Part shown: one piece after another, positions 1 to 64,000 of the stretch
Numbering within the stretch: position 1 is the stretch's first letter
Layout of the letters: each line of letters begins with the position of its first letter
Assembly: GCA_016211085.1 (NCBI GenBank)
Contig: JACQSY010000043.1
Location: 22,845-86,844 of the forward strand
Reading direction: 5' to 3'
DNA length: 64,000 nucleotides
Origin: Acidobacteriota bacterium
GTDB taxonomy: Bacteria > Acidobacteriota > UBA6911 > RPQK01 > JACQSY01
Made by a program: the position numbers and the translations under genes
Notes under the pieces: model-generated
Seen by the model: only the letters and a program-made list of their open reading frames with translations
Databases searched by the model: none
Told to the model about the DNA's origin: nothing

Positions 1-1
1 A

Positions 2-199
2 ATGCCGACTCAGATCGAAAGCATTTTTATTGAATCGAACGAGCCCACCGGACCCTTCGGAGCCAAAAGCCTGGCTGAGCCGTGTGTGATTGTCCCTGCT
101 CCAGCCATTGCGAACGCTATTTATAACGCAACCGGGGCCCGAGTCAGGCAACTCCCCATCACGCCTGAAAGGGTGCTCGCTGCGCTCGGCAAGCTGTAA
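2..199 (+). CDS. C-terminal fragment of molybdopterin-binding large subunit of xanthine dehydrogenase/CO-dehydrogenase (CoxL) family; 5' end lies outside window
   Basis: Translation ...AKSLAEPCVIVPAPAIANAIYNATGARVRQLPITPERV matches the conserved C-terminus of the CoxL/XdhB family; followed by coxE/coxD-like accessory genes. Confidence 0.55.
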   Translation: MPTQIESIFIESNEPTGPFGAKSLAEPCVIVPAPAIANAIYNATGARVRQLPITPERVLAALGKL

Positions 200-207
200 G
201 TCTGAAT

Positions 208-1359
208 ATGGTGTCGCGCTCAGGCGGCCACCGGGCAGCGCTGGACGGCGAATCTCACTTCCATCGCAATCTTGTGAGATTCGCAGCGCTGCTGCGAAGG
301 CTGGGCCTGGGCGTGACCACCTCCCAAATCCTTACACTGACTGATGCCCTGTGGCACATCGATCCCTTTGAGCGCGCCGACTTTAAAAACACTGCCTGCA
401 TCGCACTGATCAGCCGCGTCGAAGATATTCCCCTCTTTAACCGTGCCTTCGATGCTTTCTGGCGCCTGTCCGCTTCACCTCTGAAGAGTACACCGCCGGA
501 GGTGCCGAGACCCTCAGCAGAGTCCCCCCTGGTCTCCTCGGCTCACAACACTACCGGCCTGGGAGATCTGTCGGAAAATCTGAGTACGAGGCGCTCGCTC
601 TATAGCCCGGAAGAAGCACTTTTCGATCGTGATTTTGCCGAATTGACTGAGGAGGAGCGCCAGGCATTGCTGCGTCTGCTTGAGAGGAGCCTGTGGTTTC
701 CTCCCGACTTGCCGAGCCGCCGATTCAGACCCACTGGCCATCGCGGCCGGATCGATTTGCGCCGCACCCTAAGAAAGAGCTTGCAATATGGATCGGAGGC
801 GTTTTGGTTGCGGCGCAGGAGCCGAAAGCTGAAGCAGCGCCAGTTGGTTTTTTTCTGTGATGTCAGTGGATCGATGGAGCCCTACTCCAGGATGCTTCTT
901 CAATTCATGCGCGCCGCTTCGGTGCGGCTGCGTAACTGTGAGATCTTTGCCTTCAGCACGCAACTCAGCCACTTGACGCGAAGACTTCGCAGCGGTTCTG
1001 TTGAAGAGGCTCTCAGGAATACGGCCCGTGCGCTGCCGGATTGGGGAGGAGGAACGCGAACCGGACGCGCGCTACGCACGTTTAACGCCTCCTGGGGCCG
1101 CGCGGTCTCCAGCGGCGCCGTAGCCATTTTAATCAGCGACGGTTGGGATTGCGGAGATATAGAACTGCTGAAAAGAGAGATGCAACACCTGTGCCTGCGA
1201 GTATCGCGGATTGTCTGGTTGAATCCGCTCCTGGGCTCCACGGATTACGAACCGCTCACGCGCGGAATGCAGGCGGCGCTGCCTTTCGTTGACGATTTCC
1301 TGCCCATTCACAATTTTCGATCGCTGCTGCAACTAAAAAGATTGTTGGAAAATCTTTAA
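208..1359 (+). CDS. VWA-domain CoxE-like accessory protein
   Basis: 383 aa; contains FFCDVSGSM (VWA MIDAS DxSxS motif); immediately follows CoxL-like gene end. Confidence 0.65.
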   Translation: MVSRSGGHRAALDGESHFHRNLVRFAALLRRLGLGVTTSQILTLTDALWHIDPFERADFKNTACIALISRVEDIPLFNRAFDAFWRLSASPLKSTPPEVPRPSAESPLVSSAHNTTGLGDLSENLSTRRSLYSPEEALFDRDFAELTEEERQALLRLLERSLWFPPDLPSRRFRPTGHRGRIDLRRTLRKSLQYGSEAFWLRRRSRKLKQRQLVFFCDVSGSMEPYSRMLLQFMRAASVRLRNCEIFAFSTQLSHLTRRLRSGSVEEALRNTARALPDWGGGTRTGRALRTFNASWGRAVSSGAVAILISDGWDCGDIELLKREMQHLCLRVSRIVWLNPLLGSTDYEPLTRGMQAALPFVDDFLPIHNFRSLLQLKRLLENL

Positions 1360-1410
1360 GACCCAGAATTTCGCAAAGAGTGGGCCGGCCGGCGCACTGC
1401 GAGGAGCCCA

Positions 1411-2304
1411 TTACTTTGCTTGAGCACTGGACAGAGCCCCCCACAGCGTCTTTAGCCTTTGTCCGCGGGTTGCCTCCAGATCTTCACGGTATTTCAAAAG
1501 GGCACCCAGGGTACTCTCGATGTGGACTTCATCAAGTGTTTGGCGATCGAGGACCATCAAGGCGTTGACCCAGTCAATGGTTTCTGCAAGGCCCGGTCGT
1601 TTGTAAAGATCTTCCTTGCGAAGCGCTTGAACGAATTCAACCGCCTGCCGGGCTAGAGCGTGGGGCAGGTCAGGAACACGTGCCATCAAAACCTGGTATT
1701 CCTTCTCAAAATCGGGGTAATTAATCCAGTGATAGAAGCAGCGTCGTTTCAACGCGTCATGAATTTCCCTGGTGCGATTCGAGGTCAAAATTACGTGAGG
1801 CGGGTGCTCCGCTCTCAACGTTCCAATCTCTGGAATGGTGATTTGAAAATCAGAAAGGAACTCCAACAGAAAAGCCTCAAACTCCTGGTCGGCCCGATCG
1901 AGTTCGTCAATTAGCAGAACCGGAGGAGATTGCGAACCCGGCTCGATCGCAAGCAGCAGCGGACGCTTCAACAAGAAATCAGGTCCGAACAGGTCTGACT
2001 CCTTGGCTTGTTCACCCGATTCCAGAAAGCGAATGTGCAAGAGTTGGCGCGTATAGTTCCATTCGTAGACGGCCGTGTTTATGTCCAGCCCTTCATAGCA
2101 CTGGAGGCGGATCAGCTTTCGGCCCAGTAATTCGGCCAGCACCCGGGCCACTTCGGTTTTTCCGACACCGGCCTCGCCTTCGAGGAACAAGGGTTTCTGC
2201 ATCCGCAGCGATAGGAAAATGGCTGTGGTTAAAGCGCGGTCGGCGACATATTTCCGGTCAAGAAGTGCCGCCTGAAGAGTGTCTATTGTTTCCAATTGCT
2301 TCAT
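1411..2304 (-). CDS. MoxR-family AAA+ ATPase (CoxD-like)
   Basis: Walker A GEAGVGKT and the MoxR-typical region LIRLQCYEGLD...LLIDELDRA; start chosen at internal MKQLETID (upstream extension of ORF lacks homology). Confidence 0.8.
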   Translation of the reverse strand: MKQLETIDTLQAALLDRKYVADRALTTAIFLSLRMQKPLFLEGEAGVGKTEVARVLAELLGRKLIRLQCYEGLDINTAVYEWNYTRQLLHIRFLESGEQAKESDLFGPDFLLKRPLLLAIEPGSQSPPVLLIDELDRADQEFEAFLLEFLSDFQITIPEIGTLRAEHPPHVILTSNRTREIHDALKRRCFYHWINYPDFEKEYQVLMARVPDLPHALARQAVEFVQALRKEDLYKRPGLAETIDWVNALMVLDRQTLDEVHIESTLGALLKYREDLEATRGQRLKTLWGALSSAQAK

Positions 2305-2523
2305 TGCCGAAAATCCGTGATTTAAGCGAGGGCATTCATGCACGAAGCATGCCCTAAATCCCTTTGGAGAGTGGTAATTGACTTCATCAACTATTTGGAA
2401 AGCAGCAACCCCAAGATTACATCGACTGCGCATCGACCGTAAGCCGGTATCTGTTCTGGAGAAAGCACGGTTTAGAAGTATGGCGTATGTTTTGCTGCAA
2501 ACTCGGGTCTGAAAGGAGTCGTT

Positions 2524-3441
2524 ATGAGGCGCATTAATCTTTGGGTTTTTTTAGTCTGGTTTGTAGCCGGTGCGCAAGCATTTGCGCAAATGGGTCCCCC
2601 GGGCTTTGGGCAGGGCCGGCTGCAGGGTTACCAGCAACATGAGCTGGATCACAATTTGATTGTTCCTCAGTTGGCGGTGGGCGATCATTATCAAACTTCC
2701 CTGGTTATTTTAAATCTCGGCAACATGGTTCGCATGGCTAACGTAAGCGCGCAAGCGCAATCGCTGGATGCGGCTGCCGTGGTGTACTTTTTCCAGCAGG
2801 ACGGCACACCCTTGCTGCTGAGCGTTAATGGGGCCCCCGCTGCCTCGGAGTGGGCCTTCACCCTGTCCGCGGGTGAGATGGGCGTTTTTGAACTTTCGAA
2901 AAGTGGAGCCGATGTACCTGGATGGGCTTTGATAGAGGTCGAGGAGTCTATAAGCGGACGAGAGTCGTGGGGAATGATGGATGGGCACGAGATTGTTGGG
3001 GGAGATCGCCTTTCTGCAACCGTCTTCTATACGCTTCGCGAGCGGGGACAGATCCGCTCGCGCGTCGCTGTGCTCCCCAGCCTCTACGAAATGGGCCGAT
3101 TTTTTAATTCAGTAGTGCCGGTGCAGTTTGGAGCCGAGTTGAACACGGGCGTAGCCATTGTGAATTCAAGCAGCCGTGCCGTAAGCCTGCGTCTGAATCT
3201 GCGCAATCAAAAAGGCCAGCTCATCGTGTCACGGTTGCTGGAGTTGGAGGCTGGACACCAAACGGCTCGGTTCATCGATGAGCTTTTCCGAGGGTGGGTT
3301 CCGTTCGGATTTCACGGCTTTCTTGAGGTAGTCTCTCCTGCAGAGGGGGTGGTCACACTGGGGCTTCTGATGTCTGAAGGTGTGCTGACTTCGGTGCCCA
3401 CTCACCATCACGGGATCTGGAACGGTTCGTCCCAGCAATAG
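2524..3441 (+). CDS. secreted hypothetical protein (signal peptide, two beta-rich repeats)
   Basis: N-terminal signal MRRINLWVFLVWFVAGAQAFAQ; no recognisable catalytic motif. Confidence 0.45.
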   Translation: MRRINLWVFLVWFVAGAQAFAQMGPPGFGQGRLQGYQQHELDHNLIVPQLAVGDHYQTSLVILNLGNMVRMANVSAQAQSLDAAAVVYFFQQDGTPLLLSVNGAPAASEWAFTLSAGEMGVFELSKSGADVPGWALIEVEESISGRESWGMMDGHEIVGGDRLSATVFYTLRERGQIRSRVAVLPSLYEMGRFFNSVVPVQFGAELNTGVAIVNSSSRAVSLRLNLRNQKGQLIVSRLLELEAGHQTARFIDELFRGWVPFGFHGFLEVVSPAEGVVTLGLLMSEGVLTSVPTHHHGIWNGSSQQ

Positions 3442-3510
3442 CCCAATGGATAGAGAACTTCGAGTCAAGCTCGGGGTCCCGAGGGCTGGGCCAAATGGCT
3501 CCCATCAGAG

Positions 3511-4668
3511 GTGATTTTCACCCAGAGTAGTTACAATCAGCAAACAAGGAAGCTGGGGGCTTCTCTCCTGGCCACAACAAAGATGACGGTTGGGGCTTTT
3601 CCCAAATTTCGGTCGCGACTGTTCGTGTTCCTGGGGGGAGTCTCTCTCGTTGCAGGTATTTACTCTGGACTTGCCCGTATCGGCTGGTACGTGCCGTTGC
3701 GGTCGGAGTTGATGGAGACCGTCCACGGACCGCTCATGCTAAGCGGCTTCCTGGGGACCGTGATCAGCCTGGAACGCGCGGTGGCATTGAGGCACGTTAC
3801 AGCCTTCCTCATACCAGCCATGTCGGGAACAGGAGCGTTTTTGCTCTTATTTGAGCCTCTTTATTCGGTGGGTCAACTGCTGCTCCTCGGAGCTTCTTTA
3901 GGTCTGGTGGTCTTGTTTTTGTATTTGGTGAGGTCTCATGGCGGGTTTCATGTGGGGGTCATGGCTGTGGGAGCCGTTTTGTGGCTGGTGGGCAATTATT
4001 TGTGGAGGGAGGGCAACCTGCTTTACCAGTGTGTTCCATGGTGGGCAGGATTCTTGCTGTTGACGATTGCGGGAGAGCGTCTGGAGCTCTCGCGTTTACT
4101 GTCTCTCCCGCCCACGACTCGCAAAGTCTTTCTGGGCAGCGTACTCTTGTTTTTGGCCGGGCTGGCGAGTAGCCGATTTTTCTTCGCCGAGGGCCTCCGT
4201 GCTAGTGGAGCAGCCATGTTGCTCGTGGCGTTTTGGCTGCTTCGTCATGATATGGCGCGCTTGAATTTACGGCAGCAAGGCCTTCCCCGTTTCATGGGCC
4301 GGACGCTGATGGGGGGCTATGCCTGGCTGGCAGTTTCGGGAGTGTTGTGGTTGTTTTTTGCCGCCCGCTTTGATACTGGGCCCTTCTATGATGCCATGAT
4401 CCATACTTTCTTTCTGGGTTTTGTGTTTTCAATGATTTTCGCCCACGCTCCCATCATCCTTCCTCCGGTGCTCGGCTTCAGGATGGCTTTTGCCCCCTCC
4501 TTCTATGTTCATGTGGGTCTTTTGCACGCGTCGCTGCTACTGAGATCCGGAGGCGTCCTGCTGGCGTCGCAGGAGGCTCAACAATGGGGAGCGCTTTTCA
4601 ACGCTTTCTCGATACTCGTCTTCGTCCTGGTGAGCGTTCGGGCCGTCAGTTCTGCCACACCCCGGTAA
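3511..4668 (+). CDS. polytopic integral membrane protein (about 9-10 TM), unknown function
   Basis: 385 aa, alternating hydrophobic helices throughout; true start may be internal Met (MTVGAF..., nt 3580). Confidence 0.45.
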   Translation: MIFTQSSYNQQTRKLGASLLATTKMTVGAFPKFRSRLFVFLGGVSLVAGIYSGLARIGWYVPLRSELMETVHGPLMLSGFLGTVISLERAVALRHVTAFLIPAMSGTGAFLLLFEPLYSVGQLLLLGASLGLVVLFLYLVRSHGGFHVGVMAVGAVLWLVGNYLWREGNLLYQCVPWWAGFLLLTIAGERLELSRLLSLPPTTRKVFLGSVLLFLAGLASSRFFFAEGLRASGAAMLLVAFWLLRHDMARLNLRQQGLPRFMGRTLMGGYAWLAVSGVLWLFFAARFDTGPFYDAMIHTFFLGFVFSMIFAHAPIILPPVLGFRMAFAPSFYVHVGLLHASLLLRSGGVLLASQEAQQWGALFNAFSILVFVLVSVRAVSSATPR

Positions 4669-4914
4669 AAACCAGCGGCACAGATTTTGCTTCCAGGTGG
4701 GGGCGGCCGTGATCGGCCGCGAGGGGATGTTTCCTCTTGGAAACCACACTTTTAAAGAGGCGGGGCCTGACAGGGAAAAGAGCCCATTCCACTGATGTGA
4801 CGTCAAAACCTTGCAAGCTTTGACTATTCGGTTGGGCTCGGCTCATTCTCACTTCGTTTAAACGGGTGTTGGCCACAGACAGGAACGCCTGATTGCATGC
4901 AGGAGTGAACAGAT

Positions 4915-5691
4915 ATGGCAATCTTAAAGCAGACACCGCACTTTCGAATTGACGCCGAAGCGGAAGGGGTGGTGTCGATTGTCCTCGACCGTCCTCCCTG
5001 GAATATTCTGGATACCGAAACACTGTCGGAGCTCTCAGGTCTTCTGGATTCAGAAGTCTTCCAGAAGGCGCGAACCGTGCTCCTGCGTGGGGAAGGTAGA
5101 GGCTTTTGTGCAGGCGCCGCCGTCGAAGACCATCTTCCCATCAAAGCGCAATCAATGCTGGAGAGCTTCTGTTCTGTTCTGGAAAAACTGCGCGAGATTC
5201 CTGTTCCGACGATTGCGGTGGTGCACGGAGCGGCGCTCGGTGGAGGACTGGAATTGGCGTGTGCTGCCGATCTGCTGTTTGCAGCCGAAGAAGCGCGTCT
5301 GGGCCAGCCGGAGATCCGTCTGGGAGCCATTGCTCCAGCGGCACTGCTGTTCCTTCCGGAGCGATTGGGCTACCACCGCGCCGCCGATTTGCTGCTCTCA
5401 GGCCGGGAGGTAAACGGCCTGGAGGCGAGGACCATAGGTCTTGCTGATTACGTTTATCCTGGATCGGCGCTCCTCGAGGAAGCCGTGCGCTATGCGGATC
5501 GATTGGCTTCTTTAAGCGGGCCCGTACTGCGCGCCTGCAAGGAAGCGTTGCGCCGCAACACTCTCTGTTTGCCGACCCAGCTCAAGTCAATTGAAGAATT
5601 TTATATGAGACGCATTGTCCCGCTGGAGGACTACACGGAAGGGCTGAATTCGTTTCTGGAAAAACGAAAGCCCGTCTGGAAGCACCAATAA
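4915..5691 (+). CDS. enoyl-CoA hydratase/isomerase (crotonase) family protein
   Basis: Crotonase fold hallmarks GFCAGAAV ... oxyanion-hole region; 258 aa typical length. Confidence 0.8.
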   Translation: MAILKQTPHFRIDAEAEGVVSIVLDRPPWNILDTETLSELSGLLDSEVFQKARTVLLRGEGRGFCAGAAVEDHLPIKAQSMLESFCSVLEKLREIPVPTIAVVHGAALGGGLELACAADLLFAAEEARLGQPEIRLGAIAPAALLFLPERLGYHRAADLLLSGREVNGLEARTIGLADYVYPGSALLEEAVRYADRLASLSGPVLRACKEALRRNTLCLPTQLKSIEEFYMRRIVPLEDYTEGLNSFLEKRKPVWKHQ

Positions 5692-5711
5692 CCAGCGACA
5701 GGAGAAAACGC

Positions 5712-6734
5712 ATGAAAGCAGCCGTACTGACGACGCCGCCTCCCACACTCAGCATTGCAGACATGCCCACGCCCGTTCCCAAGGGCGGCGAGATCCTCGT
5801 CAAGGTCGCAGCATGTGGAATCTGCCATACCGATTTGCATTACCTGGATCATGGTGTTCCCACTTTTCAACAGCCTCCCCTGATTCTTGGACATGAACCG
5901 GCTGGAGTTGTCGTGGAGTGTGCTCCCGATGTCCGAGGTTGGAAGGAAGGCGATCGGGTGTTGATTCCCGCTATTTTCAGCTGCGGTCATTGTTATTACT
6001 GTCGCCGTGGGCGCGAGAATCTTTGCCAAAATCTGGAGATGCTGGGGAATCACCGCCATGGCGGATTCGCGGAGTTTGTATCGGTACCGGCTCGCGACTG
6101 TGTCCCTCTCCCCGAAGAGATATCCATGGAGGGCGGCTGCCTGATTGCGGACGCACTGACTACCGCTTTTCATGCCGTTGACCGTAGTGGCATCGGCCCT
6201 GGCGATACTGCAGTAGTCATTGGCTGCGGCGGTATGGGTGTCAATCTGGTGCAGTGCGCCACGCTGGCCGGCGCCAAAGTGATCGCTGTCGATCGCGTGG
6301 CAGCAAAACTTGAGCGGGCACGCAGCCTGGGGGCCGAAGAGCTGGTCGATGCTTCGCAAATAGGCGCCCCCCTCTCAAAGGTGTTGCGCCAGCTGTCGCA
6401 CGGAGGAGCCGACGTTGTTTTCGAGGCTATTGGCTTGACCGAGACAGTTCAGCAAGGTTTGGGGGCCCTTCGCAAAGGCGGCACCTTGATGGCTGTGGGT
6501 TACTGCTCTAAAGATGTGGCGCTCCCTGTTTCCCGCGTCATGTTTTACGAGCTGGAAATCCGTGGCAGCCTCGGTTGTCCGCCGGCAAAGTATCCAACCG
6601 TGGTGGAGTTGGTCCGTCGCAAGAAGCTGGATGTGGACTGTCTGGTTTCAGGGGTGCTGCCGCTTTCGGAAATCAGCCAGGGCCTCGACAGGCTTCGAAT
6701 CGGCGAGGGATTCCGATGGGTGATCAGCCCTTAG
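5712..6734 (+). CDS. zinc-dependent alcohol dehydrogenase (MDR family)
   Basis: GICHTDLH catalytic Zn motif, GHEPAGVV, structural-Zn Cys cluster CGHCYYC, Rossmann GCGGMG. Confidence 0.85.
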   Translation: MKAAVLTTPPPTLSIADMPTPVPKGGEILVKVAACGICHTDLHYLDHGVPTFQQPPLILGHEPAGVVVECAPDVRGWKEGDRVLIPAIFSCGHCYYCRRGRENLCQNLEMLGNHRHGGFAEFVSVPARDCVPLPEEISMEGGCLIADALTTAFHAVDRSGIGPGDTAVVIGCGGMGVNLVQCATLAGAKVIAVDRVAAKLERARSLGAEELVDASQIGAPLSKVLRQLSHGGADVVFEAIGLTETVQQGLGALRKGGTLMAVGYCSKDVALPVSRVMFYELEIRGSLGCPPAKYPTVVELVRRKKLDVDCLVSGVLPLSEISQGLDRLRIGEGFRWVISP

Positions 6735-6834
6735 CACCCAATTCATCAATACGGTAACGTTTGTTGCGAGCGCGATGGCGGCCAGATCGAGGCGCGACGA
6801 GAAACGAGGGCCCGCCGGCATGCAGGTCAAATAG

Positions 6835-7152
6835 TTATAACTGCTTCAGCTCATCATCGATCCAGGAGAGCGCGGCGATCGCTCCGGACCACCCGATGGT
6901 GGTGATTGCCAGCAGTGCCACGTGGTAAATCTCTTCGGGGCTCACACCGCTTTTCCGACACTTGCGCGCATGAGAGTGTACTGCTCCCTGGCGCCCAGCC
7001 CCCACTGCGATGCCCAGCTTTACCAGACGCTGTGATCTCTCGTCCAAACCTTTGGCTGCTCCTACTGCTTCGCTGAGTGCGCCGTAACGCTCCCAAACCT
7101 GCGGGTAGCGTTCAATAACTTTCTTTAGAAACTCCGGCAATTCTTCTTTCAT
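6835..7152 (-). CDS. carboxymuconolactone decarboxylase / AhpD-like family protein
   Basis: 105 aa; AhpD-core like segment with conserved Cys/His (HSHARKCRKSG...); size typical of CMD family. Confidence 0.6.
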   Translation of the reverse strand: MKEELPEFLKKVIERYPQVWERYGALSEAVGAAKGLDERSQRLVKLGIAVGAGRQGAVHSHARKCRKSGVSPEEIYHVALLAITTIGWSGAIAALSWIDDELKQL

Positions 7153-7266
7153 CTACTCCTCTCCTTCAGCCACTTGAAATGGATAACCCAACCAAAATGC
7201 ACGTATGCTACATGAAGTAAGGTCCCAAAGAAAACCATGGATGGGAATTCAGAGCCAAGCTTCGGA

Positions 7267-8697
7267 TCAAGAACCGTTGGCCCGATTCAACACGGTTTCT
7301 TCTTTGATCTTGAAGCCGGTGGCGGACTCAAGCAGCCGCTGCGTCGTTTCTTCTGCGCGCCGCACGCAGTCAGGAACGCCGACTCCCCCATAGTAAGCGC
7401 CGGCCAGAAAAAGACCGGGATGGCCCAAAAGAATTTGATTGATGTGATCGATTCTCCGGCGATGTCCGACGCTCATCTGGGGCATTGCTTTGCGGGCATT
7501 GTAAATTCTCCAGAAAATAGGCTGGCAGCTCAAACTCAGAATGCGGCTGATCTCGGCATGGACTTTTTCAACAACGCTCTCGTCTTTTTCAAAGGTACGC
7601 TTCCTTCTTCCGTCGTGCAGCGCACAGCGAAGCAGGACTCTGTCGGGGGGACATCGATGTTCAAATTTGCTGCTCACCCACGTACAGGCGTCCAGCACTT
7701 GAGACTCTTGTTCGGGAAAAACAAAACCGGAACCCTGCAGGGAATGCGAAAATTCTGATTTGCGGTAGGCCAGGTATACGATTCTTGTCGAACTGTAATG
7801 GATTCCTTTCAGGAGCGACGATAGTTCAGAAGAGAGTGGCTCCACCATGTCCGCTGCTGCGGGCGCCGGAGTGGCAAGGATTAGAAAATCGAAACGTCCT
7901 TCAAAATTCGATCCTCTGACCCGGTAACCCCTTTCATCCGTTCTGATGGTTAGATCGCCCACTGCCCGGTAAATCGCAGCCTCCAGGGCCGAGGCGAGTT
8001 GCTCAGTCAAGGTACTCATTCCACGGCGGAAAGTAAGAAACGGTGAGCTTCTTCCGGGTTGTGCTGAAGCCAGTGATCGCAACCCTTTGAAAAAATTACC
8101 GTACTTTTGTTCGAGTTGATACAGCTCCGGTAGGCAACTAGGTGCGCTCAGTTCATTGACATTGCCGCCATAAATTGCGGAGACCAGCGGCTCGGCCACC
8201 TTGGAGTAAAGTTCCCCTCCCAGACGCCTTTTTAGAAAAGCTCCGACGCTTGGCTCTCCCTTGCAGGCGGGTATCAAAGGTTCCACCATGGCCCGCAATT
8301 TACCCCGCGCACTGATCAGACTCGTGCTGCAAAAGCTGGAGAATCTTACGGGGGCCAGAAATACCATACCTGGAGGAAGCGCCTCGAGCTTCCCTGACTG
8401 GACGACGAAGACCTGTCGCCCTTCCGGGCGGGTCTCAATAATCTCTTCAGTAAGGCCCAGCTCCTCAGCCAGTCGAAGTGCGGCGGTTTTGGAAGAAATG
8501 AAGCATTCCGGGCCTGCTTCAAGGAGCAACCCCTGAACGCTTTCACTGCGAATCACTCCGCCCAGATCGGGAGATTTTTCGAGCAGCGTGATCTGTAGAT
8601 CGAGATTGTGGTGTCGGCTCTCCTTTTGAAGAAAATAAGCGCCGGCCAATCCGGAAATGCCGGCTCCAACGATTCCGACACGTATTGCTTGAGTCAA
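7267..8697 (-). CDS. hemY: protoporphyrinogen/coproporphyrinogen oxidase, FAD-dependent (HemY/CgoX type)
   Basis: N-terminal dinucleotide fold VGIVGAGISGLAGAY, 476 aa, overall HemY-like profile. Confidence 0.7.
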   Translation of the reverse strand: MTQAIRVGIVGAGISGLAGAYFLQKESRHHNLDLQITLLEKSPDLGGVIRSESVQGLLLEAGPECFISSKTAALRLAEELGLTEEIIETRPEGRQVFVVQSGKLEALPPGMVFLAPVRFSSFCSTSLISARGKLRAMVEPLIPACKGEPSVGAFLKRRLGGELYSKVAEPLVSAIYGGNVNELSAPSCLPELYQLEQKYGNFFKGLRSLASAQPGRSSPFLTFRRGMSTLTEQLASALEAAIYRAVGDLTIRTDERGYRVRGSNFEGRFDFLILATPAPAAADMVEPLSSELSSLLKGIHYSSTRIVYLAYRKSEFSHSLQGSGFVFPEQESQVLDACTWVSSKFEHRCPPDRVLLRCALHDGRRKRTFEKDESVVEKVHAEISRILSLSCQPIFWRIYNARKAMPQMSVGHRRRIDHINQILLGHPGLFLAGAYYGGVGVPDCVRRAEETTQRLLESATGFKIKEETVLNRANGS

Positions 8698-8928
8698 TTA
8701 AAGTCTCCGCTTTCTCAAATTCTTGAGGACCCTAGTATAACTGATCCCATGGCGCGCCCCGCGGATGCTCATCATTGTCACCGGTCGTGGGCGCCCGCTG
8801 AAGTACCCATCTCCTTGCTCCTCACCGCATTTGAAACGCGTGGCTGGGCTCTCATAAGTTTCGAACACGTTCTCCAGACTGGGCTTCGGTGTTGCTGAAC
8901 ATGAGCCAGGATGAATGCGGCGACAACT

Positions 8929-9669
8929 CTAAATCAATCCTGCCCGCTCCGCGCGGCGAATAGCTTCCAGGCGTGTGTGTGCATCTAATTTCTGCAGCAG
9001 ATGCTGCACGTGGTTGTTGACGGTGGTACGGCTAATATGAAGTTCTTGGGCGATTGACGCCGTTGACGCCCCTCGAGCCAGCCAGCATAAGACTTCCCGT
9101 TCACGGGGCGTGAGTTCCACGTGACGGGCTGCAGCCCGGCGAGAATGGATCAGTGCCCGTACCTGCTCCCCGGAAAGATCGGTCTGGGAAATAAGGAAAT
9201 CGCGAACTAACAGTTCCAAACGTTTTGGAAAGTCGACAGAATGAATGATGTGGATCGAGTACGGTGGCCTGGAATTCCCTGCCTTGACAAGCAGGACTGA
9301 AATGTTGCACCAGATCTTTCTCGCCCGAGTGTTTACCTGGATGTCGGAGTTGGCAACCGGCCGCTTATTGTGAACTTCCCGGCGAATAACACAGTCGGCT
9401 GAGCATATTGGTCCGCTCTCATCTGTTCCCCCCACCAGCTCCCAACAGGGTTGGCCTATAGCCTCTGAAGCTGCGATGCCGAAAAAAATCTCGGCCGCCT
9501 GATTCCAGGCCACAATCAACCCAGAAACATCGATAGCGAACGCGGGGTCAGCGGTGCTTTCGATGAGTTCGCGAATTTCTTCAAGGTGCATCTCGAACCC
9601 ATCACAGAAATGATGTTGATTGATTATTGCCTTCACAGCCGGAAAGCGCAAGTCTGAAATCAGATTCAC
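8929..9669 (-). CDS. PAS-domain LuxR-family transcriptional regulator
   Basis: C-terminal LuxR HTH (LTPREREVLCWLARGASTASIAQELHISRTTVNNHVQHLLQKL); N-terminal PAS-like fold; divergent from molybdoenzyme operon. Confidence 0.7.
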   Translation of the reverse strand: MNLISDLRFPAVKAIINQHHFCDGFEMHLEEIRELIESTADPAFAIDVSGLIVAWNQAAEIFFGIAASEAIGQPCWELVGGTDESGPICSADCVIRREVHNKRPVANSDIQVNTRARKIWCNISVLLVKAGNSRPPYSIHIIHSVDFPKRLELLVRDFLISQTDLSGEQVRALIHSRRAAARHVELTPREREVLCWLARGASTASIAQELHISRTTVNNHVQHLLQKLDAHTRLEAIRRAERAGLI

Positions 9670-9741
9670 AAGTCCGATTTCAAAAAACCTTGAGGGGGCG
9701 CATCAGCGTGTACATTTGACGATTGAGCCTGTGGAGAAGCC

Positions 9742-11403
9742 ATGAGTCTTGATCTTACAACTAAGTCGAAGCAGCACCCGAGTTGTTCGGCAAGAAAACT
9801 CATCGTCTTTGGTTTGCTTGGGAGTGTTTTTTCAGCTGGTTGCATGCGGCCGCGGGAAGGCAGCCAAGTAACAGGAAATCTGACACCTGAGACAAGGACG
9901 GCGTCTTCTGCGAGATTATTGGAACTCGGGAAAACCGCCTACGAGAAGAACTGTGCTCCGTGTCATGGGTTGCAAGGGGATGGGCAGGGAGCAGCTTCTT
10001 ATCTGCTCTATCCGAAGCCTCGCAATTTCATCCTAGCTAAATACCGGCTTGTGTCCACCTGGGACTACGCTCCCGCCGATGAAGATCTCTTCCGAACGAT
10101 TTCGCGTGGCATGCCGGGCTCAGCCATGCCCTCCTGGGCGCATCTGCCGGAAGAGACGCGATGGGGGTTGGTTCATTACATAAAGTCATTTGCGCAAAAC
10201 CCCATTGAGATTGGCCCGGACCGTCAACCCACAGGTGTGGGCGACACACCTAGCGGCCGCATCAAGGTCCCCCCTGAGACACCCTATACCCCAGAAGCGA
10301 AGGTGCGCGCCCAGCAACTCTTTAAGACCAGTTGTGCTCCTTGCCATGGGCCGGAGGGCAAAGGAGATGGTCAGCAGGAACAAGAGGATTCGGAAGGTTT
10401 CCGCCTTCGGCCCCGCGACTTGACAGCGGGCATTTTTAAAGGGAGTCCTGACCCTTCAGAAGTGTATAAGCGGATTGTGGCCGGGCTGCCGGGTTCACCT
10501 ATGCCCGCAAGCCTGCATCTCTACGGGAATGCCGCGTGGGACGTAGTCCATTTCATTCTGGAGATGTCGAGCCCCGAACAAAGAGCAAGGATGGAGATGA
10601 AGCGTTTTCAGATTCCCGCCACGCGTGTTGACAGACTGCCTGACCATCCGGGTGACTCCATCTGGAGAAGCACCCCTGCGGTTAACCTGCACCTCATGCC
10701 GTTATGGTGGCGCAATAACCGTCCCGAAGTCGCTGCCGTGCAGGCCCTGCATAATGGGAAGGAAATCGCGATTCAGATAATCTGGTCCGATCCAACGCAC
10801 GATCATACCGCGATGCGACCTCAGGACTTCAGGGACGCCGCGGCTATTGAGTTTTCGCTGACTCCTGATCCTCCGTTCTTTGGCATGGGCGGGGAAGCCG
10901 CACATGCGGAGTCGGTTAATATCTGGATGTGGAAGTCCGAACGGCAGGCCGACCTGGAGCCTGCTTTTCAGGATCTGGACAAGATTTACCCCAACATCGG
11001 TATTGATTCGTACCCCAACCTGCTGCGTTCACCCCTGGAGCAGCCGACGCGCCGTGCGCTGACGCTCGAGTCAGACCCAACGTTTGTTACCGGCTGGGGG
11101 ACAAAAAACATCGTCTCGGACCCTACGCGGAAGAGTTCAGTTGAAGACCTTGCCGCTAGGGGATTTGGCACTCTCAAGGCTCGTCCCATGGTTGACCAGC
11201 AGGTGACCGCCACCGGAGTGTACATGACTGGATCTTACCGCGTTGTTTTCAGAAGGACGCTGGCCGGTAAAGGAAAGAGCGCAGTGTCACTTCGACCCGG
11301 AAGCCGAATTCCTGTCAGCTTTGCTGTTTGGGACGGCAGCGCTGGCGATCGTGACGGTAAAAAGTCGATCACAATTTGGCAAGAGCTTTCTATATCGAAT
11401 TAG
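9742..11403 (+). CDS. gamma-type subunit: probable lipoprotein with two class-I cytochrome c domains fused to an EB_dh (ethylbenzene-dehydrogenase gamma/NxrC/DdhC-like) heme-b domain
   Basis: Signal + candidate lipobox (VFSAGC); two CAPCHG heme-c motifs each in a cyt c551/c552-like context; C-terminal ~230 aa resembles EB_dh domain (…MPLWWRNNRPEVAAV…IWSDPTHDH…GMGGEAAH…NIWMWKSE…). Confidence 0.55.
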   Translation: MSLDLTTKSKQHPSCSARKLIVFGLLGSVFSAGCMRPREGSQVTGNLTPETRTASSARLLELGKTAYEKNCAPCHGLQGDGQGAASYLLYPKPRNFILAKYRLVSTWDYAPADEDLFRTISRGMPGSAMPSWAHLPEETRWGLVHYIKSFAQNPIEIGPDRQPTGVGDTPSGRIKVPPETPYTPEAKVRAQQLFKTSCAPCHGPEGKGDGQQEQEDSEGFRLRPRDLTAGIFKGSPDPSEVYKRIVAGLPGSPMPASLHLYGNAAWDVVHFILEMSSPEQRARMEMKRFQIPATRVDRLPDHPGDSIWRSTPAVNLHLMPLWWRNNRPEVAAVQALHNGKEIAIQIIWSDPTHDHTAMRPQDFRDAAAIEFSLTPDPPFFGMGGEAAHAESVNIWMWKSERQADLEPAFQDLDKIYPNIGIDSYPNLLRSPLEQPTRRALTLESDPTFVTGWGTKNIVSDPTRKSSVEDLAARGFGTLKARPMVDQQVTATGVYMTGSYRVVFRRTLAGKGKSAVSLRPGSRIPVSFAVWDGSAGDRDGKKSITIWQELSISN

Positions 11404-11454
11404 GCGCAGGCGCCCGTGGAGGCTGAAGGGTCGTCTTAAGAAGGAGAATGATCC

Positions 11455-14400
11455 ATGCCGGATGAATCTCAGAAAACCGATCGCAAATTAACCCGGCGTA
11501 ACTTCTTGCAATGGGTTGGAGTTGGAACAGGAGGCGCCCTATTGGCACTGGAGCCCGGGTGTCGTTTATTGCAACCTGTGGTTACGGACGAAAATCCCCT
11601 TCACAGAGAGGTGGCCCGTGATTGGGAAAAAATTTATCACGACCAGTACAAATATGATCATTTCTTCGACTGGGTGTGCTCCCCTAATGACACCCACGCA
11701 TGCCGCATTCGCGCCTATGTCCGGAACGGAATTGTCGTGCGCTCTGGTGAGACTTACAACTACCACCAATACGCAGATCTCTATGGTAACCACGCTACCA
11801 GCAATTGGGAACCTCGACAATGCGCCAAAGGTTACACCTTTCACCGTGTCATTTACGGTCCCTACCGCCTGCGCCACCCCATCGTCCGGAAGGGGTGGAA
11901 GGCCTGGGAGGAGGCGGGATTTCCCGAGCTGACGCCTGAACTCCGGTCCAAATATATGTTTGACGCACGCGGTCAGGACGAGTTCATTCAGATCACCTGG
12001 GAAGATGCTTTCCACTGTATCGCCAAAGCACTGGTGGCTATTTCGAAGCGGTATAGCGGCGAGAACGGGAAGAAAAGGTTGCTGGCCCAAGGCTACCAGC
12101 CCGAGATGGTTGAAGCCGCGGGCGGGGCCGGCACCCGATGCATCAAGATGCGGGGAGGCATGGGGCTGCTCGGGGTGTTAGGGAAATACGGAATGTACCG
12201 GTTTAACAACTCCCTGGCATTGTTGGATTCGCTCATCCGAAACGTCGGTCCCGACAAGGCGCTGGGAGGCCGGAACTGGTCCAACTACACTTGGCACGGC
12301 GATCAGGCGCCAGGTCACCCTTGGATCCATGGCCTGCAGGCATCGGACTGCGACTTCAACGACCTTCGATTCTCCAAGCTGATTATCATGGACGGCAAGA
12401 ATCTGGTCGAAAACAAATTGACCGATTCGCACTGGTTTATCGAGTGCATGGAGCGGGGCGGTAAGGTCGTCGTCATTGCACCCGAATACGGCCCTCCGTC
12501 GACGAAGGCTGACTACTGGGTCCCCATCCGTCCGGCTACCGACGCGGCACTCTGGCTTGGCATCACCCGACTCCTGATTGAACGCAAGGCTTATGACGAA
12601 GACTTTCTAAAACGATTTACTGATTTCCCCCTATTGGTGCGCACCGACAACCTACGGCGGTTGCGCGCGCACGAAGTTTTTGCCAACTACAAGAGTTCCC
12701 TGTCGCCCGATGGCCCCTCGATGAAAATTCAGGGCCTGACGCAGCAACAACACGAGGCGCTCGGTGATTTTGTTATCTGGGAGACCGAAGCGAACGCGCC
12801 CCGGCCCGCGACCCGAGATCAAGTCGGAAAATCAATGCCCTTCAAACCGGCCCTGGAAGGGAGTTGGCAAGTGCGTCTGGCTAAAGGCGGCACAGTACGA
12901 GTGGCCACACTATGGACGTTGTATCAAACACACTTGAAGGACTACCACCTCGACACCGTCTGTGAAATCACTCGAGCGCCTCGCCATCTGATTGAGCAAC
13001 TGGCCGACGACATTGCTACCATGAAGCCGGTAGCCATCCATCAGGGAGAGGGGATTAATCACTGGTTCCACGCCACGGAAATGAATCGCGCCGCCTATCT
13101 TCCCTTGATGCTCACGGGCAACATTGGCAAACCGGGAGCGGGGTGCCACACCTGGGCGGGCAATTATAAGGCAGCCGTTTTCCAGGGATCCGCTTGGTCT
13201 GGTCCAGGTTTTAAGGGCTGGGTGGCCGAAGACCCCTTCCATCCCAATTTGGACCCGAATACTTCCGGCAAGGACATCCCCGCCCACGCTTACACGAAGG
13301 ACGAGGAGCCGGCTTATTGGAACCATGGTGATCTTGCTCTGGTAGTGGACACTCCCAAGTTTGGCCGCAAGAATTTCACCGGAACGACGCACATGCCCAC
13401 CCCTACCAAGGCGATACTCTTTACCAACGTCAACCTGATTAACAATGCCAAGTGGGCCTACGGGGTAATCAAAAACGTCAACCCCAACGTCGAGATGATC
13501 GTTTCCTTCGACATCCAAATGACCGCCTCGATCGAGTACTCCGACATCGCCCTGCCTGCCAATTCCTGGCTCGAGTTTGAAGATCTGGAAGTGACGGCCA
13601 GTTGTTCCAACCCGTTTCTGCAAATCTGGAAAGGCGGCATCACGCCGGTATTCAACAGCAAGGATGATCTGACGATCATTGCCGGCATCGCCGCAGCTCT
13701 CTCGGAGGTAATGGGGGACAAACGCTTTCGGGACTATTTTAAGTTCGAACTGGAAGGAAAGCGAAGTGTCTACCTGCAGCGATTGCTGGATTCTTCCACG
13801 ACCACTGCCGGCTACAAAGTCGAAGACGTCATGGCTGGAAAGTACGGCCCTCCGGGAGCCGCGCTGATGAACTTCCGCACCTATCCGCGGATCCCGTTTT
13901 ACGAGCAGATTCACGATAGCGAACCATTCCAGACCGACACCGGCCGCCTGAATGCCTATGCGGATATCCCAGAAGCAATCGAATACGGCGAAAACTTCAT
14001 CGTGCACAGAGAGGGACCGGAAGCAACCCCCTATCTCCCCAATGTCATTATCAGCAGCAATCCGTACGTACGACCGGAAGACTACGGGATCTCCCCAAAA
14101 GCTGAGCACTGGGACGCGCGCACCATTCGAAATATCAAGATGCCGTGGAGCCAAGTCAAGGAGACCCGGAACTTTCTGTGGGAGAAAGGCTACCAGTTCT
14201 ATTGCCTGACGCCCAAGACTCGCCACCGGGTCCACAGTTCTTGGTCCAATGTCGACTGGCACATGCTCTACGACTCAAACTTCGGCGACCCGTTCCGCCT
14301 GGACAAGCGTGCCCCATCCGTCGGAGAGCATCAGTTGCACATCAATCCTGCCGCGGCTCGAGATCTAGGAATCAACGATGGCGACTACGTCTTTGTCGAC

Positions 14401-14916
14401 GCTAATCCAGCCGATCGTCCTTACCTGAATGCCAACCCCGCGGATCCTTTCTACCGGGTATCGCGTTGCATGCTGCGGGTTAAGTACAATCACGCCTACC
14501 CGTACAACGTCGTGATGATGAAGCACGCGCCCTTTATCGCTACCGAGAAGAGCGTCAAGGCGCATGAGACCCGTCCGGACGGCAGGGCCCTATCGGAAAA
14601 CACTGGCTACCAGGCCAACCTGCGATATGGCTCGCAGCAGTCCATTACGCGCAACTGGCACATGCCTATGCACCAGACCGACAACCTGTTTCACAAGGCC
14701 AAGGTCTCCATGGCATTCATTTTCGGCGGCGAAGCCGACAACCACGCGCTCAATACAGTTCCCAAAGAGACCCTGATCCGGATCACCAAGGCGGAAGATG
14801 GAGGGCTCGGTGGAAAAGGGATTTGGAAGCCAGCCACCACCGGACATACACCGGATAACGAAAGCGAAACAATGAAGCTTTATCTGGAAGGTGGACTGAC
14901 TAGGGTGAGCAAATGA
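11455..14916 (+). CDS. Tat-exported molybdopterin oxidoreductase alpha subunit, NarG/NxrA-like (type II DMSO reductase family)
   Basis: Twin-arginine signal (TRRNFLQWVGVGTGGALLA); 1153 aa; N-terminal FS0 region aligns to NarG HGVNCTGSCSWKIYVKNG as CSPNDTHACRIRAYVRNG (C-x3-D-x3-C) followed by downstream Cys (PRQCAKG); length and motifs match periplasmic NXR/pNAR lineage. Confidence 0.85.
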   Translation: MPDESQKTDRKLTRRNFLQWVGVGTGGALLALEPGCRLLQPVVTDENPLHREVARDWEKIYHDQYKYDHFFDWVCSPNDTHACRIRAYVRNGIVVRSGETYNYHQYADLYGNHATSNWEPRQCAKGYTFHRVIYGPYRLRHPIVRKGWKAWEEAGFPELTPELRSKYMFDARGQDEFIQITWEDAFHCIAKALVAISKRYSGENGKKRLLAQGYQPEMVEAAGGAGTRCIKMRGGMGLLGVLGKYGMYRFNNSLALLDSLIRNVGPDKALGGRNWSNYTWHGDQAPGHPWIHGLQASDCDFNDLRFSKLIIMDGKNLVENKLTDSHWFIECMERGGKVVVIAPEYGPPSTKADYWVPIRPATDAALWLGITRLLIERKAYDEDFLKRFTDFPLLVRTDNLRRLRAHEVFANYKSSLSPDGPSMKIQGLTQQQHEALGDFVIWETEANAPRPATRDQVGKSMPFKPALEGSWQVRLAKGGTVRVATLWTLYQTHLKDYHLDTVCEITRAPRHLIEQLADDIATMKPVAIHQGEGINHWFHATEMNRAAYLPLMLTGNIGKPGAGCHTWAGNYKAAVFQGSAWSGPGFKGWVAEDPFHPNLDPNTSGKDIPAHAYTKDEEPAYWNHGDLALVVDTPKFGRKNFTGTTHMPTPTKAILFTNVNLINNAKWAYGVIKNVNPNVEMIVSFDIQMTASIEYSDIALPANSWLEFEDLEVTASCSNPFLQIWKGGITPVFNSKDDLTIIAGIAAALSEVMGDKRFRDYFKFELEGKRSVYLQRLLDSSTTTAGYKVEDVMAGKYGPPGAALMNFRTYPRIPFYEQIHDSEPFQTDTGRLNAYADIPEAIEYGENFIVHREGPEATPYLPNVIISSNPYVRPEDYGISPKAEHWDARTIRNIKMPWSQVKETRNFLWEKGYQFYCLTPKTRHRVHSSWSNVDWHMLYDSNFGDPFRLDKRAPSVGEHQLHINPAAARDLGINDGDYVFVDANPADRPYLNANPADPFYRVSRCMLRVKYNHAYPYNVVMMKHAPFIATEKSVKAHETRPDGRALSENTGYQANLRYGSQQSITRNWHMPMHQTDNLFHKAKVSMAFIFGGEADNHALNTVPKETLIRITKAEDGGLGGKGIWKPATTGHTPDNESETMKLYLEGGLTRVSK

Positions 14917-14966
14917 GGGACAACGAATGCCTGATCTTTATCCGGCTCGGAAGTAGAGGGAGAAAA

Positions 14967-15329
14967 ATGCCCTACAACGATCCTGATCCGAAGGATCCGA
15001 CGATGCTGGTTGGCGTTGAAATACCTGCTGAGCAGGATGCAGACCTCGAAATGGCATACGCTTTCGCTGAAGAGTTCGCCGCCATGGGGTTTTCGGAAAA
15101 GCGTCTGCTGTCTCTCTTCCACCAGCCCTTTTATTCCGCTGCTTATCGCGCATGCAAGAACTTGGGCGAGGAGAAAATCAAGTCCGTCATTCGGGAAGCT
15201 CTCCATGTGTGGGGCGGTTCCCGGTTCGTCATCCAAGAGAAGCGCGACAGCCTCGACACATCGAGGGATAGTCATGGAGCAGCAGAAACCGGGCCGCGCA
15301 TCGGAAGAAATGAGGCCGGCTATGAGTAA
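14967..15329 (+). CDS. small acidic hypothetical protein between alpha and beta subunit genes
   Basis: 120 aa ORF from MPYNDPDPKD; stop overlaps the beta-subunit start in an ATGAGTAA arrangement (translational coupling); no recognised domain. Confidence 0.35.
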   Translation: MPYNDPDPKDPTMLVGVEIPAEQDADLEMAYAFAEEFAAMGFSEKRLLSLFHQPFYSAAYRACKNLGEEKIKSVIREALHVWGGSRFVIQEKRDSLDTSRDSHGAAETGPRIGRNEAGYE

Positions 15330-16590
15330 AGTGTACAACTGGCAACTCGGGCGTGAAATGAGTTACCCGTATGAGGCGAAATTTCCCGAACGTCAGTTCG
15401 CCTTTGTGTTCAACATCAACCGTTGCATTGCCTGTCAAAGCTGCACCATGGCATGCAAATCCACGTGGACCTTCAGCAAAGGCCAGGAACACATGTGGTG
15501 GGCTAATGTGGAGACGAAGCCCTACGGCGGCTACCCCCAGTTCTGGGATGTAAAGATCCTTGAATTGCTGGAGAAGGCAAACCCTGAAGGTCAGCGATGG
15601 ACCGGCCCGACTTCCGACAATGCAACGTCGTTGTATGGACGCTTTGCCGGACAGACCATTTTTGAGGCGGCGGAAAAAACACTGGACCCTCCAAGTTCTC
15701 GCGTCTTGGGATATCTGCCTGCGGACGAGGAGTGGAACTCACCGAATATTTATGAAGACAACCCGGTAGGCAAGAGGGGCGTCCGCGACAGGCTGCACGA
15801 GACGGGCGAACAACTTCCGGTCCATAATACTTGGTTCTTCTACCTGGCGCGGATCTGTAATCACTGCACCTACCCGGCTTGCCTAGCCGCTTGCCCGCGC
15901 AAGGCGCTCTACAAACGGCCGGAAGACGGCATCGTGCTGCTGGATCAAAGCGAGTGCCGCGGCTACCGAAAGTGCGTAGAGGCGTGTCCCTACAAGAAGA
16001 CCATGTATCGTGGCAACACCCGTGTCTCCGAGAAGTGCATCGCTTGTTATCCGCGAGTCGAGGCGACCGACCCCGAGAGCGAAGGCGAGCCAATGGAGAC
16101 CCGATGCATGACGGCCTGCATTGGGCAGATCCGGATGCAAGGATTGGTGAAACTGAACCCTGACGGAACTTGGGCGGAGGACCGGTACCACCCCCTGTAT
16201 TATTTGGTTCAAGTGGCCAAAGTAGCCTTGCCACTTTATCCCCAGTTGGGGACTTCGCCGAACGGCTACTACATCCCGCCGCGCTGGGTTCCCCGGGAAT
16301 ATTTGCGGCAGATGTTTGGCCCTGGAGTCGACCGCGCATTGGAACGTTATAACAATCCCGACCGGGAACTGCTGGCAGTGTTGCAGCTGTTCCGGCGCTC
16401 CAACCGGATTATTTACCGTTATGAAATCAAGGAAGGTCCGCTGGTTTATGAAGGCACCTATCGGGGCAGACCCGTACGCATTTACAACGATACAGCGATC
16501 GCGTTTGGCAAAAACGGCACGGAACTGTTTCGCACCAGCGTGGAGGAACCAGTGCATGTGCGTCCCGGCAAGCACCAGAATTCGATTTGA
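15322..16590 (+). CDS. iron-sulfur beta subunit, NarH/NxrB-like (four Fe-S clusters)
   Basis: Ferredoxin-type Cys clusters CIACQSCTMAC, CNHCTYPACLAACP, CRGYRKCVEACP, CIACYPRV…CMTAC in NarH order; start at MSKVYNWQ (alternative upstream Met at 15274). Confidence 0.85.
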   Translation: MSKVYNWQLGREMSYPYEAKFPERQFAFVFNINRCIACQSCTMACKSTWTFSKGQEHMWWANVETKPYGGYPQFWDVKILELLEKANPEGQRWTGPTSDNATSLYGRFAGQTIFEAAEKTLDPPSSRVLGYLPADEEWNSPNIYEDNPVGKRGVRDRLHETGEQLPVHNTWFFYLARICNHCTYPACLAACPRKALYKRPEDGIVLLDQSECRGYRKCVEACPYKKTMYRGNTRVSEKCIACYPRVEATDPESEGEPMETRCMTACIGQIRMQGLVKLNPDGTWAEDRYHPLYYLVQVAKVALPLYPQLGTSPNGYYIPPRWVPREYLRQMFGPGVDRALERYNNPDRELLAVLQLFRRSNRIIYRYEIKEGPLVYEGTYRGRPVRIYNDTAIAFGKNGTELFRTSVEEPVHVRPGKHQNSI

Positions 16591-16619
16591 CAACCCCGCA
16601 GACTGAAGGAACCAAAGGA

Positions 16620-17447
16620 ATGACTCCCAGTGACGATCAACGCCTTGGGGACGAAGCTCTCTGTCGCAGTGTTTTTTACAATCTGCTGTCGCTGGCATTG
16701 CACCCCCCGACAGCGGAAATTTGCAGTGCCATAAAATCAGAAAGTGCGGACCTTGCCCTGCGAGAGGCTGCGGCTGTACTCGACGCGTCCCCCATAGATC
16801 AGACTTCCACAGGGGGGTCCGAAAAGGGGAATCGCCGTCCGGATCTGGGCTCGCGGGTTGATCAATGGATCGCGACTTTTGACGGTCTCTCCCTGCAACT
16901 GTTGCTCTCTTCATATGGACAGCTGTTCGGCCATACAACCAGAGGGCCGGTTTGCCCTTATGAGACGGAATACGGTCAGGAAGCAGTTTTTCAGCAGCCG
17001 CGTCAGCTGGCGCAAATTACAGGGTTTTATCGCGCCTTCGGACTTGCCACACGAAGCGCTGAGCGCGAGCGGCCCGATCACATCAGCTGCCAACTGGAAT
17101 TCCTACAGTTTCTTTCCCGCAAGGAGGCCTATGCGCTGGGATGCGGAGGTTTCCCGATGCTGGAGGAGACCCGGAAGGCGACTCGACTCTTCCTGCGGGA
17201 TCACCTGGGCCGGTATGGAAGGGCCTTTGCGCATATGCTTCGAGAACACGAGCCGGAAGGCTTTTTCGGCAGACTGGCCGACCTGATGTTCGACTTTATT
17301 ACTTTCGAATGCCGGCGCCTGCGAATTGAGGCGGGTCCGCCCCTGCTGCAGCTCCGGACGGACGGGGAGGGCCATGTGCCAATGGCCTGCGGCAGCGGGG
17401 AATCCGAACTGGTGCAGCTGGAAACTCCCTTTTCATCCGCCAGGTGA
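16620..17447 (+). CDS. TorD/NarJ/DmsD-family redox enzyme maturation chaperone (delta subunit)
   Basis: TorD-like signature region (…CRSVFYNLLSLALHPP…); positioned after alpha/beta as in narJ/serD/ddhD; start at ATG preceded by AAGGA (a TTG at 16587 overlapping the beta stop is an alternative). Confidence 0.65.
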   Translation: MTPSDDQRLGDEALCRSVFYNLLSLALHPPTAEICSAIKSESADLALREAAAVLDASPIDQTSTGGSEKGNRRPDLGSRVDQWIATFDGLSLQLLLSSYGQLFGHTTRGPVCPYETEYGQEAVFQQPRQLAQITGFYRAFGLATRSAERERPDHISCQLEFLQFLSRKEAYALGCGGFPMLEETRKATRLFLRDHLGRYGRAFAHMLREHEPEGFFGRLADLMFDFITFECRRLRIEAGPPLLQLRTDGEGHVPMACGSGESELVQLETPFSSAR

Positions 17448-17555
17448 GACCGAAAAAGATGCCCGAGCTTCAACTTGCCGTGGTTTGAGCGCCGAAGCGG
17501 CAGTAGGAGACTACGAAGAGAGGCCCTTGCGGCAATTGGAGATAAAGTTGACGCA

Positions 17556-18794
17556 ATGAAAGTTCATGACTCTGGCGGAAACCTCGCTCTTTCGTGCCGC
17601 ATCGACTACGATGCGCGACTGGTGGAAGAGGCCGTCCTGTTGAGGATGGCCAGCCATCCTGAAGAAGCCAGATTCCGCAAGAGCCGCAACCCAATCTATG
17701 AAGTGGTTGATAGCGAACAACGAGAAAAGCGCTTTCGAGAATTCCACAGCGAATGGTTTGTTCGCCTCAGGATGGGAGAGCCTATTGTCGCCGCGCTTGG
17801 GGAGCAACCGACGCTTGGCGAAGACGTCCTCATCTGTTGTGTTGTTCGGGCGCTGTCCTCTTACGAAGAAGGGGCAGATCTGCACCAGCGGCGCAGTAAC
17901 GGAGGCGTGGGAGAACAGGGTCATCCGAACCGTGACAGGTTGAGAACGAATGTTCGGTCTCATTGCGTGGGGCCATCCACCAACGAGGCTCTCTCAGGTT
18001 CGATGAAAACACCCCGCCAGGACGCACATATGTATGCGAGCACGCTTCGGACACAGACTTCCCAAGACACTTCCATTGCAGGGGACAGTTCTAAGACGGA
18101 AAACGCCTCGAACCGGGCCGCCGCGGAAAAGATCATCGTAGTTAAACTCCAGCCTGCCTCCTTTTTAAATTCCGATCGCCTGCGGGCATTCCTCCGGCAC
18201 GAATTTATGCATATTGTCGATATGCTGGATCCCCGGTTTGGCTACCAGCCGGTGTTGCCCAAATCGGAATACGGCCCGGCTTATGACCATCTGGTGAAAG
18301 ATCGATACGGGGTTCTCTGGGACACCTGGATCGACGGACGATTGCAACGCCGAGGCTGGGCAGGCGGCCACGTTTGCGGGCAGCGACGCGCGGAGTTCAT
18401 CGCGACTTTTCCCATGTGCGGGGATGAGGTGGAAGAAAAATTTGCGCAGTTCTTCAACGCCGATTTCCTGACTCACGGGGCTTTGGCGGCATTCGCTTTA
18501 AATCCAGGGGGGGGCTCCAAGGTAGGAGTTGGGCGGGGCCGGGCGCAACCGTGTCCGCTCTGCCGATTCCCTACATCAGATTTCATCGATGGCACACGCC
18601 AGTTAACAAAGGAGGCAAAACAACAGATCGCGGTGGATTTTCCCAACTGGCGACCCGGGCACGGACTTTGCCGTCAATGTTCCGATTTGTACTTGGCCCG
18701 CGGATTATCCCAGAGCGCGGAAGCTGGGCTGCCGGGAACCCAGCGCCGCCAGGCGGATAACCTCGCCGCCTATGAAATCAATAAAAAAGCCTGA
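17556..18794 (+). CDS. hypothetical protein with HExxH motif and C-terminal CxxC…CxxC zinc-ribbon
   Basis: 412 aa from MKVHDSGG (RBS GGAGA 14 nt upstream); contains RHEFMHIVD (HExxH) and CPLCRF…CRQCSDLY; no family recognised. Confidence 0.45.
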   Translation: MKVHDSGGNLALSCRIDYDARLVEEAVLLRMASHPEEARFRKSRNPIYEVVDSEQREKRFREFHSEWFVRLRMGEPIVAALGEQPTLGEDVLICCVVRALSSYEEGADLHQRRSNGGVGEQGHPNRDRLRTNVRSHCVGPSTNEALSGSMKTPRQDAHMYASTLRTQTSQDTSIAGDSSKTENASNRAAAEKIIVVKLQPASFLNSDRLRAFLRHEFMHIVDMLDPRFGYQPVLPKSEYGPAYDHLVKDRYGVLWDTWIDGRLQRRGWAGGHVCGQRRAEFIATFPMCGDEVEEKFAQFFNADFLTHGALAAFALNPGGGSKVGVGRGRAQPCPLCRFPTSDFIDGTRQLTKEAKQQIAVDFPNWRPGHGLCRQCSDLYLARGLSQSAEAGLPGTQRRQADNLAAYEINKKA

Positions 18795-18872
18795 TAACGT
18801 GTTGTTTGTGTCCAGCTGATTTTGTTCCGAAGGCAGCTAACCCTGAAGGTCTATCCCTAGGACGTCAATAGG

Positions 18873-19271
18873 GTGATCTTTTCAACGAAGTGCCAACACG
18901 CCATTCGGGCATTGACCTACCTGGCCCGGTCGGGCAAGTCCTGCGCCCGAGAAATCAGTCGCAATCAGAAGTTGCCCTACCATTTTACTGGAAAGATACT
19001 TCAGGTCCTGCAGAAGACGGGCTTTGTGAGATCGGTAAGAGGTGCCGGTGGAGGGTTTGTTCTTACGCGGCCGGCAAGCAAAATCCGTCTTATCGACGTC
19101 TGGTCAGCTATAGATGGAACTGAGAAATTTGAGGGGTGCCTCTACGGTTTGAACCAATGCTCAGAGCTGAAACCCTGTCCTTTGCATGAGAATTGGACAA
19201 TCATGCGCCGTCACATAGAAAAGAACTTGAGCAACCAGAGCATTGCAGATCTGACTTACCCCAAGACATGA
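18873..19271 (+). CDS. Rrf2-family transcriptional regulator (NsrR/IscR-like, three-Cys Fe-S ligand set)
   Basis: N-terminal Rrf2 wHTH (MIFSTKCQHAIRALTYLA…ISRNQKLPYHFTGKILQVLQKTGFVRSVRGAGGGFVLTRPA) and C-x6-C-x5-C cluster (CLYGLNQCSELKPC); GTG start. Confidence 0.8.
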   Translation: MIFSTKCQHAIRALTYLARSGKSCAREISRNQKLPYHFTGKILQVLQKTGFVRSVRGAGGGFVLTRPASKIRLIDVWSAIDGTEKFEGCLYGLNQCSELKPCPLHENWTIMRRHIEKNLSNQSIADLTYPKT

Positions 19272-19433
19272 AATCTGAACCCGCTGAAAGTTGCGGCGGA
19301 CCTCTCAGAGAAACAAACACCTGCTTTCTGTCGGCGTAATCCCAACTTCACAGACTTTCAAAAACAGTAGCTTCAGGCCGAAACACCCTTTCTCTGGAGT
19401 GACCCCTATGGGCAGGGCTACACCTAATTATAA

Positions 19434-19868
19434 TTAATGGTGCCTGTCATGCCTCCCGTTGAGTGGGACCGCAGCTCTTCGCTCCCTCTCTATCAAAAAG
19501 TCGTCGACGACTTCGACAATCGGCAGTAGGTAAGCGTCAAGAGCGCAGTGCCCCTCACGCCGAAGATCACATCCAGTCCTGGGAAACAACGGGTTGCGGC
19601 AGGTGGAGCAGACTTCATCGCGCACTTTTTGGACGTAGTGTTCCATCCGATCGCTGTGAACCGAACTGACGATGTGTACCAAACCGTCCAGGTGGATGGA
19701 AATTGGGCACCGATCGAGTTTTTTAAGGCCGCAAAGACTATTGGGCTGCAGTTCGGGGCAGATAGGACAGATAAGGCTCTTTAATCTATCCTCCAGCTCC
19801 CGTGACTCCTGGCTCGTAAGCATATTAATCCATTCCTCCTTGCTAGCCGTCTGCGTTCGAAAAGGCAA
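19434..19868 (-). CDS. Cys-rich hypothetical protein (8 Cys, incl. CPICP and CSTC pairs)
   Basis: 144 aa ORF, convergent with Rrf2 gene; no recognised family. Confidence 0.3.
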   Translation of the reverse strand: MPFRTQTASKEEWINMLTSQESRELEDRLKSLICPICPELQPNSLCGLKKLDRCPISIHLDGLVHIVSSVHSDRMEHYVQKVRDEVCSTCRNPLFPRTGCDLRREGHCALDAYLLPIVEVVDDFLIERERRAAVPLNGRHDRHH

Positions 19869-20743
19869 GATTTATGCCATAGGCGCATCGCTCAAATCGC
19901 GAACACTCAAGCATTGGCGCTTACTGCTTGGCCGGCGTCTACAAAGACGAACGCAGACCGAGCGTTCCTGTTAGCGCCATCGGAAAGGATCCGCAAAAAT
20001 CATCTCTGAATGTGCAGTGCGGAAGAAATCAGAGAGGCCCGGCCCCGACTAGGAGCTTGGGGCAAATTGCTGTCGAGACCGGTTAAGAGCGAACTGAGGA
20101 AGGAGGCCCGTCTTCGGCGCGATTACTCCTGGGGCATGTCCGTCGCCGATTTCGAGCCTCCCGAGTTGGAGGTGTGACTCTGTTTTTCTGTCCTTTTACT
20201 CACGCAAGTTTCGGGCCAAAACTAGGATCCTTTTTGACACGGCGAAAAAAGGCTGAAAGCATAGCTGCTTGCGTGACAAAACGAGCTATGGCTACGAAAA
20301 GACACTCCGTCTGAAAACGCTGGCGCGTAAATTCTTGCGAGATTTGCCCCAGAGGAGTTGGCTTTGCGACCCAACTTTGCCGGCGGCGCTTGAGTCGAGC
20401 CATGGCCTTGATCTTCTAAGGGCGAGAACTCGAAAAGGATTCCACTCAAGAATTCCCGGCAAGTTTGACGGGGCAACAGGAGGCTTGGTGCGCTGTTTGC
20501 ACCGTTAAGGTTCTTTGAAGATGCGGGTAGAGTGTACTATTGACACCTGCAGAAGAAATGCCCGCGCCAGGCAAGCTCAGCGCGGTCTGACATCGGAGCC
20601 GCGGCGTGAGCGAGCGGCCACTGAGTGCTGAGGACTGAGCAACGATACTCGCTCAGCACTCAGTCCTGAAAGTGCCTGTCTCTATCAGGCACCGCGGAGG
20701 ACATTACTTGTGCAGGATGCAATACGTAGCCAGTGAGGAGCCA

Positions 20744-22036
20744 ATGAGGCCATCCGTATTTCAATCACTTCTTCCGGAGCGGGGGGACTTTTATTTTTTG
20801 TTCCTGCGCATTTTCACCCTGCTGGGGGGGATAGCATGGTACCTGCTGGTCCCCTATGAGGCCGAACGCCGCAATTTTCTCGCTTGGCTCCTGGGGGCGT
20901 ATGCCTTCTACACCGTATGTCTTTATGCATTGGTGATCCTTCGTCCCGCGGCCATTCGCATTCTCTACCTGGTGACCCTCGCAGTTGATCTCGGTTTTGT
21001 CTACATGCTGATTCTGCATGTTGGCCGGCTGAGGGGGAGTTTTTTCATCGCCTACTATCTCTTGACTGCAGTTCACTCGTTTTATTTTGGTCTGAAAGTC
21101 GGACTCCCTTCGGCACTGGTCATATCTGCCTTATACCTTTCCAGCTATTATCGCTTGAATGGTCCAGTGGTGATTCCGTGGCCTGATCTCATCTTGAGAA
21201 TCTCTTTCTTATTTCTCATCGCGCTCTCGTTGGGTCTTTTGTCCGACCGCGAAAAACGAATGCGGAAAAAACTGCTCGAGCTCAATCAGGAACTGAGCCG
21301 CAAGAATGCCATCCTGGAGCAAACATATCGACACCTTTCAATAGGAAAGTTGATTGGCGAGATTGCAGAAGGTATCAACGGTCCCCTCGGCACCATTTCG
21401 CTACGTTCGGAATTTTTGATGGCCGAAGCGCGCGACCGCAAGATGCCTGCTGAGTTCGCGCGCGGGCTTGAGGTGATGCATCGCTGCAGTCACCAGGTGG
21501 CGCAGGTGGTAAGAAGTCTCCTGGCATTTTCCAAACAGGAGTACGAGCAGCAAGCGCTGAACTTTAACGAGCTGGTGGAGGATGCGCTGTTATTAACGGA
21601 GCGAGGTTTCAAGGGAAAGAATATCACCGTTCAAAAGCAGCTGGAGCCACAGTTGCCCTCCGTTCTGGGAGATTCCTCCGAACTTAAGGGGGTATTGATC
21701 AGCCTCATAAGCAACGCCATCGACGCTTTGCCGAAGGGAGGGACGATCAGGCTGTATACCCGCACCAGTTTTGCTGAGGGCCGATCGGTTATCTGTGAGG
21801 TGCACGATAACGGAACCGGTATTCCGGAAGAGGACCTGGAAATAATTTTTAATCCTTTCTTCACTACCAAGGCCAAAACGGGGGGGATCGGGCTTGGCTT
21901 GTCCACCAGCCTCAGCGTGATGAAAAAGCATAATGGGCTCATTGCGGTGCGCAGCCTTCTTGGGAAGGGTTCGGTGTTCACTATGTCGCTGCCGGCTTTT
22001 CGTCCGGCGCTTCCTGTTCGCAAGGGCGCAGCCTGA
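20744..22036 (+). CDS. membrane-embedded sensor histidine kinase (polytopic N-terminus, HisKA + HATPase_c)
   Basis: Five to six N-terminal TM helices, H-box (…IAEGINGPLGTI…), N/G boxes (HDNGTGIPEE…GGIGLGLS); start uncertain (ORF opens at 20672). Confidence 0.8.
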   Translation: MRPSVFQSLLPERGDFYFLFLRIFTLLGGIAWYLLVPYEAERRNFLAWLLGAYAFYTVCLYALVILRPAAIRILYLVTLAVDLGFVYMLILHVGRLRGSFFIAYYLLTAVHSFYFGLKVGLPSALVISALYLSSYYRLNGPVVIPWPDLILRISFLFLIALSLGLLSDREKRMRKKLLELNQELSRKNAILEQTYRHLSIGKLIGEIAEGINGPLGTISLRSEFLMAEARDRKMPAEFARGLEVMHRCSHQVAQVVRSLLAFSKQEYEQQALNFNELVEDALLLTERGFKGKNITVQKQLEPQLPSVLGDSSELKGVLISLISNAIDALPKGGTIRLYTRTSFAEGRSVICEVHDNGTGIPEEDLEIIFNPFFTTKAKTGGIGLGLSTSLSVMKKHNGLIAVRSLLGKGSVFTMSLPAFRPALPVRKGAA

Positions 22037-22041
22037 AAGTG

Positions 22042-23397
22042 ATGGCAGAAAAAAGCAGAGTTTTGATCCTGGACGAAGCCGACATGGCGGAATCAATCGG
22101 GCTGATGCTGGCGCGTAAGGGATTTGATTGCAACGTTTGTGTGAACCGCAGCGAGCTCGGACGCGTCATTGCATCCACCCGACCAGACATAGTAGTCACC
22201 GGGGTACGGCCGTCGGGTGCGAAGTCCTGGACCATTCTCGAGGTCATCAAGAAGCAAAATCCCGATCTTCCTGTAGTTATTGTCACTGGGTTCGCGACCG
22301 TGGATGCGGCTGTCGAAGCCATGAAAAGGGGGGCTGCTGACTTCATCTGCAAACCCTTCCACGCGGACGAACTGTTTTTGAAAATTCAACGAGCCCTTAC
22401 CCACGTGCAAACTCAAGCGGAAAATTCGCTGCTTCGTCATCAGCTGTATGCCGACGATCACGTATTCCCGGAGCTTCTCGGCCGAAGCAGCGCTATGAAG
22501 CGCGTTTTCGAGATGCTGGAAAGAGTGCACGCCTCGGAGAGCTGTGTTTTTCTTACCGGCGAGAGCGGAACCGGAAAAGAACTGGTCGCACGGGTGATTC
22601 ATCGCATGAGTGCCCGACGCCACGAAAAATTTTTTCCGGTGAATTGCGCGGGAATGGCAGAGAACCTGTTGGAGAGGGAGGTATTCGGACACGAAAAGCA
22701 AGCGTATGCCGGCGCGGCCAGTGCCCGGAGGGGCCTCCTTGAAATGGCGGAACATGGGACCCTTTACCTGAAAGAGGTGGGTGAGACCTCGCTTTCCTTT
22801 CAGGCTAGCCTGCTGAACGTCCTGGAGCACAACGAATTTCATCGCGTAGGAGGGAACAGGGTACTCCACGCCGACGTGCGAGTGATTGCTTCCTCCAGAA
22901 ACAATCTGGACGATCGCATCGCTTCGGGCGCTTTCCGCAAAGACCTGTACTACCGACTGTGCGTGGTACGCATTCATCTGCCTTCCTTACGAGAACGTAA
23001 AGAGGACATTCCTCTGCTGGTGGACCATTTTCTTCACAAGCATGGGCGAAAGATTTCCAAACGGATCACCGGAGTCAGCGCTGAAGCGCTCCAGAAACTG
23101 GAGGCACATTCCTGGCCTGGGAATATCCGGGAACTTGAGAACGTGCTCGAGCGCGCCGTTATCATGGCCGCGGGACAATCAATCACTCCCGCAGATTTGC
23201 TTCTGGAAAGAGCTTCCGAGATCTCAGAACCAGGGCGCCTTACCACGCTGGAGGCCATGGAAAAACAACTGATTGAACGGACTCTGGTCGAGTGTAGGTG
23301 GAATAAGAGCGTAGTGGCCAAAAAGCTTGGCATTGGAAGACGGACGCTTTATGACAAGGCGTCTCGTTTCGGAATTGGCCTCAAACCTGCAGAGTAA
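22042..23397 (+). CDS. sigma-54-dependent response regulator (NtrC family: receiver + AAA+ + Fis-type HTH)
   Basis: Receiver Asp region, Walker A GESGTGKE, GAFTGA-like ESELFGHEKGAYAGA, C-terminal HTH; adjacent to kinase. Confidence 0.85.
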   Translation: MAEKSRVLILDEADMAESIGLMLARKGFDCNVCVNRSELGRVIASTRPDIVVTGVRPSGAKSWTILEVIKKQNPDLPVVIVTGFATVDAAVEAMKRGAADFICKPFHADELFLKIQRALTHVQTQAENSLLRHQLYADDHVFPELLGRSSAMKRVFEMLERVHASESCVFLTGESGTGKELVARVIHRMSARRHEKFFPVNCAGMAENLLEREVFGHEKQAYAGAASARRGLLEMAEHGTLYLKEVGETSLSFQASLLNVLEHNEFHRVGGNRVLHADVRVIASSRNNLDDRIASGAFRKDLYYRLCVVRIHLPSLRERKEDIPLLVDHFLHKHGRKISKRITGVSAEALQKLEAHSWPGNIRELENVLERAVIMAAGQSITPADLLLERASEISEPGRLTTLEAMEKQLIERTLVECRWNKSVVAKKLGIGRRTLYDKASRFGIGLKPAE

Positions 23398-23565
23398 TGG
23401 CTCACGAATCCAATGAACAAATGGGCTGCCGTGTCCGATGCGTTCATTGAGTACGCGTTAGTTTAGACATTCATTAATGCCATGAGGGACGCACCAAAGC
23501 CCGGCTTCGATGGGCCACTGGAGCGCCACTCCGAATCAATGGGCGAGCTAGACCTCGTCTGATTT

Positions 23566-23931
23566 TTGGGTTCACCCATGCTCTACCAAGCTTATGTGCC
23601 AGGCGCTTCAAACAGCACAGCCAAGAAAAAAATTGTATACCTCACACTGGTCACTGAATCGGATGCCGAAATCATGAGCGCTCAAGGTCTTGCTGCTTTG
23701 CGGCGCGAGCGCATGATGCGCCTTTGCCAGGAAGCTCAAGCGCAGGGAGCGCTCCTCGGCTATGAGGATCTGGTTCAGCTTCTCCTGAGCAGTCTCAGCA
23801 CCCTCAAAAGAGATCTGAGATTGCTGCGCAATCAGGGGCAAAGCGTGCCACTCTACCGCAAACGCCAGCGATCCCTGCTGCCACGCCAGATCGGCATTGA
23901 AAAACGTGCCGAGGCTGAAAGCACGCCTTAA
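23566..23931 (+). CDS. hypothetical protein
   Basis: 121 aa ORF between regulator and cytochrome operon; no motif recognised; weak. Confidence 0.25.
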   Translation: MGSPMLYQAYVPGASNSTAKKKIVYLTLVTESDAEIMSAQGLAALRRERMMRLCQEAQAQGALLGYEDLVQLLLSSLSTLKRDLRLLRNQGQSVPLYRKRQRSLLPRQIGIEKRAEAESTP

Positions 23932-24140
23932 GTTGTACTTTCAGAACCCTCGTCTTGGGCTCAAAAGGCCGCACAGACTGTGCAAAAATCACACACTTTG
24001 CCGTCTGTTTGAAAGCGGGTTTTCACCCATAACTGGTTCTAACCTCCCATCTTGGAATGGCTGTTCGAGTTCACACCCGGTCTCCTATTCAGGGCTAATC
24101 CAGAGAGAAACCGCTGCCTGGGCATGCCGCAATGCGCCAG

Positions 24141-24155
24141 GGCACGGGAATTGCT
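24141..24155 (+). promoter_or_regulatory. sigma-54 (-24/-12) promoter candidate upstream of decaheme cytochrome operon
   Basis: GGCACG-GGAA-TTGCT matches TGGCACG-N4-TTGCW with correct GG/GC spacing, ~140 nt upstream of ATG at 24294, next to a sigma-54 activator gene. Confidence 0.6.
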
Positions 24156-24293
24156 CAAGAAGTGAGGGACTTTTTAAAAAAGGAATCGATCAGGAGTGGC
24201 TGCTGGAAGGATCAAGCCAGGCAAACGCGGCCGGTATTGGCAGCCTGGTGATGCAGCGATTAACCACTTCAGTTCACCGTCGAAGGGGGTTTT

Positions 24294-26330
24294 ATGAAAA
24301 TTAAAGGACGCTTTCAAATCTGGGTCGTCGGCTCAGTAATGGTCCTTGGATTCCTCAGTGTCTTTCTTGCCGCCCGCCTGGAAGTGGATCAACAGTATGG
24401 TCCGCTCGATAAGGAATTTTATTTATCTGATACCCAAGTCCAATTCATCAGGCCGGGTTTGGAGTTTCAAATTCTTGAAGTGACCATTGGAGCCGATCGC
24501 AAGCCGGTCGTAAAGATTTCACTCAAGGATCCCAAAGGCTTGCCTCTGGACCGCGATGGCATTTTTACGCCGGGACCGATTTCAACTACGTTCGTTATTG
24601 GCTACATTCCTGCTAACGCCACTCAGTACACGAACTACAATATTCGGAATGTTGCCAGCACGATAACCGGAAAAACCGCCACTCAGGCTACCAGTGATTC
24701 CGGGGGAAAATGGGCCAAGGTGGAAGACGGCGTGTACACGTACACTTTTGGAAATGCGCTGCCGGCAGGCTTCGACGGAAGCCTCACCCACACCATTGCT
24801 GCTTATGCCCGGCGCGACCTGACGGAATTCAATTTGGATCGCTACGTAAAGAACGCCGTATTTCACTGGGTGCCCAACGGGGGGGAAGTGAAGCAATGGC
24901 GCGATGTCGTTCGCACTGCGAATTGTAACGAGTGCCATAACCCGCTTGCTCTGCACGGAGGGGCGCGGCAAGAAGTAGGGTTGTGCATCCTGTGCCATCA
25001 GCCGCAGACCTCCGACCCTGATACAGGTAACACCGTGGATTTCAAGGTCATGATTCACAAGATCCACATGGGTCCCAATCTCCCCAGCGCCAAGGCTGGA
25101 AAACCGTACCAGATTATCGGAAACCAGGGTAGGGTATTTAACTTTTCCGAACACGTGCTCTTTCCGCAAGACATCCGTAATTGTGAAAAATGTCATAAGA
25201 ACGCCACCCAGGGCCTTGCGTACCTGCTGAAACCATCCGCAGCCGCCTGCGGCTCCTGCCATGATGACGTGAACTTTGCTACGGGTGTAGGCCACCCTGG
25301 CGGACCCCAGGCTTCCGACAATCTGTGCGCCACCTGTCATATTCCCGAGGGGGAGCTGGAGTTTGACGCCTCCATTAAAGGTGCGCACAAGATCCCAGCG
25401 AAATCAGCAGAGCTGAAGGGCCTTCAGTTGAAGATTTTAGGGGTCAGCAATACGGCGCCCGGCCAAAGTCCCACAGTTCTCTTTACGGTTACTGAAAAGG
25501 ATGGAACGGCTGTTGCTCCGAGTTCTCTCAACTTCTTACAGCTGGTGCTAAGCGGGCCGACCAAGGACTATGAGAATCTGATCATTGAGCCGGCACGCGA
25601 TGCGGTTCCCACGGCGGATGGCTACACGTACACTTTCAAAGGGAAAATTCCCGAAAACGCCAAGGGGAGCTTCATGGTTGGCGGGGAAGCTTATCGCATG
25701 GTCACGCTGGCTGCTGGAACTACCAAGGAACGACAGGTCCGCGAAACCGCCAATAACCCCGTGCAGTACGTTGCCGTCACGGATGCGAACGCAGTACCGC
25801 GCCGCCAGGTGGTTGCCACCGCCAACTGCAACCGTTGTCACGATGAGATGGTGATGCACGGAACCATCCGGCACGATCCGGAGAAATATTGCGTCGTCTG
25901 TCATATTCCATCAGGTACGGACGCGGCACGCCGGCCTGCAGACCAAATGCCGCCTCAATCTCGTGATTTCCGCTTCATGGTGCACCGCATCCACACGGGT
26001 GCGGATTTGACGCGGGAGTTCTCAATTTACGGCTTTGGCGGAGCCCTGGAGGCGAACGAGATTAACTTCCCGGGCGACCGGCGCGATTGCGAAAAGTGCC
26101 ACGTGAATAACTCCTATCGGCTGCCTCTGGCATCCGGCCTGCAACCGGTGCCGGTGCAGCGGGAATTCTTTACTCCCTATCCTCCCACGACAGCCGCGTG
26201 CCTGGGCTGCCATGACGGCGAAGCCGCGGCCGCTCATGCTTACACCATGATCACGCCGTTTGGTGAAGCGTGCGCTGCGTGCCACGGTACGGGTAGAGAA
26301 TTCGCTGTCGAGAGGGTTCATGCCCGTTAA
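24294..26330 (+). CDS. MtrC/OmcA-like decaheme c-type cytochrome (two pentaheme halves)
   Basis: Ten CxxCH motifs (CNECH, CILCH, CEKCH, CGSCH, CATCH | CNRCH, CVVCH, CEKCH, CLGCH, CAACH) split 5+5 over 678 aa; N-terminal hydrophobic signal/anchor. Confidence 0.65.
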   Translation: MKIKGRFQIWVVGSVMVLGFLSVFLAARLEVDQQYGPLDKEFYLSDTQVQFIRPGLEFQILEVTIGADRKPVVKISLKDPKGLPLDRDGIFTPGPISTTFVIGYIPANATQYTNYNIRNVASTITGKTATQATSDSGGKWAKVEDGVYTYTFGNALPAGFDGSLTHTIAAYARRDLTEFNLDRYVKNAVFHWVPNGGEVKQWRDVVRTANCNECHNPLALHGGARQEVGLCILCHQPQTSDPDTGNTVDFKVMIHKIHMGPNLPSAKAGKPYQIIGNQGRVFNFSEHVLFPQDIRNCEKCHKNATQGLAYLLKPSAAACGSCHDDVNFATGVGHPGGPQASDNLCATCHIPEGELEFDASIKGAHKIPAKSAELKGLQLKILGVSNTAPGQSPTVLFTVTEKDGTAVAPSSLNFLQLVLSGPTKDYENLIIEPARDAVPTADGYTYTFKGKIPENAKGSFMVGGEAYRMVTLAAGTTKERQVRETANNPVQYVAVTDANAVPRRQVVATANCNRCHDEMVMHGTIRHDPEKYCVVCHIPSGTDAARRPADQMPPQSRDFRFMVHRIHTGADLTREFSIYGFGGALEANEINFPGDRRDCEKCHVNNSYRLPLASGLQPVPVQREFFTPYPPTTAACLGCHDGEAAAAHAYTMITPFGEACAACHGTGREFAVERVHAR

Positions 26331-26379
26331 TCTCAGGTTGCGGGCGGGGGGCTGCAGAGCCGCGAACATTACCCGCGAT

Positions 26380-27270
26380 ATGATCCCCCCGCTCGTTTTT
26401 CATAATCGCGGTTCTGTAGCGTTTCTTTGGGGACCGGTCACAGTGCTGTTACTACTGATCCTGGCGCTGGGCGCCGGTCCCGCCCGCGCTCAGGCGCCGC
26501 CGGAAAAAGTCGGTAACGAGACTTGCCTCAGCTGTCACGATGTGGAACCGACGCTCTCCAGAACCCCTCATGCTGCCAAAGAATGTGAAAACTGCCACGG
26601 GCCGGGAAGCACTCACGTTGAAAACGGCGGAGATCTGAGCCTGAGCTTTCGGGCCAATCCAGCCCCATGGGCCGTGACGCAGTGTCTTTCCTGCCATCAG
26701 TCCAACACACACCTCACCGCCTTTCGTGCTTCCGCTCATGGAAGAAATTCCGTCGCATGCGTTTCCTGCCACCAGGTTCACCAGGAGCGTGCGGAGTTTG
26801 GACTCCTGAAAAAAGACCAGGCTGCTGTTTGCACGGATTGTCACCCGGCGACTCGGGCAGAGCTGCGCAAACCGTTCCATCACCCGGTTCTGGAAGGGGC
26901 AATGCGTTGCAGCGACTGCCATCAGCCGCACCTGGAAGAACGCAGGCCGCTGCGACGCCTCGTGCATGGATCTGACGATAGTTGCCTCTCGTGTCACTCT
27001 GATAAGAAAGGTCCTTTTATTTTCGAGCACGCTGCGGTAACGGTGAGTGGCTGTGAAACATGCCATCAGCCGCACGGCTCGGTCAATGCGAAGCTGCTCA
27101 GACGAACGCAAGTGCACCAACTTTGCCTGGAATGTCATAGCCGGACCCCGGGAGTGGCCGGCAAACAGCCTCCCGCATTTCACGATATAAGGACCGCGCG
27201 TTTCCGGAACTGCACGACCTGCCACCGTGAAATCCATGGTTCAAATGCCAGCCGGATCTTCTTCAGATAA
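26380..27270 (+). CDS. MtrA/PioA/MtoA-like periplasmic decaheme c-type cytochrome
   Basis: Ten CxxCH in ~300 aa (CLSCH, CENCH, CLSCH, CVSCH, CTDCH, CSDCH, CLSCH, CETCH, CLECH, CTTCH), signal peptide; size/heme density of MtrA. Confidence 0.7.
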   Translation: MIPPLVFHNRGSVAFLWGPVTVLLLLILALGAGPARAQAPPEKVGNETCLSCHDVEPTLSRTPHAAKECENCHGPGSTHVENGGDLSLSFRANPAPWAVTQCLSCHQSNTHLTAFRASAHGRNSVACVSCHQVHQERAEFGLLKKDQAAVCTDCHPATRAELRKPFHHPVLEGAMRCSDCHQPHLEERRPLRRLVHGSDDSCLSCHSDKKGPFIFEHAAVTVSGCETCHQPHGSVNAKLLRRTQVHQLCLECHSRTPGVAGKQPPAFHDIRTARFRNCTTCHREIHGSNASRIFFR

Positions 27271-27281
27271 TCGAGGACCCT

Positions 27282-29216
27282 ATGCGCCACGCCTCACTCT
27301 TGTTTCGAGCCGGACTGATCGCTGCCCTGAGCATCGCGCAGTTGACCGCAACGCTTTTCGGAAAGGACGAGCGCTATCGATTCAATCTGGATTTTGGCTA
27401 CCGCTGGAAAGCCGGCTTCCGTGGAAGTAAGGACCTCTACCGCAGCCAGTTGGACCTTGGCGAAGGCCCCAAACTTCTGGCGGGTGACTTTTTCGTCTCG
27501 GCGCCGAAAGGATCCAACCGCTGGTTCGATCGTGTGGAACTGCGAATGAACAGTTGGGGGGGCGAGCCCTATAATTCGGCGCAGCTGAGAGCCGCCAAGG
27601 CAGAGCTCTATGAGCTGTTCTTTAGCCATAGAAATGTCCAGTATTTCAACGCCATTCCTTTTTTTGCCAATCCCCTGTTTGAGCAGGGAGTGGCGGCTAC
27701 GCAGCACCATTTCGACATCTCGCACCGCTTCATCAGCACGGATCTGCGCCTGAGACCCCAAAAAGCGGTGGTGCCGTTTCTCTCTTACCATCGCGCCGTG
27801 CGACAGGGACCCGTCCGCACCAGCCTGGTTGCGCAAGGTGATGAGTTCGTCATCCACTCTCAGATTGAAACGCATTCGGATGATTTCAGCGGCGGCGTGG
27901 AATTGAAGTTTGATGCTCTCTCCCTGCTTTTGGAACAGGGGATGCGCCGCTATCGTGACAAGAGCGCTTTTGATTCGCTTGGATTTCAAGGCGGCAATTC
28001 GCCGCGACCGGTGCTGGGCCGCGACATCACGCTGGAACGCTACCTGGCTCGGAATGACTGGGAAACGGATGTCCCCTTCACCAATGTCGTGCTCGCCGCG
28101 CAACCGCATGCAGACCTCAATGTCCGGGGGAAATTCTCTTATAGCATGTCCGATCTGGAGGGCTTGTTCCGGGATGAGGCAATCGGAACCTTCTTTGGAC
28201 GCCCCGAATCTGCGTTCTTCAAGCAGGAAATTCAGAATGTCTCAGGACGTTCCAAGCAGCCGTCCTTGTTCGCGGACGTGTCCGCAGACTGGCGGGTCAC
28301 AGATCGAATTCAAATACTCGAGCATTTTTATACCCGGCGGCTTCACATTTCAGGTTCTGCGGTTTTGGATCGTGTGCTCTTGCAAACGGAGCCGTTGCTG
28401 GGTCCGCCTGCAAGTCAGATCCAACAACGGAGTCTACTCGACGCGTTCCTTGCCTTCGATCAGGATGTTCAGGAGTTACAAGGCATTGTTTATTTCGCTC
28501 CTCGCCTCTCATTTCGAGTAGGCCATCGCTTCGAACAAAGAAACGTAGAGCTTGCGGAGGAATTTTCCTACAACCGCAACGTGGCGATCGCAGGCGTGAC
28601 CTATGAACATTCTGCGACCAACAGGATTTCCGCCGAATACGAATACGGCCACACCACTCAGGCGGTTTTTCGTCTCGACCCGGTGGATTTTCATCGTGCA
28701 CGGGTGCGCGGACGTCTTTCTCCCATAAATTGGCTGGAGCTGAACGGAAGCATTACCTTGTTTGATAACCGTGATCCACAACGCGAAATCGATTGGACCT
28801 CCCGAGATCGAAACTACACGCTCCAAGTCGGCTTCACGCCGCACCAGAGGGTGACGTTTACGGCGGAATATGAACGAAGCAATTTAAGAAGCAACATTAT
28901 TATCATCGTTCCGCAAACGTTCACGCAGGACCGTTCTGTATACCGGGAGAGAGGTGATTATGGTTCGGCCCTGCTTTCAGTGCAGGTGGTACGCGGCGCA
29001 CAGATCGATCTGGGTTATTCTGTCTGGGGGACAGTGGGCAGTTTCCCCATGAGCTATCATCAGCCCATGGCTCGGCTGGAAATCCCGGTCCACAAGAGGC
29101 TGGTGGTGTACGGCCAGTGGAATCACTACGACTACAACGAAAAGCAACTGCTTCTGCCGCAAGACTACCGTGTCCATCTCGCTCTATTCGGGCTTCGAAT
29201 CTTGTTCGAAAACTGA
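27282..29216 (+). CDS. MtrB/PioB-like outer-membrane beta-barrel (porin partner of decaheme cytochrome)
   Basis: Signal peptide, 644 aa with alternating amphipathic beta-strand pattern, aromatic-rich C-terminus; gene order C-A-B as in mtrCAB. Confidence 0.5.
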   Translation: MRHASLLFRAGLIAALSIAQLTATLFGKDERYRFNLDFGYRWKAGFRGSKDLYRSQLDLGEGPKLLAGDFFVSAPKGSNRWFDRVELRMNSWGGEPYNSAQLRAAKAELYELFFSHRNVQYFNAIPFFANPLFEQGVAATQHHFDISHRFISTDLRLRPQKAVVPFLSYHRAVRQGPVRTSLVAQGDEFVIHSQIETHSDDFSGGVELKFDALSLLLEQGMRRYRDKSAFDSLGFQGGNSPRPVLGRDITLERYLARNDWETDVPFTNVVLAAQPHADLNVRGKFSYSMSDLEGLFRDEAIGTFFGRPESAFFKQEIQNVSGRSKQPSLFADVSADWRVTDRIQILEHFYTRRLHISGSAVLDRVLLQTEPLLGPPASQIQQRSLLDAFLAFDQDVQELQGIVYFAPRLSFRVGHRFEQRNVELAEEFSYNRNVAIAGVTYEHSATNRISAEYEYGHTTQAVFRLDPVDFHRARVRGRLSPINWLELNGSITLFDNRDPQREIDWTSRDRNYTLQVGFTPHQRVTFTAEYERSNLRSNIIIIVPQTFTQDRSVYRERGDYGSALLSVQVVRGAQIDLGYSVWGTVGSFPMSYHQPMARLEIPVHKRLVVYGQWNHYDYNEKQLLLPQDYRVHLALFGLRILFEN

Positions 29217-29446
29217 GGATCTTCTCTTTCGGCGGTTCGTTTATCAATCCTTACACACCCACGATTGTTTAGTATCTCGTCGTTGAAGAAAAAATAATCC
29301 ACGAGTGAATGGTTAGTAGCGAAAGGGTTTTTTTGGGGGAGATTGGCTCATTTATTGGGTGAAATACCATGGGCGCATTGGCCTCTTTCACCTTTAGTTA
29401 ACTTAAAGTTTTTTATGCACAGCAAGTTAGGAGATTGGCCATCGTA

Positions 29447-29462
29447 TGGCGATTCCCTTGCA
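29447..29462 (+). promoter_or_regulatory. possible sigma-54-type promoter (TGGC-N8-TTGCA) before cytochrome c gene
   Basis: tGGCgattcccTTGCAt with canonical GG/GC spacing; lies only ~22 nt before the ATG, so TSS geometry is tight. Confidence 0.3.
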
Positions 29463-29483
29463 TCAACCAACATGGAGGAAATT

Positions 29484-29828
29484 ATGAAGAAAGAATTCCT
29501 GCTCTCCTTAATCGCACTTCTCATTTTCAGCTATTCAATCTTGCTGGCAGCGGATGATGGAGCCGCCGTTTACAAAGGCACCTGTTTGAAATGCCACGGC
29601 GAACTCGGAAAAGGGGATGGCCCGGCCTCCAAGATGTTTAAGCAGGGCCTGGGCGATCTTTCAAGCAAGGCCGGAATGGCAAAGTATTCGGATGAAGATC
29701 TTCAAAAGCTCATCTCCGAAGGCGGCCCCGCCATTGGGAAGTCCAAGGTCATGGCCCCTCAAAAAGGGAAGCTAACCGATGCGCAGATCAGAGCGCTGGT
29801 CGCTTATGTGAAAGGGCTCCAAAAATAG
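29484..29828 (+). CDS. monoheme class-I cytochrome c (periplasmic)
   Basis: Signal peptide then CLKCHG heme motif, distal Met candidate, 114 aa; RBS GGAGGA upstream. Confidence 0.7.
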   Translation: MKKEFLLSLIALLIFSYSILLAADDGAAVYKGTCLKCHGELGKGDGPASKMFKQGLGDLSSKAGMAKYSDEDLQKLISEGGPAIGKSKVMAPQKGKLTDAQIRALVAYVKGLQK

Positions 29829-29950
29829 TCGGATCTCGCGTCGGAAACGGAGAGGACCCGCTTTATGGGAGACATTAGAAATTCGCAAAATACCTCCTCG
29901 CTTTTAAGCAGACGGCTTCTCCGTTCCGTCTTTCGTATTGGGAGCATCAA

Positions 29951-30439
29951 ATGAAATGGTTCCTGAGTGGGCTGGTGATCGCCTTTGTTGTGGGAATTGC
30001 CGCACTGCCGCCCGACCTCCTGCAAAAAAAGGTACAGCAGCCGATCGCTTTTAATCATCTTGTGCATAAGGATTTGGATTGCGCCTCGTGTCACGAGTTT
30101 GTCAAAGAACAGGCCTTCGCCGGATTGCCTTCACTGGATGTTTGCCTGGGTTGTCACGAATCCGCTGTGACGGAGAACCCGGAAGAAGAGAAGATTCGCC
30201 AGTTGGCAGCCGAGGGGAAACCGGTGGTCTGGCAAAGGCTGTTTCGCCAGCCAAGCCACGTGTTTTACTCGCACCGGCGGCACGTCACCATCGCCAAACT
30301 CGACTGTCAAAATTGCCACGGCAAGATGGGGGAGAGTCAGTCGCCTCCCCAATCCGTGCACAACCTCACCATGGAAGAGTGTATTTCCTGCCATGAAGCA
30401 AAAGGGGTTCGTGCTGGTTGCGTCGATTGCCATAGGTAG
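29951..30439 (+). CDS. membrane-anchored pentaheme cytochrome c (ActA/QrcA-like)
   Basis: N-terminal TM helix then five CxxCH (CASCH, CLGCH, CQNCH, CISCH, CVDCH) in 162 aa. Confidence 0.7.
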   Translation: MKWFLSGLVIAFVVGIAALPPDLLQKKVQQPIAFNHLVHKDLDCASCHEFVKEQAFAGLPSLDVCLGCHESAVTENPEEEKIRQLAAEGKPVVWQRLFRQPSHVFYSHRRHVTIAKLDCQNCHGKMGESQSPPQSVHNLTMEECISCHEAKGVRAGCVDCHR

Positions 30440-30558
30440 CAATCTGTTCGAGTAGCTTGCTTGACGCGGGTTCGTGGGGATGGGGAAACGTGGATCGAGC
30501 GATGCGAAGAGCCAGGATTTCTCAGCGAGGATTGAGTAAAACACGCAGGGGGTAAGTA

Positions 30559-32898
30559 ATGAAGTTTAGCCGTAGAGGGTTCGTCAAATTTTCCGCAGGC
30601 TCGGCGGCGGGGTTAGGCCTTGCGGGTGTTTCGCTGAAGACTTTAAGCGATCTGACCGCCGCCACGACAGAAGAGAACTATCCTTCCAAAGGTCCGGAGT
30701 CTTTCCTGAATTCGATTTGCCAGCTTTGCCCGGGCGGTTGTGGTGTCACCGTACGCAAAGTCGGCGATCGTGTGGTTCGCGTCCAGGGAAACAGAAACAG
30801 TCCCATCAACCGGGGCGGTCTGTGCCCGATTGGAGTCGCTTCGCTGCAATATCTCTATCACCCTGCCCGCCTGCGGTCGCCTCTCAAGAGAGAAGGCAGT
30901 TCATGGACCAAGATAAGTTGGGACAGCGCGCTCGGCGAAATCGGGTCCAAACTGAGCTCGACTGTCGGCAGAGGGGAAGGCAGCCACGTAGTGATGCTTT
31001 CGCAGGAACTGCAAGGAGTGTTGCGACAGGTAGCCTCCGATTTTTTGGGCAAGCTGGGATCGAACAATTTGATTGAGACCAGCGGGCCGGGTGATGGAAC
31101 GGGAGTAGCTGTTCGGTTAATGCAAGGTGTACAGAGCCGTCCTGCCTACGACCTCACGAACAGCAATCACATTCTTTGTATTGGGTGTGAGTTGCTGGAA
31201 GGCTGGTCGTCTCCGGTGTGGGTGATGAAGGGCTACTCGCAATTCCGAGGCAAGCGCCCCAGGGGAAGGCTGACCTACGCGGGTTCTCGACAATCCGTGA
31301 CTGCTACCAAGGCGGACACTGCGGTTCAAATCCGACCGGGAACAGAAGGGCTCTTGGCCCTGGGCATCGCTTACGTCTTGATCTCAGAGCGCTTGTACGA
31401 TTTCGAATTCGTCCAATCCCATTGTCAGGGTTTCGAAGATTGGCGGGACGAGAATGGGAGGTGGCACCTCGGGTTTCGCAACATGGTGCTGGAGCGCTAC
31501 CCGTTGAACCTGGTCTCGGAAGTAACCGAGGTTCCCACGGAAAGAATTCTCAAGATTGCCCGTGAGTTCGGGGGAACGCGTCCCGCTCTGGCTCTGGCGG
31601 GTCCAATCGATTCAGTGACCGCCAACAATATTCTGGCAGCGCTCTCGGTTCACGCGCTCAATGCACTCGTAGGAAGCATCGACCGCCGGGGCGGGGTTTT
31701 GCTCCAGTACCCCGATCCGCTGGATACTTCTGAACCTGCTCAAAGCACTCCCTCTTTCCTCGGCAATTTTGCGCAACTTCTCCGGCTGGGCAAGGACCCT
31801 CTGGAAGCGGTAGAGCAGGCATTTGAGTCGGGAAAGCCTTATCTTCCCTCTGCCCTGATTACGCTGGACGCTGATCCCGTCTCTGACTCACATGATGCCA
31901 AAGCGCTTTCAGAAAAATTTCAGCAGGTTCCATTGATTGTCAGTGTTTCCTCTTTTCTAACCGCCACTGCTCAGCTGGCACACTACGTATTGCCCTCAGC
32001 CAGTTTCCTGGAATCTTGGGTGGAGCAGGAAAGCCCGTCGGGAATCCCCTTCCTTTATCACGGACTGGCACAGCCCGCGACCAGCGCGTTTGCAGAGAGT
32101 CGCGCGACCGGTGATATTCTTCTGGGGCTGACGCGATCTTTAGGCGTTCCGGTAAGTGATGAAGATTACGGCGCTCTGCTCAAGAAGAAAATTGCAGGGT
32201 TGTATGAGCGTAAGAGTGGCGCTGTGGCCGGGACGGTTTTCGACCAGCTGTGGCACCAATTGATGGAACAGTCCGGCTGGTGGGCGCCCACTTATGAATC
32301 GCCTGATCAGCTCGTCGAGCAGGTAGCGGCAAAAGGTGGTTGGTGGGACTCCTTTTATCGTTATGAAGATTGGTCCCGAACCCTGAGGAATCCTACAGGA
32401 AAATTCCATTTTAGCGTTTCTGGAATTGAGAGTCTGGTGGGAGGGGAGGCAGCAGGACAACTGGGCAGCTTGCCGCATTTCCAGCCGCCCGCGGAAGGGC
32501 CCGCCTCTGAAAAGTATCATTTTCTGGTCCGCTTCTTTGACCCCCTGGTGGCGGTCTCTCATCAGCCTCCTCTTCCGTTTGTAAGGGAAATTGCAGGAGG
32601 TCTCGTTCAGAATAACGCCGGCATCTGGGTGGAGATCAATGAAGCGGATGCCGAGGAGCTGGGGATCCATAGTGGCGAACTGGTGTGGGTGGAATCCATA
32701 CGAAATCGACTGCAGGTGTTTGCACGGGTCAGCACGGGCGTACTTCCCGGGGTGGTGAATATACCGAGAGGAGTCAGCGGCTGGAGCGGCGACCCCTGGA
32801 GCGTCGGTTCTCCTGTAGCCAGTGCCACACTGGCTGAGCACGGAGCGGATTTCATGCCGAAATGGGGGGAGACTCGAGTGCGGCTCCTCCGTTCGTAG
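30559..32898 (+). CDS. Tat-exported molybdopterin-oxidoreductase-fold subunit (ActB1/QrcB/PsrA-like) with N-terminal [4Fe-4S] motif
   Basis: Tat motif SRRGFVKFSAGSAAGLGLAGV; C-x2-C-x3-C-x(n)-C (CQLCPGGC…C) typical of MopB N-terminus; 779 aa. Confidence 0.75.
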   Translation: MKFSRRGFVKFSAGSAAGLGLAGVSLKTLSDLTAATTEENYPSKGPESFLNSICQLCPGGCGVTVRKVGDRVVRVQGNRNSPINRGGLCPIGVASLQYLYHPARLRSPLKREGSSWTKISWDSALGEIGSKLSSTVGRGEGSHVVMLSQELQGVLRQVASDFLGKLGSNNLIETSGPGDGTGVAVRLMQGVQSRPAYDLTNSNHILCIGCELLEGWSSPVWVMKGYSQFRGKRPRGRLTYAGSRQSVTATKADTAVQIRPGTEGLLALGIAYVLISERLYDFEFVQSHCQGFEDWRDENGRWHLGFRNMVLERYPLNLVSEVTEVPTERILKIAREFGGTRPALALAGPIDSVTANNILAALSVHALNALVGSIDRRGGVLLQYPDPLDTSEPAQSTPSFLGNFAQLLRLGKDPLEAVEQAFESGKPYLPSALITLDADPVSDSHDAKALSEKFQQVPLIVSVSSFLTATAQLAHYVLPSASFLESWVEQESPSGIPFLYHGLAQPATSAFAESRATGDILLGLTRSLGVPVSDEDYGALLKKKIAGLYERKSGAVAGTVFDQLWHQLMEQSGWWAPTYESPDQLVEQVAAKGGWWDSFYRYEDWSRTLRNPTGKFHFSVSGIESLVGGEAAGQLGSLPHFQPPAEGPASEKYHFLVRFFDPLVAVSHQPPLPFVREIAGGLVQNNAGIWVEINEADAEELGIHSGELVWVESIRNRLQVFARVSTGVLPGVVNIPRGVSGWSGDPWSVGSPVASATLAEHGADFMPKWGETRVRLLRS

Positions 32899-32913
32899 CA
32901 GAAGGGCAATTTT

Positions 32914-33597
32914 ATGTCACGTTGGGGAATGATCATTGATCTCGACAAATGCACAGCCTGTCAGGCCTGTGTGGTGGCGTGTAAGGTAGAGAATAACATT
33001 CCATCTCCTCCTGAGGGTGAAGCGCTTAAGAATCGCACCATCTCGTGGATGAAGCTGATTCCACTGCGGAGCGAAGGTTCTGAATCAGAGCGCACGACCT
33101 ACGCACCGGTCGCGTGCCAGCATTGCGACAATCCGCCGTGCATCAAGGTTTGTCCGGTGGATGCGACCAATATTTCCGACGAAGGAATCGTACGCCAGGT
33201 GTATTCGCGCTGCATCGGATGCCGTTACTGCACCAACGCATGCCCTTACACCGTGCGCTACTTCAATTGGTCTGCGCCGCAGTGGCCTGAAGAGAGCAAG
33301 TCTTACTTGAATCCGGATGTCTCTCTGCGGCCTAAAGGCGTGGTTGAAAAATGTACCTTCTGCAATCATCGTTTGCAGAAAGCAAAAGAAATCGCTCGCC
33401 TCGAAGAACGAGAGCTTCACAGCAGTGATTATGTGCCAGCTTGTGTGGAAATCTGCCCGGCCGACGCCTTGGTATTCGGCGACCTTGAAGACTCTGCCTC
33501 GGAAGTTTCCCAACTGGCTAGAAGCCCCCGCGCCTTCCGGCTGCAGGAAGATCTCGGGACAGAGCCCAAAGTAATTTATCTCAGCCAGGGAGAATAG
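32914..33597 (+). CDS. four-cluster 4Fe-4S ferredoxin-type subunit (PsrB/ActB2/QrcC-like)
   Basis: Cys clusters CTACQACVVAC, CQHCDNPPCIKVCP, CIGCRYCTNACP, CTFC…CVEICP. Confidence 0.8.
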   Translation: MSRWGMIIDLDKCTACQACVVACKVENNIPSPPEGEALKNRTISWMKLIPLRSEGSESERTTYAPVACQHCDNPPCIKVCPVDATNISDEGIVRQVYSRCIGCRYCTNACPYTVRYFNWSAPQWPEESKSYLNPDVSLRPKGVVEKCTFCNHRLQKAKEIARLEERELHSSDYVPACVEICPADALVFGDLEDSASEVSQLARSPRAFRLQEDLGTEPKVIYLSQGE

Positions 33598-33600
33598 AAG

Positions 33601-34971
33601 ATGTCGAATGCAACCACTGTACTCGGTCCCGACGAGATATTGCTCGATCCCATCACCAGAACGGGAAAAGGATTTTATTGGCTGGTTGCCGTCTTGGCCT
33701 TGATTGGATTCGGAGGACTGGGAGCCTGGGTTTACCAGCTTATGTTTGGCCTGGGGGTTACCGGATTGAATCGCCCGGTGTATTGGGGAGTGTACATTAC
33801 GAATTTTGTTTTTTTCATCGGGATCAGCCATGCAGGAACCCTGATTTCAGCGATTTTGCGCCTTTGCCATGCGGAGTGGCGTCGGCCCATTACCCGGGCT
33901 GCAGAGGTTATCACCGTCATGGTGCTTTTTTTCGGGGCAGGAAGTGTGATTCTGGATCTGGGACGCCCCGACCGAGCGTTGAATGTTATCTTTCACGGCC
34001 AGGTGCGCTCGCCGCTAATCTGGGACGTGTTGAGCATTTCCACTTATTTAACCGGGAGTATTATTTATCTTTATCTGCCGCTGATCCCCGATATCGCTCT
34101 CCTAAGGGATCGGATGCCCCACCGCCGCATCTATCGCCTGCTGGCGGTTGGTTGGCAAGGTACGCCCAAACAGCATCGCGTGCTTGAGAAAGCCATTGCC
34201 ATCATGGCCGTCATCATCGTTCCCATTGCGGTAAGCGTGCACACCGTGGTGTCCTGGGTCTTTGCAATGACCGTGCAGCCCATGTGGCACAGCACTATTT
34301 TTGGTCCTTACTTTGTCGTGGGCGCGATTTTCTCGGGTATCGCCGCACTGATTGTAGCCATGGCCCTGATCCGGCACTTTTATCATCTGGAAGATTATTT
34401 GAAGCCGGTTTCCTTTAACAATCTTGGTTTGTTGCTGTTAGTGATGAGCCTGCTTTGGCTCTATTTCACCTTCGCGGAATATCTGACCACTTACTATGGA
34501 GCCGAGCCTTTTCACATGACCGTATTTTCCAGCAAGGTTACCGGCCGTTTTGCCATTCCCTTCTGGAGCATGTTTGTTCTGTGTTTTGTGATTCCGGCTG
34601 CAATTCTGGGGAATAAGAAGACCCGGACTGTCAAAGGCTGTGTGATCGCTTCTATTGCCGTGATCATTGGCATGTGGCTGGAGCGCTACATCATAGTGGT
34701 TCCGACGCTTTCACGACCGCGTCTTGCAGTAGAGGTTGTCCCCTACGCCCCCACCTGGGTCGAAATGGCCATGACGGCGAGCTTCTTTTCCCTGTTTATT
34801 CTCCTGTACCTCCTATTTACTAAGTTCTTCCCAATTATTTCCGTCTGGGAAATTAAAGAGGGTAGAGAGAAATCCGTTTCGGACGTAGTGGAGCGGGTTC
34901 AGGGATACCTGCCGGGGGATTCGAGCAACCGCAAAATAGAAACGTTAAAGTCGCAGCTGGGGCATTCATAA
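33601..34971 (+). CDS. NrfD/PsrC-family quinone-interacting integral membrane subunit (ActC/QrcD-like)
   Basis: 456 aa, ~10 TM, NrfD-like N-terminal region (…LNRPVYWGVYITNFVFFIGISHAGTLISA…). Confidence 0.8.
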   Translation: MSNATTVLGPDEILLDPITRTGKGFYWLVAVLALIGFGGLGAWVYQLMFGLGVTGLNRPVYWGVYITNFVFFIGISHAGTLISAILRLCHAEWRRPITRAAEVITVMVLFFGAGSVILDLGRPDRALNVIFHGQVRSPLIWDVLSISTYLTGSIIYLYLPLIPDIALLRDRMPHRRIYRLLAVGWQGTPKQHRVLEKAIAIMAVIIVPIAVSVHTVVSWVFAMTVQPMWHSTIFGPYFVVGAIFSGIAALIVAMALIRHFYHLEDYLKPVSFNNLGLLLLVMSLLWLYFTFAEYLTTYYGAEPFHMTVFSSKVTGRFAIPFWSMFVLCFVIPAAILGNKKTRTVKGCVIASIAVIIGMWLERYIIVVPTLSRPRLAVEVVPYAPTWVEMAMTASFFSLFILLYLLFTKFFPIISVWEIKEGREKSVSDVVERVQGYLPGDSSNRKIETLKSQLGHS

Positions 34972-34991
34972 GAGCCAAGAGGCATTGATCG

Positions 34992-36185
34992 ATGATTTTT
35001 TCAAAATCTTTAGCACGTTTTTCGATTTTCACTTTGGCCATTCTGCCGGCTTCTTTGCTAGCTCAGGAAAAAGAAGAGAACCTGCTCGACGGTAACCCGG
35101 TACACGGCCGAGAGCTTTTCGTTTCCAAGAGCTGCATTGAATGTCACTCGGTGAGGGGCGCGGGGGGGTCTGTCGGTCCGGATCTCGGATTGAAAGTCTT
35201 CAATCGCAGTGTGTACGAGATCTCGGGAATTTTGTGGAATCACTCTCCTTACATGAGCCGCAAGATGCGGCAAATGGGAGTAAGACGGCCGCAGTTTGAA
35301 CCGAGCGAAATGCTCGACCTAGTTTCGTTTTTGTATTTCTTGAATTATTTTGACCCCCCGGGAGACGTCCAGTTGGGACGTCAGCTGTGGGTTGAAAAAA
35401 AATGCTCCAGTTGTCACCCGGTGGAAGGCGAAGGCCCCAAGCTGGCACCCGGGCTGGATAAGATGCAGAGCCCCACAACCTCTGTGTTTCTTGCCCAAAG
35501 TATGTGGAACCACGGTTCGCAGATGCTGGAGACTTTGCGACGCATGAATCTGGATCCGCCTGCTTTTCGTGGAACTGAAATGGTGGACCTAGTGGCTTAC
35601 ATTCGACACATTAACCGCAATCCGAGCCGTCAGCTTTTTAGTCTGGGTGAGCCTCGCCAGGGTGAGAGATTGTTTCGCATTAATGGTTGTGCCTCATGCC
35701 ATGCCGCACAAGGAGCAGCGCGAGCCTCAGCTCCCGACCTGCGAGCGGCACGATTGCAAGCCAGTGTAAGCCAGATTGCCGGCTTGATGTGGAACCATCT
35801 CCCGAACATGCTTTCCAGAATGAGGCAGCAGCAGATGCGTTTCCCGACTTTCTCGGGCCAGGACATGAATCATTTGATTTCCTACCTCTATTCGCTGGCT
35901 TATGTAGGGAAACCGGGAGATCCGCAGAAAGGCGCCACTGTTTATCGCGAGAAGCAATGCCTGAGTTGTCATGGGGAGCCGGGAAAACCTGGGCAGCGCA
36001 TTGGTCCCGACCTGGCGAAGGCCACCCTGCAATCGCCGTTAGGGGCAGCCCCGTTCATGTGGAACCATGCTGTCGAGATGGAAGGTTACATGAAGGAGCG
36101 TAATATCCTGTGGCCTCGATTCGAAGGTACTCAGATGGCTGACCTGCAGGCCTATTTAAAAGCTTCAGCTGCCAAATCGAAATAG
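34992..36185 (+). CDS. tetraheme cytochrome c built from four tandem class-I domains
   Basis: Signal peptide; four ~95-aa repeats each with CxxCH (CIECH, CSSCH, CASCH, CLSCH) and a conserved MWNH…DLV/AYL pattern. Confidence 0.75.
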   Translation: MIFSKSLARFSIFTLAILPASLLAQEKEENLLDGNPVHGRELFVSKSCIECHSVRGAGGSVGPDLGLKVFNRSVYEISGILWNHSPYMSRKMRQMGVRRPQFEPSEMLDLVSFLYFLNYFDPPGDVQLGRQLWVEKKCSSCHPVEGEGPKLAPGLDKMQSPTTSVFLAQSMWNHGSQMLETLRRMNLDPPAFRGTEMVDLVAYIRHINRNPSRQLFSLGEPRQGERLFRINGCASCHAAQGAARASAPDLRAARLQASVSQIAGLMWNHLPNMLSRMRQQQMRFPTFSGQDMNHLISYLYSLAYVGKPGDPQKGATVYREKQCLSCHGEPGKPGQRIGPDLAKATLQSPLGAAPFMWNHAVEMEGYMKERNILWPRFEGTQMADLQAYLKASAAKSK

Positions 36186-36716
36186 GTGGCGCCCACATTT
36201 GTGCGTAAGCTTTCACGAACTTTGCACTGGGGCGGGCATCGGCCTCTGCGCCCCAGCCCTCCCCGAAAAGTGGCACCTATTGCTCTACCCCGAAACCTCT
36301 CGCTCCGCATCTACTGACCTCTCGGCGGCCACAGACGGCGGCTTTATAAGCTAGAAAATCTCCTTCAAAGTGCCTGCGCATGCCGGGGTAAGCGCTGCTG
36401 TTCATTGCTTCAGGAGCGCTCCTTTCAGTCGCGCCTCTGAGAGAGGTGCTGCTTTCAGCCACGATCTGAGGCGCGCACGGAGCGTCCAAGGAGTAAGCGC
36501 GCGATTACCGATACCCTGCTTTGGGCAAGGCGACCAGAGTAGCGACAGGCGAAGCCCTGGGAGCGTCGTCACCCACCCGAGCCCGCCGCTTTCGCGCGGA
36601 CGGCGAGACCTCCACGGGCCTCTAAACTAAGGGCTTGCCGGGAGTGCTGCGCGAAGCGAGTGCGAGACTGAATGGAGATATTTGCAGTTGACGTCCCGTG
36701 CGTGTCAGCCGTGAAG

Positions 36717-36739
36717 AGGAGCGACGGGACCTGTCGCTC
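36717..36739. terminator. GC-rich hairpin (GGAGCGAC-N7-GTCGCTCC) just downstream of minus-strand NrfD-like gene
   Basis: 8-bp perfect stem visible directly in sequence at the 3' end of gene 36762..38060(-); no strong U-tract, so intrinsic-terminator status uncertain. Confidence 0.3.
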
Positions 36740-36761
36740 CTCGTGGGGGGGGGAACAGAGG

Positions 36762-38060
36762 TTAACCTTTGCTGGCTTCGATCCCGATGACGCCGGGTTG
36801 AAACTGCCGCACTTCCGCAGTACTGACTTCCAGACGTGCCAGAGTGCTCGTGAAGATGCAGAAGATCAGGCCGCCCAAGGCGTAGACGGCGGCCACCATG
36901 GTGATTTCCGGAATGGAAGGCACATAGATGGCCTCGCCTCTTAATGGTTCAAAACGCATTAAAGAAGGCAGGAGAATGTTCACGCGTTCAGCCGCCACGC
37001 CGATCACTGCAAAAAACGAGGCGGTGTGAATTGCCCAGAGTGAGCGCCGCCAGAATCCCAGCAGGAAAAAGGGAATCAAAATCCCAATCAGCATGTCAAA
37101 CCAGAAGAATCCGGAGAAACGGCCCCATATGATCTCCTGCATCATCCGCTGATGGCTGAGACCTCCCGTGTAGCTGATGGTCAAGAACTCACTAAAGAGC
37201 AAGTAAATCAGCAGGGGAAGCAGGAAGAAGAGATAGCGTCCCAGCTTCTCGATGGCCTCTCGGGGCAGCGAAATTCCAAAAAATCGGCGTGCCGCCCCGG
37301 CTCCAAGGATAACGGCACCGATGCCGGACACCATAGCGGAAGCAATAAACAACGGGGCAAGAATGGCGGTGTTCCAGCCGGGTTGCCCCTTGGCCAATCC
37401 GAGAATCCAAGCCGTTACTGAGTGGAGCGCTACTGCGCCGGGCAGGGAGACGATCGAAAGCAACCGCAGCCGCCGGCGATTTTTTTGCTGCGCTTCTTCG
37501 GTTCTGGGCCCAGCCACCCACTCCAGAAACCTCCCCAAGCGATGACGGGGATCCAGTGTGTGCAGCTCCGCGCGCAGGCTGCTCCAAAGCAATGCGATGC
37601 AGAGCACCAGGTAAAGGCTGATGACAGTGACATCCCACAGCAGCGGAGAACGGATATTGGCGTGCATCAAGACGAACAGGGCCCTTTCTGGATGGCCCAT
37701 GTCGAGAATAACGCAGGTTGCCGCCATCAAAAGGAAGGCTAAGGCCAGCACTTCCGCAATGAAAGCAACCGGGCGTAATTCTCGAATCTGAAAAGCGTGA
37801 ACCAGAGCAGAGACAACTATTCCTCCGGCGCTGAGCCCAATGCAAAAGATAAAATTGACGATGTAAATTCCCCAGGTCACGTTAAAATTGAGCCCGGTCA
37901 CCATGAGCCCGTCCTGGAGTTGGCGCTGGTAAAAAAATAATCCCGCGGCCATTATGGCGATGAAAATGATGGGGGCGACCTTGGGGACCAGTGATCCCTT
38001 TGAAGCCGTCCTCCGTCCTGGAAGCGGAACCCAATCGTGAAATTCTCTATCTTGTTTCAT
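36762..38060 (-). CDS. second NrfD/PsrC-family integral membrane protein (ActF-like candidate)
   Basis: 432 aa, polytopic; N-terminal region parallels the NrfD-like protein at 33601 (…VTGLNFNVTWGIYIVNFIFCIGLSAGG…HPERAL…IRSPLLWDV…). Confidence 0.7.
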   Translation of the reverse strand: MKQDREFHDWVPLPGRRTASKGSLVPKVAPIIFIAIMAAGLFFYQRQLQDGLMVTGLNFNVTWGIYIVNFIFCIGLSAGGIVVSALVHAFQIRELRPVAFIAEVLALAFLLMAATCVILDMGHPERALFVLMHANIRSPLLWDVTVISLYLVLCIALLWSSLRAELHTLDPRHRLGRFLEWVAGPRTEEAQQKNRRRLRLLSIVSLPGAVALHSVTAWILGLAKGQPGWNTAILAPLFIASAMVSGIGAVILGAGAARRFFGISLPREAIEKLGRYLFFLLPLLIYLLFSEFLTISYTGGLSHQRMMQEIIWGRFSGFFWFDMLIGILIPFFLLGFWRRSLWAIHTASFFAVIGVAAERVNILLPSLMRFEPLRGEAIYVPSIPEITMVAAVYALGGLIFCIFTSTLARLEVSTAEVRQFQPGVIGIEASKG

Positions 38061-38080
38061 GACTTCTTTCTATAACCTCT

Positions 38081-38254
38081 TCAAGCGCGGTACTGCAGAT
38101 AACCGATCAACACCGCGAGCGACGTGAACAAAAAAAGTACAACCACGACACCCACCGCCGACCAAACAAACCATTCAAACATGGTGCGCGGTTCCTTGGT
38201 TGTCTTGGAAGTTGCCGCCGCAAGACACCCGGCATCAGCGACGATGCTTTTCAT
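38081..38254 (-). CDS. tiny single-TM protein (57 aa; or 33 aa from internal Met)
   Basis: Reverse-strand ORF MKSIVADAG…MFEWFVWSAVGVVVVLFLFTSLAVLIGYLQYRA, 3-nt spacing from upstream gene and 20 nt before NrfD-like start; below 60-aa ORF-track cutoff. Confidence 0.25.
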   Translation of the reverse strand: MKSIVADAGCLAAATSKTTKEPRTMFEWFVWSAVGVVVVLFLFTSLAVLIGYLQYRA

Positions 38255-38257
38255 AAA

Positions 38258-38500
38258 TCACCTCACTGTGATGCGCTCATTTTTTTGCTCAACAGAAACT
38301 TCCCGGGCATCTGGCTGAACACCGAGGAGCAGATAGGACCCCAACGCGACAATCACCGGGGGCAGGCTGATTAGCCCCATTTCCCACAGGATTTCCACAT
38401 CCAGGTAACCAAAATACCCCCAGCTGAGCCCGATCGCGACCAGGTTGATCATCAGAAAAATTCCGGTTCCCCATAAGATGAATTTTTGTGCCTGCTTCAT
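38258..38500 (-). CDS. small two-TM membrane protein (80 aa)
   Basis: Start MKQAQKFILWGTGIF… preceded by AAGGAGAG RBS; first gene of minus-strand mini-operon with NrfD-like gene. Confidence 0.4.
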   Translation of the reverse strand: MKQAQKFILWGTGIFLMINLVAIGLSWGYFGYLDVEILWEMGLISLPPVIVALGSYLLLGVQPDAREVSVEQKNERITVR

Positions 38501-38745
38501 AATCTCTCCTTTTCCACTCTCCCTATAGCAAAGGCCAAGCCACAAAGTTGCTCTATTTAAATAGCTTAAAATCAATGACTTGTAATTTTGAAGACGCCAC
38601 AGAGCATTTCAAAATAGCACGAGTTTTTTAATAGAATACGAGCAACTGCTTATTTTTCAATAGGGTAGAGGCCGTTTCAATTTGAAAGGGATGTTTTCAA
38701 AATGAAAAGGATTTTTCGGGTAACTCGTGATAAGCGTGAAAAAAC

Positions 38746-40128
38746 TTATTCAGGCAGGTTTTCTTTTAGTTTTCGCCACAGCGTGGTTTGCGAGATGCCG
38801 AGGATTTTGGCCGCTTGCGAGCGGTTGCCTTCGCAAAGGCCGAGAATGCTTCGAATGTGGGCTTCTTCAATCTCGCGCAATGACATTTTCTTGTCTGCAC
38901 CCGAGGATGCGTCCCGCCCTCGCAAATACGCCGGCAGGTGAGACACTACCAACGTTCCGTCGTTTCCGGCGAAAATGACCGCTCGCTCCATGACGTTGCG
39001 TAACTCGCGGACATTTCCCGGCCAGGAGTGGGTCAGCAGAATTTGAAGAGCTTCGGGTGAGATGTTGCTGATATGTTTCTTGAGTTCTCGAGAGAACAGT
39101 TGCAGGAAGTATTTGACCAAGGGCTCGATATCTTCCATTCGCTCCCTCAGCGGCGGCAGCGTCAGGGTCACGGCGCTGATCCGATAGAAAAGATCCTTCC
39201 GAAAGGCTCCTTTCTCGATCTCTTCGCTTAGATTGCGGTTGCTGGCGGCAATCAGGCGCACATCAACCGGGACCTGAGTTTCAGATCCAAGTCGCTTGAT
39301 TTCTTTCTGCTCCAGGGCCCTCAGGAGTTTGCCTTGGACTTCGAGTTTCATTTCCCCAATTTCATCGAGGAACAAGGTGCCTTTGTTTGCTACTTCGAAA
39401 CTGCCACGGTGAACGGCAACGGCCCCTGTAAAGGCACCTTTGACGTGACCGAATAACTCGCTTTCCACCAGAGTCTCCGGCAAAGCGGCACAGTTCACGG
39501 CCACAAAGGGTCCTTCCTTGCGTGTACTGGCTTCATGTATGGCGCGTGCGAGCAGCTCTTTCCCGGTGCCGCTTTCCCCGAGCAGAAGTACGGGGACATT
39601 CTGCTCGGAGACAACCAGAGCTTCCTCGAGCAACCTTCTCATGGTTGGATTGCCGCCGGTAATCATCGTTCCTTGAATCCGTCTCAACTCGCTTTTCAAG
39701 AGGGTATTTTCCTCGGCAAGTCTCTTGCGGTTGAGAATCTTAGCTACCGTGGCGCGTAGTTCAGTGGGTCGGAAAGGCTTGCTGATGTAATCGTCTGCGC
39801 CGGCTTTTATGGACGCCACGGCTGATTCGATAGAGCCATAGCCGGTGATGACCACGACTGAGATGGAACGATCAGCTTCTTTGATTCTCTTCAGCAGTTC
39901 CAGGCCATCCATACCCGGCATGCGGAGGTCGCAGAGCACCAGATCGGCGGTATGATCTTCCAACCATCGGAGTGCCTGGTGTCCGTCAGACGAAACCGCC
40001 ACATCGTAACCGGTGCGGGTCAAAGCCTTGCGCACCGCGTCGCAAATATTCGTCTCGTCGTCCACGACCAGGATATTTCCTTGGTGCTCAAGCGGACTGT
40101 CAGACGTTAGCGGTTCTTCAAGCGACAC
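38746..40128 (-). CDS. sigma-54-dependent response regulator (NtrC family)
   Basis: Receiver (…ILVVDDE…DLVLCDLRMPGMDG…), AAA+ GESGTGKE, ESELFGHVKGAFTGA (GAFTGA), C-terminal Fis HTH. Confidence 0.85.
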   Translation of the reverse strand: MSLEEPLTSDSPLEHQGNILVVDDETNICDAVRKALTRTGYDVAVSSDGHQALRWLEDHTADLVLCDLRMPGMDGLELLKRIKEADRSISVVVITGYGSIESAVASIKAGADDYISKPFRPTELRATVAKILNRKRLAEENTLLKSELRRIQGTMITGGNPTMRRLLEEALVVSEQNVPVLLLGESGTGKELLARAIHEASTRKEGPFVAVNCAALPETLVESELFGHVKGAFTGAVAVHRGSFEVANKGTLFLDEIGEMKLEVQGKLLRALEQKEIKRLGSETQVPVDVRLIAASNRNLSEEIEKGAFRKDLFYRISAVTLTLPPLRERMEDIEPLVKYFLQLFSRELKKHISNISPEALQILLTHSWPGNVRELRNVMERAVIFAGNDGTLVVSHLPAYLRGRDASSGADKKMSLREIEEAHIRSILGLCEGNRSQAAKILGISQTTLWRKLKENLPE

Positions 40129-41677
40129 TTTCGTTCTCCCCTCTCCCGGCGAGCGGCAAGAAGATGGTAACCGTTGTGCCGTGGTCAGTGGCTAACTCCG
40201 GAGTCTTGCTGTCGATTTCAAGAGATCCGCCATGTTCGGCCACAATGCCATAGCACAGCGAGAGGCCCAGCCCTGTGCCGCGGGGTTTGGTCGTGAAAAA
40301 AGGATCAAAAACCCTGGAAAGGTATTCAGCGGGGATGCCGCATCCTGAATCGGTGAACTGCAGCAGGGCCAGCCCGTCCTTTTTCTTAATCCGGGTTCTC
40401 AAGGTGCCTCCTTGAGGCATGGCGTCAGCAGCGTTGAGAATAATGTTTGTAAATACCTGCTGAATCCTGCCCGGATCACATCGGACTGTCAATCCTTCTT
40501 CCGACTGTTCGTGAATTACCTTGATTTTTCTCTTAGCCAGCATCATGTCAGAGAGCCGCAGCGTGCGTAAAAGCAGGTCTTGCACATCGGTTTCGGTTTT
40601 GGTGAAAACCTTTTCCCTTGAAAATTCGTGTAAATCATCAATGATGCGTTTGCAGCGCTCCGCATCCTCGACAATCTTGCCCAGTTCTTCGGAGTAACGG
40701 TCGGCGGCTTTCTCGTCTTCCATCAGGAGATTGATATTCATCAGGATGCTGGTGAGGGGATTATTGATCTCGTGGGCAATTCCGCTGGTCAGCAAACCGA
40801 TCGATGCCAGTCGTTCAGACCGGTAAAGCACTTCGTGGCTGTGCTTCAGCTCTTCGGTGCGATCGTGAACGCGTTGCTCCAGAGTTCGGTTTGCTTCTTC
40901 AAGTTCGCTTCGATAACGTTGCAGCCGGGCGACCATTTGGTTAAAGGAATCGGCCAGTTGCCTGATTTCATCCGTGCCCTGCACTTCGACCCGCTGGGGA
41001 ATCTCACCGGCGCCGACGCTGCGAATGGCAACCAGGAGGCGTCCAATCGGCTGCAATAAACGGCTGGTGCTGAAGCTTGCGACTGCCCAGGCCAGTCCCA
41101 CCCCGGCAACCAGCAAGAGTAGGAAGCTCCGGCGGGCCCGGGCCGGCACATCTTGAGATTCCTTCCTGAGCTCTTCAACTCTCGTAAGCAAGACCGAAGA
41201 CATTCGCTCGATCTTCTCATCCGTTTCCTCAATAAGGAGGACGGAGTCGGAACTCCAGGCAGCTATTTGTTCGGGAGTGACCTGGCCCGTTCCAAAGAGA
41301 ACATTAAAATTCTGAGCCACCTTGAAGAAACTTGGCGTGATGGACTCCACCATTTGCTTGGGTTGAGTGCCTGCTCCATGACAACTGGAAGAGGCGCACT
41401 TCGCCAGCTTTCGATGCATTGCCGCTAGGCTCTGGCGCACCGTGGCAGTAGCTCCGGGCTCGTCCGGAAGCTGCTTGGAAAAGACCAGAAGGCGTGACAG
41501 TTCGCGACTGAGTTCGCGCGTGGCGTCCAGAGATCGAGTGATTTCTACTAACTGAGAGTTGAGATCAGACAGGGCGTACATAGCCCAAAAGCTGGCAGCC
41601 CACATGCCGATGGCCACCGCCACCGCGACCATAAAAAACCCAATGGTTAACCGTCTTAACAGAGTATCGCCGTGCAT
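40118..41677 (-). CDS. sensor histidine kinase with periplasmic domain, HAMP, HisKA, HATPase_c
   Basis: Two TM helices bracketing ~150-aa periplasmic segment (contains CASSSCH), HAMP, H-box HEINNPL, N/G boxes; overlaps downstream regulator start. Confidence 0.8.
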   Translation of the reverse strand: MHGDTLLRRLTIGFFMVAVAVAIGMWAASFWAMYALSDLNSQLVEITRSLDATRELSRELSRLLVFSKQLPDEPGATATVRQSLAAMHRKLAKCASSSCHGAGTQPKQMVESITPSFFKVAQNFNVLFGTGQVTPEQIAAWSSDSVLLIEETDEKIERMSSVLLTRVEELRKESQDVPARARRSFLLLLVAGVGLAWAVASFSTSRLLQPIGRLLVAIRSVGAGEIPQRVEVQGTDEIRQLADSFNQMVARLQRYRSELEEANRTLEQRVHDRTEELKHSHEVLYRSERLASIGLLTSGIAHEINNPLTSILMNINLLMEDEKAADRYSEELGKIVEDAERCKRIIDDLHEFSREKVFTKTETDVQDLLLRTLRLSDMMLAKRKIKVIHEQSEEGLTVRCDPGRIQQVFTNIILNAADAMPQGGTLRTRIKKKDGLALLQFTDSGCGIPAEYLSRVFDPFFTTKPRGTGLGLSLCYGIVAEHGGSLEIDSKTPELATDHGTTVTIFLPLAGRGENESVA

Positions 41678-42549
41678 CTAAATGTGCGCCATTTCAGTAC
41701 TATGCAACAGCCATGCCGCTAGGGTCCCCTCTCCAACATAGGTTGAATTCTGCCAATGGTGCTCGCTGCTGCAATCGTGAAGCGAGAAAGAGCCGGAGGT
41801 GAGCCACCGGCACGACGACGGATGACGAGAGTCTCCGGCCGACCGTAACCCAAACCGGTCTGAGGGGTTGCGGCGATACGGCCTCTTTTTTTCTCCCTCC
41901 GCCTCTGCGATGACTCCGCATTGCCTTCGTCTTCGCTTCGCGGAATCCAGGCCGTTGCGATGCAGCAAAATTCAACGCATTTCGGGACGTGACCGTATTG
42001 CAAACAAGTCGACATCCCGCAGCAACCGGCAAAGAGAAGCTTTAGCAAGAACTCCGTGGCCGGGCAGCCTTTTTTGCTGGCAGGCGGGTTTGGCTCCGGG
42101 CGGTTTCCCCAATTAAATGGGGCAAATGACAAGCCCCGTCTAAAGATCCGGGAACCGGAGAATCACAAAAATTCCGTGCGCCAGTCATCATCAAAGAAAA
42201 ATTTCCGCCGTAAACCTACCGACCGCTAACACAAATGAGCTTAACTTGTTGCGAGCGTGCCTGCGATCAGGTCGAGGCACGACGACAATCGATAGCAGGC
42301 TCATCGGCGGCGAAGCGTGATGGCACGATGACGGGGCATTCCGCCGCAACCCTTCAGGCGAGTGGGGGTTGCGAACGAACGCGGCGTCGCTTTCGCCGAC
42401 AACGAAGGACCTCAATTCCTTCCTTGTCCTGGACTCGCCTCCAAGCCCAATTCGGCAAAGGCATACTTATTTCTGACGCCAGGCCTTGGCTGAAATTGTA
42501 TCCCGAGTTGATTTGCGCAGAGCTCATGCACCCATCGTCTACGTTTTCG

Positions 42550-42564
42550 GGTACGAATGTTGCA
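42550..42564 (+). promoter_or_regulatory. sigma-54 (-24/-12) promoter candidate upstream of octaheme cytochrome operon
   Basis: GGTACG-AATG-TTGCA: one mismatch to GGCACG-N4-TTGCA, correct spacing, ~105 nt upstream of ATG 42669, divergent from sigma-54 activator/kinase pair. Confidence 0.5.
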
Positions 42565-42668
42565 AAGCCCTCTCCAGGGTAAAGCCAAGAGCAGAGGGAT
42601 CTGTATTTGCGCCTTCAGGGGCTGATCGACCCGATAGCCTCTCGACTAAACAATCTCGAGGCAACTTG

Positions 42669-43430
42669 ATGTGCGGCGCAAACAAGAAATCCTTCTGGCG
42701 TAATATTCCTGATCAAATAATCAGATTAGCCGTTGTGACAGTCCTGCTGGTGGGTGGGGCTGGGGCAATATACATTCTTCTTCCGGCTTCATTGACCAGC
42801 ACCAAACTACATCGGGAGCTCACGGTCACAGCCGAGACGGAAAAGCCGATCCGATTCGCGGGATCCACTCTGTGTGGTGATTGTCATCAGATCGAGTACG
42901 AAAAGAAGATTGTCGGCTATCACAAGAGTCTTTCCTGTGAAACCTGTCATGGTGCGGCGGCCGCGCATGTGGATGATCCGATGGCGGCCACTCCATTCGT
43001 CCCCCGAGAAAGAGAAGTCTGTCCGGTGTGTCACGAATACGATCCCTCTCGCCCCACCGGATTTCCTCAGATCAACCCAACCATTCACAATCCGCTGCAG
43101 TCATGCGCCAATTGCCATAACCCGCACGATCCGGTGCCACCTACCACCCCTCAAGAATGCTCAGCATGCCATGCCGGAATCATGAGAACAAAGTCTGTGT
43201 CTTCACATGCTCTCATCGCGTGTACTACGTGTCATAAGGTGCCGGAGCAGCACAAGATCTTTCCTCGCATTGTGCGAGCCACCAAACCAGAAAGCAGAGA
43301 CTTCTGCGGCACGTGTCATTCACAAGGTTCGTCGGAAAGATCAGCGCCCAAGATTGACCTTTCACGGCATGAAGAAAGATACGTGTGCTGGCAATGTCAT
43401 TATCCTCATCTCCCCGCGGAAAGGCTTTAG
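42669..43430 (+). CDS. membrane-anchored octaheme cytochrome c
   Basis: Start at MCGANKK… with TM helix (VVTVLLVGGAGAIYILL), eight CxxCH (CGDCH, CETCH, CPVCH, CANCH, CSACH, CTTCH, CGTCH, CWQCH). Confidence 0.7.
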   Translation: MCGANKKSFWRNIPDQIIRLAVVTVLLVGGAGAIYILLPASLTSTKLHRELTVTAETEKPIRFAGSTLCGDCHQIEYEKKIVGYHKSLSCETCHGAAAAHVDDPMAATPFVPREREVCPVCHEYDPSRPTGFPQINPTIHNPLQSCANCHNPHDPVPPTTPQECSACHAGIMRTKSVSSHALIACTTCHKVPEQHKIFPRIVRATKPESRDFCGTCHSQGSSERSAPKIDLSRHEERYVCWQCHYPHLPAERL

Positions 43431-43448
43431 AGCGGAAAGATTCCAGTT

Positions 43449-44195
43449 ATGAAAAGAAGAGACTTGCTGAAGAACTTGATTGTCTTTTTGCCGGTCAGCC
43501 GGAGTTTTTTCTCATGTGCTGCCCAGGCTTCAGGAACTGCGCCGATCCAGGGTTACGATCCCGATAACCATCTCTACGGCATGGGCATAGAAGTTTCGAA
43601 ATGTATCGGTTGCGGAAAGTGCATCGAAGCTTGTAAGACCGAAAACAATGTTCCCCAGGAACCCTTTTTTTGCCGCACCTGGGTTGAACGGTACATAGTC
43701 AGGAACGATAAATCCGTTGCTGTAGAAACCGTGCGGACTACCCAGAAGGAAACAAGGGCCGCTCCGAACGAAAAAGACATACTGAGAAGCTTTTTCGTGC
43801 CCAAGCTGTGCAATCAGTGTGAGCACCCTCCCTGTGTTCAGGTATGCCCGGTGGGTGCCACCTTTCAAACCCGTGACGGAGTCGTGCTCGTGGACTCGGA
43901 TCGGTGCATTGGCTGCCGGTACTGTATTCAGGCCTGTCCCTTCGGAGCGCGTTACCTGCACCCGGAAAAACGCACCGCCGACAAGTGCACTTTTTGTTAC
44001 CACAGGGTTGTAAAGGGATTGCTGCCGGCCTGCGTTGAAGTGTGTCCCACGCAGGCGCGGATTTTCGGGGACTTGAAGAGCAAAGCCAGCCAACTGGTGA
44101 GATTCCAGCGCATGAACAATGTTCATGTGCTGAAGCCCCACCTGAACACCGAACCCAAGGTTTACTATTCAGATCTCGACGGAGTTGTCACGTGA
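43449..44195 (+). CDS. Tat-signal 4Fe-4S ferredoxin-type subunit (NrfC/PsrB/HybA-like)
   Basis: MKRRDLLKNLIV Tat-like N-terminus; clusters CIGCGKCIEAC, CNQCEHPPCVQVCP, CIGCRYCIQACP, CTFC…CVEVCP. Confidence 0.8.
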   Translation: MKRRDLLKNLIVFLPVSRSFFSCAAQASGTAPIQGYDPDNHLYGMGIEVSKCIGCGKCIEACKTENNVPQEPFFCRTWVERYIVRNDKSVAVETVRTTQKETRAAPNEKDILRSFFVPKLCNQCEHPPCVQVCPVGATFQTRDGVVLVDSDRCIGCRYCIQACPFGARYLHPEKRTADKCTFCYHRVVKGLLPACVEVCPTQARIFGDLKSKASQLVRFQRMNNVHVLKPHLNTEPKVYYSDLDGVVT

Positions 44196-45388
44196 ACTCA
44201 GAACTGACCCATCGGTTGAGCGAACTCTTAGAGCAGGTTACTGGTTTTATTTACCCTAATGAGATTGAAATCCACTGGTCGATTCTGATCGTGGTGTACC
44301 CGTATGTGACAGGATTGGTTGCGGGCGCTTTCATCCTGGCTTCTCTGGTTAAAGTGTTCAATGTAGTGGAGGTCCGGCCGACTTACCGCCTCTCCCTGCT
44401 CACTGCCCTGGCTTTTCTCCTGATCGCCCCTTTGCCGCTGGTGCTTCATCTAGGTCGTCCGGAGCGCGCGTTCGAGATTTTTCTGAGCCCCAATCTGAGT
44501 TCGGCGATGGCTATGTTCGGGTTTGTCTATGCATGGTATCTCATGGGGATCCTCTTGTTGGAAATCTGGTTCGAGTATCGGCGCGACCTCATCGTGTGGG
44601 CACGTCAGAAAAGGTTCCCCATGAGCTTTCTTTATCGTGTGCTGGCCCTGTTCTCAACGGACATCAGTGATAAAGCAGTTGAATTGGATAGCAGGGCTGC
44701 GAAGATCATCACCATGATTGGAATACCGTCGGCGTTCCTGCTTCACGGCTACGTTGGGTTTATTTTTGGATCCGTCAAGGCAAATCCATGGTGGAGCAGC
44801 GTTCTGATGCCGATTGTGTTCCTGATGTCGGCGATTGTGTCGGGAATCGCGTTGGTGACTCTCTTGTACATGATCATCACACCTTTGCGCGGAAAGCCCA
44901 TCGATATCCGCTGTCTGGACAAGATTACCTCCTATCTGTTTTATGCTGTAATCGTCGACTTTGCTCTGGAAGGTCTCGATTTTATTCATCGTCTATATGA
45001 GAGCGAGGAATCGGTTAAGATTCTTTCCGCACTCATTGATCAGAAGCTGTTCATCAGTGTGTTGGTAATGCAGGTGGTCTTGGGGATGATCGTTCCCTTG
45101 ATCATGCTTGTGGCGGTCAAGGCGGGAAGGCTGAATGAAGATCTGAGAAAGTTGTTTTACTTTACTTCCTGTATTTTGATTCAAATAGGCATCTTCAGCA
45201 TGCGCTGGAATGTAGTCATTGGAGGACAGCTATTTTCGAAAAGCTTCCGCGGGCTGATGACTTACAAGATGGAAGTGGTAGGCGTCGAAGGGTTACTGAT
45301 GGCGGCGGCATTGCTGATAGCACCTTTTCTGGTCCTGGCAGTTTTGCTCAAGCTGCTTCCCGCCTGGAAAGAGGCCGAGGAACACTGA
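44192..45388 (+). CDS. NrfD/PsrC-family integral membrane quinol-interacting subunit
   Basis: GTG start overlapping upstream stop (GTGA); ~9-10 TM; NrfD-like HLGRPERAFEIF motif region. Confidence 0.75.
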   Translation: MNSELTHRLSELLEQVTGFIYPNEIEIHWSILIVVYPYVTGLVAGAFILASLVKVFNVVEVRPTYRLSLLTALAFLLIAPLPLVLHLGRPERAFEIFLSPNLSSAMAMFGFVYAWYLMGILLLEIWFEYRRDLIVWARQKRFPMSFLYRVLALFSTDISDKAVELDSRAAKIITMIGIPSAFLLHGYVGFIFGSVKANPWWSSVLMPIVFLMSAIVSGIALVTLLYMIITPLRGKPIDIRCLDKITSYLFYAVIVDFALEGLDFIHRLYESEESVKILSALIDQKLFISVLVMQVVLGMIVPLIMLVAVKAGRLNEDLRKLFYFTSCILIQIGIFSMRWNVVIGGQLFSKSFRGLMTYKMEVVGVEGLLMAAALLIAPFLVLAVLLKLLPAWKEAEEH

Positions 45389-45583
45389 GCCAGGAGGAAG
45401 GGTGCGCCAGGGAAGAAACGCTGGTTGTCATAATAATTCGCCTTTTGCGCCAAACCGCGCAGAACGTGGTGGCAATTACCCAACGGCCTTCCGGATACCC
45501 AGGTTAACTGTTAGATTTTAAGTGTCTTTTGCGTTGGCACCGGCTGTGCGTACAGTGCAAACGTTGCCATAGAGCTGCGAGCC

Positions 45584-46678
45584 ATGGGTATCGAATTTCT
45601 AGCGCTGGGTCTGAACCATCGTACTGCCTCAGTTGAGCTTCGGGAAAAGTTTTCAATGGTCCCTGACCGGCAGAAAGCATTTCTCTCCAGACTCCTGCAC
45701 GAGGGTTTGTTTGACGAGGCGGCCATACTCTCGACCTGTAACCGTCTGGAGATTTATGGTGTTGCGCAGGGTCGCAACATTGTGTCACGGCAAATTGCGA
45801 CCTTTTTAACAGAGTGGGCGGCATTGGGACGGGCGGAGGCTCCATTTTACGCTCACCAAGGTGGGGAGGCGTTACGGCACCTTTTTCGTGTTGCTTCCAG
45901 CCTGGATTCTCAAATCGTGGGGGAAACCCACATCCTGGGTCAGGTGAAGGATTGTTACGATCAGGCGCGCGCTTGCGGCAGTGCCGGGCGCTGGCTGAAT
46001 TTGTTTTTTCAGAAATCCTTTCAGGTGGCCAAGCGCGTCCGCACAGAAACCACTATAACCGCCCTTCCCGTTTCTACCGGAAGCTGTGCGGTGGCACTGG
46101 TACGCAGAATCTTTGGAGATCTGGGCGGGCAGAAAGTTTTATTAATCGGGGCCGGCAGTATAGGCGCCACCGTGGCAAGGCATTTTTCCAAGCATCATGT
46201 CGAGTTGTGGGTCTCCAACCGCAACCGTGAAAAGGCAGAGGTTCTGGCTGCAGAAGTCGGGGGGAAAGTCGTGGCTTTTGAAAACTGGGCCGGGATGCTG
46301 GACAGCGTTGAAATCGGAATCTTCGCAACGGCCTCCGAACAGCCTCTACTGTCCCTCACGCAGGCCGCAAGAATCATGCACTCTCGCAAACAGCGCCAGC
46401 TATTGCTGCTTGATCTGGCAATTCCTCGAAATGTCGAAGCCAATAGTGCGAATCTGGAATCCCTGTTTTTATATGATATCGATCGCGTCCAGTCTCTGGT
46501 GGATGCGCACTATACAGTGAGGCTTAAGGAGGCGGAGAAGGCGGAGTCAATTATTGCAGGACGTGCTGCCTCGGTTTGGAGTGGGATTGGCGATCGCCAA
46601 GCACGCGGCATGCCGCAGGAAAGCGGGGAAATGGCCAGAGATTTTGCGAAACCTGGCATTCTTGTGAGGACTACATGA
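45584..46678 (+). CDS. hemA: glutamyl-tRNA reductase
   Basis: N-terminal GLNHRTA…CNRLEIYGV…HLFRVASSLDSQIVGE…, Rossmann LLIGAGSIGA. Confidence 0.85.
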   Translation: MGIEFLALGLNHRTASVELREKFSMVPDRQKAFLSRLLHEGLFDEAAILSTCNRLEIYGVAQGRNIVSRQIATFLTEWAALGRAEAPFYAHQGGEALRHLFRVASSLDSQIVGETHILGQVKDCYDQARACGSAGRWLNLFFQKSFQVAKRVRTETTITALPVSTGSCAVALVRRIFGDLGGQKVLLIGAGSIGATVARHFSKHHVELWVSNRNREKAEVLAAEVGGKVVAFENWAGMLDSVEIGIFATASEQPLLSLTQAARIMHSRKQRQLLLLDLAIPRNVEANSANLESLFLYDIDRVQSLVDAHYTVRLKEAEKAESIIAGRAASVWSGIGDRQARGMPQESGEMARDFAKPGILVRTT

Positions 46679-47130
46679 AGGGACTTCCTAAGACAAGATT
46701 CGTCATCGCTATTCTTCTCATCGTGGGTTCCGTGGCTTACCTGATGTTCAGTGGGGTGAAGAACTCGATGGTTTACTACTACGGCTTGTCCGAGTTACAC
46801 GCCAAGTCTACGGAGCTTGCGGGGAGTGGGGTTCGCCTTACGGGCCTAGTGTCTGCTGGAACTATAGAACGCGACAACCTGTCGTCGACAGTTAACTTTT
46901 CGCTTTATGAGAAGAGCAGCGGCAAATCGATGCCGATCCGGTACCAGGGGGTGATTCCCGACACCTTCAAGGATGATGCCGAGGTGGTTGTGGAAGGCGT
47001 TTATCGTCCTGAGGAATCATACTTTCTCGCTACCACGTTGCTGGCAAAATGTCCTTCAAAATATGAAGCTCAAGGGGAGGAACATCCCGAGGAGATCTCG
47101 TTGCAAAACCGCGTTCCCTCACAGCAATGA
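46675..47130 (+). CDS. ccmE: cytochrome c maturation heme chaperone CcmE, Cys-variant (CxxxY instead of HxxxY)
   Basis: N-terminal TM, OB-fold-like body (…VRLTGLVSAGTIERD…), C-terminal LLAKCPSKYE where canonical CcmE has LAKHDEKY; start ATG overlaps hemA stop (ATGA). Confidence 0.7.
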   Translation: MKGLPKTRFVIAILLIVGSVAYLMFSGVKNSMVYYYGLSELHAKSTELAGSGVRLTGLVSAGTIERDNLSSTVNFSLYEKSSGKSMPIRYQGVIPDTFKDDAEVVVEGVYRPEESYFLATTLLAKCPSKYEAQGEEHPEEISLQNRVPSQQ

Positions 47131-47132
47131 AC

Positions 47133-47720
47133 TTAGCAAGAAATCCTGGAAAATTCTTCGGGGGTGTTGATATTAATAAAGTAGCGCTCAGGAATCCCCA
47201 GTTGCCGCGCTTCAAGGACCAACGAACGGAGTTCCGAACTTCGGATAATCTTCTCTACTTTACGTTGGTTTTCCCGAAGTGCTCGCTCAATCACCTCCAG
47301 GCACGCCTTAGAGTAGTAGGCGCACAACGTGTGGATGCGACCTGCGCTGTCGCGGGCCACTACGGCATCGTGCGCCTGGCTGTAATGGGCCAGGATCTCG
47401 TAAAAACGCGCCTCCATAAAAGGAAGATCACAGGGAAGAAAATAGTTTTCAAGGGAGGTGGAAGCTTTCAGGGCCGTCAGCAAAGCCACCAGCGGACCTC
47501 TTCCTTCGGGCTGATCATAAAGCACCGGAACCGTGAGTTGCTCCAGACGGCTGGGGGTGTTGTTTTCCGGATTTCCCACAACGGTGACCTTCAAGCCGGC
47601 GGAACGGAGAATCTCGACGGCATGTTCGACCAGGGTCATTCCACGGAAGGGAAGGAAAGCTTTTTCCGCACCCATGCGAGAACTCTTGCCGCCGGCCAGT
47701 ACAAAGCCGTTACCCGTCAC
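47133..47720 (-). CDS. mobA: molybdenum cofactor guanylyltransferase
   Basis: N-terminal GFVLAGGKSSRMG…KAFLPF signature, 195 aa. Confidence 0.8.
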   Translation of the reverse strand: MTGNGFVLAGGKSSRMGAEKAFLPFRGMTLVEHAVEILRSAGLKVTVVGNPENNTPSRLEQLTVPVLYDQPEGRGPLVALLTALKASTSLENYFLPCDLPFMEARFYEILAHYSQAHDAVVARDSAGRIHTLCAYYSKACLEVIERALRENQRKVEKIIRSSELRSLVLEARQLGIPERYFININTPEEFSRISC

Positions 47721-47863
47721 AGCCCCAGGATACCTGTTTTTCGGGGCGCGGCGCCTTAGTTTCCCTCATTCACGGAGGTTTCTCTTTTCCGGTTTAAATT
47801 CCCGGGAGAAGGTGGTAGGCTGCTGTTGAAATTGAAATTCGTTATCAACAAGGGAGAGGCGGG

Positions 47864-49816
47864 TTGGCATTGGGTCTAAGAAAAGTTGCTTTGGTGGGAC
47901 ATCCCAACGCCGGTAAGTCGGCGATCTTTTCGCATCTGACGGCACGTTATGCAGCGGTGTCAAACTATCCCGGCACCACGGTGGACATCTTCCGAGGACG
48001 CACCACAGTCAAAGGACAGCCTTATGAAATTCTGGACACACCCGGGATCAATGGCCTGGAGGCACGTTCCGAAGATGAACGCGTCACGTTAGATATTCTG
48101 CAGAAAGACCGTCCCGACCTGATTGTCCAGGTAGCGGACGGGAAAAACCTCCGCCGTACGCTCTACCTGACGGCACGGCTAGCTGAGTTGAAGATCCCGC
48201 TGCTGCTGGATCTGAATATGAAGGATGAGTCGCAGCGCAAGGGGATCTCGGTGGATGTGGAGACTTTGTCTCGATGCATTGGAGTGCCGGTCGTGGAGAC
48301 AGTGGGCACCACCGGCCAAGGTCTCCAGCAAATCCGCGATGCCCTGGATACCCACGCGCTTTGCATGCGCAACGGCGAGACACCCATTCAATGGGTCGAA
48401 TCCATCTTGCACCAGGTCGGTTACCAGGAAGCTGCGCAGGAGCGCTGGACGACGCTTGAGACCACCTTGTGGACGGTGGCAATTCTGGTGGGGGCATTTT
48501 TTCACCTGGAGAACTATTTTGGAGCCGCACTGGGTTGGCCCACTCTTTACGGATGGATCATTTCATCTTTTTCCAGCACGAGCCAGAGCGCGCAACCTGG
48601 ACTTTTGGCTACGGCGGCTGCACTGGTGGGAGGCTATTTGTTTCCAGTCCTGTTACCCTTTTTGTGGGCGGTTCGCGCTGATACCTCCTTCAACGAAAAA
48701 TTCGGGGTGTGGGCAAGGAAATTCGCCACCGGCAGCGTGATCTTGGTGATTGCCCTTTCGCTTCTGTATCAACTTGTTGGCAATCTTGGAGCGCAGGTCT
48801 TCGTCGGTCTTCTTGAAACACAATTGTTTGCGACCTACTTCATCCCCTGGCTACAGCTTCTCTTACCCGCGGGATTTTTCTACGACCTGTTGGTCGGCCA
48901 ATATGGCGTGATTTCCGTGGGACTCACCTATGGCATTGCGATTGTGTTGCCGGTGGTCTTCACGTTTTTTATAGCGTTCAGTTTTCTGGAGGACAGCGGT
49001 TATCTGCCCCGGTTGGCGATCTTAAGCGACAAGCTGTTTCGCAGTATGGGACTGAATGGGAAAGCCCTATTGCCAATGGTGCTGGGTCTGGGCTGTGTCA
49101 CTATGGCGACCATGACCACACGCATCCTGAACACCAAGAAAGAACGGCTGATTGCCACCGTGCTCCTGGCTCTTGGTGTGCCCTGCTCGGCACAGTTGGG
49201 AGTCATCATGGGAATCGTTGCGGGAGCCTCGCCTCAAGCGACCGTGGTTGTTTTCGGCACCGTTTTCACTCAGCTGCTGGTTGTCGGCTACGTGTTGTCG
49301 CGGATACTCCCGGGCCATCGCAGTGACTTCGTTCTGGAGATTCCACCCATTCGTTGCCCTCTTTGGTCGAATATTCTGAAGAAAACTTCACTTCGTGTGC
49401 GATGGTTTTTGAAAGAAGCACTACCCTTGTTTGTATTGGGGACGTTGATTTTGTTCTTACTGGATCGCATCGCTCTGCTGGACCGAATGATCGAGCTCGT
49501 GGAGCCCGTGGTTACAGGGATCCTGCAGTTACCAAGGGAAACTGCTACGGTTTTTTTGCTGGGCTTCCTGCGCAGAGACTACGGAGCCGCTGGACTTTTT
49601 GACATGGCGCGCAGCGGTACGCTGAGTTCTCTGCAAACCGTGGTAAGCCTCACGGTTATGACGCTTTTTGTGCCCTGCATTGCAAATTTTTTTGTCCTCA
49701 TTAAAGAGCAAGGTCTGAAAATTTCTCTGGTCATAACCTTCTTTATTACGGCCTACTCAGTGTCGGTGGGAGCACTGCTAAACCTTCTGCTTCGGTTTTT
49801 GGAGGTGACTGTTTAA
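47864..49816 (+). CDS. feoB: ferrous iron transporter FeoB (copy 1)
   Basis: G-domain VALVGHPNAGKS…DTPG…, followed by polytopic permease domain. Confidence 0.85.
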   Translation: MALGLRKVALVGHPNAGKSAIFSHLTARYAAVSNYPGTTVDIFRGRTTVKGQPYEILDTPGINGLEARSEDERVTLDILQKDRPDLIVQVADGKNLRRTLYLTARLAELKIPLLLDLNMKDESQRKGISVDVETLSRCIGVPVVETVGTTGQGLQQIRDALDTHALCMRNGETPIQWVESILHQVGYQEAAQERWTTLETTLWTVAILVGAFFHLENYFGAALGWPTLYGWIISSFSSTSQSAQPGLLATAAALVGGYLFPVLLPFLWAVRADTSFNEKFGVWARKFATGSVILVIALSLLYQLVGNLGAQVFVGLLETQLFATYFIPWLQLLLPAGFFYDLLVGQYGVISVGLTYGIAIVLPVVFTFFIAFSFLEDSGYLPRLAILSDKLFRSMGLNGKALLPMVLGLGCVTMATMTTRILNTKKERLIATVLLALGVPCSAQLGVIMGIVAGASPQATVVVFGTVFTQLLVVGYVLSRILPGHRSDFVLEIPPIRCPLWSNILKKTSLRVRWFLKEALPLFVLGTLILFLLDRIALLDRMIELVEPVVTGILQLPRETATVFLLGFLRRDYGAAGLFDMARSGTLSSLQTVVSLTVMTLFVPCIANFFVLIKEQGLKISLVITFFITAYSVSVGALLNLLLRFLEVTV

Positions 49817-49817
49817 G

Positions 49818-50129
49818 ATGAGCAGGTACCTGTTCTGCCCGCGTGAACGAATGTCCGGATCGAACGGCAACGGGAACGGTGACTACGCCCAGCAAAGCGG
49901 GGAAACTCACCCATTACGGTTGACCTACCTCCCGCTGGAAACGCCCGCGCGCGTCGCCCGCATTGATGCTGCAGGTGAGTCACTGGTCTTAAATTTCGGA
50001 ATCTATCCGGGTGTCTCTGTCCAGGTGCGTCAAAGATATCCATGCTACGTCATCAAGTGTGAGGAAACCGAAGTAGCTTTGGAGGGCCGATTAGCCTCCC
50101 AGATCTGGGTCTACTACCCGCACGCCTAA
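49818..50129 (+). CDS. feoA: FeoA-domain protein (copy 1)
   Basis: SH3-like FeoA pattern (…LTYLPLETPARVARIDAAGESLVLNFGIYPGVSVQV…); true start may be internal Met. Confidence 0.55.
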   Translation: MSRYLFCPRERMSGSNGNGNGDYAQQSGETHPLRLTYLPLETPARVARIDAAGESLVLNFGIYPGVSVQVRQRYPCYVIKCEETEVALEGRLASQIWVYYPHA

Positions 50130-50207
50130 GCCTGCTTTCCCGGTCGCTCTTTTTCCTCCTCTGGCATTGATTTTGCATCATCTAAAATTACTTTTAAGGT
50201 TACCAAA

Positions 50208-50468
50208 ATGGCGAGACACGTTTCTGGGGTATTTCCGCTTTGTGATTTAAGAGGAGGGGAAGAAGCGGAAATAGTGCGTATTGGGACCTCTTGTGAGGGA
50301 TTATCCAGGATGCGTCTTCTCGAACTAGGGGTCACACCCGGTACTCGAGTACGCCGGGAGTTGAGTAATCTTTTTGGGGACCCCGCAGCCTATCGCATCC
50401 GCTCAACGTTGATTGCGCTGCGCCGGGAGCAAACTTCTGACATCTGGGTGCAAATCCCCACCAGCTGA
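50208..50468 (+). CDS. feoA: FeoA-domain protein (copy 2)
   Basis: 86 aa, FeoA pattern (…EEAEIVRIGTSCEGLSRMRLLELGVTPGTRVRR…). Confidence 0.65.
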   Translation: MARHVSGVFPLCDLRGGEEAEIVRIGTSCEGLSRMRLLELGVTPGTRVRRELSNLFGDPAAYRIRSTLIALRREQTSDIWVQIPTS

Positions 50469-50472
50469 GCCA

Positions 50473-52377
50473 ATGAACTGCGCTGAACGTTGTTCACACA
50501 GGCGACAAGGGCAGGAACAGCAGGAACGGGTAGTGGCGCTTGCTGGCAATCCCAACACGGGGAAATCCACGCTCTTTAATGCGCTTACGGGATTTCGGCA
50601 GCACACAGGAAACTGGCCGGGGAAAACCGTGAGCAAACGGGAGGGGCGTGTAGTGCTTGGCTCGACCGTCTGCCGTCTGGTGGACCTCCCGGGGACCTAT
50701 TCGCTTCACGGTACCTCGCCTGAAGAAGAAATCGCTCAGACCTACCTGAGAACCTCTGAGCCCTCTTGCACCGTGGTTGTAGTGGACGCAACCGCCCTGG
50801 AACGTAATCTTTATCTGGTGCTGCAGATACTCCAAATCACGCGTCGCGTGGTCGTGTGTGTGAACCTCATTGATGAGGCGAAACGTCGAGGAGTCGCTAT
50901 TGATGCAGGAGAATTGAGTCGTGAGCTGGGAGTGCCGGTGGTCCTGACGGCAGCGCGGAGGCGGAAGGGCCTTGCTGACTTGCTGTATGCCGTGGCGGGC
51001 GTGCTGGACCTCGATTGTGATGACTGGGAGAAGTGTACTGTGCCTACCAATGCTTTGGGGCATACAGAAGAGGCGGGCATTTGCGACACCTATGAAGCCG
51101 CCGCAGCCCTGGCTTCACGAACCCAGCATCGGTTGGCAAAACCGCGCCTCCCCGATTCATGGGTTGACCGGGTGCTGACGTCTCCGTGCTTCGGGTTTCC
51201 GCTGATGATTCTGCTGCTGGGCATGATTTTTTGGATAACCATTGTAGGTGCAAATTACCCGTCACAACTGTTAAGTGACTTTTTTTTCAAGGTGGAACAA
51301 CATCTCGAATTGCTTTTTGTGCACGCAGGCGCGCCTTGGTGGTTGGTTGGTTTTTGCCTAAAAGGAGTACTTCGGGGCGTTGGGTGGGTGGTCAGTGTCA
51401 TGTTGCCTCCCATGGCAATCTTTTTCCCGCTTTTTACCTTTCTGGAGGACCTGGGCTACCTACCCCGGGTTGCATTTAACCTGGATTGGCTTTTTAAAAA
51501 GTCGGGCGCTCACGGGAAGCAGGCTCTGACGATGGCGATGGGATTTGGGTGTAATGCCGCCGGCGTCGTCGCGGCACGTGTAATAGACTCACCGCGAGAA
51601 CGTCTGATCGCCATTCTGACCAATACTTTTGTGCCCTGCAACGGGCGCTTTCCTACCTTGTTTCTGATCACGACACTTTTCGTAGGGCCCCTGGTGGCGA
51701 GTCCGTTCTTTTCCCTGGCGTCGGCGGCAGCCGTGACCGCCCTGGTGTTGATCGGGATATTGGTCACGCTGGGACTCTCCTGGCTGCTTTCGCGGACACT
51801 ACTAAGGGGAAAGCCCTCCGCCTTTGCGCTGGAATTGCCACCTTATCGGCGACCTGATCTCTGGCAAATCGTGATCACCTCGATGAGGGACCGCACTATG
51901 TTTGTGCTGGGCCGCGCTGCTTCAATAGCAGCCCCCGCCGGAGGGCTGATCTGGATCATTGCAAACGTCTCCTGGGACGGAGAGGCTTTCGCCCGCATTG
52001 TAAGTGGCTGGTTAGACCCTCTGGGCCATATCCTGGGTTTGGACGGCGTGATTTTGTTGGCTTACCTGATCGCTTTTCCAGCCAATGAAATTGTCGTGCC
52101 CGCAATGCTCATGCTTTATACGGGGGGGCAAGCCATGGAATCTTTGCCACCGCTGGGCAACCTTCGTGCAATATTGGTCCAGGATCATGGATGGACATTT
52201 CTCACCGGTTTGAACATCATGCTCTTTTCGCTCCTCCACAATCCTTGTGGCACCACCCTCGTCACGGTGTGGAAAGAAACACGGCAGTGGCAATGGACTC
52301 TGCTTTCCGGTTTGCTGCCTTTGGGATTTGCATTTTTGTTCTTGCTCGCCACAACCTATGTAGCGCGTCTTTTTTAG
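50473..52377 (+). CDS. feoB: ferrous iron transporter FeoB (copy 2)
   Basis: G-domain VALAGNPNTGKST…DLPG…; membrane domain; start at Met 21 of ORF. Confidence 0.85.
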   Translation: MNCAERCSHRRQGQEQQERVVALAGNPNTGKSTLFNALTGFRQHTGNWPGKTVSKREGRVVLGSTVCRLVDLPGTYSLHGTSPEEEIAQTYLRTSEPSCTVVVVDATALERNLYLVLQILQITRRVVVCVNLIDEAKRRGVAIDAGELSRELGVPVVLTAARRRKGLADLLYAVAGVLDLDCDDWEKCTVPTNALGHTEEAGICDTYEAAAALASRTQHRLAKPRLPDSWVDRVLTSPCFGFPLMILLLGMIFWITIVGANYPSQLLSDFFFKVEQHLELLFVHAGAPWWLVGFCLKGVLRGVGWVVSVMLPPMAIFFPLFTFLEDLGYLPRVAFNLDWLFKKSGAHGKQALTMAMGFGCNAAGVVAARVIDSPRERLIAILTNTFVPCNGRFPTLFLITTLFVGPLVASPFFSLASAAAVTALVLIGILVTLGLSWLLSRTLLRGKPSAFALELPPYRRPDLWQIVITSMRDRTMFVLGRAASIAAPAGGLIWIIANVSWDGEAFARIVSGWLDPLGHILGLDGVILLAYLIAFPANEIVVPAMLMLYTGGQAMESLPPLGNLRAILVQDHGWTFLTGLNIMLFSLLHNPCGTTLVTVWKETRQWQWTLLSGLLPLGFAFLFLLATTYVARLF

Positions 52378-52598
52378 CGGAAGAGCCTGTTCTGCAGTTT
52401 GCTTATGGAACATCCTCCCAGTCTCCCGTCCCTGAAATACGTTGGATTTTGGCGATGGGGGGCTTGCCCGTCGAAATCGCGAAGCCACGAGGCGCCAGTT
52501 GTGAGCCATCGGCGACGACGGCGACAAAAAGTTCTGGCCGCAACAGAATTCAACATATTGCAGAGGCGGGACCCTGGCACTTTGAGAGAACACCAACT

Positions 52599-54314
52599 AT
52601 GAAAACAAGTAAACGGGGATCATTTTCTTTTTCAAAACCTCTGTTAGTGCTTGTCTGCCTGTTTTTCTTGGCAGCAGCCTGGGCGCCGTTGTCCGCCTAT
52701 GCGGGAGGCGATGGGCCCATTTCATTGGAAGCCACCCTGGAGCAAATCGATCGTCTTGAGCAGCAGATAATCGCGATGCAGCGAGAGATCGAGGCATTAC
52801 GAAAGAGGGTGGGTGTGACGCAAAGCACTTCGGCGCCACCCTCAACTGCGGTAGCTCCCACGGCTGCTCTCAAGGCTGATTCAGCGAAGGAGGACCTCAC
52901 CTTTGATTTGCTCCTTTCCGGCGCGTGGTCTACGGATATTTATTCTCAGAACCACTTCACGCTGGGGAAATCGGCCTATAAGGACCAGTATGCTTGGCAA
53001 GGGTTGTTGCTGCGTCCCCAGCTTCAGTTTGGGAAAAACGTCCGGGTAATCACCAGAACGTATCTTGGGAAGGGCGTCTGGGGACTTGACAATGAGCCTG
53101 CCGATCGCACGGGAGGGTTTAGCAGGCAGTTTAACAATAAGGAAACAAAATTCCTCTTTCACACCTTGTGGCTCTACGTCGACGTGAACCTTCCCGGCAG
53201 CGACACTAATTTGAAAATCGGGCGGCAAAAATTCGGATTGGGCAACTTACTGGCGCTCGATACCAATTTCGATGGTATCCAGGCGACGCAGAGCTTGGGA
53301 AAGAAAGGCGGACAGCTGACGCTGGGCTGGGCGAAGGTACACGAAGGAGCGGACAGCTTGAGTGATGCCGTTACCGGAACGCTTGATGCCAGGGATGCCA
53401 CACTTTATTTGGCTTCGTACCAGTTCAAGAAGGGGACCTATTTGGTTAACCCGTTTTACGCTTTTTACAACGATGCGGCGCGCCAGGATGTTCGGACCTT
53501 TGTGCCTGAAAGGCTGGCGTATCAACGCGCGCGTTTTCGTCCCCAGATCAGCAATGTCGGCCTTTTCGGGCTGATGGCCCAGACAGAGCAGAAGGGAATT
53601 GTGCTCAAGGGAGAATTCGATTTGCTGCGTGGGCGAGATGCTATTGCTAATTCCGACTCGGGCCCCGCGGAGTTGCTTGACATCAACGATGGCCGGTTGC
53701 GCGGCTACAACCTCCTACTTGATGCCAAGTATTCTAGAGGACGTTCTTCGATCGGCGCCCTGTTCGGGCGCGGGTCGGGAGATCGTGATGTCGCCTCCGG
53801 TTCCGGCAATGTGAACGGAATCGTGACACAGGGATTTTGGTATGCAACCGAGGTATGGGAAGATTCCATTATGCCCGATGAGGAAGGGATTACGCCCCAA
53901 GGTATGGGCTCGCCCAGCGTGCGTGGTTATCGGGAACTGGAGAACACGACGCTGATTCAGCTGAGTGCGGGACGGAGCTTAATGGGCCAGCTTCGCCTGA
54001 GTGGTGCCTATAATTATTTGCACGCAACGCGGCCGGTTCGCGCTTGGAGCGATTTAAACGGTGATGGCAGAATCAGTGCGGGCGAGTTTCTGGCGCCGAG
54101 ATCGCAAAAGCTGGGTCAGGAATTTTGGGGAAGAGCAGATTACACGATCTCTCCGGGCCTGACCGCCACGCTACGGGGAGGCATTTTTCGTCCTGGGGAA
54201 GCCGCCTCCATCCTCATCAACGGCAGCCCTGCATACCACCGGTCTGCCTGGGAGTTGAGAGGAACTATTTTTTACTTGTTCGAGGACATCTCTTTCAGAA
54301 AGCTGACCCAGTAA
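52599..54314 (+). CDS. putative outer-membrane porin-like protein with N-terminal coiled coil
   Basis: Signal peptide (MKTSKRGSFSFSKPLLVLVCLFFLAAAWAPLSAYA), coiled-coil segment (LEQIDRLEQQIIAMQREIEALRK), beta-rich remainder; upstream part of ORF (52191-52598) overlaps feoB and is rejected. Confidence 0.45.
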   Translation: MKTSKRGSFSFSKPLLVLVCLFFLAAAWAPLSAYAGGDGPISLEATLEQIDRLEQQIIAMQREIEALRKRVGVTQSTSAPPSTAVAPTAALKADSAKEDLTFDLLLSGAWSTDIYSQNHFTLGKSAYKDQYAWQGLLLRPQLQFGKNVRVITRTYLGKGVWGLDNEPADRTGGFSRQFNNKETKFLFHTLWLYVDVNLPGSDTNLKIGRQKFGLGNLLALDTNFDGIQATQSLGKKGGQLTLGWAKVHEGADSLSDAVTGTLDARDATLYLASYQFKKGTYLVNPFYAFYNDAARQDVRTFVPERLAYQRARFRPQISNVGLFGLMAQTEQKGIVLKGEFDLLRGRDAIANSDSGPAELLDINDGRLRGYNLLLDAKYSRGRSSIGALFGRGSGDRDVASGSGNVNGIVTQGFWYATEVWEDSIMPDEEGITPQGMGSPSVRGYRELENTTLIQLSAGRSLMGQLRLSGAYNYLHATRPVRAWSDLNGDGRISAGEFLAPRSQKLGQEFWGRADYTISPGLTATLRGGIFRPGEAASILINGSPAYHRSAWELRGTIFYLFEDISFRKLTQ

Positions 54315-54549
54315 AGGGCCAAGCTGAAGCGCCACGGTTTTTTTGTTAATGTGTCTGCTTCTTCTGCCATCTCATGGTCGCCCCATTTGAAACCTTCAGG
54401 GCGACTACTGGCGGATCTGGCGTAAAATTGCGTCATTTCACTCATCTTCTGGGAAAAATCCCATTTTTCGCTACCGTTAAGTTATTGATTCTCTAACAAG
54501 TAGTTTCTGGAATGGAAATTGTTTTCACTTTTAGCGGGAGGTGGCCGTG

Positions 54550-55518
54550 ATGCAAACAGAGTTAGGCAGCGGTGTCGACTTTTACGTTAACAAAGCGATC
54601 GGCTCGGCTATGGAAAGTCCTGGGGTGGAAGCCATAGGAGCCGAGTTGGTGGAAGTGCGTTGGCATGGCCGGGGGGGGCAAGGCGCCGTGACAGGCGCCA
54701 AGATTTTGGCCAGGGCAGCGACCAAAGAAGGCCTCTGGATTCAGGCATTCTCTGAATTTGGTCCGGAGCGGCGCGGCGCCCCGGTGCTGGCTTTCAATCG
54801 CATCGGTGCGAATGAGATTCGCACTTATGCTCCAGTGGAAGAACCGGACGTTGTGGTAGTGATTGATCCTGCTCTACTGGAACGAGCAGTTCTCAGAGGC
54901 TTGAAAGCGGAGGGATGGCTGGTGGTCAATACGCCGTTCTCACCCCGCCAGGTGGCTCGGAACGTTTCTTTTAGCGGTACGGTGGCGACTCTGGACGCGG
55001 CAGCCGTTTCCCGTGAAGCATCCTTACCCCCTCTGGCCAACATCCCCATGCTCGGTGCACTGGCTGCGGCGACTGGATTGATCCAGCGTTCCGCTCTGGA
55101 AGAGGCGGTTTTCGAAACCTTCCGAGCCTCCCTTGGTGAAGAAACTGCCCGCAAGAACGTCAGGGCGGTTAATCTGGCATGGTCGCAGGTCCGCATTGGC
55201 CATTACCTGGATCCCGGTTCCACTGAAGAAGAAAATGAATGCGCACTGCCTTCATGGCAAGAGCTTGAGCCTGGGGGGACCCTGTACCAGCCCGGCTCTG
55301 CGCGCGATTACCTGACAGGTATGTGGCGTTCTTCTTACCCCCTGTTTAAAAGAGAAGAATGCAACGACTGTTTACGCTGCTGGGTTTTTTGTCCGGACAC
55401 TTCGATCATGACGAACGAAGGTAAGGTGACCGGAATCGATCTCCAGTACTGCAAAGGTTGCGGAGTTTGTGCTGCTGTATGCCCGAGAGACGCCCTTAAA
55501 ATGGTACCCGAGAATTGA
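54550..55518 (+). CDS. porGD: 2-oxoacid:ferredoxin oxidoreductase gamma-delta fusion (PorG + 2x[4Fe-4S] PorD)
   Basis: PorG-like N-terminal body; C-terminal CNDCLRCWVFCP and CKGCGVCAAVCP ferredoxin motifs; GGAGG RBS upstream. Confidence 0.75.
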   Translation: MQTELGSGVDFYVNKAIGSAMESPGVEAIGAELVEVRWHGRGGQGAVTGAKILARAATKEGLWIQAFSEFGPERRGAPVLAFNRIGANEIRTYAPVEEPDVVVVIDPALLERAVLRGLKAEGWLVVNTPFSPRQVARNVSFSGTVATLDAAAVSREASLPPLANIPMLGALAAATGLIQRSALEEAVFETFRASLGEETARKNVRAVNLAWSQVRIGHYLDPGSTEEENECALPSWQELEPGGTLYQPGSARDYLTGMWRSSYPLFKREECNDCLRCWVFCPDTSIMTNEGKVTGIDLQYCKGCGVCAAVCPRDALKMVPEN

Positions 55519-56771
55519 GCATTAAGATGCAGCAAGAGACTCGGACTCTGACTGGGAATGAGGCCGTGGCATTGGCGACAAAGCAGCTGCGACCGCATGT
55601 AGTCGCGGCTTACCCTATCACTCCGCAGACCGGAATCATCGAAACCTTTTCGGAGTATGTCAGCAATGGTGAGGTGGACACTGAGTTGGTGCTTGCCGAG
55701 TCCGAGCACAGTGCGATGAGCATTTGCGTAGGGGCTGCTGCAGCAGGCTCACGAGTTGCCACGGCTACCTCATCGCAGGGCCTCGCCCTCATGGCTGAGA
55801 TTGTCTACATTGCAGCCGGTATGCGTCTTCCCATGGTCATGGCGGTGACCAATCGAGCTCTCTCGGGTCCCCTGAATATTCACTGCGACCATTCCGATTC
55901 AATGATGGTGCGCGACTCGGGATGGATACAGATATTCTGCCGCGATGCACAGGAAGCCTACGACAGCATACTGATTGCCACCCGTCTGTCGGAGAAGCAA
56001 TCGGTTCGCTTGCCGGCAATGGTCTGTTACGACGGTTTCTTCGTTTCACACAATCTTACTCCCGTGCAGATCCTCACGGATGAGTCGGTCTTCTCTTTTG
56101 TGGGGCCCTTCAAAGCAGGCGTGGACTTACTGGACACATTGCATCCAGCAACGATGGGGGCGTTGGCTCTACAAAACTACTACCTGGAGTTCAAGCGAGC
56201 TCAAGCTGAGGCAATGAGGCAGGCTTTGGATTGGGCTCCTCAAATACAAGAAGAGTTCCGCCTCGTGAGTGGCCGCTCCTATGGCATGTTCCAGCAATAC
56301 AGGCTGGAAGACGCGCAGTTGGTGCTCATTGCGCTAGGGTCGGTCAGCCGGACTGCGGAGGTGGTGGTGGATCGGTTGCGCAGTGCGGGATGGAAAGTGG
56401 GAATTCTGGCGCCGCGGTTTTACCGTCCTTTCCCAAGGGCGGAATTGAGCAGTGCGCTGGTCGGGAAGCGCGCGATAGCGGTACTGGACCGGGCTGATTC
56501 CTGTGGCGCCTTTACTGGTCCCTTGGGACTTGAGGTGAAATCCGCGCTCTTTGACCACGGCGTCACGGTTCCAGTGTGGAACATGATCTATGGCCTGGGG
56601 GGGCGGAATATCACCGAACAGGATATTGAAGGGATTTTTTTCCAGCTTCTCAAAATCGTGCAGACCGGAACAGCACCGCCTGAGGACGCGGATTATTTTG
56701 GTGTCCGAGAAGGGCCTGCAGAAGCAGGGGGTAGTCAAAAATGGGTCGAAGTCTCAACCTTAAGGAACTAA
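55515..56771 (+). CDS. porA: 2-oxoacid:ferredoxin oxidoreductase alpha subunit
   Basis: PorA-like N-terminus (…LTGNEAVALA…AAYPITPQT…), 418 aa. Confidence 0.8.
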   Translation: MSIKMQQETRTLTGNEAVALATKQLRPHVVAAYPITPQTGIIETFSEYVSNGEVDTELVLAESEHSAMSICVGAAAAGSRVATATSSQGLALMAEIVYIAAGMRLPMVMAVTNRALSGPLNIHCDHSDSMMVRDSGWIQIFCRDAQEAYDSILIATRLSEKQSVRLPAMVCYDGFFVSHNLTPVQILTDESVFSFVGPFKAGVDLLDTLHPATMGALALQNYYLEFKRAQAEAMRQALDWAPQIQEEFRLVSGRSYGMFQQYRLEDAQLVLIALGSVSRTAEVVVDRLRSAGWKVGILAPRFYRPFPRAELSSALVGKRAIAVLDRADSCGAFTGPLGLEVKSALFDHGVTVPVWNMIYGLGGRNITEQDIEGIFFQLLKIVQTGTAPPEDADYFGVREGPAEAGGSQKWVEVSTLRN

Positions 56772-57670
56772 CGCGTGAAACTCCGCCTTTAGGTCCCGGG
56801 CACCGGCTCTGCGCGGGTTGCACGGCTTCGGCCATCGTACGCCTGGTGCTCATGGCTGCCGATCGTCCTGTGGTGGTGGTCAACGCAACAGGGTGTCTGG
56901 AAGTCGCCACCACGGTGTATCCCTACACGGCATGGAACATGCCCTGGATGCACAATGCTTTTGAGAATGCTGCCGCGACGGTCTCGGGGATAGAAGCCGC
57001 CTACCGTGTGCGCATGCGGCGAGGGGAATTGCGCGAGCCCCTGTATTTTGTGGCCTTCGGAGGTGATGGAGGCACCTACGACATCGGACTCCAGTCACTT
57101 TCGGGCGCGCTCGAACGAGGGCACCGCTTTGTCTATGTTTGCTACGACAATGAAGCCTACATGAATACGGGAATCCAGCGCTCCAGCTCTACTCCATTGG
57201 GAAGCTGGACCACCACCACGCCGGTTGGAAGCGTTACGGTTGGCAAGAGCACTCGACGCAAAGATCTCACGGCAATCATCAGCGCCCATCGCATCCCCTA
57301 CGTGGCTCAATGCGCGATTTCCCATCATATGGACCTGATGCGAAAAGCCCGTAAGGCCTTTGACGCCACAGGTCCTGCCTTCTTGAATATTCTTTCCCCC
57401 TGTGTGCCAGGCTGGCGTATCGAACCCTCCGACACCGTTCGGGTATCACAAATGGCCGTAGATACCTGTTTCTGGCCCCTCTTTGAATGTGAGGAGGGGA
57501 AGCTGCGCGTGACGGTACAACCCAAAGAGAAGAAACCGGTGCAGGAGTATTTTCAGATTCAGGGTCGCTATCGGCATTTACTGCGGCCCGAACATGAAGC
57601 ATTGGTGGCCAAGATGCAGCAGGAGGTGGACCAGGATTGGCAGCGTCTGAAGGAGGGTCGAATACTTTAG
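56741..57670 (+). CDS. porB: 2-oxoacid:ferredoxin oxidoreductase beta subunit (TPP-binding)
   Basis: Cys set for Fe-S (CAGCTAS…), TPP motif region GGDGG…YDN, 309 aa. Confidence 0.8.
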   Translation: MGRSLNLKELTRETPPLGPGHRLCAGCTASAIVRLVLMAADRPVVVVNATGCLEVATTVYPYTAWNMPWMHNAFENAAATVSGIEAAYRVRMRRGELREPLYFVAFGGDGGTYDIGLQSLSGALERGHRFVYVCYDNEAYMNTGIQRSSSTPLGSWTTTTPVGSVTVGKSTRRKDLTAIISAHRIPYVAQCAISHHMDLMRKARKAFDATGPAFLNILSPCVPGWRIEPSDTVRVSQMAVDTCFWPLFECEEGKLRVTVQPKEKKPVQEYFQIQGRYRHLLRPEHEALVAKMQQEVDQDWQRLKEGRIL

Positions 57671-57863
57671 TGTCTTCTGACAGTCAAAGCTTGGTTATCT
57701 CTCTGGACAGTCACCTGCTTGCAGAATACCGTTTTCCAACCGTCGCGCTGAGGAAAAATTTTTTCGACTCAGCGGCCGCACGATATTCAGATGCCATATA
57801 CCCCTACATAGGGTTATTCTAGAATAAGTCCAGCATAAGCTTGCCCGGCTACGGAGGTTCCTT

Positions 57864-59366
57864 ATGAGACGTGTAATACCCCGAGCCTTTTTTAACCCCT
57901 TAAGCCTGTTTGGAGCGGGCCTTTCGTTTCTCAGCCTTGCAATCATCATTTTTCTCATCCTTTTTGAAGCTGTATCGGGAGGAGAAACCCCACCTTACAG
58001 TGGCATTCTCACCCTGGTGGTGATCCCCGGCTTCTTGGTGTTAGGACTCTTCATAGTCCTGCTGGGAATGCTGTGGGAGCGGCGCCGTGTTCGCAGAGGA
58101 GGAACCGAGCGCAGCCGTTATCCTCAAATCGATTTCAACGATCCTCGGCAGAGAGCTGTTTTCGCATTTGTCATAGCAATAATCGTAGTTTTCGTCCTTG
58201 CCTCGGTACTGGGTGCCTACAACGCCTACGAGTATACCGAGTCGACGGAATTTTGCGGGCTTGCCTGTCATTCCGTGATGAAACCCCAGCACGTATCCTT
58301 TCAGCACTCGCCCCATGCGCGGATCATGTGTGTAAACTGCCACGTGGGAGAAGGAGCAGGACGCTATATTCAATCCAAGCTGCTGGGGGTCCGCCAACTT
58401 TTCCTCCTGGCGCGAGGCAACTACCCCCGCCCCATCGATACTCCCGTAAAAAATATGCTTCCCGCTCGGGACACTTGTGAACGGTGCCATTGGTCACGTC
58501 ACTTTCAGGGATCACAGCTAAAAACGATCAATTATTTTTTGCCGGATGAGCAGAATTCGCCGTGGTCCACCGTCCTGCTGATGAGAATCGGAGGCGGGGA
58601 AAGCAGCGAAATGGGCCCCACGTCTGGGATTCACTGGCATATGAATCTGGAGCATGAGGTGAGCTATGTTGCGACCGATCCGGACCGTCAGGTGATCCCG
58701 TGGATACGTTCGAAGGCGCGCGATGGAAAGGTGACCGAATACTTGAGCAAGGACAGCGAACTCACCACAGAGCGGATTGAAAGCGCTCCTAAGCGGCGGA
58801 TGGATTGTATGGACTGCCACAATCGCCCGAGCCACGTTTTTAGGTCGGCCAACGAAGCGGTCAACGAGTTCATGAGCCTGGGGTTGATCGATCCGAAACT
58901 GCCTTCTGCCAAAAGTATCTCGGTAGAGGCATTGGAGCAGCCTTATACGACGGAAAAGGAAGCCTTGAAGGGGATCGGGGAATTCGTGCGGCAGAAGTAT
59001 GCTGAAGGATACCCTCAACTCAGCCCGGAACAGAAAGCTGCAATGGAAAGAGCCATTCTCGAATTACAAACAATCTACAGCCGAAATTATTTCCCAGAGA
59101 TGAAAGTCTCGTGGAAGACGTACCCGGATCACATCGGTCATTTTACGAGTCCTGGCTGTTTCCGTTGTCACGACAACAATCACGTCAGCAAGGACGGGAA
59201 GGTTTTGTCGCGTGACTGCAATCTTTGCCACACCATCATGGCCCAAGGTCCTGATATATCACAAGCGCCTCCCGTTCCTCAGCCGTTGCCCTTTGAGCAT
59301 CCGGAAGACATCGGTGAAATGTGGATGGAATCAAATTGCAGTGACTGCCACGGTCCTGCCGAGTAA
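57864..59366 (+). CDS. inner-membrane multiheme c-type cytochrome, NapC/NirT family, ImcH-like (3 TM + ~7 hemes)
   Basis: Three N-terminal TM helices, NapC/NirT-like first site FCGLACHSVM (CX3CH), then CVNCH, CERCH, CMDCH, CFRCH, CNLCH, CSDCH; 500 aa. Confidence 0.55.
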   Translation: MRRVIPRAFFNPLSLFGAGLSFLSLAIIIFLILFEAVSGGETPPYSGILTLVVIPGFLVLGLFIVLLGMLWERRRVRRGGTERSRYPQIDFNDPRQRAVFAFVIAIIVVFVLASVLGAYNAYEYTESTEFCGLACHSVMKPQHVSFQHSPHARIMCVNCHVGEGAGRYIQSKLLGVRQLFLLARGNYPRPIDTPVKNMLPARDTCERCHWSRHFQGSQLKTINYFLPDEQNSPWSTVLLMRIGGGESSEMGPTSGIHWHMNLEHEVSYVATDPDRQVIPWIRSKARDGKVTEYLSKDSELTTERIESAPKRRMDCMDCHNRPSHVFRSANEAVNEFMSLGLIDPKLPSAKSISVEALEQPYTTEKEALKGIGEFVRQKYAEGYPQLSPEQKAAMERAILELQTIYSRNYFPEMKVSWKTYPDHIGHFTSPGCFRCHDNNHVSKDGKVLSRDCNLCHTIMAQGPDISQAPPVPQPLPFEHPEDIGEMWMESNCSDCHGPAE

Positions 59367-59503
59367 TGTCTTCGGCCCCAGGGGCTAGAGTGGACATAAA
59401 GGTAGGAATCACGGTAGCGTCATTAGAAGCAGAAGCCGGCTTTCGGCTCTTGCCACGGCAGCTTGCCATTGCTCTGAACTTCCGATGAACTGAGGAAAAC
59501 TTC

Positions 59504-60778
59504 GTGAAGAAAAAACGGCCCGTTCGCCTGCAGGGAAAAGATTTGCGTCCAGAAAGCCTCATGATGACCTACGGGTACCATCCCGAATGGTCGGAAGGAG
59601 CCTTAAAGTGCCCCATTTTTCAGACCTCGACGTTTGTTTTCAAAAGCGCAGAGGAGGGGAAAAAATTCTTCGAGTTTGCGTGGGGTTTGCGAAAAAAAAG
59701 TGCTCGAGCGGAACCCGGCTTGATCTATAGCAGGCTGAACAATCCTGATCTGGAAGTACTGGAGGATCGTTTGACATTGTGGGACGAAGCTGAGGCTTGT
59801 GTGGTGTTTGAAAGCGGCATGGCGGCAATCAGCACCACTCTGCTGGAATTCCTTCGTCCAGGAGATACCGTCCTGTACAGCGAACCGCTTTATGGCGGCA
59901 CCGACTACCTCTTGAAGCAGGTCCTGACACGTTTTGGGATCCGTCCCGTGGGCTTTAGAGCAGAGAGCAGCCTGGAGGAAATCGAGAAGATCCTTCGCCA
60001 TGGGGGAACCTCTGAAAAGCTGGGAATGATCTACGTGGAGACTCCCTCAAACCCCACCAACGCTATCGTGGATATTGCCGCCTGCGCGGAAGCCGCCCGA
60101 CGGCATTCCACGCGCAAACGGCGTGTGTTGGTGGCAGTCGACAACACCTTCCTGGGACCGCTCTGGCAGCAGCCGTTAAAGCATGGAGCAGACCTGGTGC
60201 TTTATTCGGCAACAAAGTACATGGGAGGCCATAGCGATCTGATTGCCGGAGTTTGCCTGGGCTCAAGCGAGCTCATTGATCGCATTAAAGGGTTGCGCAG
60301 TTTTTTGGGGACCATGGCCGGACCCTGGACCGGTTGGCTTCTCATGCGCAGCCTGGAAACACTGAAGCTCCGAATGACCTGCCAGATGAAGAATGCCCGT
60401 TACGTTGCTGATTTTCTGGTAGACCATCCGAAGGTGGAACGGGTTTATTACCTGGGACATCTTCCTGCTCAGGATCCACAACACCGGGTCTACAGAAAGC
60501 AGTGCACTGCTCCTGGAGCAATGATTTCAATTGACATCATCGGAGGGGAGTCGGCGGCTTTCAAGTTTCTCAACAATCTGAAGCTTTTCAAGCTTGCCGT
60601 CAGTCTTGGCGGGACGGAATCGCTGGCTGAGCATCCTTCAAGCATGACTCATTCGGAGTTGGTCCCGGAGACCCGCCACCGCCTGGGAATCACCGACAAA
60701 ATGGTACGGCTTTCAATTGGCGTGGAACATCCTGAAGATCTGATAGCCGATCTCAAGCAGGCCTTGGATGCCGTCTGA
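59504..60778 (+). CDS. PLP-dependent Cys/Met metabolism enzyme (methionine gamma-lyase / cystathionine gamma-synthase family)
   Basis: Family-typical N-terminal …FQTSTF…, PLP-Lys region SATKYMGGHSD(L)IAG, 424 aa. Confidence 0.8.
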   Translation: MKKKRPVRLQGKDLRPESLMMTYGYHPEWSEGALKCPIFQTSTFVFKSAEEGKKFFEFAWGLRKKSARAEPGLIYSRLNNPDLEVLEDRLTLWDEAEACVVFESGMAAISTTLLEFLRPGDTVLYSEPLYGGTDYLLKQVLTRFGIRPVGFRAESSLEEIEKILRHGGTSEKLGMIYVETPSNPTNAIVDIAACAEAARRHSTRKRRVLVAVDNTFLGPLWQQPLKHGADLVLYSATKYMGGHSDLIAGVCLGSSELIDRIKGLRSFLGTMAGPWTGWLLMRSLETLKLRMTCQMKNARYVADFLVDHPKVERVYYLGHLPAQDPQHRVYRKQCTAPGAMISIDIIGGESAAFKFLNNLKLFKLAVSLGGTESLAEHPSSMTHSELVPETRHRLGITDKMVRLSIGVEHPEDLIADLKQALDAV

Positions 60779-60896
60779 AAGTCGTGGCTTTGACTTTCAC
60801 CTGTTCCTTTCGCGAGCTCCCAGCATGTAGCCAAGAGCAAAAATGGCAACAACGGCAACGATGTGAAAGATTAATAGACCCATTTCTAGGGACAGT

Positions 60897-61394
60897 CTAC
60901 ACGTTTCCGCTTTCCCCAGGGAATAAGAGCGCGCGTTCCTCTGTGGTAGTGATTTGGTCAAGACGGGGATATAAGATATTCTTCTCCCGTTCGTCGTGGT
61001 GTTCGGCCAAGCGTTTAAACATGGCCTCCTGGTCAAGGAGAGCGATGATCTTGCGCCGCCTTTGTAAGCCACTCTCCTCCGCTATCCGCTTTAACGCCTC
61101 TTGAATCTCATCCAACATTTGCCGCATGCGCCGGTGCTCAGCCAGAAACAGTTCAACTCCCCCGCCCGGGACATTGGCGTTTCTTTCCTGGAAGATCGGA
61201 AGCAGCCGTTGCTCCTCTTCTGTCATATGAGCCAACAATCGCCGACGAAACTGACTCAGGAGTTGCTGAGCCGCATCTAGATCAGCGTCCAACAACGCTT
61301 CCTGATGTGTCAGGAAAAGTTCGGTGAGCGCTTCGTGCACCCGGAGCAGAGCCAAGAAAGAAGTCTTACTCTGGCCGTGATCAAAAGGGCTCAT
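60897..61394 (-). CDS. hemerythrin-like (HHE cation-binding) domain protein
   Basis: Repeated H…E…H/HxxxE helices (…LAEHRRMRQMLDEI…, …FKRLAEHHDEREKNILYPRL…); start at Met 16 preceded by GAGG. Confidence 0.6.
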   Translation of the reverse strand: MSPFDHGQSKTSFLALLRVHEALTELFLTHQEALLDADLDAAQQLLSQFRRRLLAHMTEEEQRLLPIFQERNANVPGGGVELFLAEHRRMRQMLDEIQEALKRIAEESGLQRRRKIIALLDQEAMFKRLAEHHDEREKNILYPRLDQITTTEERALLFPGESGNV

Positions 61395-61643
61395 TTTGCC
61401 TCGGTGAGTCACACATTTTTCATGAACTGAAGTGTACACATTATCACTATTTAAGTTTTGTGGTGAGTGACCCGAGTATGGATGGAGGATGCTGCGGCTT
61501 TATGGGGCATAATGCGCAGAAAGCGGAGTCTCTACGCCTGATCTCCGGGCGTGTCTGAAGCGGCTTTCTCTTTAGCGTCAGACGATTTGTCAAGACCCCT
61601 AGCGGCATTTAAATAATGGCACCGAGCATGCACGAAATTCGGC

Positions 61644-61991
61644 GTGCGCAGGATCGCCATTATCAGTCCGGACGAAGGTTTCCTCAAACAGTGGCATTGG
61701 AATCTGGAGCAAGCCGGGTACGCTATTTCGCTGGCCGGCTCCCTTGAGGAGGCTTTCTTGGAAATGAATCAAATAGATCCTTTTCTGATCATTGTGGATT
61801 CGGCGGCGATGCGGGACAAGGTATGGCAAGCGCAAAAGATTCTTACTTGGTTCAACAGACGTTCCGCTCTAGTGTGCCTGGGCGACGAGTCAGGGGCCCA
61901 ATCGCAAGGGATGTTTGACCAGATCTTTCCCAGAAATACTAGCAAGTCTAAACTACTGGCCTGGATCGAATTACATCGTGCTCCTCTATAG
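61644..61991 (+). CDS. receiver-like (CheY-fold) single-domain protein, possibly degenerate
   Basis: IAIISPDEG…FLIIVDSAAM… pattern resembling receiver beta1/beta3 strands; weak. Confidence 0.35.
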   Translation: MRRIAIISPDEGFLKQWHWNLEQAGYAISLAGSLEEAFLEMNQIDPFLIIVDSAAMRDKVWQAQKILTWFNRRSALVCLGDESGAQSQGMFDQIFPRNTSKSKLLAWIELHRAPL

Positions 61992-62133
61992 GGGCAAAAT
62001 ACCCACTCGTTTAGTTTTCTCCCCCCACCCGCAGAGCCCTGGAACACTCCCATTTCGTTGAACTCTTGTCCCAGCATTACTTAGACGTCCCGGTCTGGGA
62101 GTTGCACCACTTAGGCACGGTTGAGGAATAAAG

Positions 62134-62676
62134 GTGAGTACCCAGACTGAGAGCTATCCTTCAAGAGAGATAACGCTTGCTGATGGAACCGTTTTGAGGT
62201 TGCGGAAAACCGAAGGTTCCGAGATGGCGCGGCTAGAGCGATCGCTTGCGGAATCGTCCCATCCGGAAGTGGAGCCGTTTCGCAGCTTGGGCGGGATCTG
62301 TCCCATTCAGCTGTTTACGGCTTCTGGAGAGAAAGATGCGGTGGCCGCCTTCGTGATAGTTAACGGCCGAGAGGAACTGGCGGGACTTGGCCGGTTCCAC
62401 CGTTTGCCGGGTTCGGATCTAGCGGAGGCCTACGTTTATGTGAAAAAAGCGTTTCGAAATCGGGGAATCGGCTTGCAGTTGGTACAACGACTCACGGTTC
62501 AAGCTCACGAAAAGAATTTGGCGGGTTTTGTCGGGACAGTAAACGCGCGGGGACTTCACGTGCTGCAGGTCCTGCGTCACCACGGCGAGGGGATTATCAG
62601 GACAGAAGTCCGTGATCCGGAGTACTTGGTTTTCTATTGCTGGAAAGGGTCAGGTCCACGGCACGGTCGTCAATAG
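62134..62676 (+). CDS. GNAT-family N-acetyltransferase
   Basis: Acetyl-CoA binding motif A (…RNRGIGLQLVQRL…), 180 aa, GTG start after GAGGAA. Confidence 0.7.
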   Translation: MSTQTESYPSREITLADGTVLRLRKTEGSEMARLERSLAESSHPEVEPFRSLGGICPIQLFTASGEKDAVAAFVIVNGREELAGLGRFHRLPGSDLAEAYVYVKKAFRNRGIGLQLVQRLTVQAHEKNLAGFVGTVNARGLHVLQVLRHHGEGIIRTEVRDPEYLVFYCWKGSGPRHGRQ

Positions 62677-62692
62677 CTAGCGAGGAAAAATC

Positions 62693-63232
62693 ATGAACGA
62701 AGCCATGAACAATCTCATTCAGTGTCACGATCGGATACTGGCACAGATGGAGCAGCTCAAGCAGATCGTTGAAGAAATAGCCAGCTCGTGTTTCCCGCTG
62801 AATCCGTTTCAGGCCAATCGTGAGAGACTGGAAGAATTCTTCCGGTTTATGGCAACACGTGGCGTGCTGCACACCCGCCAAGAGGAGGAGGCTCTCTTCC
62901 CGATTCTCCTACGCCGCTTTCTTGAAGCTGGAATTCGGCCTGGCGAGACGCCGGCCGACGTCATGGAATCGGAGCACCGTGAAGCTGAGGAGATCTTGCA
63001 ACTCCAGAAGAAACGATTTGCCGAACTGCTTGAATTAAAGTCGGACCGGCCGGAGGATTATCTCTCCTTTTGTGCGTTGATGCTGGAGCTGGTTAACAGA
63101 TACCGGCGGCACATTTGGAAAGAAAACAATGTGTTATTCCCCATGGCAGACACCCTGCTGTCGGAGGAAGAATTCGAAGAGGTTTGGAACAGGATGCAGG
63201 CTGCGGCGATAGGGGTTCAGATCAAGATATAA
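62693..63232 (+). CDS. hemerythrin-like domain protein
   Basis: H/E-rich four-helix pattern (…IQCHDRIL…, …HTRQEEEALFP…, …ESEHREAEEIL…, …RYRRHIWKENNVLFP…). Confidence 0.5.
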   Translation: MNEAMNNLIQCHDRILAQMEQLKQIVEEIASSCFPLNPFQANRERLEEFFRFMATRGVLHTRQEEEALFPILLRRFLEAGIRPGETPADVMESEHREAEEILQLQKKRFAELLELKSDRPEDYLSFCALMLELVNRYRRHIWKENNVLFPMADTLLSEEEFEEVWNRMQAAAIGVQIKI

Positions 63233-63244
63233 GGTGGATGAAAT

Positions 63245-64000
63245 ATGCTTGAACTTGGCTACTATTCTCTGATTTTCGCATGGCCGGTTACGCTTTTTGC
63301 TCTACTGGCGCTCGTACTGGCGCCCAGGCGATCAGAAGCACTCCGGCTCAGTGCTTATCGGGCCGCAGAATCTTCTTTTCTGCTGGTAACAGCCTCGTCG
63401 GTGGCTCTTTTGTACCTGCTGATTTTTCGCGATTTTCGACTCGAGTACGTCGCATCTTACGTGAGCAAGGATCTGTCGGCCGTGTATGCAGCCAGCGCCT
63501 TTTGGGGTGGGCAGGCAGGATCCTTATTGTTATGGACGCTCTTTTTGGGATTCTTTGGAATTATCGTTATTCGGCAGAACCAAAGCCGCCGTCCTGACGT
63601 TCTCCCCTATGTCACAGCCACCATCCAAGGAGTACAACTCTTTTTCCTGACCTTGATGCTGTATTCCGCAAATCCCTTTGCCCGTGTGGCCGAGGTTCCG
63701 GCCGATGGACAGGGCTTGAATCCTCTTTTGCAGAACTTCTTCATGATTTTGCACCCGCCTTTTCTTTATCTCGGATACGTGGGATTTACGATTCCTTTCG
63801 CTTTTGCTCTAGCGGCGCTGTTACTGCGCAAAACTGACCCGGAATGGATCCGCGCCACGCGGCGATGGACTCTTGTCAGTTGGTTCTTCTTAACCGCGGG
63901 GATTTTGCTGGGTAGCTATTGGGCGTATCTGGAGCTGGGATGGGGAGGGTACTGGGCGTGGGATCCTGTTGAAAACGCATCCTTGCTGCCCTGGCTGACT
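63245..64000 (+). CDS. ccmF: cytochrome c-type biogenesis heme lyase CcmF (N-terminal part; gene continues beyond window)
   Basis: Polytopic; tryptophan-rich WWD motif WGGYWAWDPVEN near the window end. Confidence 0.8.
   Translation, partial: MLELGYYSLIFAWPVTLFALLALVLAPRRSEALRLSAYRAAESSFLLVTASSVALLYLLIFRDFRLEYVASYVSKDLSAVYAASAFWGGQAGSLLLWTLFLGFFGIIVIRQNQSRRPDVLPYVTATIQGVQLFFLTLMLYSANPFARVAEVPADGQGLNPLLQNFFMILHPPFLYLGYVGFTIPFAFALAALLLRKTDPEWIRATRRWTLVSWFFLTAGILLGSYWAYLELGWGGYWAWDPVENASLLPWLT

What the first reader, a model, noticed from the sequence alone, without database searches (positions are those of the whole stretch)
9742..18794. Periplasmic NXR/pNAR-type molybdoenzyme operon with non-canonical subunit set
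Gene order is gamma(cyt c-EB_dh fusion) - alpha(Tat, NarG-like, 1153 aa) - small ORF - beta(NarH-like) - TorD-like chaperone - HExxH/Zn-ribbon protein. A Tat-exported NarG-type alpha of this length places the enzyme in the periplasmic nitrite-oxidoreductase / periplasmic-Nar branch of type-II DMSO reductases, which outside nitrifiers and anammox is poorly characterised. Neither the substrate (nitrate, nitrite, chlorate, selenate, hydrocarbon) nor the direction (oxidase versus reductase) can be read from sequence. The accessory genes do not match the canonical narGHJI, serABDC or ebdABCD layouts.
Basis: partly seen in the sequence, partly recalled or inferred. Interest (0 to 1): 0.8.

Follow-up and report, generated by a model that had tools for sequence, protein, structure and literature searches.

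The report
Periplasmic nitrite/nitrate oxidoreductase (NXR-type) operon
This is an intact six-gene operon for a periplasmic, cytochrome-c-linked nitrite/nitrate oxidoreductase of the same kind as in anammox and Nitrospira bacteria; the same six-gene module is spread across many non-nitrifying phyla, and whether it makes or consumes nitrate there is still unknown.

Summary
The six genes are real, intact and at the stated coordinates. Three start codons need small corrections.

The catalytic subunit is not an unplaced type-II molybdoenzyme. It aligns full-length with the crystallised Kuenenia NxrA (1744 bits, 62% identity). It keeps the Mo-ligand Asp, the substrate Asn and the 3Cys/1Asp FS0 site. 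It falls inside the Nitrospira/Nitrospina/anammox NXR clade with 100% bootstrap support (NJ tree). Beta keeps all 15 Fe-S cysteines. Gamma keeps the Met/Lys haem-b ligands.

The subunit set called non-canonical is standard for this subclade. The same gene order recurs in essentially every related locus long enough to show it, across more than ten phyla. Every gene has a homologue in a Nitrospinota MAG's NXR cluster, and five of six have one in an anammox cluster.
- The HExxH/Zn-ribbon protein corresponds by synteny to kustd1701.
- The TorD-like gene corresponds by synteny to kustd1702.
- The gamma subunit is a Kustc0457-like dihaem cytochrome c fused to NxrC, with a lipoprotein signal in this copy.

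The substrate pair is almost certainly nitrite/nitrate. Direction cannot be read from sequence; I lean to nitrate reduction in this metal-respiring-looking Acidobacterium.

Published MAG surveys already report this clade as a putative novel NXR. I rate it a new member of a known kind, of moderate interest.

The parts
9742..11403 (+). Gamma subunit (NxrC-like fusion). It has a signal peptide with a lipobox (…VFSAG-C34), a dihaem cytochrome c domain (CxxCH at C71 and C198) and an EB_dh-type haem-b domain.
   Evidence: Pfam finds EB_dh plus two Cytochrom_C stretches. The N-terminal domain aligns end to end with Kustc0457 (6H5L_B, 154 bits). The C-terminal domain matches Kuenenia NxrC (7B04_C, 92 bits), with haem ligands M155/K305 aligned to window M382/K541. 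Both CxxCH motifs, M382 and K541 are invariant in 58 homologues. A lipobox is present in 22 of 58, including this copy.
11455..14916 (+). Alpha subunit (NxrA-type): Tat-exported Mo-bisMGD catalytic subunit with the FS0 cluster.
   Evidence: It scores 1744 bits full-length against Kuenenia NxrA 7B04_B, at 62% identity. C75, N78, D79, C83 and D283 correspond to Kuenenia C67, N70, D71, C75 and D275. It sits in the NXR clade with 100% bootstrap support. It is 100% identical to an NCBI protein from an Acidobacteria MAG.
14967..15329 (+). Small conserved acidic protein (120 aa; conserved core about 85 aa). It has no signal peptide, no Cys and no known family. Its function is unknown; the guess is an assembly factor or a small subunit.
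   Evidence: It is conserved between alpha and beta in about 40 loci, and in the Nitrospinota MAG at 39% identity (E 4e-11). Single-sequence and profile searches find no Pfam, NCBIfam or PDB family. A single-sequence AF2 model is helical but of low confidence.
15322..16590 (+). Beta subunit (NxrB-type) carrying four Fe-S clusters. It has no signal peptide and presumably co-exports with alpha.
   Evidence: It scores 578 bits full-length against Kuenenia NxrB 7B04_A. Identity is 63% and all 15 Cys are conserved.
16587..17447 (+). TorD/NarJ-family redox-enzyme maturation chaperone (type-II DMSO reductase type).
   Evidence: Pfam Nitrate_red_del scores 2.6e-17 and TIGR03482 scores 76 bits, below its cut-off. 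It is syntenic and homologous with the chaperone in anammox and Nitrospinota NXR clusters.
17475..18794 (+). Conserved NXR-associated cytoplasmic protein 'X' with an HExxH motif and a C-terminal 4-Cys zinc ribbon. This copy carries an extra low-complexity insert of about 100 aa. It is probably a maturation factor.
18873..19271 (+). Rrf2-family transcriptional regulator, a possible regulator of the operon.
   Evidence: Pfam Rrf2 scores 8.8e-29 and TIGR00738 scores above its cut-off. An Rrf2 gene lies beside the module in 13 other loci from several phyla.
8929..9669 (-). Divergently transcribed PAS-LuxR regulator. Its link to the operon is uncertain.
   Evidence: Pfam finds PAS and GerE domains. 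It is only 72 nt from the gamma start. It is not conserved next to the module elsewhere.

Best explanation
The region encodes a complete nitrite:nitrate oxidoreductase of the Nitrospira/Nitrospina/anammox (periplasmic NXR) type.

Assembly. In the cytoplasm, NxrA receives Mo-bisMGD and its FS0 cluster with help from the TorD-like chaperone. The HExxH/Zn-ribbon protein X and the small acidic protein probably also help. NxrA and NxrB are then exported together through Tat. The gamma subunit is exported separately by Sec. In this copy it is probably lipid-anchored to the outer face of the cytoplasmic membrane.

Electron path. Electrons run between the Mo site and FS0, the four Fe-S clusters of NxrB, the Met/Lys-ligated high-potential haem b, and the two c-type haems of the fused Kustc0457-like domain. 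From there they pass to or from the periplasmic and membrane c-type cytochrome network. The operon has no quinol-oxidising membrane anchor.

Shown: gene content, homology, cofactor-ligand conservation, and synteny across phyla.

Inferred: nitrite/nitrate as the substrate pair (high confidence), the maturation roles of X and the small protein, and the lipid anchor.

Direction is not determinable from sequence. My lean is about 55-60% that this Acidobacterium uses it mainly as a dissimilatory nitrate reductase fed from quinol via cytochromes c. I put about 30-35% on nitrite oxidation. The enzyme is probably reversible, like the Kuenenia one.
For: - Identity of the enzyme. Full-length matches to 7B04 chains A, B and C, with all cofactor ligands conserved.
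- Clade membership: NJ trees with 100% bootstrap for the NXR clade and for the window subclade. The next relatives are only 41-45% identical.
- Conserved six-gene module: 80 loci, more than ten phyla; anammox and Nitrospinota clusters.
- Gamma architecture.
- No membrane anchor gene in any of the loci.
- X and TorD behave like assembly factors. Their Kuenenia counterparts by synteny, kustd1701 and kustd1702, are transcribed but not detected in the proteome, and they are absent from the purified NXR (PMC6423088, PMC8387239).
- Lean to nitrate reduction:
  - The module occurs in anaerobic lineages such as Syntrophobacteraceae and Omnitrophota.
  - In vitro, Kuenenia NXR reduces nitrate at 1.5 umol/min/mg and oxidises nitrite at 0.061 umol/min/mg.
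  - The window neighbourhood holds MtrC/MtrA decahaems, NrfD-type complexes, a NapC/NirT-type cytochrome and pyruvate:ferredoxin oxidoreductase, but no terminal oxidase or CO2-fixation genes.
Against: - No activity data exist for any member of this subclade.
- All the closest characterised enzymes come from nitrite oxidisers or anammox bacteria. The high-potential Met/Lys haem b and the c haems suit acceptance of +430 mV electrons, so nitrite oxidation is equally compatible.
- Published MAG studies lean towards calling this clade NXR (PMC10732223). They also report high nxrA transcription in low-carbon soils (PMC8141241).
- Only 64 kb of the genome was visible, so oxidases or CO2-fixation genes may lie elsewhere.
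- The trees are neighbour-joining, not maximum likelihood.
- The 'Nitrospira-type' label rests on primer sequences recalled from memory.
- The lipid anchor is a motif-only prediction.
- The zincin-like fold of X is only weakly supported.
Confidence: 0.85

Rival explanations
1. The host is a true, previously unrecognised nitrite-oxidising Acidobacterium. The operon works in the oxidative direction as its energy-conserving NXR, passing electrons through the fused dihaem domain to a terminal oxidase.
For: - The closest characterised relatives are NXRs.
- The gamma subunit has a high-potential haem-b ligand set and c haems.
- Cytochrome c + haem-b 'alternative NxrC' fusions are known in Nitrospina (PMC3578206).
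- The literature hypothesises nitrite oxidation for this clade.
Against: - The window has no oxidase, CO2-fixation or reverse-electron-transport genes nearby. Its neighbourhood looks anaerobic and metal-respiring.
- The same module sits in many lineages regarded as anaerobes or heterotrophs.
- No recurrent oxidase neighbours were found within 8 kb on either side in 80 loci.
Confidence: 0.2
2. The enzyme acts on a different substrate, such as chlorate, perchlorate, selenate, DMS or a hydrocarbon, as the first reader left open.
For: All subunits score below NCBIfam curated cut-offs, so no equivalog name is assigned. Type-II enzymes are known to change substrate with few residue changes (general knowledge).
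Against: - Scores are about ten-fold higher to NxrA than to PcrA, EbdA or NarG.
- The catalytic Asp, the Asn and the surrounding motifs are identical to Kuenenia NXR.
- The window retains 82% of the columns that are invariant in anammox plus Nitrospira-type NxrA, against 39-63% for the outgroups.
Confidence: 0.05
3. The cluster is a decaying, non-functional relic of horizontal transfer.
For: The module has clearly moved between phyla: alpha is 75-86% identical across at least twelve phyla.
Against: - All six ORFs are intact and every cofactor ligand is conserved.
- Even the small ORF and X are conserved at amino-acid level.
- Gene spacing is tight, as in an operon.
Confidence: 0.01

Closest known systems
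Kuenenia stuttgartiensis NXR (NxrABC, PDB 7B04; gene cluster kustd1699-1713)
   Same: Alpha, beta and the haem-b domain of gamma are homologous over their full length (62%, 63% and about 30% identity). The Mo-Asp, the Asn, the 3Cys/1Asp FS0 site, the 15 Cys of beta and the Met/Lys haem b are all shared. Both have a TorD-like chaperone and an X (HExxH/Zn-ribbon) gene in the cluster, and both enzymes are soluble or periplasmic with no NarI anchor.
   Different: - Gene order is C-B-TorD-X-A in the anammox contig, against C'-A-small-B-TorD-X here.
- Anammox NxrC lacks the fused dihaem c domain; Kustc0457 is a separate protein encoded elsewhere.
- The anammox cluster has no small ORF.
- This window has no NXR-T, bd-like oxidase, Usp or further cytochromes, and no anammoxosome or hydrazine genes.
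Nitrospina NXR with 'alternative NxrC' proteins (Lucker et al. 2013), and the Nitrospinota MAG cluster L082/L083
   Same: The Nitrospinota MAG has the same six genes: X, NxrA, small ORF, NxrB, TorD and a cytochrome c + EB_dh fusion. Fusions of cytochrome c sites with a haem-b domain are described for N. gracilis alt_NxrC2-4.
   Different: The order is rotated, with X first and the fusion last. Alpha is only 63% identical. N. gracilis itself has nxrABC with a plain haem-b NxrC.
Nitrospira NXR (nxrAB)
   Same: It belongs to the same NXR clade, with a periplasmic Tat-exported alpha.
   Different: Alpha is only 54% identical. In those loci nxrA and nxrB are directly adjacent with none of gamma, the small ORF, TorD or X nearby. 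Calling those loci Nitrospira rests on primer sequences recalled from memory.
Selenate reductase SerABC, chlorate reductase ClrABC and ethylbenzene dehydrogenase (soluble periplasmic type-II enzymes)
   Same: It works like them: a Tat-exported alpha-beta pair, a soluble haem-b gamma of the EB_dh family, and electron exchange with c-type cytochromes rather than directly with quinol (Ser with cytochrome c4, as cited in PMC3578206).
   Different: Alpha is distant (187 bits to PcrA, 165 bits to EbdA). Here the cytochrome c partner is fused to gamma, and the accessory genes X and the small ORF are absent from ser, clr and ebd operons.
Archaeal and bacterial periplasmic Nar (pNar: NarGH with NarC/NarB)
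   Same: Both are outward-facing nitrate/nitrite enzymes of the NarG family with a Tat signal.
   Different: A haloarchaeal representative is only about 39% identical and lies outside the clade. This operon has no NarC (cytochrome b) or NarB (Rieske) genes.

Membership tests
Periplasmic NXR (Nitrospira/Nitrospina/anammox type) | Alpha subunit groups with NxrA of known nitrite oxidisers and anammox bacteria, to the exclusion of other type-II enzymes | tested here: met
   It scores 1744 bits full-length to 7B04_B. The NJ clade has 100% bootstrap support and includes Kuenenia, an anammox contig, Nitrospira-type and Nitrospinota sequences. Outgroups are at most 45% identical.
Periplasmic NXR (Nitrospira/Nitrospina/anammox type) | Twin-arginine signal on alpha (periplasmic orientation) | tested here: met
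   The motif TRRNFLQWVG aligns with KLTRRAFLQ of Kuenenia. The Tat HMMs score just under threshold, so this rests on the motif and on homology.
Periplasmic NXR (Nitrospira/Nitrospina/anammox type) | Mo-ligand Asp, substrate Asn and the 3Cys/1Asp FS0 site | tested here: met
   D283, N78, C75, D79 and C83 correspond to Kuenenia D275, N70, C67, D71 and C75 (residue roles from PMC8387239).
Periplasmic NXR (Nitrospira/Nitrospina/anammox type) | NxrB with ligands for three [4Fe-4S] clusters and one [3Fe-4S] cluster | tested here: met
   All 15 Cys of Kuenenia NxrB are conserved, at 63% overall identity.
Periplasmic NXR (Nitrospira/Nitrospina/anammox type) | EB_dh-type haem-b gamma subunit with Met/Lys ligation | tested here: met
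   M382 and K541 align with Kuenenia NxrC M155 and K305 and are invariant in 58 homologues.
Periplasmic NXR (Nitrospira/Nitrospina/anammox type) | Catalyses nitrite oxidation (and nitrate reduction) in vivo or in vitro | not testable with these tools
   No biochemical or physiological data exist for this subclade. The literature states that direction cannot be assigned.
Periplasmic NXR (Nitrospira/Nitrospina/anammox type) | Host has a nitrite-oxidising or anammox lifestyle (oxidase or hydrazine genes, CO2 fixation) | tested here: inconclusive
   No such gene is in the 64-kb window. The rest of the genome was not visible.
Membrane-bound cytoplasmic NarGHJI | NarI dihaem-b membrane anchor, cytoplasmic alpha without a Tat signal, and alpha passing the narG equivalog model | tested here: not met
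   There is no NarI-like gene in the operon or in related loci. A Tat motif is present. TIGR01580 scores 158 bits against a cut-off of 1084.
Ser/Clr/Pcr/Ddh/Ebd group (TIGR03479 DMSO_red_II_alp) | Alpha reaches the curated subfamily score and groups with these enzymes | tested here: not met
   TIGR03479 scores 335 bits against a cut-off of 985, and EbdA 176 against 2000. PcrA scores 187 bits and EbdA 165 bits in PDB.
pNar (NarGH plus NarC/NarB) | Cytochrome-b NarC and Rieske NarB partners; alpha groups with archaeal or Thermus pNar | tested here: not met
   No such genes are in the operon. The haloarchaeal representative P0375 is 39% identical and falls in the outgroup.

The most novel reading that the evidence does not exclude
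The fusion of a Kustc0457-type dihaem cytochrome to NxrC may act as a 'Rosetta stone'. It would identify this cytochrome family as the long-sought physiological electron partner of NXR-type enzymes, including in anammox bacteria, where Kustc0457 serves the nitrite-reducing HAO-like Kustc0458.

On this reading the six-gene module is a self-contained, horizontally mobile, quinone-independent nitrite/nitrate-to-cytochrome-c converter. In this Acidobacterium it lies 5.5 kb from an MtrC/MtrA-type extracellular electron conduit. It could therefore support enzymatic nitrate-dependent Fe(II) oxidation, or anaerobic nitrite oxidation with a high-potential extracellular acceptor such as Mn(IV).
Probability: 0.1. 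Interest if true: 0.8.

Novelty: new member of a known kind. Interest (0 to 1): 0.35.

Why it matters
NXR is the only known biological source of nitrate, and NXR-like genes are routinely counted as evidence of nitrite oxidation in metagenomes. At least about 600 species-level genomes from many non-nitrifier phyla carry close relatives of this alpha subunit. Every one of the 80 best-matching loci long enough to show it has the same six-gene module. If it oxidises nitrite, the guild of nitrate producers is far larger than the cultured one.

The strictly conserved accessory genes are concrete handles for asking how NXR is assembled and where its electrons go. These are X (kustd1701 by synteny), the small protein and the fused Kustc0457-like cytochrome. 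This particular window adds one more member and does not settle the question.

Tried and rejected
- Promoter, terminator and sigma-54 scans around the operon gave nothing above chance.
- Small ORF: no family by single-sequence or profile search. The only 'hits' were designed helical repeats, which I take as compositional. The single-sequence AF2 model was too weak to search with.
- The link between the MtrCAB-like cluster and NXR is not conserved in any other locus, so I treat the adjacency as probably coincidental.
- Recurrent neighbours that might reveal direction (Nir, Nrf, oxidases, NarK) were not found within 8 kb on either side. Only Rrf2, a radical-SAM gene, Moco-biosynthesis genes, a kustd1699-like protein and Crp/Fnr recur.
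- Named Nitrospira NxrA sequences could not be obtained from the protein searches. I substituted loci fished with the Nitrospira nxrB primer pair, recalled from memory.
- The 50%-identity representative P0361 could not be assigned to an organism.
Full report
**The observation**

Six co-directional ORFs fill 9742-18794 with gaps of 27-51 nt or overlaps of 4-8 nt. Pfam and NCBIfam recognise four of them:
- a protein with two cytochrome c domains plus an EB_dh domain;
- a 1153-aa molybdopterin oxidoreductase with a TRRNFL twin-arginine motif;
- a four-cluster ferredoxin-type subunit;
- a TorD/NarJ-type chaperone.

The 138-aa ORF and the 439-aa protein match no family. Every NCBIfam hit is far below its curated cut-off, for example TIGR03479 at 335 bits against 985 and narG at 158 against 1084.

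Three coordinates need correction. Beta starts at 15322, not at the TTG at 15010. The small ORF's conserved start is the ATG at 14967. NCBI calls the last gene from 17556.

**What the enzyme is**

Against solved structures the picture is unambiguous.
- Alpha matches Kuenenia stuttgartiensis NxrA (7B04_B) over residues 11-1151 at 1744 bits. It scores 187 bits to perchlorate reductase, 165 to ethylbenzene dehydrogenase and 121 to E. coli NarG.
- Beta matches NxrB at 578 bits.
- The C-terminal half of gamma matches NxrC.

Global identities to Kuenenia are 62% for alpha and 63% for beta.

The residues that Chicano et al. (PMC8387239) name as functional are all present.
- In alpha: the Mo ligand Asp275 (window D283), Asn70 (N78), and the unusual 3Cys/1Asp FS0 ligands C67, D71 and C75 (C75, D79, C83).
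- In beta: all 15 cysteines of NxrB.
- In gamma: the Met155/Lys305 haem-b ligands (M382, K541).

The window alpha retains 82% of the 554 alignment columns that are invariant among Kuenenia, an anammox contig and Nitrospira-type NxrA. Outgroup type-II enzymes retain 39-63%. The enzyme is therefore neither degenerate nor of open substrate. Nitrite/nitrate is by far the most likely couple.

**Phylogenetic position**

The protein is 100% identical to an NCBI entry from an Acidobacteria MAG on a 126-kb contig.

An exhaustive HMMER search of 50%-identity cluster representatives returns a single full-length representative at 62%. The next are at 44% (SAR202/Chloroflexi), 41% (Gaiellaceae) and 39% (haloarchaeal).

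I built neighbour-joining trees with 50-60 bootstraps, rooted on those outgroups. They give:
- 100% support for an NXR clade containing Kuenenia, an anammox contig, a Nitrospinota MAG and Nitrospira-type sequences;
- 100% support for a nested subclade made of Omnitrophota and Planctomycetota sequences plus a tight multi-phylum core at 75-86% identity, which holds the window.

Backbone nodes inside the NXR clade are weak.

Window identities are 62-64% to anammox, 63% to the Nitrospinota MAG and 54% to Nitrospira-type NxrA. The Nitrospira-type sequences were obtained by scanning metagenome contigs for the nxrB169f/638r primer pair. I recalled those primers from memory, so that label is a lead, not a certainty.

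**The subunit set is not non-canonical**

A scan of one genome per GTDB species found at least 598 stretches encoding close relatives. The best 80 come from Acidobacteriota, Methylomirabilota, Binatia, Syntrophobacteraceae, Planctomycetota, Omnitrophota, Latescibacterota, Eiseniibacteriota, Gemmatimonadota, Marinimicrobia, Hydrogenedentota and others.

tblastn of the six window proteins shows the identical order in essentially every locus long enough to show it: gamma fusion, alpha, small ORF, beta, TorD, X.

I retrieved two reference clusters.
- An anammox contig whose NxrA is 85% identical to Kuenenia reads Usp, NxrC, NxrB, TorD, X (317 aa), NxrA, then a CarboxypepD_reg-like protein. This is the kustd1706 to kustd1699 order read backwards. 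By synteny kustd1702 is the chaperone and kustd1701 is X.
- A Nitrospinota MAG reads X, NxrA, small ORF (98 aa), NxrB, TorD, then a cytochrome c + EB_dh fusion.

Homology is direct:
- X matches at 37% (2e-34) in the Nitrospinota MAG and at 29% (3e-22) in the anammox contig;
- the small ORF matches at 39% (4e-11) in the Nitrospinota MAG only;
- the gamma fusion matches full-length at 35% (1e-90).

This agrees with Lucker et al. 2013 (PMC3578206). They listed an NXR-associated set shared by Nitrospina, Nitrospira and Kuenenia that includes 'alternative NxrC' proteins with cytochrome c sites plus a haem-b domain, a TorD-like chaperone and a putative zinc-finger protein.

Nitrospira-type loci, by contrast, have nxrA and nxrB adjacent with none of the other four genes nearby.

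**The three less familiar parts**

*Gamma.* Its N-terminal domain aligns end to end with Kustc0457 (6H5L chain B, 154 bits). Kustc0457 is the dihaem cytochrome annotated beside the HAO-like Kustc0458, which Hu et al. suggest may be one of the main nitrite-to-NO reductases in Kuenenia; 6H5L is the Kuenenia HAO-like entry. All 58 gamma homologues have two CxxCH motifs and the invariant Met/Lys pair. In 22 of them, including the window (…VFSAG-C34) and all Acidobacteria copies in the set, a lipobox precedes the first haem site. The others have ordinary signal peptides. No membrane-anchor gene is present in any locus.

*X.* The family is about 320 aa long. The window copy has an extra low-complexity insert of about 100 aa. 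A 120-sequence alignment shows an invariant E and second H of HExxH, a following D, an RYxxLW…GRL stretch, and the four zinc-ribbon cysteines. All database copies are 'hypothetical protein' without a Pfam family.

X has no signal peptide. In Kuenenia, kustd1701 and kustd1702 are transcribed but not detected in the proteome, and they are absent from the purified NXR. The best guess is therefore a cytoplasmic maturation factor working alongside TorD. This is an inference.

*The small protein.* It has a conserved acidic core of about 85 aa, predicted helical. D10, P11, E36, G41 and G67 are invariant. It has no Cys, no signal peptide and no detectable family. Its function is unknown.

**Mechanism and direction**

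The cofactor chain can be read directly from conserved ligands: Mo-bisMGD, FS0, FS1-FS4, haem b, then two c haems. The operon lacks any quinol-oxidising subunit. Like Ser, Clr and Ebd enzymes, the complex must therefore exchange electrons with c-type cytochromes. Here the first such cytochrome is built in.

Kuenenia NXR is reversible in vitro. It reduces nitrate at 1.5 umol/min/mg and oxidises nitrite at 0.061 umol/min/mg.

Nothing in the sequence fixes the direction. Published surveys of the same clade in Planctomycetota, KSB1 and Verrucomicrobiota MAGs say the same (PMC10732223; bioRxiv 2020.05.19.103440; PMC12687941).

Context gives a weak lean towards nitrate reduction in this organism.
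- The window also encodes an OmcA/MtrC-family and a DmsE/MtrA-family decahaem, both above their NCBIfam cut-offs. It also holds two or three NrfD-type quinone-interacting complexes, a NapC/NirT-type cytochrome, pyruvate:ferredoxin oxidoreductase, FeoB and hemerythrins. It holds no oxidase or CO2-fixation genes.
- The module occurs in lineages generally regarded as anaerobes.
- Neighbours that recur across loci are regulators (Rrf2 in 13 other loci, Crp/Fnr), a radical-SAM gene, Moco-biosynthesis genes and a kustd1699-like protein. None is a Nir, Nrf or oxidase gene.

**Horizontal transfer**

Alpha is 75-86% identical across at least twelve phyla, and the tree mixes phyla. For example, Planctomycetota copies sit among Acidobacteria and Eiseniibacteriota, and Binatia copies sit with Syntrophobacteraceae. 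Both point to lateral spread of the whole module. Window GC content shows no clear island.

**Novelty and score**

The enzyme family, its periplasmic orientation, its presence in non-nitrifier MAGs and most accessory genes are already in the literature. The MAG itself is public. This analysis adds four things:
- the strict conservation of the six-gene module;
- the mapping of X and TorD onto kustd1701 and kustd1702;
- the recognition that the fused cytochrome is Kustc0457-like;
- the lipobox in a subset of gamma subunits.

These are useful leads, but no new kind of system is established. I rate it a new member of a known kind, interest 0.35.

The most novel reading not excluded has two parts. 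The fusion may reveal NXR's physiological electron partner. The module may also couple nitrite/nitrate to extracellular electron transfer in this Acidobacterium. I put this at about 10%. The MtrCAB adjacency is unique to this locus.

Noticed in passing
window 24294-29216: This looks like an MtrCAB-type extracellular electron conduit in an Acidobacterium. It has an OmcA/MtrC-family decahaem (494 bits vs cut-off 209) and a DmsE/MtrA-family decahaem (225 vs 192). A 644-aa ORF with no family follows and could be the porin. The cluster lies 5.5 kb downstream of the NXR operon. The adjacency was not seen in any other related locus.
   Followed up: partly
window 30559-36185, 36762-38060 (-), 42486-45388: Two or three NrfD-containing quinone-interacting complexes lie here. 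One has a QrcB-like molybdopterin-type subunit, an FeS subunit, NrfD and a multi-cytochrome c. Another has a cytochrome c7-like protein, an FeS subunit and NrfD. They are candidate quinol:cytochrome c links for the anchor-less NXR.
   Followed up: no
window 57864-59366: A 500-aa multihaem protein with a NapC/NirT-family N-terminal region, a possible CymA-like quinol dehydrogenase.
   Followed up: no
window 18873-19271; also L002, L006, L007, L011, L020, L021, L027, L042, L045, L061, L068, L075, L076: An Rrf2-family regulator recurs immediately up- or downstream of the NXR module in several phyla. It resembles IscR and NsrR only weakly, so its ligand is unknown.
   Followed up: partly
window 17895-18150 (residues ~140-225 of X): The window copy of X carries a low-complexity, predicted-disordered insert of about 100 aa. 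It is absent from the typical 320-aa family members.
   Followed up: partly
L063:6880-7992: One Planctomycetales locus has a single ORF matching both the TorD-like chaperone and part of X. It may be a fusion or a frameshift/assembly artefact.
   Followed up: no
L005, L009, L036, L068, L069 (flanks); L081:12158-12886: A kustd1699-like secreted protein lies next to the module in about five loci but not in the window. It has a CarboxypepD_reg-like domain and conserved His, Cys, His and Met residues that might bind copper (my reading of the sequence, not tested). kustd1699 is a highly abundant protein in the Kuenenia proteome (PMC6423088).
   Followed up: partly
19 loci, e.g. L008:2675-3850, L054:15248-16240, L069:9204-11778: A radical-SAM protein (about 330-420 aa, C-terminal Cys-rich region) is the most frequent non-operon neighbour. 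MoaB/MogA-, MoeA- and MobB-like Moco genes often lie nearby.
   Followed up: no
window 47864-49816 and 50413-52377: Two tandem FeoB ferrous-iron transporters lie here, with hemerythrin-domain proteins at 60897-61439 (-) and 62693-63232.
   Followed up: no
L155 (JABAHS010148559.1): One locus caught with the Nitrospira nxrB primer pattern carries a divergent NxrA (56% to the window, 63% to Kuenenia). It also has fragments matching X and the gamma haem-b domain beside it, so it looks intermediate between the Nitrospira-type layout and the six-gene layout.
   Followed up: no

Follow-up and report, generated by a model that had tools for sequence, protein, structure and literature searches.

How periplasmic NXR passes electrons to the membrane, and how it is anchored there, is still unsettled in Nitrospira, Nitrospina and the anammox bacteria, and an operon in the 64-kb stretch of acidobacterial DNA analysed here (hereafter the window) raises the question of whether uncultured bacteria carry an answer within the enzyme itself. 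The first gene of this operon had been predicted to encode a gamma subunit in which two class-I cytochrome c domains precede an EB_dh haem b domain in a single 553-aa polypeptide, and Pfam and PDB matches confirmed this fusion. Cytochrom_C/Cytochrome_CBB3 profiles matched two stretches of the N-terminal part (best at residues 61-149, 67.7 bits versus a Pfam cut-off of 21.3). The EB_dh profile (PF09459) matched residues 307-542 above its gathering score (76.1 bits versus 33.3, E 5.5e-21), covering profile positions 3-236 of 236, and the domain is thus complete. Among PDB sequences, the N-terminal half aligned with 6H5L_B (E 1.8e-43, 42.7% identity over 213 columns) and the C-terminal half with KsNxrC of Kuenenia stuttgartiensis (7B04_C; E 1.2e-24, 35.5% identity over 211 columns), and these E-values place the fusion far beyond chance. 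Kustd1711, a dihaem cytochrome of the Kuenenia nxr cluster (~+350 mV) considered as the closest N-terminal relative, was absent from the PDB sequence matches, which leaves that relationship unsupported. The ORF starts with ATG about 7 nt downstream of a GGAG ribosome-binding site, has no alternative in-frame start before codon 25, and ends 12 residues past Lys541. On the type II gamma-subunit family model (TIGR03477, DMSO_red_II_gam, NCBIfam) the protein scored 114.3 bits in two stretches only, below the curated cut-off of 169.85; it belongs to a divergent NxrC-type branch of type II DMSO-reductase gamma subunits.

All predicted haem sites are strongly conserved. The doubled CAPCHG motif of the original prediction is literally present, with CAPCH at residues 71-75 and 198-202. 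We compared 23 close sequences (alignment A1) and a wider set of 218 fused homologues with identities of 31-57%; in the wider set, the two CxxCH motifs and the two distal Met residues never varied (218/218), and conservation of the haem ligands also held in alignments A1 and A2. Class-I haems c with His/Met ligation are typically of high potential. The haem b ligands of KsNxrC are Met155 and Lys305, and Met/Lys-ligated haem b has been described as high potential (PMC8387239); the counterparts of this pair in the fused gamma are present and nearly invariant (Table 1). An AlphaFold (AF2) model built from a 134-sequence alignment, used in place of one from only the 23 close sequences (pLDDT 63.5, pTM 0.59), reached a mean pLDDT of 88.9 and a pTM of 0.86. 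Residues 280-306, at the junction of the two halves, were modelled with a pLDDT of 89-98 and are invariant in A1. This cofactor-free model depicts the fused gamma as one rigid body, in which the c module and the EB_dh domain are rigidly coupled. In a Foldseek search with the model, each half had its own counterpart among solved structures (TM 0.77-0.84 on the target), and no solved chain spanned both halves.

Table 1. Features of the fused-gamma operon and its flanking regulators (positions in the window; residue numbers are those of the respective protein)
Feature	Position	Strand	Evidence or remark
PAS + LuxR/GerE-type regulator, divergent, candidate operon regulator	8929..9669	-	Pfam GerE 3.6e-19, PAS 1.3e-12
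Fused gamma subunit, 553 aa	9742..11403	+	Predicted Sec/lipobox signal, dihaem cytochrome c module, EB_dh haem b domain
Signal peptide, residues 1-34 (...KLIVFGLLGSVFSAGC), lipobox-like at its end	9742..9843	+	Cys34, predicted lipidation site
Dihaem cytochrome c module, Kustc0457-like, residues ~59-280	9916..10581	+	6H5L_B match, Foldseek TM-score 0.84
Haem c motif 1, C71-A-P-C74-H75	9952..9966	+	Invariant in 218/218 divergent homologues
Predicted distal ligand Met129 of haem c site 1	10126-10128	+	Aligns with Met of 6H5L_B
Haem c motif 2, C198-A-P-C201-H202	10333..10347	+	Invariant in 218/218
Predicted distal ligand Met254 of haem c site 2	10501-10503	+	
EB_dh (NxrC/EbdC-type) haem b domain, residues 307-542	10660..11367	+	Pfam PF09459, 7B04_C match
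Predicted haem b axial ligand Met382	10885-10887	+	Aligns with KsNxrC Met155; kept in 216/218
Predicted haem b axial ligand Lys541	11362-11364	+	Aligns with KsNxrC Lys305; kept in 216/218
Alpha, NxrA-type Mo-bisPGD catalytic subunit, 1153 aa	11455..14916	+	1744 bits to 7B04_B; Tat signal TRRNFLQ
FS0/substrate motif of alpha, C75-S-P-N78-D79-T-H-A-C83	11677-11703	+	Aligned to KsNxrA
Mo ligand Asp283 of alpha (WHGDQ)	12301-12303	+	Aligned to KsNxrA
Small conserved ORF, <=138 aa, acidic	14913..15329	+	Overlaps alpha stop codon and beta start codon
Beta, NxrB-type, 422 aa, FS1-FS4	15322..16590	+	TIGR03478 and Fer4_11 matches; KsNxrB alignment
Delta, TorD/NarJ-type chaperone	16587..17447	+	Pfam Nitrate_red_del 2.6e-17; TIGR03482 3.2e-21
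Conserved accessory protein, no assigned function	17475..18794	+	Start uncertain, ATG at 17556
Rrf2-family regulator (IscR/NsrR superfamily)	18873..19271	+	Pfam Rrf2 8.8e-29

The fused gene heads a tight, translationally coupled operon in the order gamma, alpha, small ORF, beta, delta and a protein with no assigned function, and the catalytic partners are of the NXR type. Alpha is 62.4% identical to KsNxrA (7B04_B) over the first 370 aligned residues, within the range of the enzymes of bona fide NOB, which are ~60% identical to KsNxrA (PMC8387239, figure legend). It retains the 3Cys/1Asp ligands of FS0, including the Cys aligned to KsNxrA Cys115, together with the substrate Asn and the Mo-ligand Asp, and all residues named by Chicano et al. 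are conserved. Among 86 related loci, the C-S-P-N-D-T-H-A-C motif was found in 77 and the Asp of WHGDQ in 71. Beta aligned end to end with KsNxrB (residues 1-422 with 1-410, 578 bits); a start-codon scan and this alignment place its true start at ATG 15322, correcting the TTG at 15010 given in the ORF list. From its sequence family, delta would serve in cofactor insertion and Tat proofreading of alpha.

Comparison with characterised proteins showed a recognisable relative for each half of the fused gamma. The EB_dh domain is homologous to KsNxrC (Kustd1704; Foldseek TM 0.77), with which the fused gamma shares the Met/Lys ligands and a Sec-type signal, and the alpha and beta partners are likewise close relatives of those of the Kuenenia enzyme. 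KsNxrC, however, is a soluble, single-haem protein of ~290 aa without cytochrome c domains, whereas the fused gamma has two, and it is encoded after nxrB rather than at the head of the operon. The N-terminal module resembles Kustc0457 (PDB 6H5L chain B), a protein with two six-coordinate haems to which it aligns at each CxxCH motif and each Met position; Kustc0457 is nevertheless a free-standing protein of 226 aa, bound non-covalently to the octahaem nitrite-reducing HAO-like Kustc0458, and has no EB_dh fusion. The C-terminal half also shares its fold with EbdC of ethylbenzene dehydrogenase (PDB 2IVF chain C; Foldseek TM 0.81, sequence E 1.3e-8). The EbdC/SerC/DdhC/ClrC group is similar in the Met/Lys-ligated haem b, the periplasmic location and the operon with alpha, beta and delta; unlike the fused gamma, which carries two haem c sites of its own, these subunits are soluble and single-haem and need separate cytochromes c, their genes usually close the operon, and the alpha subunits they accompany use other substrates.

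Overall, we consider it likely that the fused protein serves a periplasmic NXR of the Nitrospira/Nitrospina/anammox type as its gamma subunit, the point of electron exit or entry, carrying three haems and with them its electron wire. Alpha and beta would be loaded with their cofactors in the cytoplasm with the help of delta and then exported folded by Tat. Gamma would be exported unfolded by Sec and, once in the periplasm, be fitted with one haem b and two covalently bound haems c; it is probably also lipid-modified at Cys34. This division of export routes is suggested by the TRRNFLQ Tat motif of alpha and by the signal of gamma, which has a lipobox core and no twin arginine. The EB_dh domain would dock the alpha-beta pair as NxrC does in PDB 7B04, and electrons would travel along Mo-bisPGD, FS0, FS1-4, the high-potential Met/Lys haem b and the two haems c in turn. 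Such a path agrees with the c-b-(FeS)5-Mo wire originally proposed, which is the natural reading given NXR-type alpha and beta sequences in a type II DMSO-reductase operon. At its end the wire would exchange electrons with a partner at the cytochrome c level, which may be a terminal oxidase or else a quinol module of the bc1, ACIII or Qrc type. In this way the fusion would swap a diffusible or separately encoded dihaem partner for a rigidly attached one, and the lipid anchor would account for membrane association without a transmembrane subunit. The further proposal that the fusion dispenses with separate soluble cytochromes was inference only and is overstated. Because gamma has no membrane-integral quinone site, a further partner (bc1, ACIII, a Qrc-like complex, an oxidase or a cytochrome c) is still needed, and genes for several c-type cytochromes lie within a few kb downstream.

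In which direction the wire runs is far less certain. We give an even chance to nitrate respiration supplied with electrons by the cytochrome c pool. Anaerobic respiratory modules are plentiful in the window, among them a 2-oxoacid:ferredoxin oxidoreductase, MtrC-like and NapC/NirT-type multihaem cytochromes and a Qrc-like complex, and no oxidase genes occur in it, with no Cyt_bd_oxida_I match among the window ORFs scanned. [quoted passage not shown] The same architecture may alternatively act as a physiological nitrite oxidase, with haem b and the two haems c feeding a cytochrome c oxidase and the carriers being unrecognised, perhaps facultative, nitrite oxidisers. We regard this as a tentative but substantial possibility, given that the closest characterised relatives (NXR of Kuenenia, Nitrospira and Nitrospina) oxidise nitrite, that the haem ligand sets are of the high-potential type, that MAG studies routinely annotate such genes as nxr, and that two related loci have oxidase genes near the fused-gamma operon, an aa3-type oxidase operon 2 kb away in L086 and a bd-like oxidase cluster nearby in L085. 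The anaerobic modules and lack of an oxidase in the window, the reversibility of KsNXR and the enzyme of Thermogutta speak against it, and so does the origin of the 80 best genome matches for this operon type, all of them MAGs and none a cultured nitrite oxidiser; the carriers are uncultured bacteria of soil, groundwater and sediment. A physiological direction other than these two appears distinctly unlikely. Matches to 'nxrA' in metagenomes of non-nitrifier phyla may accordingly represent either nitrite oxidisers or periplasmic nitrate reducers fed by cytochrome c.

Anchoring of the complex depends on the N-terminal signal. The lipobox-like ending VFSAGC named in the original prediction was upheld in its core, as the signal matches the PROSITE PS51257 core pattern (LLGSVF-SA-G-C) and Cys34 falls within the 15-35 range of the rule, but the first basic residue is Lys8, just outside the seven N-terminal positions in which the rule expects a K/R, and only part of the family shares the feature. 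The hydrophobic region is flanked by Arg18 and Lys19, and the lipobox is imperfect in having Ser at position -3. No twin-arginine motif is present in this signal, and therefore export would be by Sec. Residue +2 after Cys34 is Met and not Asp, and a target in the inner or the outer membrane is not inferable from this position. No transmembrane helix was detected, with no 19-residue hydrophobic window at or above 1.6 anywhere in the protein. On these features, lipid modification at Cys34 and anchoring through the lipobox are plausible. If signal peptidase I cut the signal instead and Cys34 stayed unlipidated, gamma would be periplasmic and the complex soluble, like EBDH, Ser, Clr and Kuenenia NXR. 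The Ser at -3 and the lack of an early K/R agree with such a soluble gamma, as does the solubility of the known EB_dh gamma subunits, and the strict core pattern is missing in 45 of 115 close and 168 of 217 distant relatives, many of which have AxA-type signals. It nonetheless seems rather doubtful for the protein in the window, since 21 of the 23 sequences of A1 retain a Cys where the hydrophobic region ends although the remaining N-terminus is unconserved, and since the strict pattern is matched by 70 of the 115 close relatives (versus 49 of the 217 distant ones). Relatives without a lipobox carry ordinary signal peptides or a C-terminal helix, the latter in only 8 of the 217 distant homologues. 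Judged from these sequences, the anchor type is not conserved across the fused-gamma family.

Under the name "alternative NxrC", proteins combining haem c sites with a haem b domain were reported from Nitrospina in 2013 and from Nitrospira in 2019, and alt_NxrC is also found in the anammox nxr cluster. These proteins have a signal peptide, c-type haem sites (two in NITMOv2_3640 of Nitrospira moscoviensis, one to three in Nitrospina gracilis) and a DMSO-reductase-like haem b domain, and they were proposed to link NXR to the respiratory chain. By this published description, they resemble the fused gamma in having both kinds of haem site in one protein. However, alt_NxrC_2 has a C-terminal transmembrane helix where the fused gamma has none and an N-terminal lipobox instead; it is encoded beside two cytochromes c and a bd-like oxidase, apart from nxrAB, whereas the fused gamma is the first nxrAB-type cistron; and it coexists with a canonical NxrC and is not regarded as a core subunit, whereas the fused gamma is encoded by the sole gamma gene of its operon. 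A homology search from a homologue with a C-terminal helix (P0172) returned environmental MAG proteins only, with no NOB or anammox names among them, and the cluster members of ten divergent representatives likewise carried no organism names.

The fused protein could by analogy be an accessory adaptor or shuttle like alt_NxrC, with a canonical single-haem NxrC encoded elsewhere sitting on alpha-beta. The authors of the N. moscoviensis study do not count among the core subunits the dihaem alt_NxrC_2, which is transcribed 2.5-4-fold below the core subunits, and the main nxrC of Nitrospira lies away from nxrAB; as only 64 kb of the genome is visible here, a second canonical gamma could likewise lie elsewhere. 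Gene context makes the adaptor role very improbable. Wherever a locus is long enough (78 of 83, the remaining five being contig ends), the fused gene is the first nxr-type cistron, with alpha directly after it; the full operon order is conserved in related loci as far as their sequence extends; and in a sister clade (~35% identity) the slot at the end that is canonical for gamma is taken by the fused gene (alpha-x-beta-delta-gamma). No second EB_dh gene occurs in the window or in the 20-kb loci L001-L003, and the EB_dh domain of the fused protein is complete with both ligands. Moreover, L085 has a fused gamma inside the operon and, separately, an alt_NxrC-type gene beside its bd-like oxidase cluster, and the two roles look distinct because both genes are present there. 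That the long ORF is an assembly or frameshift artefact in which a cytochrome c gene and an nxrC gene were joined, a general possibility in any MAG assembly, was ruled out by independent recurrence and is practically negligible, as all 120 of the top protein clusters, which come from independent sources, and at least 326 species-level genomes show the same uninterrupted architecture, full-length matches reach down to 31% identity, and the junction is conserved and confidently modelled.

The same fusion was found in relatives, in at least 326 species-level MAGs of many phyla and in 657 clusters at 50% identity (E<=1e-30). This breadth, with alt_NxrC already published, contradicts the unusualness that the original prediction implied, and the domain fusion itself is no surprise to specialists, alt_NxrC having been in print since 2013. 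What is apparently new is modest, namely that the fusion is the only gamma gene of the operon and that a lipobox anchor takes the place of the C-terminal helix; no description of an in-operon fused gamma was found in the open-access literature searched, which is weak evidence of absence. For a widespread group of uncultured bacteria, this operon type may hold a built-in solution to wiring and anchoring, with a three-haem gamma that is often lipid-anchored. It also predicts that the partner of free-standing NxrC elsewhere is a dihaem cytochrome c of the Kustc0457 type, since an NxrC-type domain is rigidly fused to a Kustc0457-type dihaem in hundreds of lineages and the unfused homologues may by this Rosetta-stone analogy dock physiologically. 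If so, the Kustc0457/Kustc0458 nitrite-reductase complex of anammox bacteria would take electrons straight from NXR, Nitrospira and Nitrospina would have their true membrane link in the dihaem alt_NxrC, and it would become clear how NXR in the periplasm connects to the respiratory chain. The operon would in addition mark an extensive and overlooked guild of nitrite oxidisers or cytochrome-c-dependent nitrate reducers, with a self-anchored three-haem NXR in at least 326 species-level genomes. We consider it unlikely that all of these propositions, the docking, the Kustc0457/0458 acceptor, the alt_NxrC membrane link and the overlooked guild, hold jointly.

Several neighbouring genes accompany the operon to different degrees. 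The small ORF between alpha and beta had a tblastn match at the same place in all 43 loci that reach beta, and it is present in the distant clade as well; it has no Pfam, NCBIfam or PDB match and no predicted signal peptide or transmembrane helix, and it is possibly an assembly factor. The protein encoded after delta likewise has no Pfam, NCBIfam or PDB match and neither a signal peptide nor a transmembrane helix; its sequence includes an HEFMH motif and, C-terminally, a CPLC...CRQC pair, and a homologue lies downstream of delta in 36 loci. The divergent PAS-GerE regulator shows only weak NarL/FixJ-type HTH similarity in NCBIfam, and because it adjoins the operon in only two of 83 related loci, its regulatory link to the operon is weak. 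The Rrf2-family regulator on the other side, with an NCBIfam match at the superfamily level only, flanks the operon in 15 of the 83 loci, and such a gene does so in L001 and L003.

The fused gamma gene opens with an ATG preceded by a GGAG ribosome-binding site, without an alternative start codon before codon 25, and encodes 553 aa. Pfam searches identified Cytochrom_C/Cytochrome_CBB3 in two stretches towards the N-terminus and a full-length EB_dh (PF09459) at residues 307-542 (76.1 bits; gathering score, 33.3), with the haem c motif CAPCH at 71-75 and again at 198-202. Domains and motifs agree with the original prediction, in which two haem c domains (CAPCHG twice) and EB_dh are fused in a single chain. 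Since the ORF, domain, motif and signal findings are in agreement, that description of gamma is accurate; its lipobox-like signal (...KLIVFGLLGSVFSAGC) matched the core PROSITE lipobox pattern with Cys34, but failed the PROSITE rule of a basic residue within the first seven positions. The +2 residue is Met, not Asp. The +2 Asp sorting rule is an E. coli rule and may not apply in Acidobacteria. No hydrophobic helix was found along the 553-aa chain outside the N-terminus, and the protein ends 12 residues past Lys541. Among close family members, 70 of 115 had a lipobox; of 217 distant ones, 49 had a lipobox and 8 a C-terminal helix. The anchor type is thus predicted to vary across the family.

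We further compared the two halves of gamma with solved structures. Residues 59-280 matched Kustc0457 (6H5L chain B; E = 1.8e-43, 42.7% identity), the dihaem cytochrome c that partners the nitrite-reducing HAO-like Kustc0458 of Kuenenia, and residues 331-551 matched Kuenenia NxrC (7B04 chain C; E = 1.2e-24, 35.5% identity), with EbdC (2IVF chain C) a weaker match to the same residues. Met155 and Lys305 are the haem b ligands of NxrC, an arrangement shared with EBDH (Chicano et al., PMC8387239). Counted along the pairwise alignment, these ligands correspond to Met382 and Lys541 of gamma, each kept in 216 of 218 fused homologues (31-57% identity to the query), and this bears out the predicted Met/Lys haem b ligands. 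C71, C74, H75, M129, C198, C201, H202 and M254 were invariant in all 218. Met129 and Met254 each have an aligned Met counterpart in Kustc0457, a protein with six-coordinate haems. The same conservation was recovered in both alignments of gamma homologues (A1, 23 close sequences, and A2). These aligned and conserved ligands strongly support a putative three-haem protein, in which both haems c would have His/Met ligands and the single haem b Met/Lys ligands. The AlphaFold2 model of the whole chain (134-sequence alignment) had a mean pLDDT of 88.9 and a pTM of 0.86, with values of 89-98 at the cytochrome/EB_dh junction (residues about 280-306), where residues are invariant among close relatives. 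This confident junction model and the invariance argue for domains that would be fixed relative to each other rather than flexibly tethered. Foldseek against the PDB assigned each half to one chain (TM on target: Kustc0457, 0.84; EbdC, 0.81; NxrC, 0.77), and no solved chain spanned both. More speculatively, by Rosetta-stone reasoning, where NxrC and a Kustc0457-type dihaem cytochrome are encoded separately in an organism, the two may be natural partners.

A protein database search with gamma returned 1786 matches, and at the representative level 657 clusters had E <= 1e-30, the fusion being matched over its full length at identities as low as about 32%. The top 120 clusters, all 61-100% identical and carrying the same three Pfam domains, came from MAGs of Acidobacteriota, NC10/Methylomirabilota and Planctomycetota, and were named only as 'c-type cytochrome', 'ethylbenzene dehydrogenase-related protein' or 'mono/diheme cytochrome c family protein'; P0001, from an Acidobacteria MAG, is identical to gamma. 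Scanning one genome per species, we found that at least 326 genomes encode a relative. The best 80 of these were MAGs without exception (Acidobacteriota, Methylomirabilota/Rokubacteria, Binatia, Planctomycetota, Latescibacterota, KSB1, Gemmatimonadota, Myxococcota, Desulfobacterota and others). An NxrA-type gene directly follows gamma in 78 of 83 loci, the remaining 5 being contig ends, and the order gamma, alpha, small ORF, beta, delta, operon-terminal protein is kept wherever the sequence allows. In a sister clade (gamma about 35% and alpha 56-67% identical) the order is alpha, small ORF, beta, delta, gamma, so that the fused gene comes last, the canonical place for gamma. Two homologues are longer: P0186 (755 aa) has a TorD/NarJ-like chaperone domain (PF02613) before the dihaem-EB_dh part, and its C-terminal helix carries a run of Arg, whereas P0159 (863 aa) is histidine-kinase-like at its N-terminus. 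Either could be a product of merged gene calls on a short contig.

Proteins of related architecture have been described in nitrite oxidisers. The alternative NxrC (alt_NxrC) of Nitrospina gracilis combines 1-3 cytochrome c sites with a DMSO-reductase-like haem b domain, and one alternative NxrC is shared with Nitrospira and with the nxr cluster of Kuenenia (Lücker et al. 2013). In N. moscoviensis, alt_NxrC_2 (66.8 kDa; signal peptide, dihaem cytochrome c, C-terminal transmembrane helix) is encoded in a cluster together with two cytochromes c and a bd-like oxidase, and is not regarded as a core subunit (Mundinger et al. 2019). NXR homologues have also been published for NC10 relatives, Planctomycetota and other phyla, with the gamma subunit left undescribed, and we found no description of an in-operon, lipobox-bearing fused gamma in the open-access literature. 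The gamma studied here belongs to a kind of protein described before and is a widespread variant of it, set apart from alt_NxrC by its gene position, its anchor type and its status as the only gamma of the operon. One related locus, L085 (Sulfuricaulis sp. MAG), encodes side by side a cytochrome c + EB_dh protein (765 aa), a cytochrome c (275 aa) and a Cyt_bd_oxida_I protein at 12242-17336 (-), which corresponds to the published 'alt_NxrC / bd-like oxidase' cluster, and also carries an operon with its own fused gamma. Because both co-occur there, the two fused types appear functionally distinct.

Features of the operon and its surroundings (window positions)
Feature	Position	Strand	Remarks
PAS-LuxR regulator	upstream of gamma		divergent transcription
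gamma	9742-11403	+	first cistron of tightly packed operon
alpha	11455-14916	+	NxrA-type; Tat motif TRRNFLQ
small ORF	14913-15329	+	overlaps stop of alpha and start of beta
beta	15322-16590	+	NxrB-type
delta	16587-17447	+	operon member after beta
conserved protein	about 17475-18794	+	operon-terminal; start codon uncertain
Rrf2 regulator	18873-19271	+	after conserved operon-terminal protein
sigma-54 two-component pair, then MtrC/MtrF-like module	20672-23397 and 24294-29216	+	
Qrc/ACIII-like quinone:cytochrome c module	29343-36185	+	
two NrfD-family subunits with multihaem cytochromes, and NapC/NirT-type cytochrome	36762-38060 (-), 42486-45388 (+), 57864-59366 (+)		
2-oxoacid:ferredoxin oxidoreductase genes	54541-56771		

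The evidence fits best with a periplasmic nitrite:nitrate oxidoreductase of NXR type, of which the fused protein would be the gamma subunit. Alpha matched Kuenenia NxrA with 1744 bits (62% identity across the first 370 aligned residues) and retains the Mo-ligand Asp as Asp283 and, unchanged, the C-S-P-N-D-T-H-A-C motif of the unusual 3Cys/1Asp FS0 site and substrate Asn; this motif was found in 77 and the Mo-ligand Asp motif in 71 of 86 loci. Beta aligned end to end with Kuenenia NxrB from residue 1 at its ATG (MSKVYNWQLGR...), and the TTG at 15010 in a mechanical ORF list was rejected as a start 104 codons too long. No second EB_dh gene or dihaem module occurs within the 64-kb window. Alpha and beta would be exported by Tat and gamma by Sec, the latter acquiring one haem b, two haems c and probably a lipid anchor, and electrons would pass through Mo, FS0, FS1-4, haem b and the two haems c to or from a cytochrome c-level partner. 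Given the ligands and the NXR-type alpha and beta, the structural interpretation, in which the fusion would form part of a c-b-FeS-Mo wire, is essentially right. The suggestion that soluble cytochromes become dispensable holds only in part, because the enzyme must still be connected to the quinone pool or to an oxidase.

Within 5-25 kb lie a monohaem cytochrome c, a Qrc/ACIII-like Mo-pterin/FeS/NrfD/tetrahaem module and MtrC-like multihaem cytochromes. The Qrc/ACIII-like module could be the membrane partner of gamma. Its molybdopterin-family subunit (779 aa) is QrcB-like, with a score below the NCBIfam cut-off; the other members are a 161-aa cytochrome c, a c7-like cytochrome, an FeS protein, an NrfD membrane subunit and a tetrahaem class-I cytochrome c. 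The MtrC/MtrF-like region, about 13 kb from the operon, encodes multihaem cytochromes of 678 aa (MtrC/MtrF-like) and 336 aa and a 644-aa protein that had no family match and might be a porin; it is a possible extracellular-electron-transfer module, and a functional link to the operon, such as metal-coupled nitrate reduction, is pure speculation. Overall, respiratory genes are unusually dense across the window and of an anaerobic style, and its 64 kb lack a terminal oxidase.

Kuenenia NXR is reversible in vitro, and we weighed the physiological direction. Nitrate reduction has roughly an even chance: this anaerobic-type, oxidase-free context favours it, the carriers are scattered MAG lineages that are not known nitrifiers, and Thermogutta, a cultured nitrate reducer, has an enzyme of the same broad clade. 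Nitrite oxidation, which is performed by the closest characterised enzymes, is a more tentative assignment that would fit the high-potential haem ligand sets of gamma and the oxidase genes near the operon in the related loci L086 and L085. Any other direction is unlikely.

Two further genes of the operon were also conserved. The small ORF encodes an acidic product of up to 138 aa without a signal peptide or TM helix, gave a tblastn match between alpha and beta in all 43 loci reaching beta, and is also present, at 81-92 aa, in the distant alpha-x-beta-delta-gamma clade; Kuenenia likewise has the 'unknown' genes kustd1701/1702 between nxrA and nxrB. The operon-terminal protein, found downstream of delta in 36 related loci, has an HEFMH motif resembling HExxH, a CPLC...CRQC pair at its C-terminus and no signal peptide. 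Neither protein matched Pfam, NCBIfam or the PDB, and the latter may be the 'putative zinc finger' protein of the conserved nxr cluster (Lücker et al.). An Rrf2-family regulator (IscR/NsrR/RirA superfamily) flanks the operon on one side or the other in 15 of 83 loci, including L001, L003 and L005, which suggests Fe-S-, NO- or redox-responsive control.

Follow-up and report, generated by a model that had tools for sequence, protein, structure and literature searches.

The C-x3-D-x3-C stretch encoded near the start of the nxrA-like gene described here is very probably the FS0 [4Fe-4S] site of an NxrA-type subunit, with C75, C83, C123, and the carboxylate of D79 as its ligands. A 3Cys/1Asp FS0 site is a documented trait of the periplasmic nitrite oxidoreductase (NXR) clade and nothing new. 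The gene itself can be assigned confidently to an NxrA-type subunit whose partner genes are all present, and the protein is an uncharacterised but ordinary member of a known family. Features are listed in Table 1; all positions refer to the window, by which we mean the whole 64-kb stretch of DNA that was analysed.

Table 1. Positions and basis of the features discussed
Feature	Position	Strand	Basis or remark
"Alternative NxrC"	9742..11403	+	N-terminal signal/lipoprotein-like leader (…VFSAGC), two c-haem sites, C-terminal haem-b EB_dh/NxrC domain
nxrA-like gene, 1153 aa	11455..14916	+	Mo-bis-MGD catalytic subunit, periplasmic-type nitrite oxidoreductase
Twin-arginine (Tat) motif T13-R-R-N-F-L-Q19, then hydrophobic stretch WVGVGTGGALLAL	11491..11511	+	Translation
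Probable FS0 [4Fe-4S] ligand motif C75-x3-D79-x3-C83, with N78 inside it	11677..11703	+	Codons, identity to Kuenenia, NarG and PcrA registers
C123 (EPRQCAKG), probable fourth FS0 ligand	11821..11823	+	Aligns with Kuenenia C115 and with the EPRGC Cys of NarG
D283 (WHGDQAPGHP), predicted Mo ligand	12301..12303	+	Equivalent to Kuenenia Asp275; HMMER offset +8 (ungapped part)
nxrB-like gene, 422 aa, Fe-S electron-transfer subunit	15322..16590	+	phmmer match to 7b04_A, Pfam Fer4_11
NarJ/TorD-like assembly chaperone (NxrD-like)	16587..17447	+	Pfam Nitrate_red_del (2.6e-17), ORF bounds
Conserved NXR-cluster protein (orf439)	17475..18794	+	Start codon uncertain; homologues adjoin nxr genes

The motif reads C75-S-P-N-D79-T-H-A-C83, and the interval 11677-11703, proposed in the first-pass annotation, is exactly its span from C75 (TGC, 11677-11679) through D79 (GAC, 11689-11691) to C83 (TGC, 11701-11703). 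The translation of the gene includes FFDWVCSPNDTHACRIRAYVRNG, and the codon of C123 is likewise TGC. Residues 56 to 151 align without a gap to E. coli NarG (1q16_A; HMMER, E = 7e-6), pairing "vcspndthacrirayvrng" with "sthgvnctgscswkiyvkng" of NarG. This places C75 opposite the NarG His, D79 opposite the central Cys, and C83 opposite the third NarG ligand, a Cys, just as had been read from the sequence beforehand; PcrA aligns in the same register. The downstream Cys of PRQCAKG, which had been put forward as completing the ligand set, is C123; it lies opposite the Cys of NarG EPRGC and is nearly invariant (at least 90%) in family alignment A3. In NxrA of Kuenenia stuttgartiensis (PDB 7B04) the 13-residue stretch CSPNDTHACRIRA is identical, and C75/D79/C83/C123 are the positional equivalents of Kuenenia C67/D71/C75/C115. 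Given that the protein matches Kuenenia NxrA (phmmer against 7b04_B, E = 0, 1744 bits, residues 11 to 1151) with this 13-residue identity and that the motif is conserved among homologues, it is not a product of chance. Indeed, a fortuitous pattern of Cys and Asp is excluded by the near-invariance in homologues and by the alignment, in ungapped register, to three family members of solved structure.

In the 3.0 Å crystal structure of Kuenenia NxrA, C67/D71/C75/C115 coordinate the FS0 [4Fe-4S] cluster as a 3Cys/1Asp set, and in NAR and EBDH the cluster is bound by 3Cys/1His with the His in first position (PMC8387239). The Asp had been noted from sequence before this structure appeared in 2021. 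In a published NxrA alignment, sequences from anammox bacteria, Nitrospira, Nitrospina, Nitrotoga, and Hydrogenobaculum have the dipeptide "ND", and those of the Nitrobacter type, of E. coli NarG, and of Beggiatoa have "NC". The identity of the motif to that of Kuenenia, the crystallographic ligands, and the earlier notice of the Asp thus make this site a recognised signature of the periplasmic NXR clade. The suggestion that an Asp-for-Cys exchange in FS0 typifies periplasmic NxrA of the Nitrospira/anammox type is in agreement with both the structure and the alignment, with the proviso that the Asp is not universal.

Conservation in the nearest homologues is strong. The string CSPNDTHAC occurs in all 120 of the 120 nearest database homologues, and C-x3-D-x3-C is found in 75 of the 78 N-terminally complete homologues from named genomes. 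Cys replaces the Asp in three genomes (64 to 66% identity) and in one representative (64%), and since these are clade members, the Asp is not indispensable. As for the organisms concerned, the nearest relatives, at 63 to 84% identity, come from Acidobacteriota, Binatia, Methylomirabilia, Omnitrophota, non-anammox Planctomycetota, Verrucomicrobiota, and Chloroflexota. No Nitrospira-named sequence is found among the best 80 genome loci (at least 63% identity), which do include one Nitrospinota MAG at 69%. The host of the window is an Acidobacteriota MAG, neither Nitrospira nor an anammox bacterium; an Rfam scan of the 64-kb window returned no matches and hence no rRNA or tRNA of use for taxonomy. 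The Asp as a marker of Nitrospira or anammox organisms is excluded by this spread of relatives. Because the motif and its gene cassette recur in hundreds of genomes of Acidobacteriota, Methylomirabilota, Planctomycetota, Verrucomicrobiota, Chloroflexota, and other phyla, the motif marks an enzyme clade, not an organism or a catalytic direction. The idea that the motif supports a lineage assignment therefore stands for the enzyme clade but fails for the organism, the host being an Acidobacteriota MAG and the closest relatives lying in many phyla without known nitrite oxidisers. By the same token, neither the motif nor the cassette can identify its carrier as a nitrite oxidiser of the anammox or Nitrospira-like type, given their spread over many phyla.

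The assignment of the whole protein is in line with that of the motif. An AlphaFold2 (AF2) model computed from an alignment to which distant representatives had been added (pLDDT 81.5) matched the NxrA chains of 7b04 with TM scores of 0.90 and 0.92 and 62% identity over about 1120 aligned positions (Foldseek). The structural comparison that the first-pass annotation had recommended bears out the relationship at the level of the fold. The FS0 region of this cofactor-free model is of moderate confidence (pLDDT 68 to 87). An AF2 run on a shallow alignment (41 sequences, all at least 78% identical) gave a pLDDT of 49, with residues 1 to 140 below 50, and was unusable. The protein has a Pfam Molybdopterin match (1.2e-33), and its best NCBIfam match is TIGR03479, type II DMSO reductase alpha, at 335.5 bits against a cut-off of 984.75, with TIGR01580 (narG) reaching 157.6 of the required 1084 bits. 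For beta, gamma, and chaperone, the corresponding models were likewise the best matches, each below its own cut-off; in this NCBIfam search an NXR-specific model was absent, and every match stayed under the curated cut-off. [quoted passage not shown] The predicted Tat signal was recovered in the translation as TRRNFLQ: R14, R15, and L18 are invariant in alignment A1, and both arginines remain so throughout the 34-sequence family alignment A3.

Residues around the active site can be assigned in the same way. Kuenenia Asp275 coordinates Mo in 7B04 and Asn70 is the proposed substrate-coordinating Asn, a position that is occupied by Ile in ethylbenzene dehydrogenase (PMC8387239). The equivalents here are D283, invariant in 34 of the 34 sequences of A3, and N78. 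The residues reported to separate NXR from NAR, D71/N312/E527/K917 in Kuenenia numbering (PMC12300631), all have their counterparts here, D79/N320/E532/K921. An enzyme of the NarG type, or another type II enzyme resembling PcrA or EbdA, is excluded by an identity of 16 to 20%, by the first FS0 ligand, and by the residues near the active site.

Two narrower doubts concern the role of D79 and the identity of the substrate. D79 might not be an FS0 ligand at all, so that the cluster would be left three-coordinate or would draw its fourth ligand from solvent or some other residue, and the Asp would act in the second shell or in the active site only. Such a reading could appeal to the 3.0 Å resolution at which Asp ligation was assigned in the reference structure, to the fact that some clade members have Cys there and one distant representative has Glu, and to a model devoid of cofactors. 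We nevertheless consider it extremely unlikely, as the crystallised enzyme, in which Asp71 is modelled as a ligand, has the same 13-residue motif, NarG, PcrA, and the all-Cys variants have a Cys ligand at the equivalent position, and the residues that occur there (Asp, Cys, and Glu) are all metal-binding. Similarly, the enzyme could be an NXR-like clade member that acts on another oxyanion or some unknown compound, in which case the motif and the Tat signal would not indicate N-oxide chemistry. The 62% identity is to a biochemically characterised NXR, and the protein has the substrate Asn as well as the NXR version of every residue near the active site that sets NXR apart from NAR; these residues vary only in representatives of at most 51% identity (for instance, His at 921 in P0122, at 51%) and in none of at least 62%. 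This weighs more with us than the use of perchlorate, selenate, ethylbenzene, or DMS by type II DMSO reductase enzymes of the same subunit architecture, the ranking of PcrA and EbdA as next-best structural matches, or the failure of every curated NCBIfam model to pass, and we regard a different substrate as very unlikely. The FS0 ligand set is, however, an electron-transfer feature and not a substrate determinant. The earlier inference of N-oxide chemistry from Tat signal and motif holds by way of N78, D283, N320/E532/K921, and the identity to NXR, whereas the FS0 ligands themselves provide no basis for it.

The NxrA-type gene is embedded in a five-gene cassette, altNxrC-A-B-chaperone-orf439, that is kept in most of the best 80 loci. 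A cultured carrier, Limisphaera sp. VF-2, has all of the cassette, at 72% identity. The upstream alternative NxrC has CAPCH at residues 71 and 198 and matches Pfam Cytochrom_C twice as well as EB_dh. Its residues 59 to 280 match the Kuenenia cytochrome protein 6h5l_B (E = 1.8e-43) and residues 331 to 551 match NxrC (7b04_C, E = 1.2e-24); in the HMMER alignment the NxrC haem ligand Lys305 has its counterpart, and Met155 is off by one position. A comparable c-haem/haem-b protein is the alt_NxrC of Nitrospina (PMC3578206). For nxrB, the start was set at the Met opposite residue 1 of Kuenenia NxrB, residues 105 to 526 of the long ORF matching residues 1 to 410 of 7b04_A with the Cys groups aligned (phmmer, E = 2.6e-172). 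The chaperone gene, whose true start may be an internal ATG, adjoins nxrB in most of the best 80 related loci, and its product matches the NCBIfam type II DMSO reductase chaperone at 3.2e-21, under the curated cut-off. The orf439 product has no Pfam, NCBIfam, or significant PDB sequence match; it carries an (H)ExxHxxD-like motif, with E243, H246, and D249 conserved, and C-terminal CxxC pairs. Its homologues adjoin nxr genes in 55 of the 80 best loci, Brocadia loci included, and it probably corresponds to the "putative zinc finger protein" that the literature describes as conserved between the NXR clusters of Kuenenia, Nitrospira, and Nitrospina. Elsewhere, the window also encodes MtrC/MtrF-like and other multihaem cytochromes, 5 to 15 kb downstream of the NXR module, as well as NrfD-type complexes and 2-oxoacid:ferredoxin oxidoreductases. 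A 644-aa ORF at 27282-29216 gave no significant match in a PDB sequence search.

The closest characterised system is Kuenenia NXR (NxrA, Kustd1700; Chicano et al. 2021, PMC8387239), which shares the FS0 ligands, the substrate Asn, the Mo-ligand Asp, the Tat signal, NxrB, and the haem-b domain of NxrC, including an aligned Lys ligand. The Brocadia loci add a TorD-like chaperone and a zinc-finger-like neighbour. In contrast, the host is an anammox planctomycete there and an Acidobacteriota MAG here, the gene order in Brocadiaceae loci is C-B-chaperone-orf439-A, and the cluster-encoded NxrC domain is here fused to a dihaem cytochrome c module. Among the neighbouring genes scanned, no homologue of NXR-T was apparent. 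The periplasmic NXR of Nitrospira and Nitrospina (Lucker et al. 2010, 2013) belongs to the same clade, with a Tat-exported NxrA and the "ND" dipeptide, and its clusters also contain an alternative NxrC (c-haem sites and a haem-b domain), a TorD-like chaperone, and a putative zinc-finger protein. These organisms are proven chemolithoautotrophic nitrite oxidisers, whereas the present host can be no more than a candidate. NarG (PDB 1Q16), PcrA (4YDD), and EbdA (2IVF) are of the same fold class (TM 0.59 to 0.64), with the FS0 motif at the same position and with the same spacing; the Mo-ligand Asp is common to the family alignment, the substrate Asn is common to NarG and PcrA, and NarH-like and chaperone partners are alike. 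Identity to NarG is nonetheless 16%, and NarG and PcrA have H-x3-C-x3-C...C (3Cys/1His) where this protein has C-x3-D-x3-C...C. NarG also lacks functional Tat export and faces the cytoplasm.

NxrA would be exported folded through the Tat pathway, presumably with NxrB carried along, a step suggested by the proposals for Nitrospira and Nitrospina. Nitrite and nitrate would be interconverted at the Mo-bis-MGD centre, with D283 ligating Mo and N78 facing the substrate, and electrons would pass between Mo and FS0, through the four NxrB clusters, and on to haem b of the NxrC domain, from which the two fused c-type haems would hand them to, or accept them from, periplasmic or membrane partners. The N78-D79 dipeptide would link the active site to FS0. 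According to the literature, carboxylate in place of thiolate may tune the cluster potential to the high-potential nitrite/nitrate couple. Cofactor occupancy would follow that of the crystallised enzyme, and in its physiological direction the host may oxidise nitrite or reduce nitrate.

Possibly, this true NXR-clade enzyme reduces nitrate in the periplasm of its host, or fills a bidirectional or redox-balancing role, instead of conserving energy by nitrite oxidation as in a nitrifier; in that case the FS0 Asp would be a clade inheritance and no marker of nitrification. We give this reading slightly less than an even chance. It would suit an Acidobacteriota host and nearest relatives from groups without established nitrite oxidisers, and the Kuenenia NXR works in both directions. 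In the published alignment the Asp also occurs in the enzyme of Hydrogenobaculum, a hydrogen oxidiser, and the paper speaks of "Beggiatoa and Hydrogenobaculum nitrate reductases." The gene content of the window, with its multihaem cytochromes, NrfD-type complexes, and 2-oxoacid:ferredoxin oxidoreductases but no terminal oxidase within 64 kb, points the same way. However, the window is half of a 126-kb draft-genome contig, so little can be read from missing genes for an oxidase or carbon fixation; Nitrospina and Nitrospira, which use the reductive TCA cycle, have 2-oxoacid:ferredoxin oxidoreductases too; and a c-haem-bearing NxrC fits delivery to a cytochrome c oxidase equally well. An NXR outside classical nitrification that is in addition wired by its dihaem-c/haem-b NxrC to the MtrC/MtrF-like and other multihaem cytochromes is improbable in our estimation. 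Were it true, nitrate reduction (or nitrite oxidation) would be coupled to extracellular or mineral electron transfer, for instance in nitrate-dependent Fe(II) oxidation, and the widely transferred altNxrC-A-B-chaperone-zinc-finger cassette could bring nitrite/nitrate redox chemistry to many phyla that are not counted as nitrifiers.

There is, finally, a gain for annotation. The exact protein is deposited at NCBI as MBI4445265.1, from an Acidobacteria MAG, with the label "molybdopterin-dependent oxidoreductase" only, which can now be renamed as NxrA-type.

The C-x3-D-x3-C site that the first-pass annotation had assigned to FS0, the first [4Fe-4S] cluster of NxrA, at 11677 to 11703 runs exactly from C75 to C83 of the encoded protein, and its sequence is as annotated. 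In a phmmer search of all PDB chains, the top match of this NxrA was that of Kuenenia stuttgartiensis (7b04_B; E = 0, 1744 bits, residues 11 to 1151), with an alignment that is gapless from the N terminus to residue 408 and contains a 13-residue stretch, CSPNDTHACRIRA, identical in both proteins. The N-terminal 96 residues alone aligned with E. coli NarG (1q16_A; E = 7e-6) without a gap in the motif, placing C75 opposite the NarG His, D79 opposite the central Cys, C83 opposite the next Cys, and C123 opposite the Cys of EPRGC. The perchlorate reductase PcrA gave the same register. These are the pairings proposed earlier by hand for Cys75, Asp79, and Cys83 (the last with the third ligand), and the Cys of PRQCAKG had rightly been taken as the fourth.

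The FS0 ligands of Kuenenia NxrA are C67, D71, C75, and C115, with Asn70 facing the substrate and Asp275 as the Mo ligand (PMC8387239); at an offset of +8, these become C75, D79, C83, C123, N78, and D283 in our protein. Nitrate reductase (NAR) and ethylbenzene dehydrogenase have a 3Cys/1His FS0, with His where Kuenenia has Cys67 (PMC8387239). In the machine-read text of the alignment in the same paper, the dipeptide ND occurs in anammox, Nitrospira, Nitrospina, Nitrotoga, and Hydrogenobaculum sequences and NC in those of Beggiatoa, Thiocapsa, Nitrobacter, Nitrococcus, and E. coli. A 2025 review lists four differences between nitrite oxidoreductase (NXR) and NAR near the active site, Asp71/Cys53, Asn312/Thr259, Glu527/Ala542, and Lys917/His1092 (PMC12300631), and our NxrA carries the NXR-type residue at all four (D79, N320, E532, and K921). 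The crystallographic ligands, the published alignment, and this residue list all match, so the 3Cys/1Asp motif is a hallmark already documented for the periplasmic NXR clade. The protein itself is an ordinary, uncharacterized member of a known family.

An AlphaFold model, computed from an alignment including distant representatives, had a mean pLDDT of 81.5 (68 to 87 for residues 61 to 130) and a pTM of 0.85. When it was compared with the PDB by Foldseek, the six NxrA chains of the Kuenenia crystal structure 7B04 ranked first (TM 0.90/0.92, 62% identity over 1120 columns), followed by PcrA (TM 0.62 to 0.64, 19 to 20% identity), EbdA (18%), and NarG (16%). As the model carries no cofactors, it is the identical motif in the crystallized orthologue that would place the D79 side chain at the cluster. 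For the enzyme clade, the earlier reading of an NxrA-type protein is borne out by the ligands, the NXR-type residues, and the identity to the Kuenenia enzyme.

Conservation of the motif is high but not complete. CSPNDTHAC was present in all 120 nearest database homologues (78 to 100% identity). Among 35 representatives of 50%-identity clusters, surveyed in the N-terminal region and noted as first ligand, Asn, second, third, and fourth ligand, 24 had C-N-D-C-C, down to about 40% identity. Eight were all-Cys (C-N-C-C-C), mostly at or below 43% identity, although two stood at 64% and 52%; H-N-C-C-C, as in NarG, occurred once and also in the PcrA reference, and C-P-E-C-C and D-N-C-C-C once each. 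A search of species-representative genomes gave at least 594 stretches encoding relatives. Of the best 80, 78 loci bear the N terminus, and 75 of these have C-x3-D-x3-C, a count biased towards the motif because one pattern of the two used in the search included it. The other three loci (C-x3-C-x3-C, 64 to 66% identity), from Planctomycetota (L064), Chloroflexota (L072), and Rokubacteria GWA2_70_23 (L075), came via the motif-free pattern. Across a family alignment of 34 sequences, D283 was invariant, C75, N78, C83, and C123 were at least 90% conserved, and position 79 was variable. The Asp was absent from the NarG-like members examined. Hence, Asp-for-Cys as a mark of Nitrospira/anammox-type NxrA holds as a clade trait but not as a universal one: the Asp characterizes the NXR clade yet is not strictly necessary within it. 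The natural all-Cys variants offer ready-made controls for its role.

All-Cys forms inside the NXR clade read CSPNCTHEC and CAPNCTHNC, and the cluster representatives P0124 and P0220 are also all-Cys. At 34% identity, P0137 has CADPEGHGC, with Glu replacing the Asp and Pro the Asn, and P0198 has Asp as first ligand followed by N-C...C...C.

Positions of the features discussed, in the window and (last row) in other genome loci
Feature	Position	Strand	Remarks
Dihaem-c/haem-b NxrC-type protein, 553 aa	9742-11403	+	upstream of nxrA; Pfam Cytochrom_C x2 and EB_dh; two CxxCH sites
nxrA-like ORF, 1153 codons	11455-14916	+	translation includes YDHFFDWVCSPNDTHACRIRAYVRNG
C75, TGC	11677-11679	+	equivalent to Kuenenia C67
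N78, AAT	11686-11688	+	equivalent to Kuenenia Asn70
D79, GAC	11689-11691	+	equivalent to Kuenenia D71
C83, TGC	11701-11703	+	equivalent to Kuenenia C75
C123, TGC	11821-11823	+	within EPRQCAKG, downstream of motif
nxrB-like	15322-16590	+	downstream of nxrA; resembles Kuenenia NxrB, E = 2.6e-172
NarJ/TorD-like chaperone	16587-17447	+	after nxrB
orf439, 439 codons	17475-18794	+	ORF bounds, start codon uncertain; after chaperone
Rrf2-family regulator	18873-19271	+	just downstream of nxr cassette
Histidine kinase and sigma-54 regulator pair	20672-23397		ahead of multihaem cytochrome module
Multihaem cytochrome module	24294-30439	+	5 kb from nxr cluster
Second molybdopterin oxidoreductase cluster and two further NrfD-containing modules	30559-36185; 36762-38060; 42486-45388	+; -; +	
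Two tandem FeoB, three-subunit 2-oxoacid:ferredoxin oxidoreductase, two hemerythrin-domain proteins	47864-52377; 54541-57670; 60897-63232		
All-Cys variant loci	L064 5485-9354; L072 5980-9450; L075 979-4716		MAGs

The five-gene cassette (altNxrC-nxrA-nxrB-chaperone-orf439) was found again in most of the best 80 of at least 594 related loci. Its composition is already known: Lucker et al. (2013; PMC3578206) describe an alternative NxrC with c-haem sites and a haem-b domain ("alt_NxrC" in Nitrospina), and among the genes conserved in NXR clusters they name those for a TorD-like chaperone and a putative zinc-finger protein. The NxrC-type protein has a leader resembling a signal or lipoprotein signal (…VFSAGC); its N-terminal half resembles 6h5l_B, a cytochrome protein of Kuenenia (E = 1.8e-43), and its C-terminal half Kuenenia NxrC (E = 1.2e-24). 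The HMMER alignment pairs the haem ligand Lys305 and misses the Met ligand by one position. Of these best 80 loci, most with at least 68% identity keep the full-length fusion upstream of nxrA; in those of Chloroflexota and Brocadia, only the haem-b part is present. The nxrB start is fixed by the alignment to Kuenenia NxrB, and that of orf439 is uncertain because the exact ORF translation is absent from the protein collection. Orf439 had no family match in Pfam or NCBIfam and none in the PDB. Its homologues adjoin nxr genes in 55 of the best 80 of at least 594 loci, Brocadia included, and conserve an (H)ExxHxxD-like motif (E243/H246/D249) as well as C360, which belongs to a CPLC pair. The ORF probably encodes what has been called a "putative zinc finger protein" in NXR clusters. 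In five Brocadiaceae-type loci (L065, L066, L069, L071, and L076), the order differs: nxrA comes directly after the chaperone and orf439, and in four of the five nxrC and nxrB come before these two genes. The Rrf2-family regulator matched IscR, NsrR, and RirA weakly, all below cut-offs. Rrf2 genes also neighbor nxr genes in 10 of the best 80 of at least 594 loci (L021, L022, L028, L040, L043, L047, L064, L068, L070, and L078), which suggests Fe-S- or NO-responsive control.

In the most likely mechanism, NxrA would be exported via Tat, and its Mo-bis-MGD centre (D283 as ligand, N78 facing the substrate) would interconvert nitrite and nitrate. Electrons would pass through FS0 (C75/D79/C83/C123) and the four clusters of NxrB to haem b in the NxrC domain, whose fused pair of c haems would relay them to partners in the periplasm or membrane. 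Having Asp in place of Cys, and Cys in place of the first-position His, has been proposed to tune the FS0 potential (PMC8387239) and may do so here. Kuenenia NXR catalyses both directions, and in this host a nitrate-reducing or bidirectional role is about as probable as nitrite oxidation. The rest of the window, which encodes two-component and sigma-54 regulators, multihaem cytochromes, and a NapC/NirT-like cytochrome, does not settle the direction. The multihaem module comprises an MtrC/MtrF-like cytochrome (678 aa), a second multihaem protein (336 aa, Paired_CXXCH), a monohaem cytochrome c, a c7-like cytochrome, and a 644-aa protein with no match in Pfam or the PDB, possibly an outer-membrane porin; from its gene content, it is a putative extracellular-electron-transfer-style module. 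Genes for 4Fe-4S, NrfD, and multi-cytochrome-c subunits come after that of the second molybdopterin oxidoreductase (779 aa), which in the PDB resembles nothing more closely than acetylene hydratase and ArrA (about 1e-28). The FeoB, 2-oxoacid:ferredoxin oxidoreductase, and hemerythrin genes are compatible with a low-oxygen lifestyle.

NxrA, the cytochrome fusion, hemA, and one further window protein fall within NCBI proteins MBI4445264 to MBI4445303, all encoded on a single contig of 126,362 bp labeled "MAG: Acidobacteria bacterium." Among the best 80 of at least 594 loci, those at 78 to 84% identity belong to Acidobacteriota, Vicinamibacteria, Binatia, Methylomirabilia, and others; those at 68 to 73% to Omnitrophota, non-anammox Planctomycetota, Verrucomicrobiota (including the cultured isolate Limisphaera sp. 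VF-2, L035, 72%), and one Nitrospinota MAG; and those at 63 to 67% to Chloroflexota, Brocadiaceae, and others. Given this spread, the motif and cassette are markers of an enzyme lineage dispersed over many phyla, not of a Nitrospira/anammox organism. The lineage assignment that the motif was said to support therefore stands for the enzyme clade (Kuenenia NxrA, E = 0) but not for the organism, an Acidobacteriota MAG with relatives in many phyla. Metagenome surveys have already reported nxrA in such phyla, without biochemical support. Mildly interesting points of context are that the cassette spans so many phyla, that Asp/Cys variants occur naturally, and that cytochromes of the extracellular-electron-transfer type lie nearby. 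One locus at 66% identity (L060) lies in a MAG labeled Hydrothermarchaeaceae archaeon, and another at 69% (L051) in a MAG titled Akkermansia muciniphila, a bin that looks mislabeled or contaminated.
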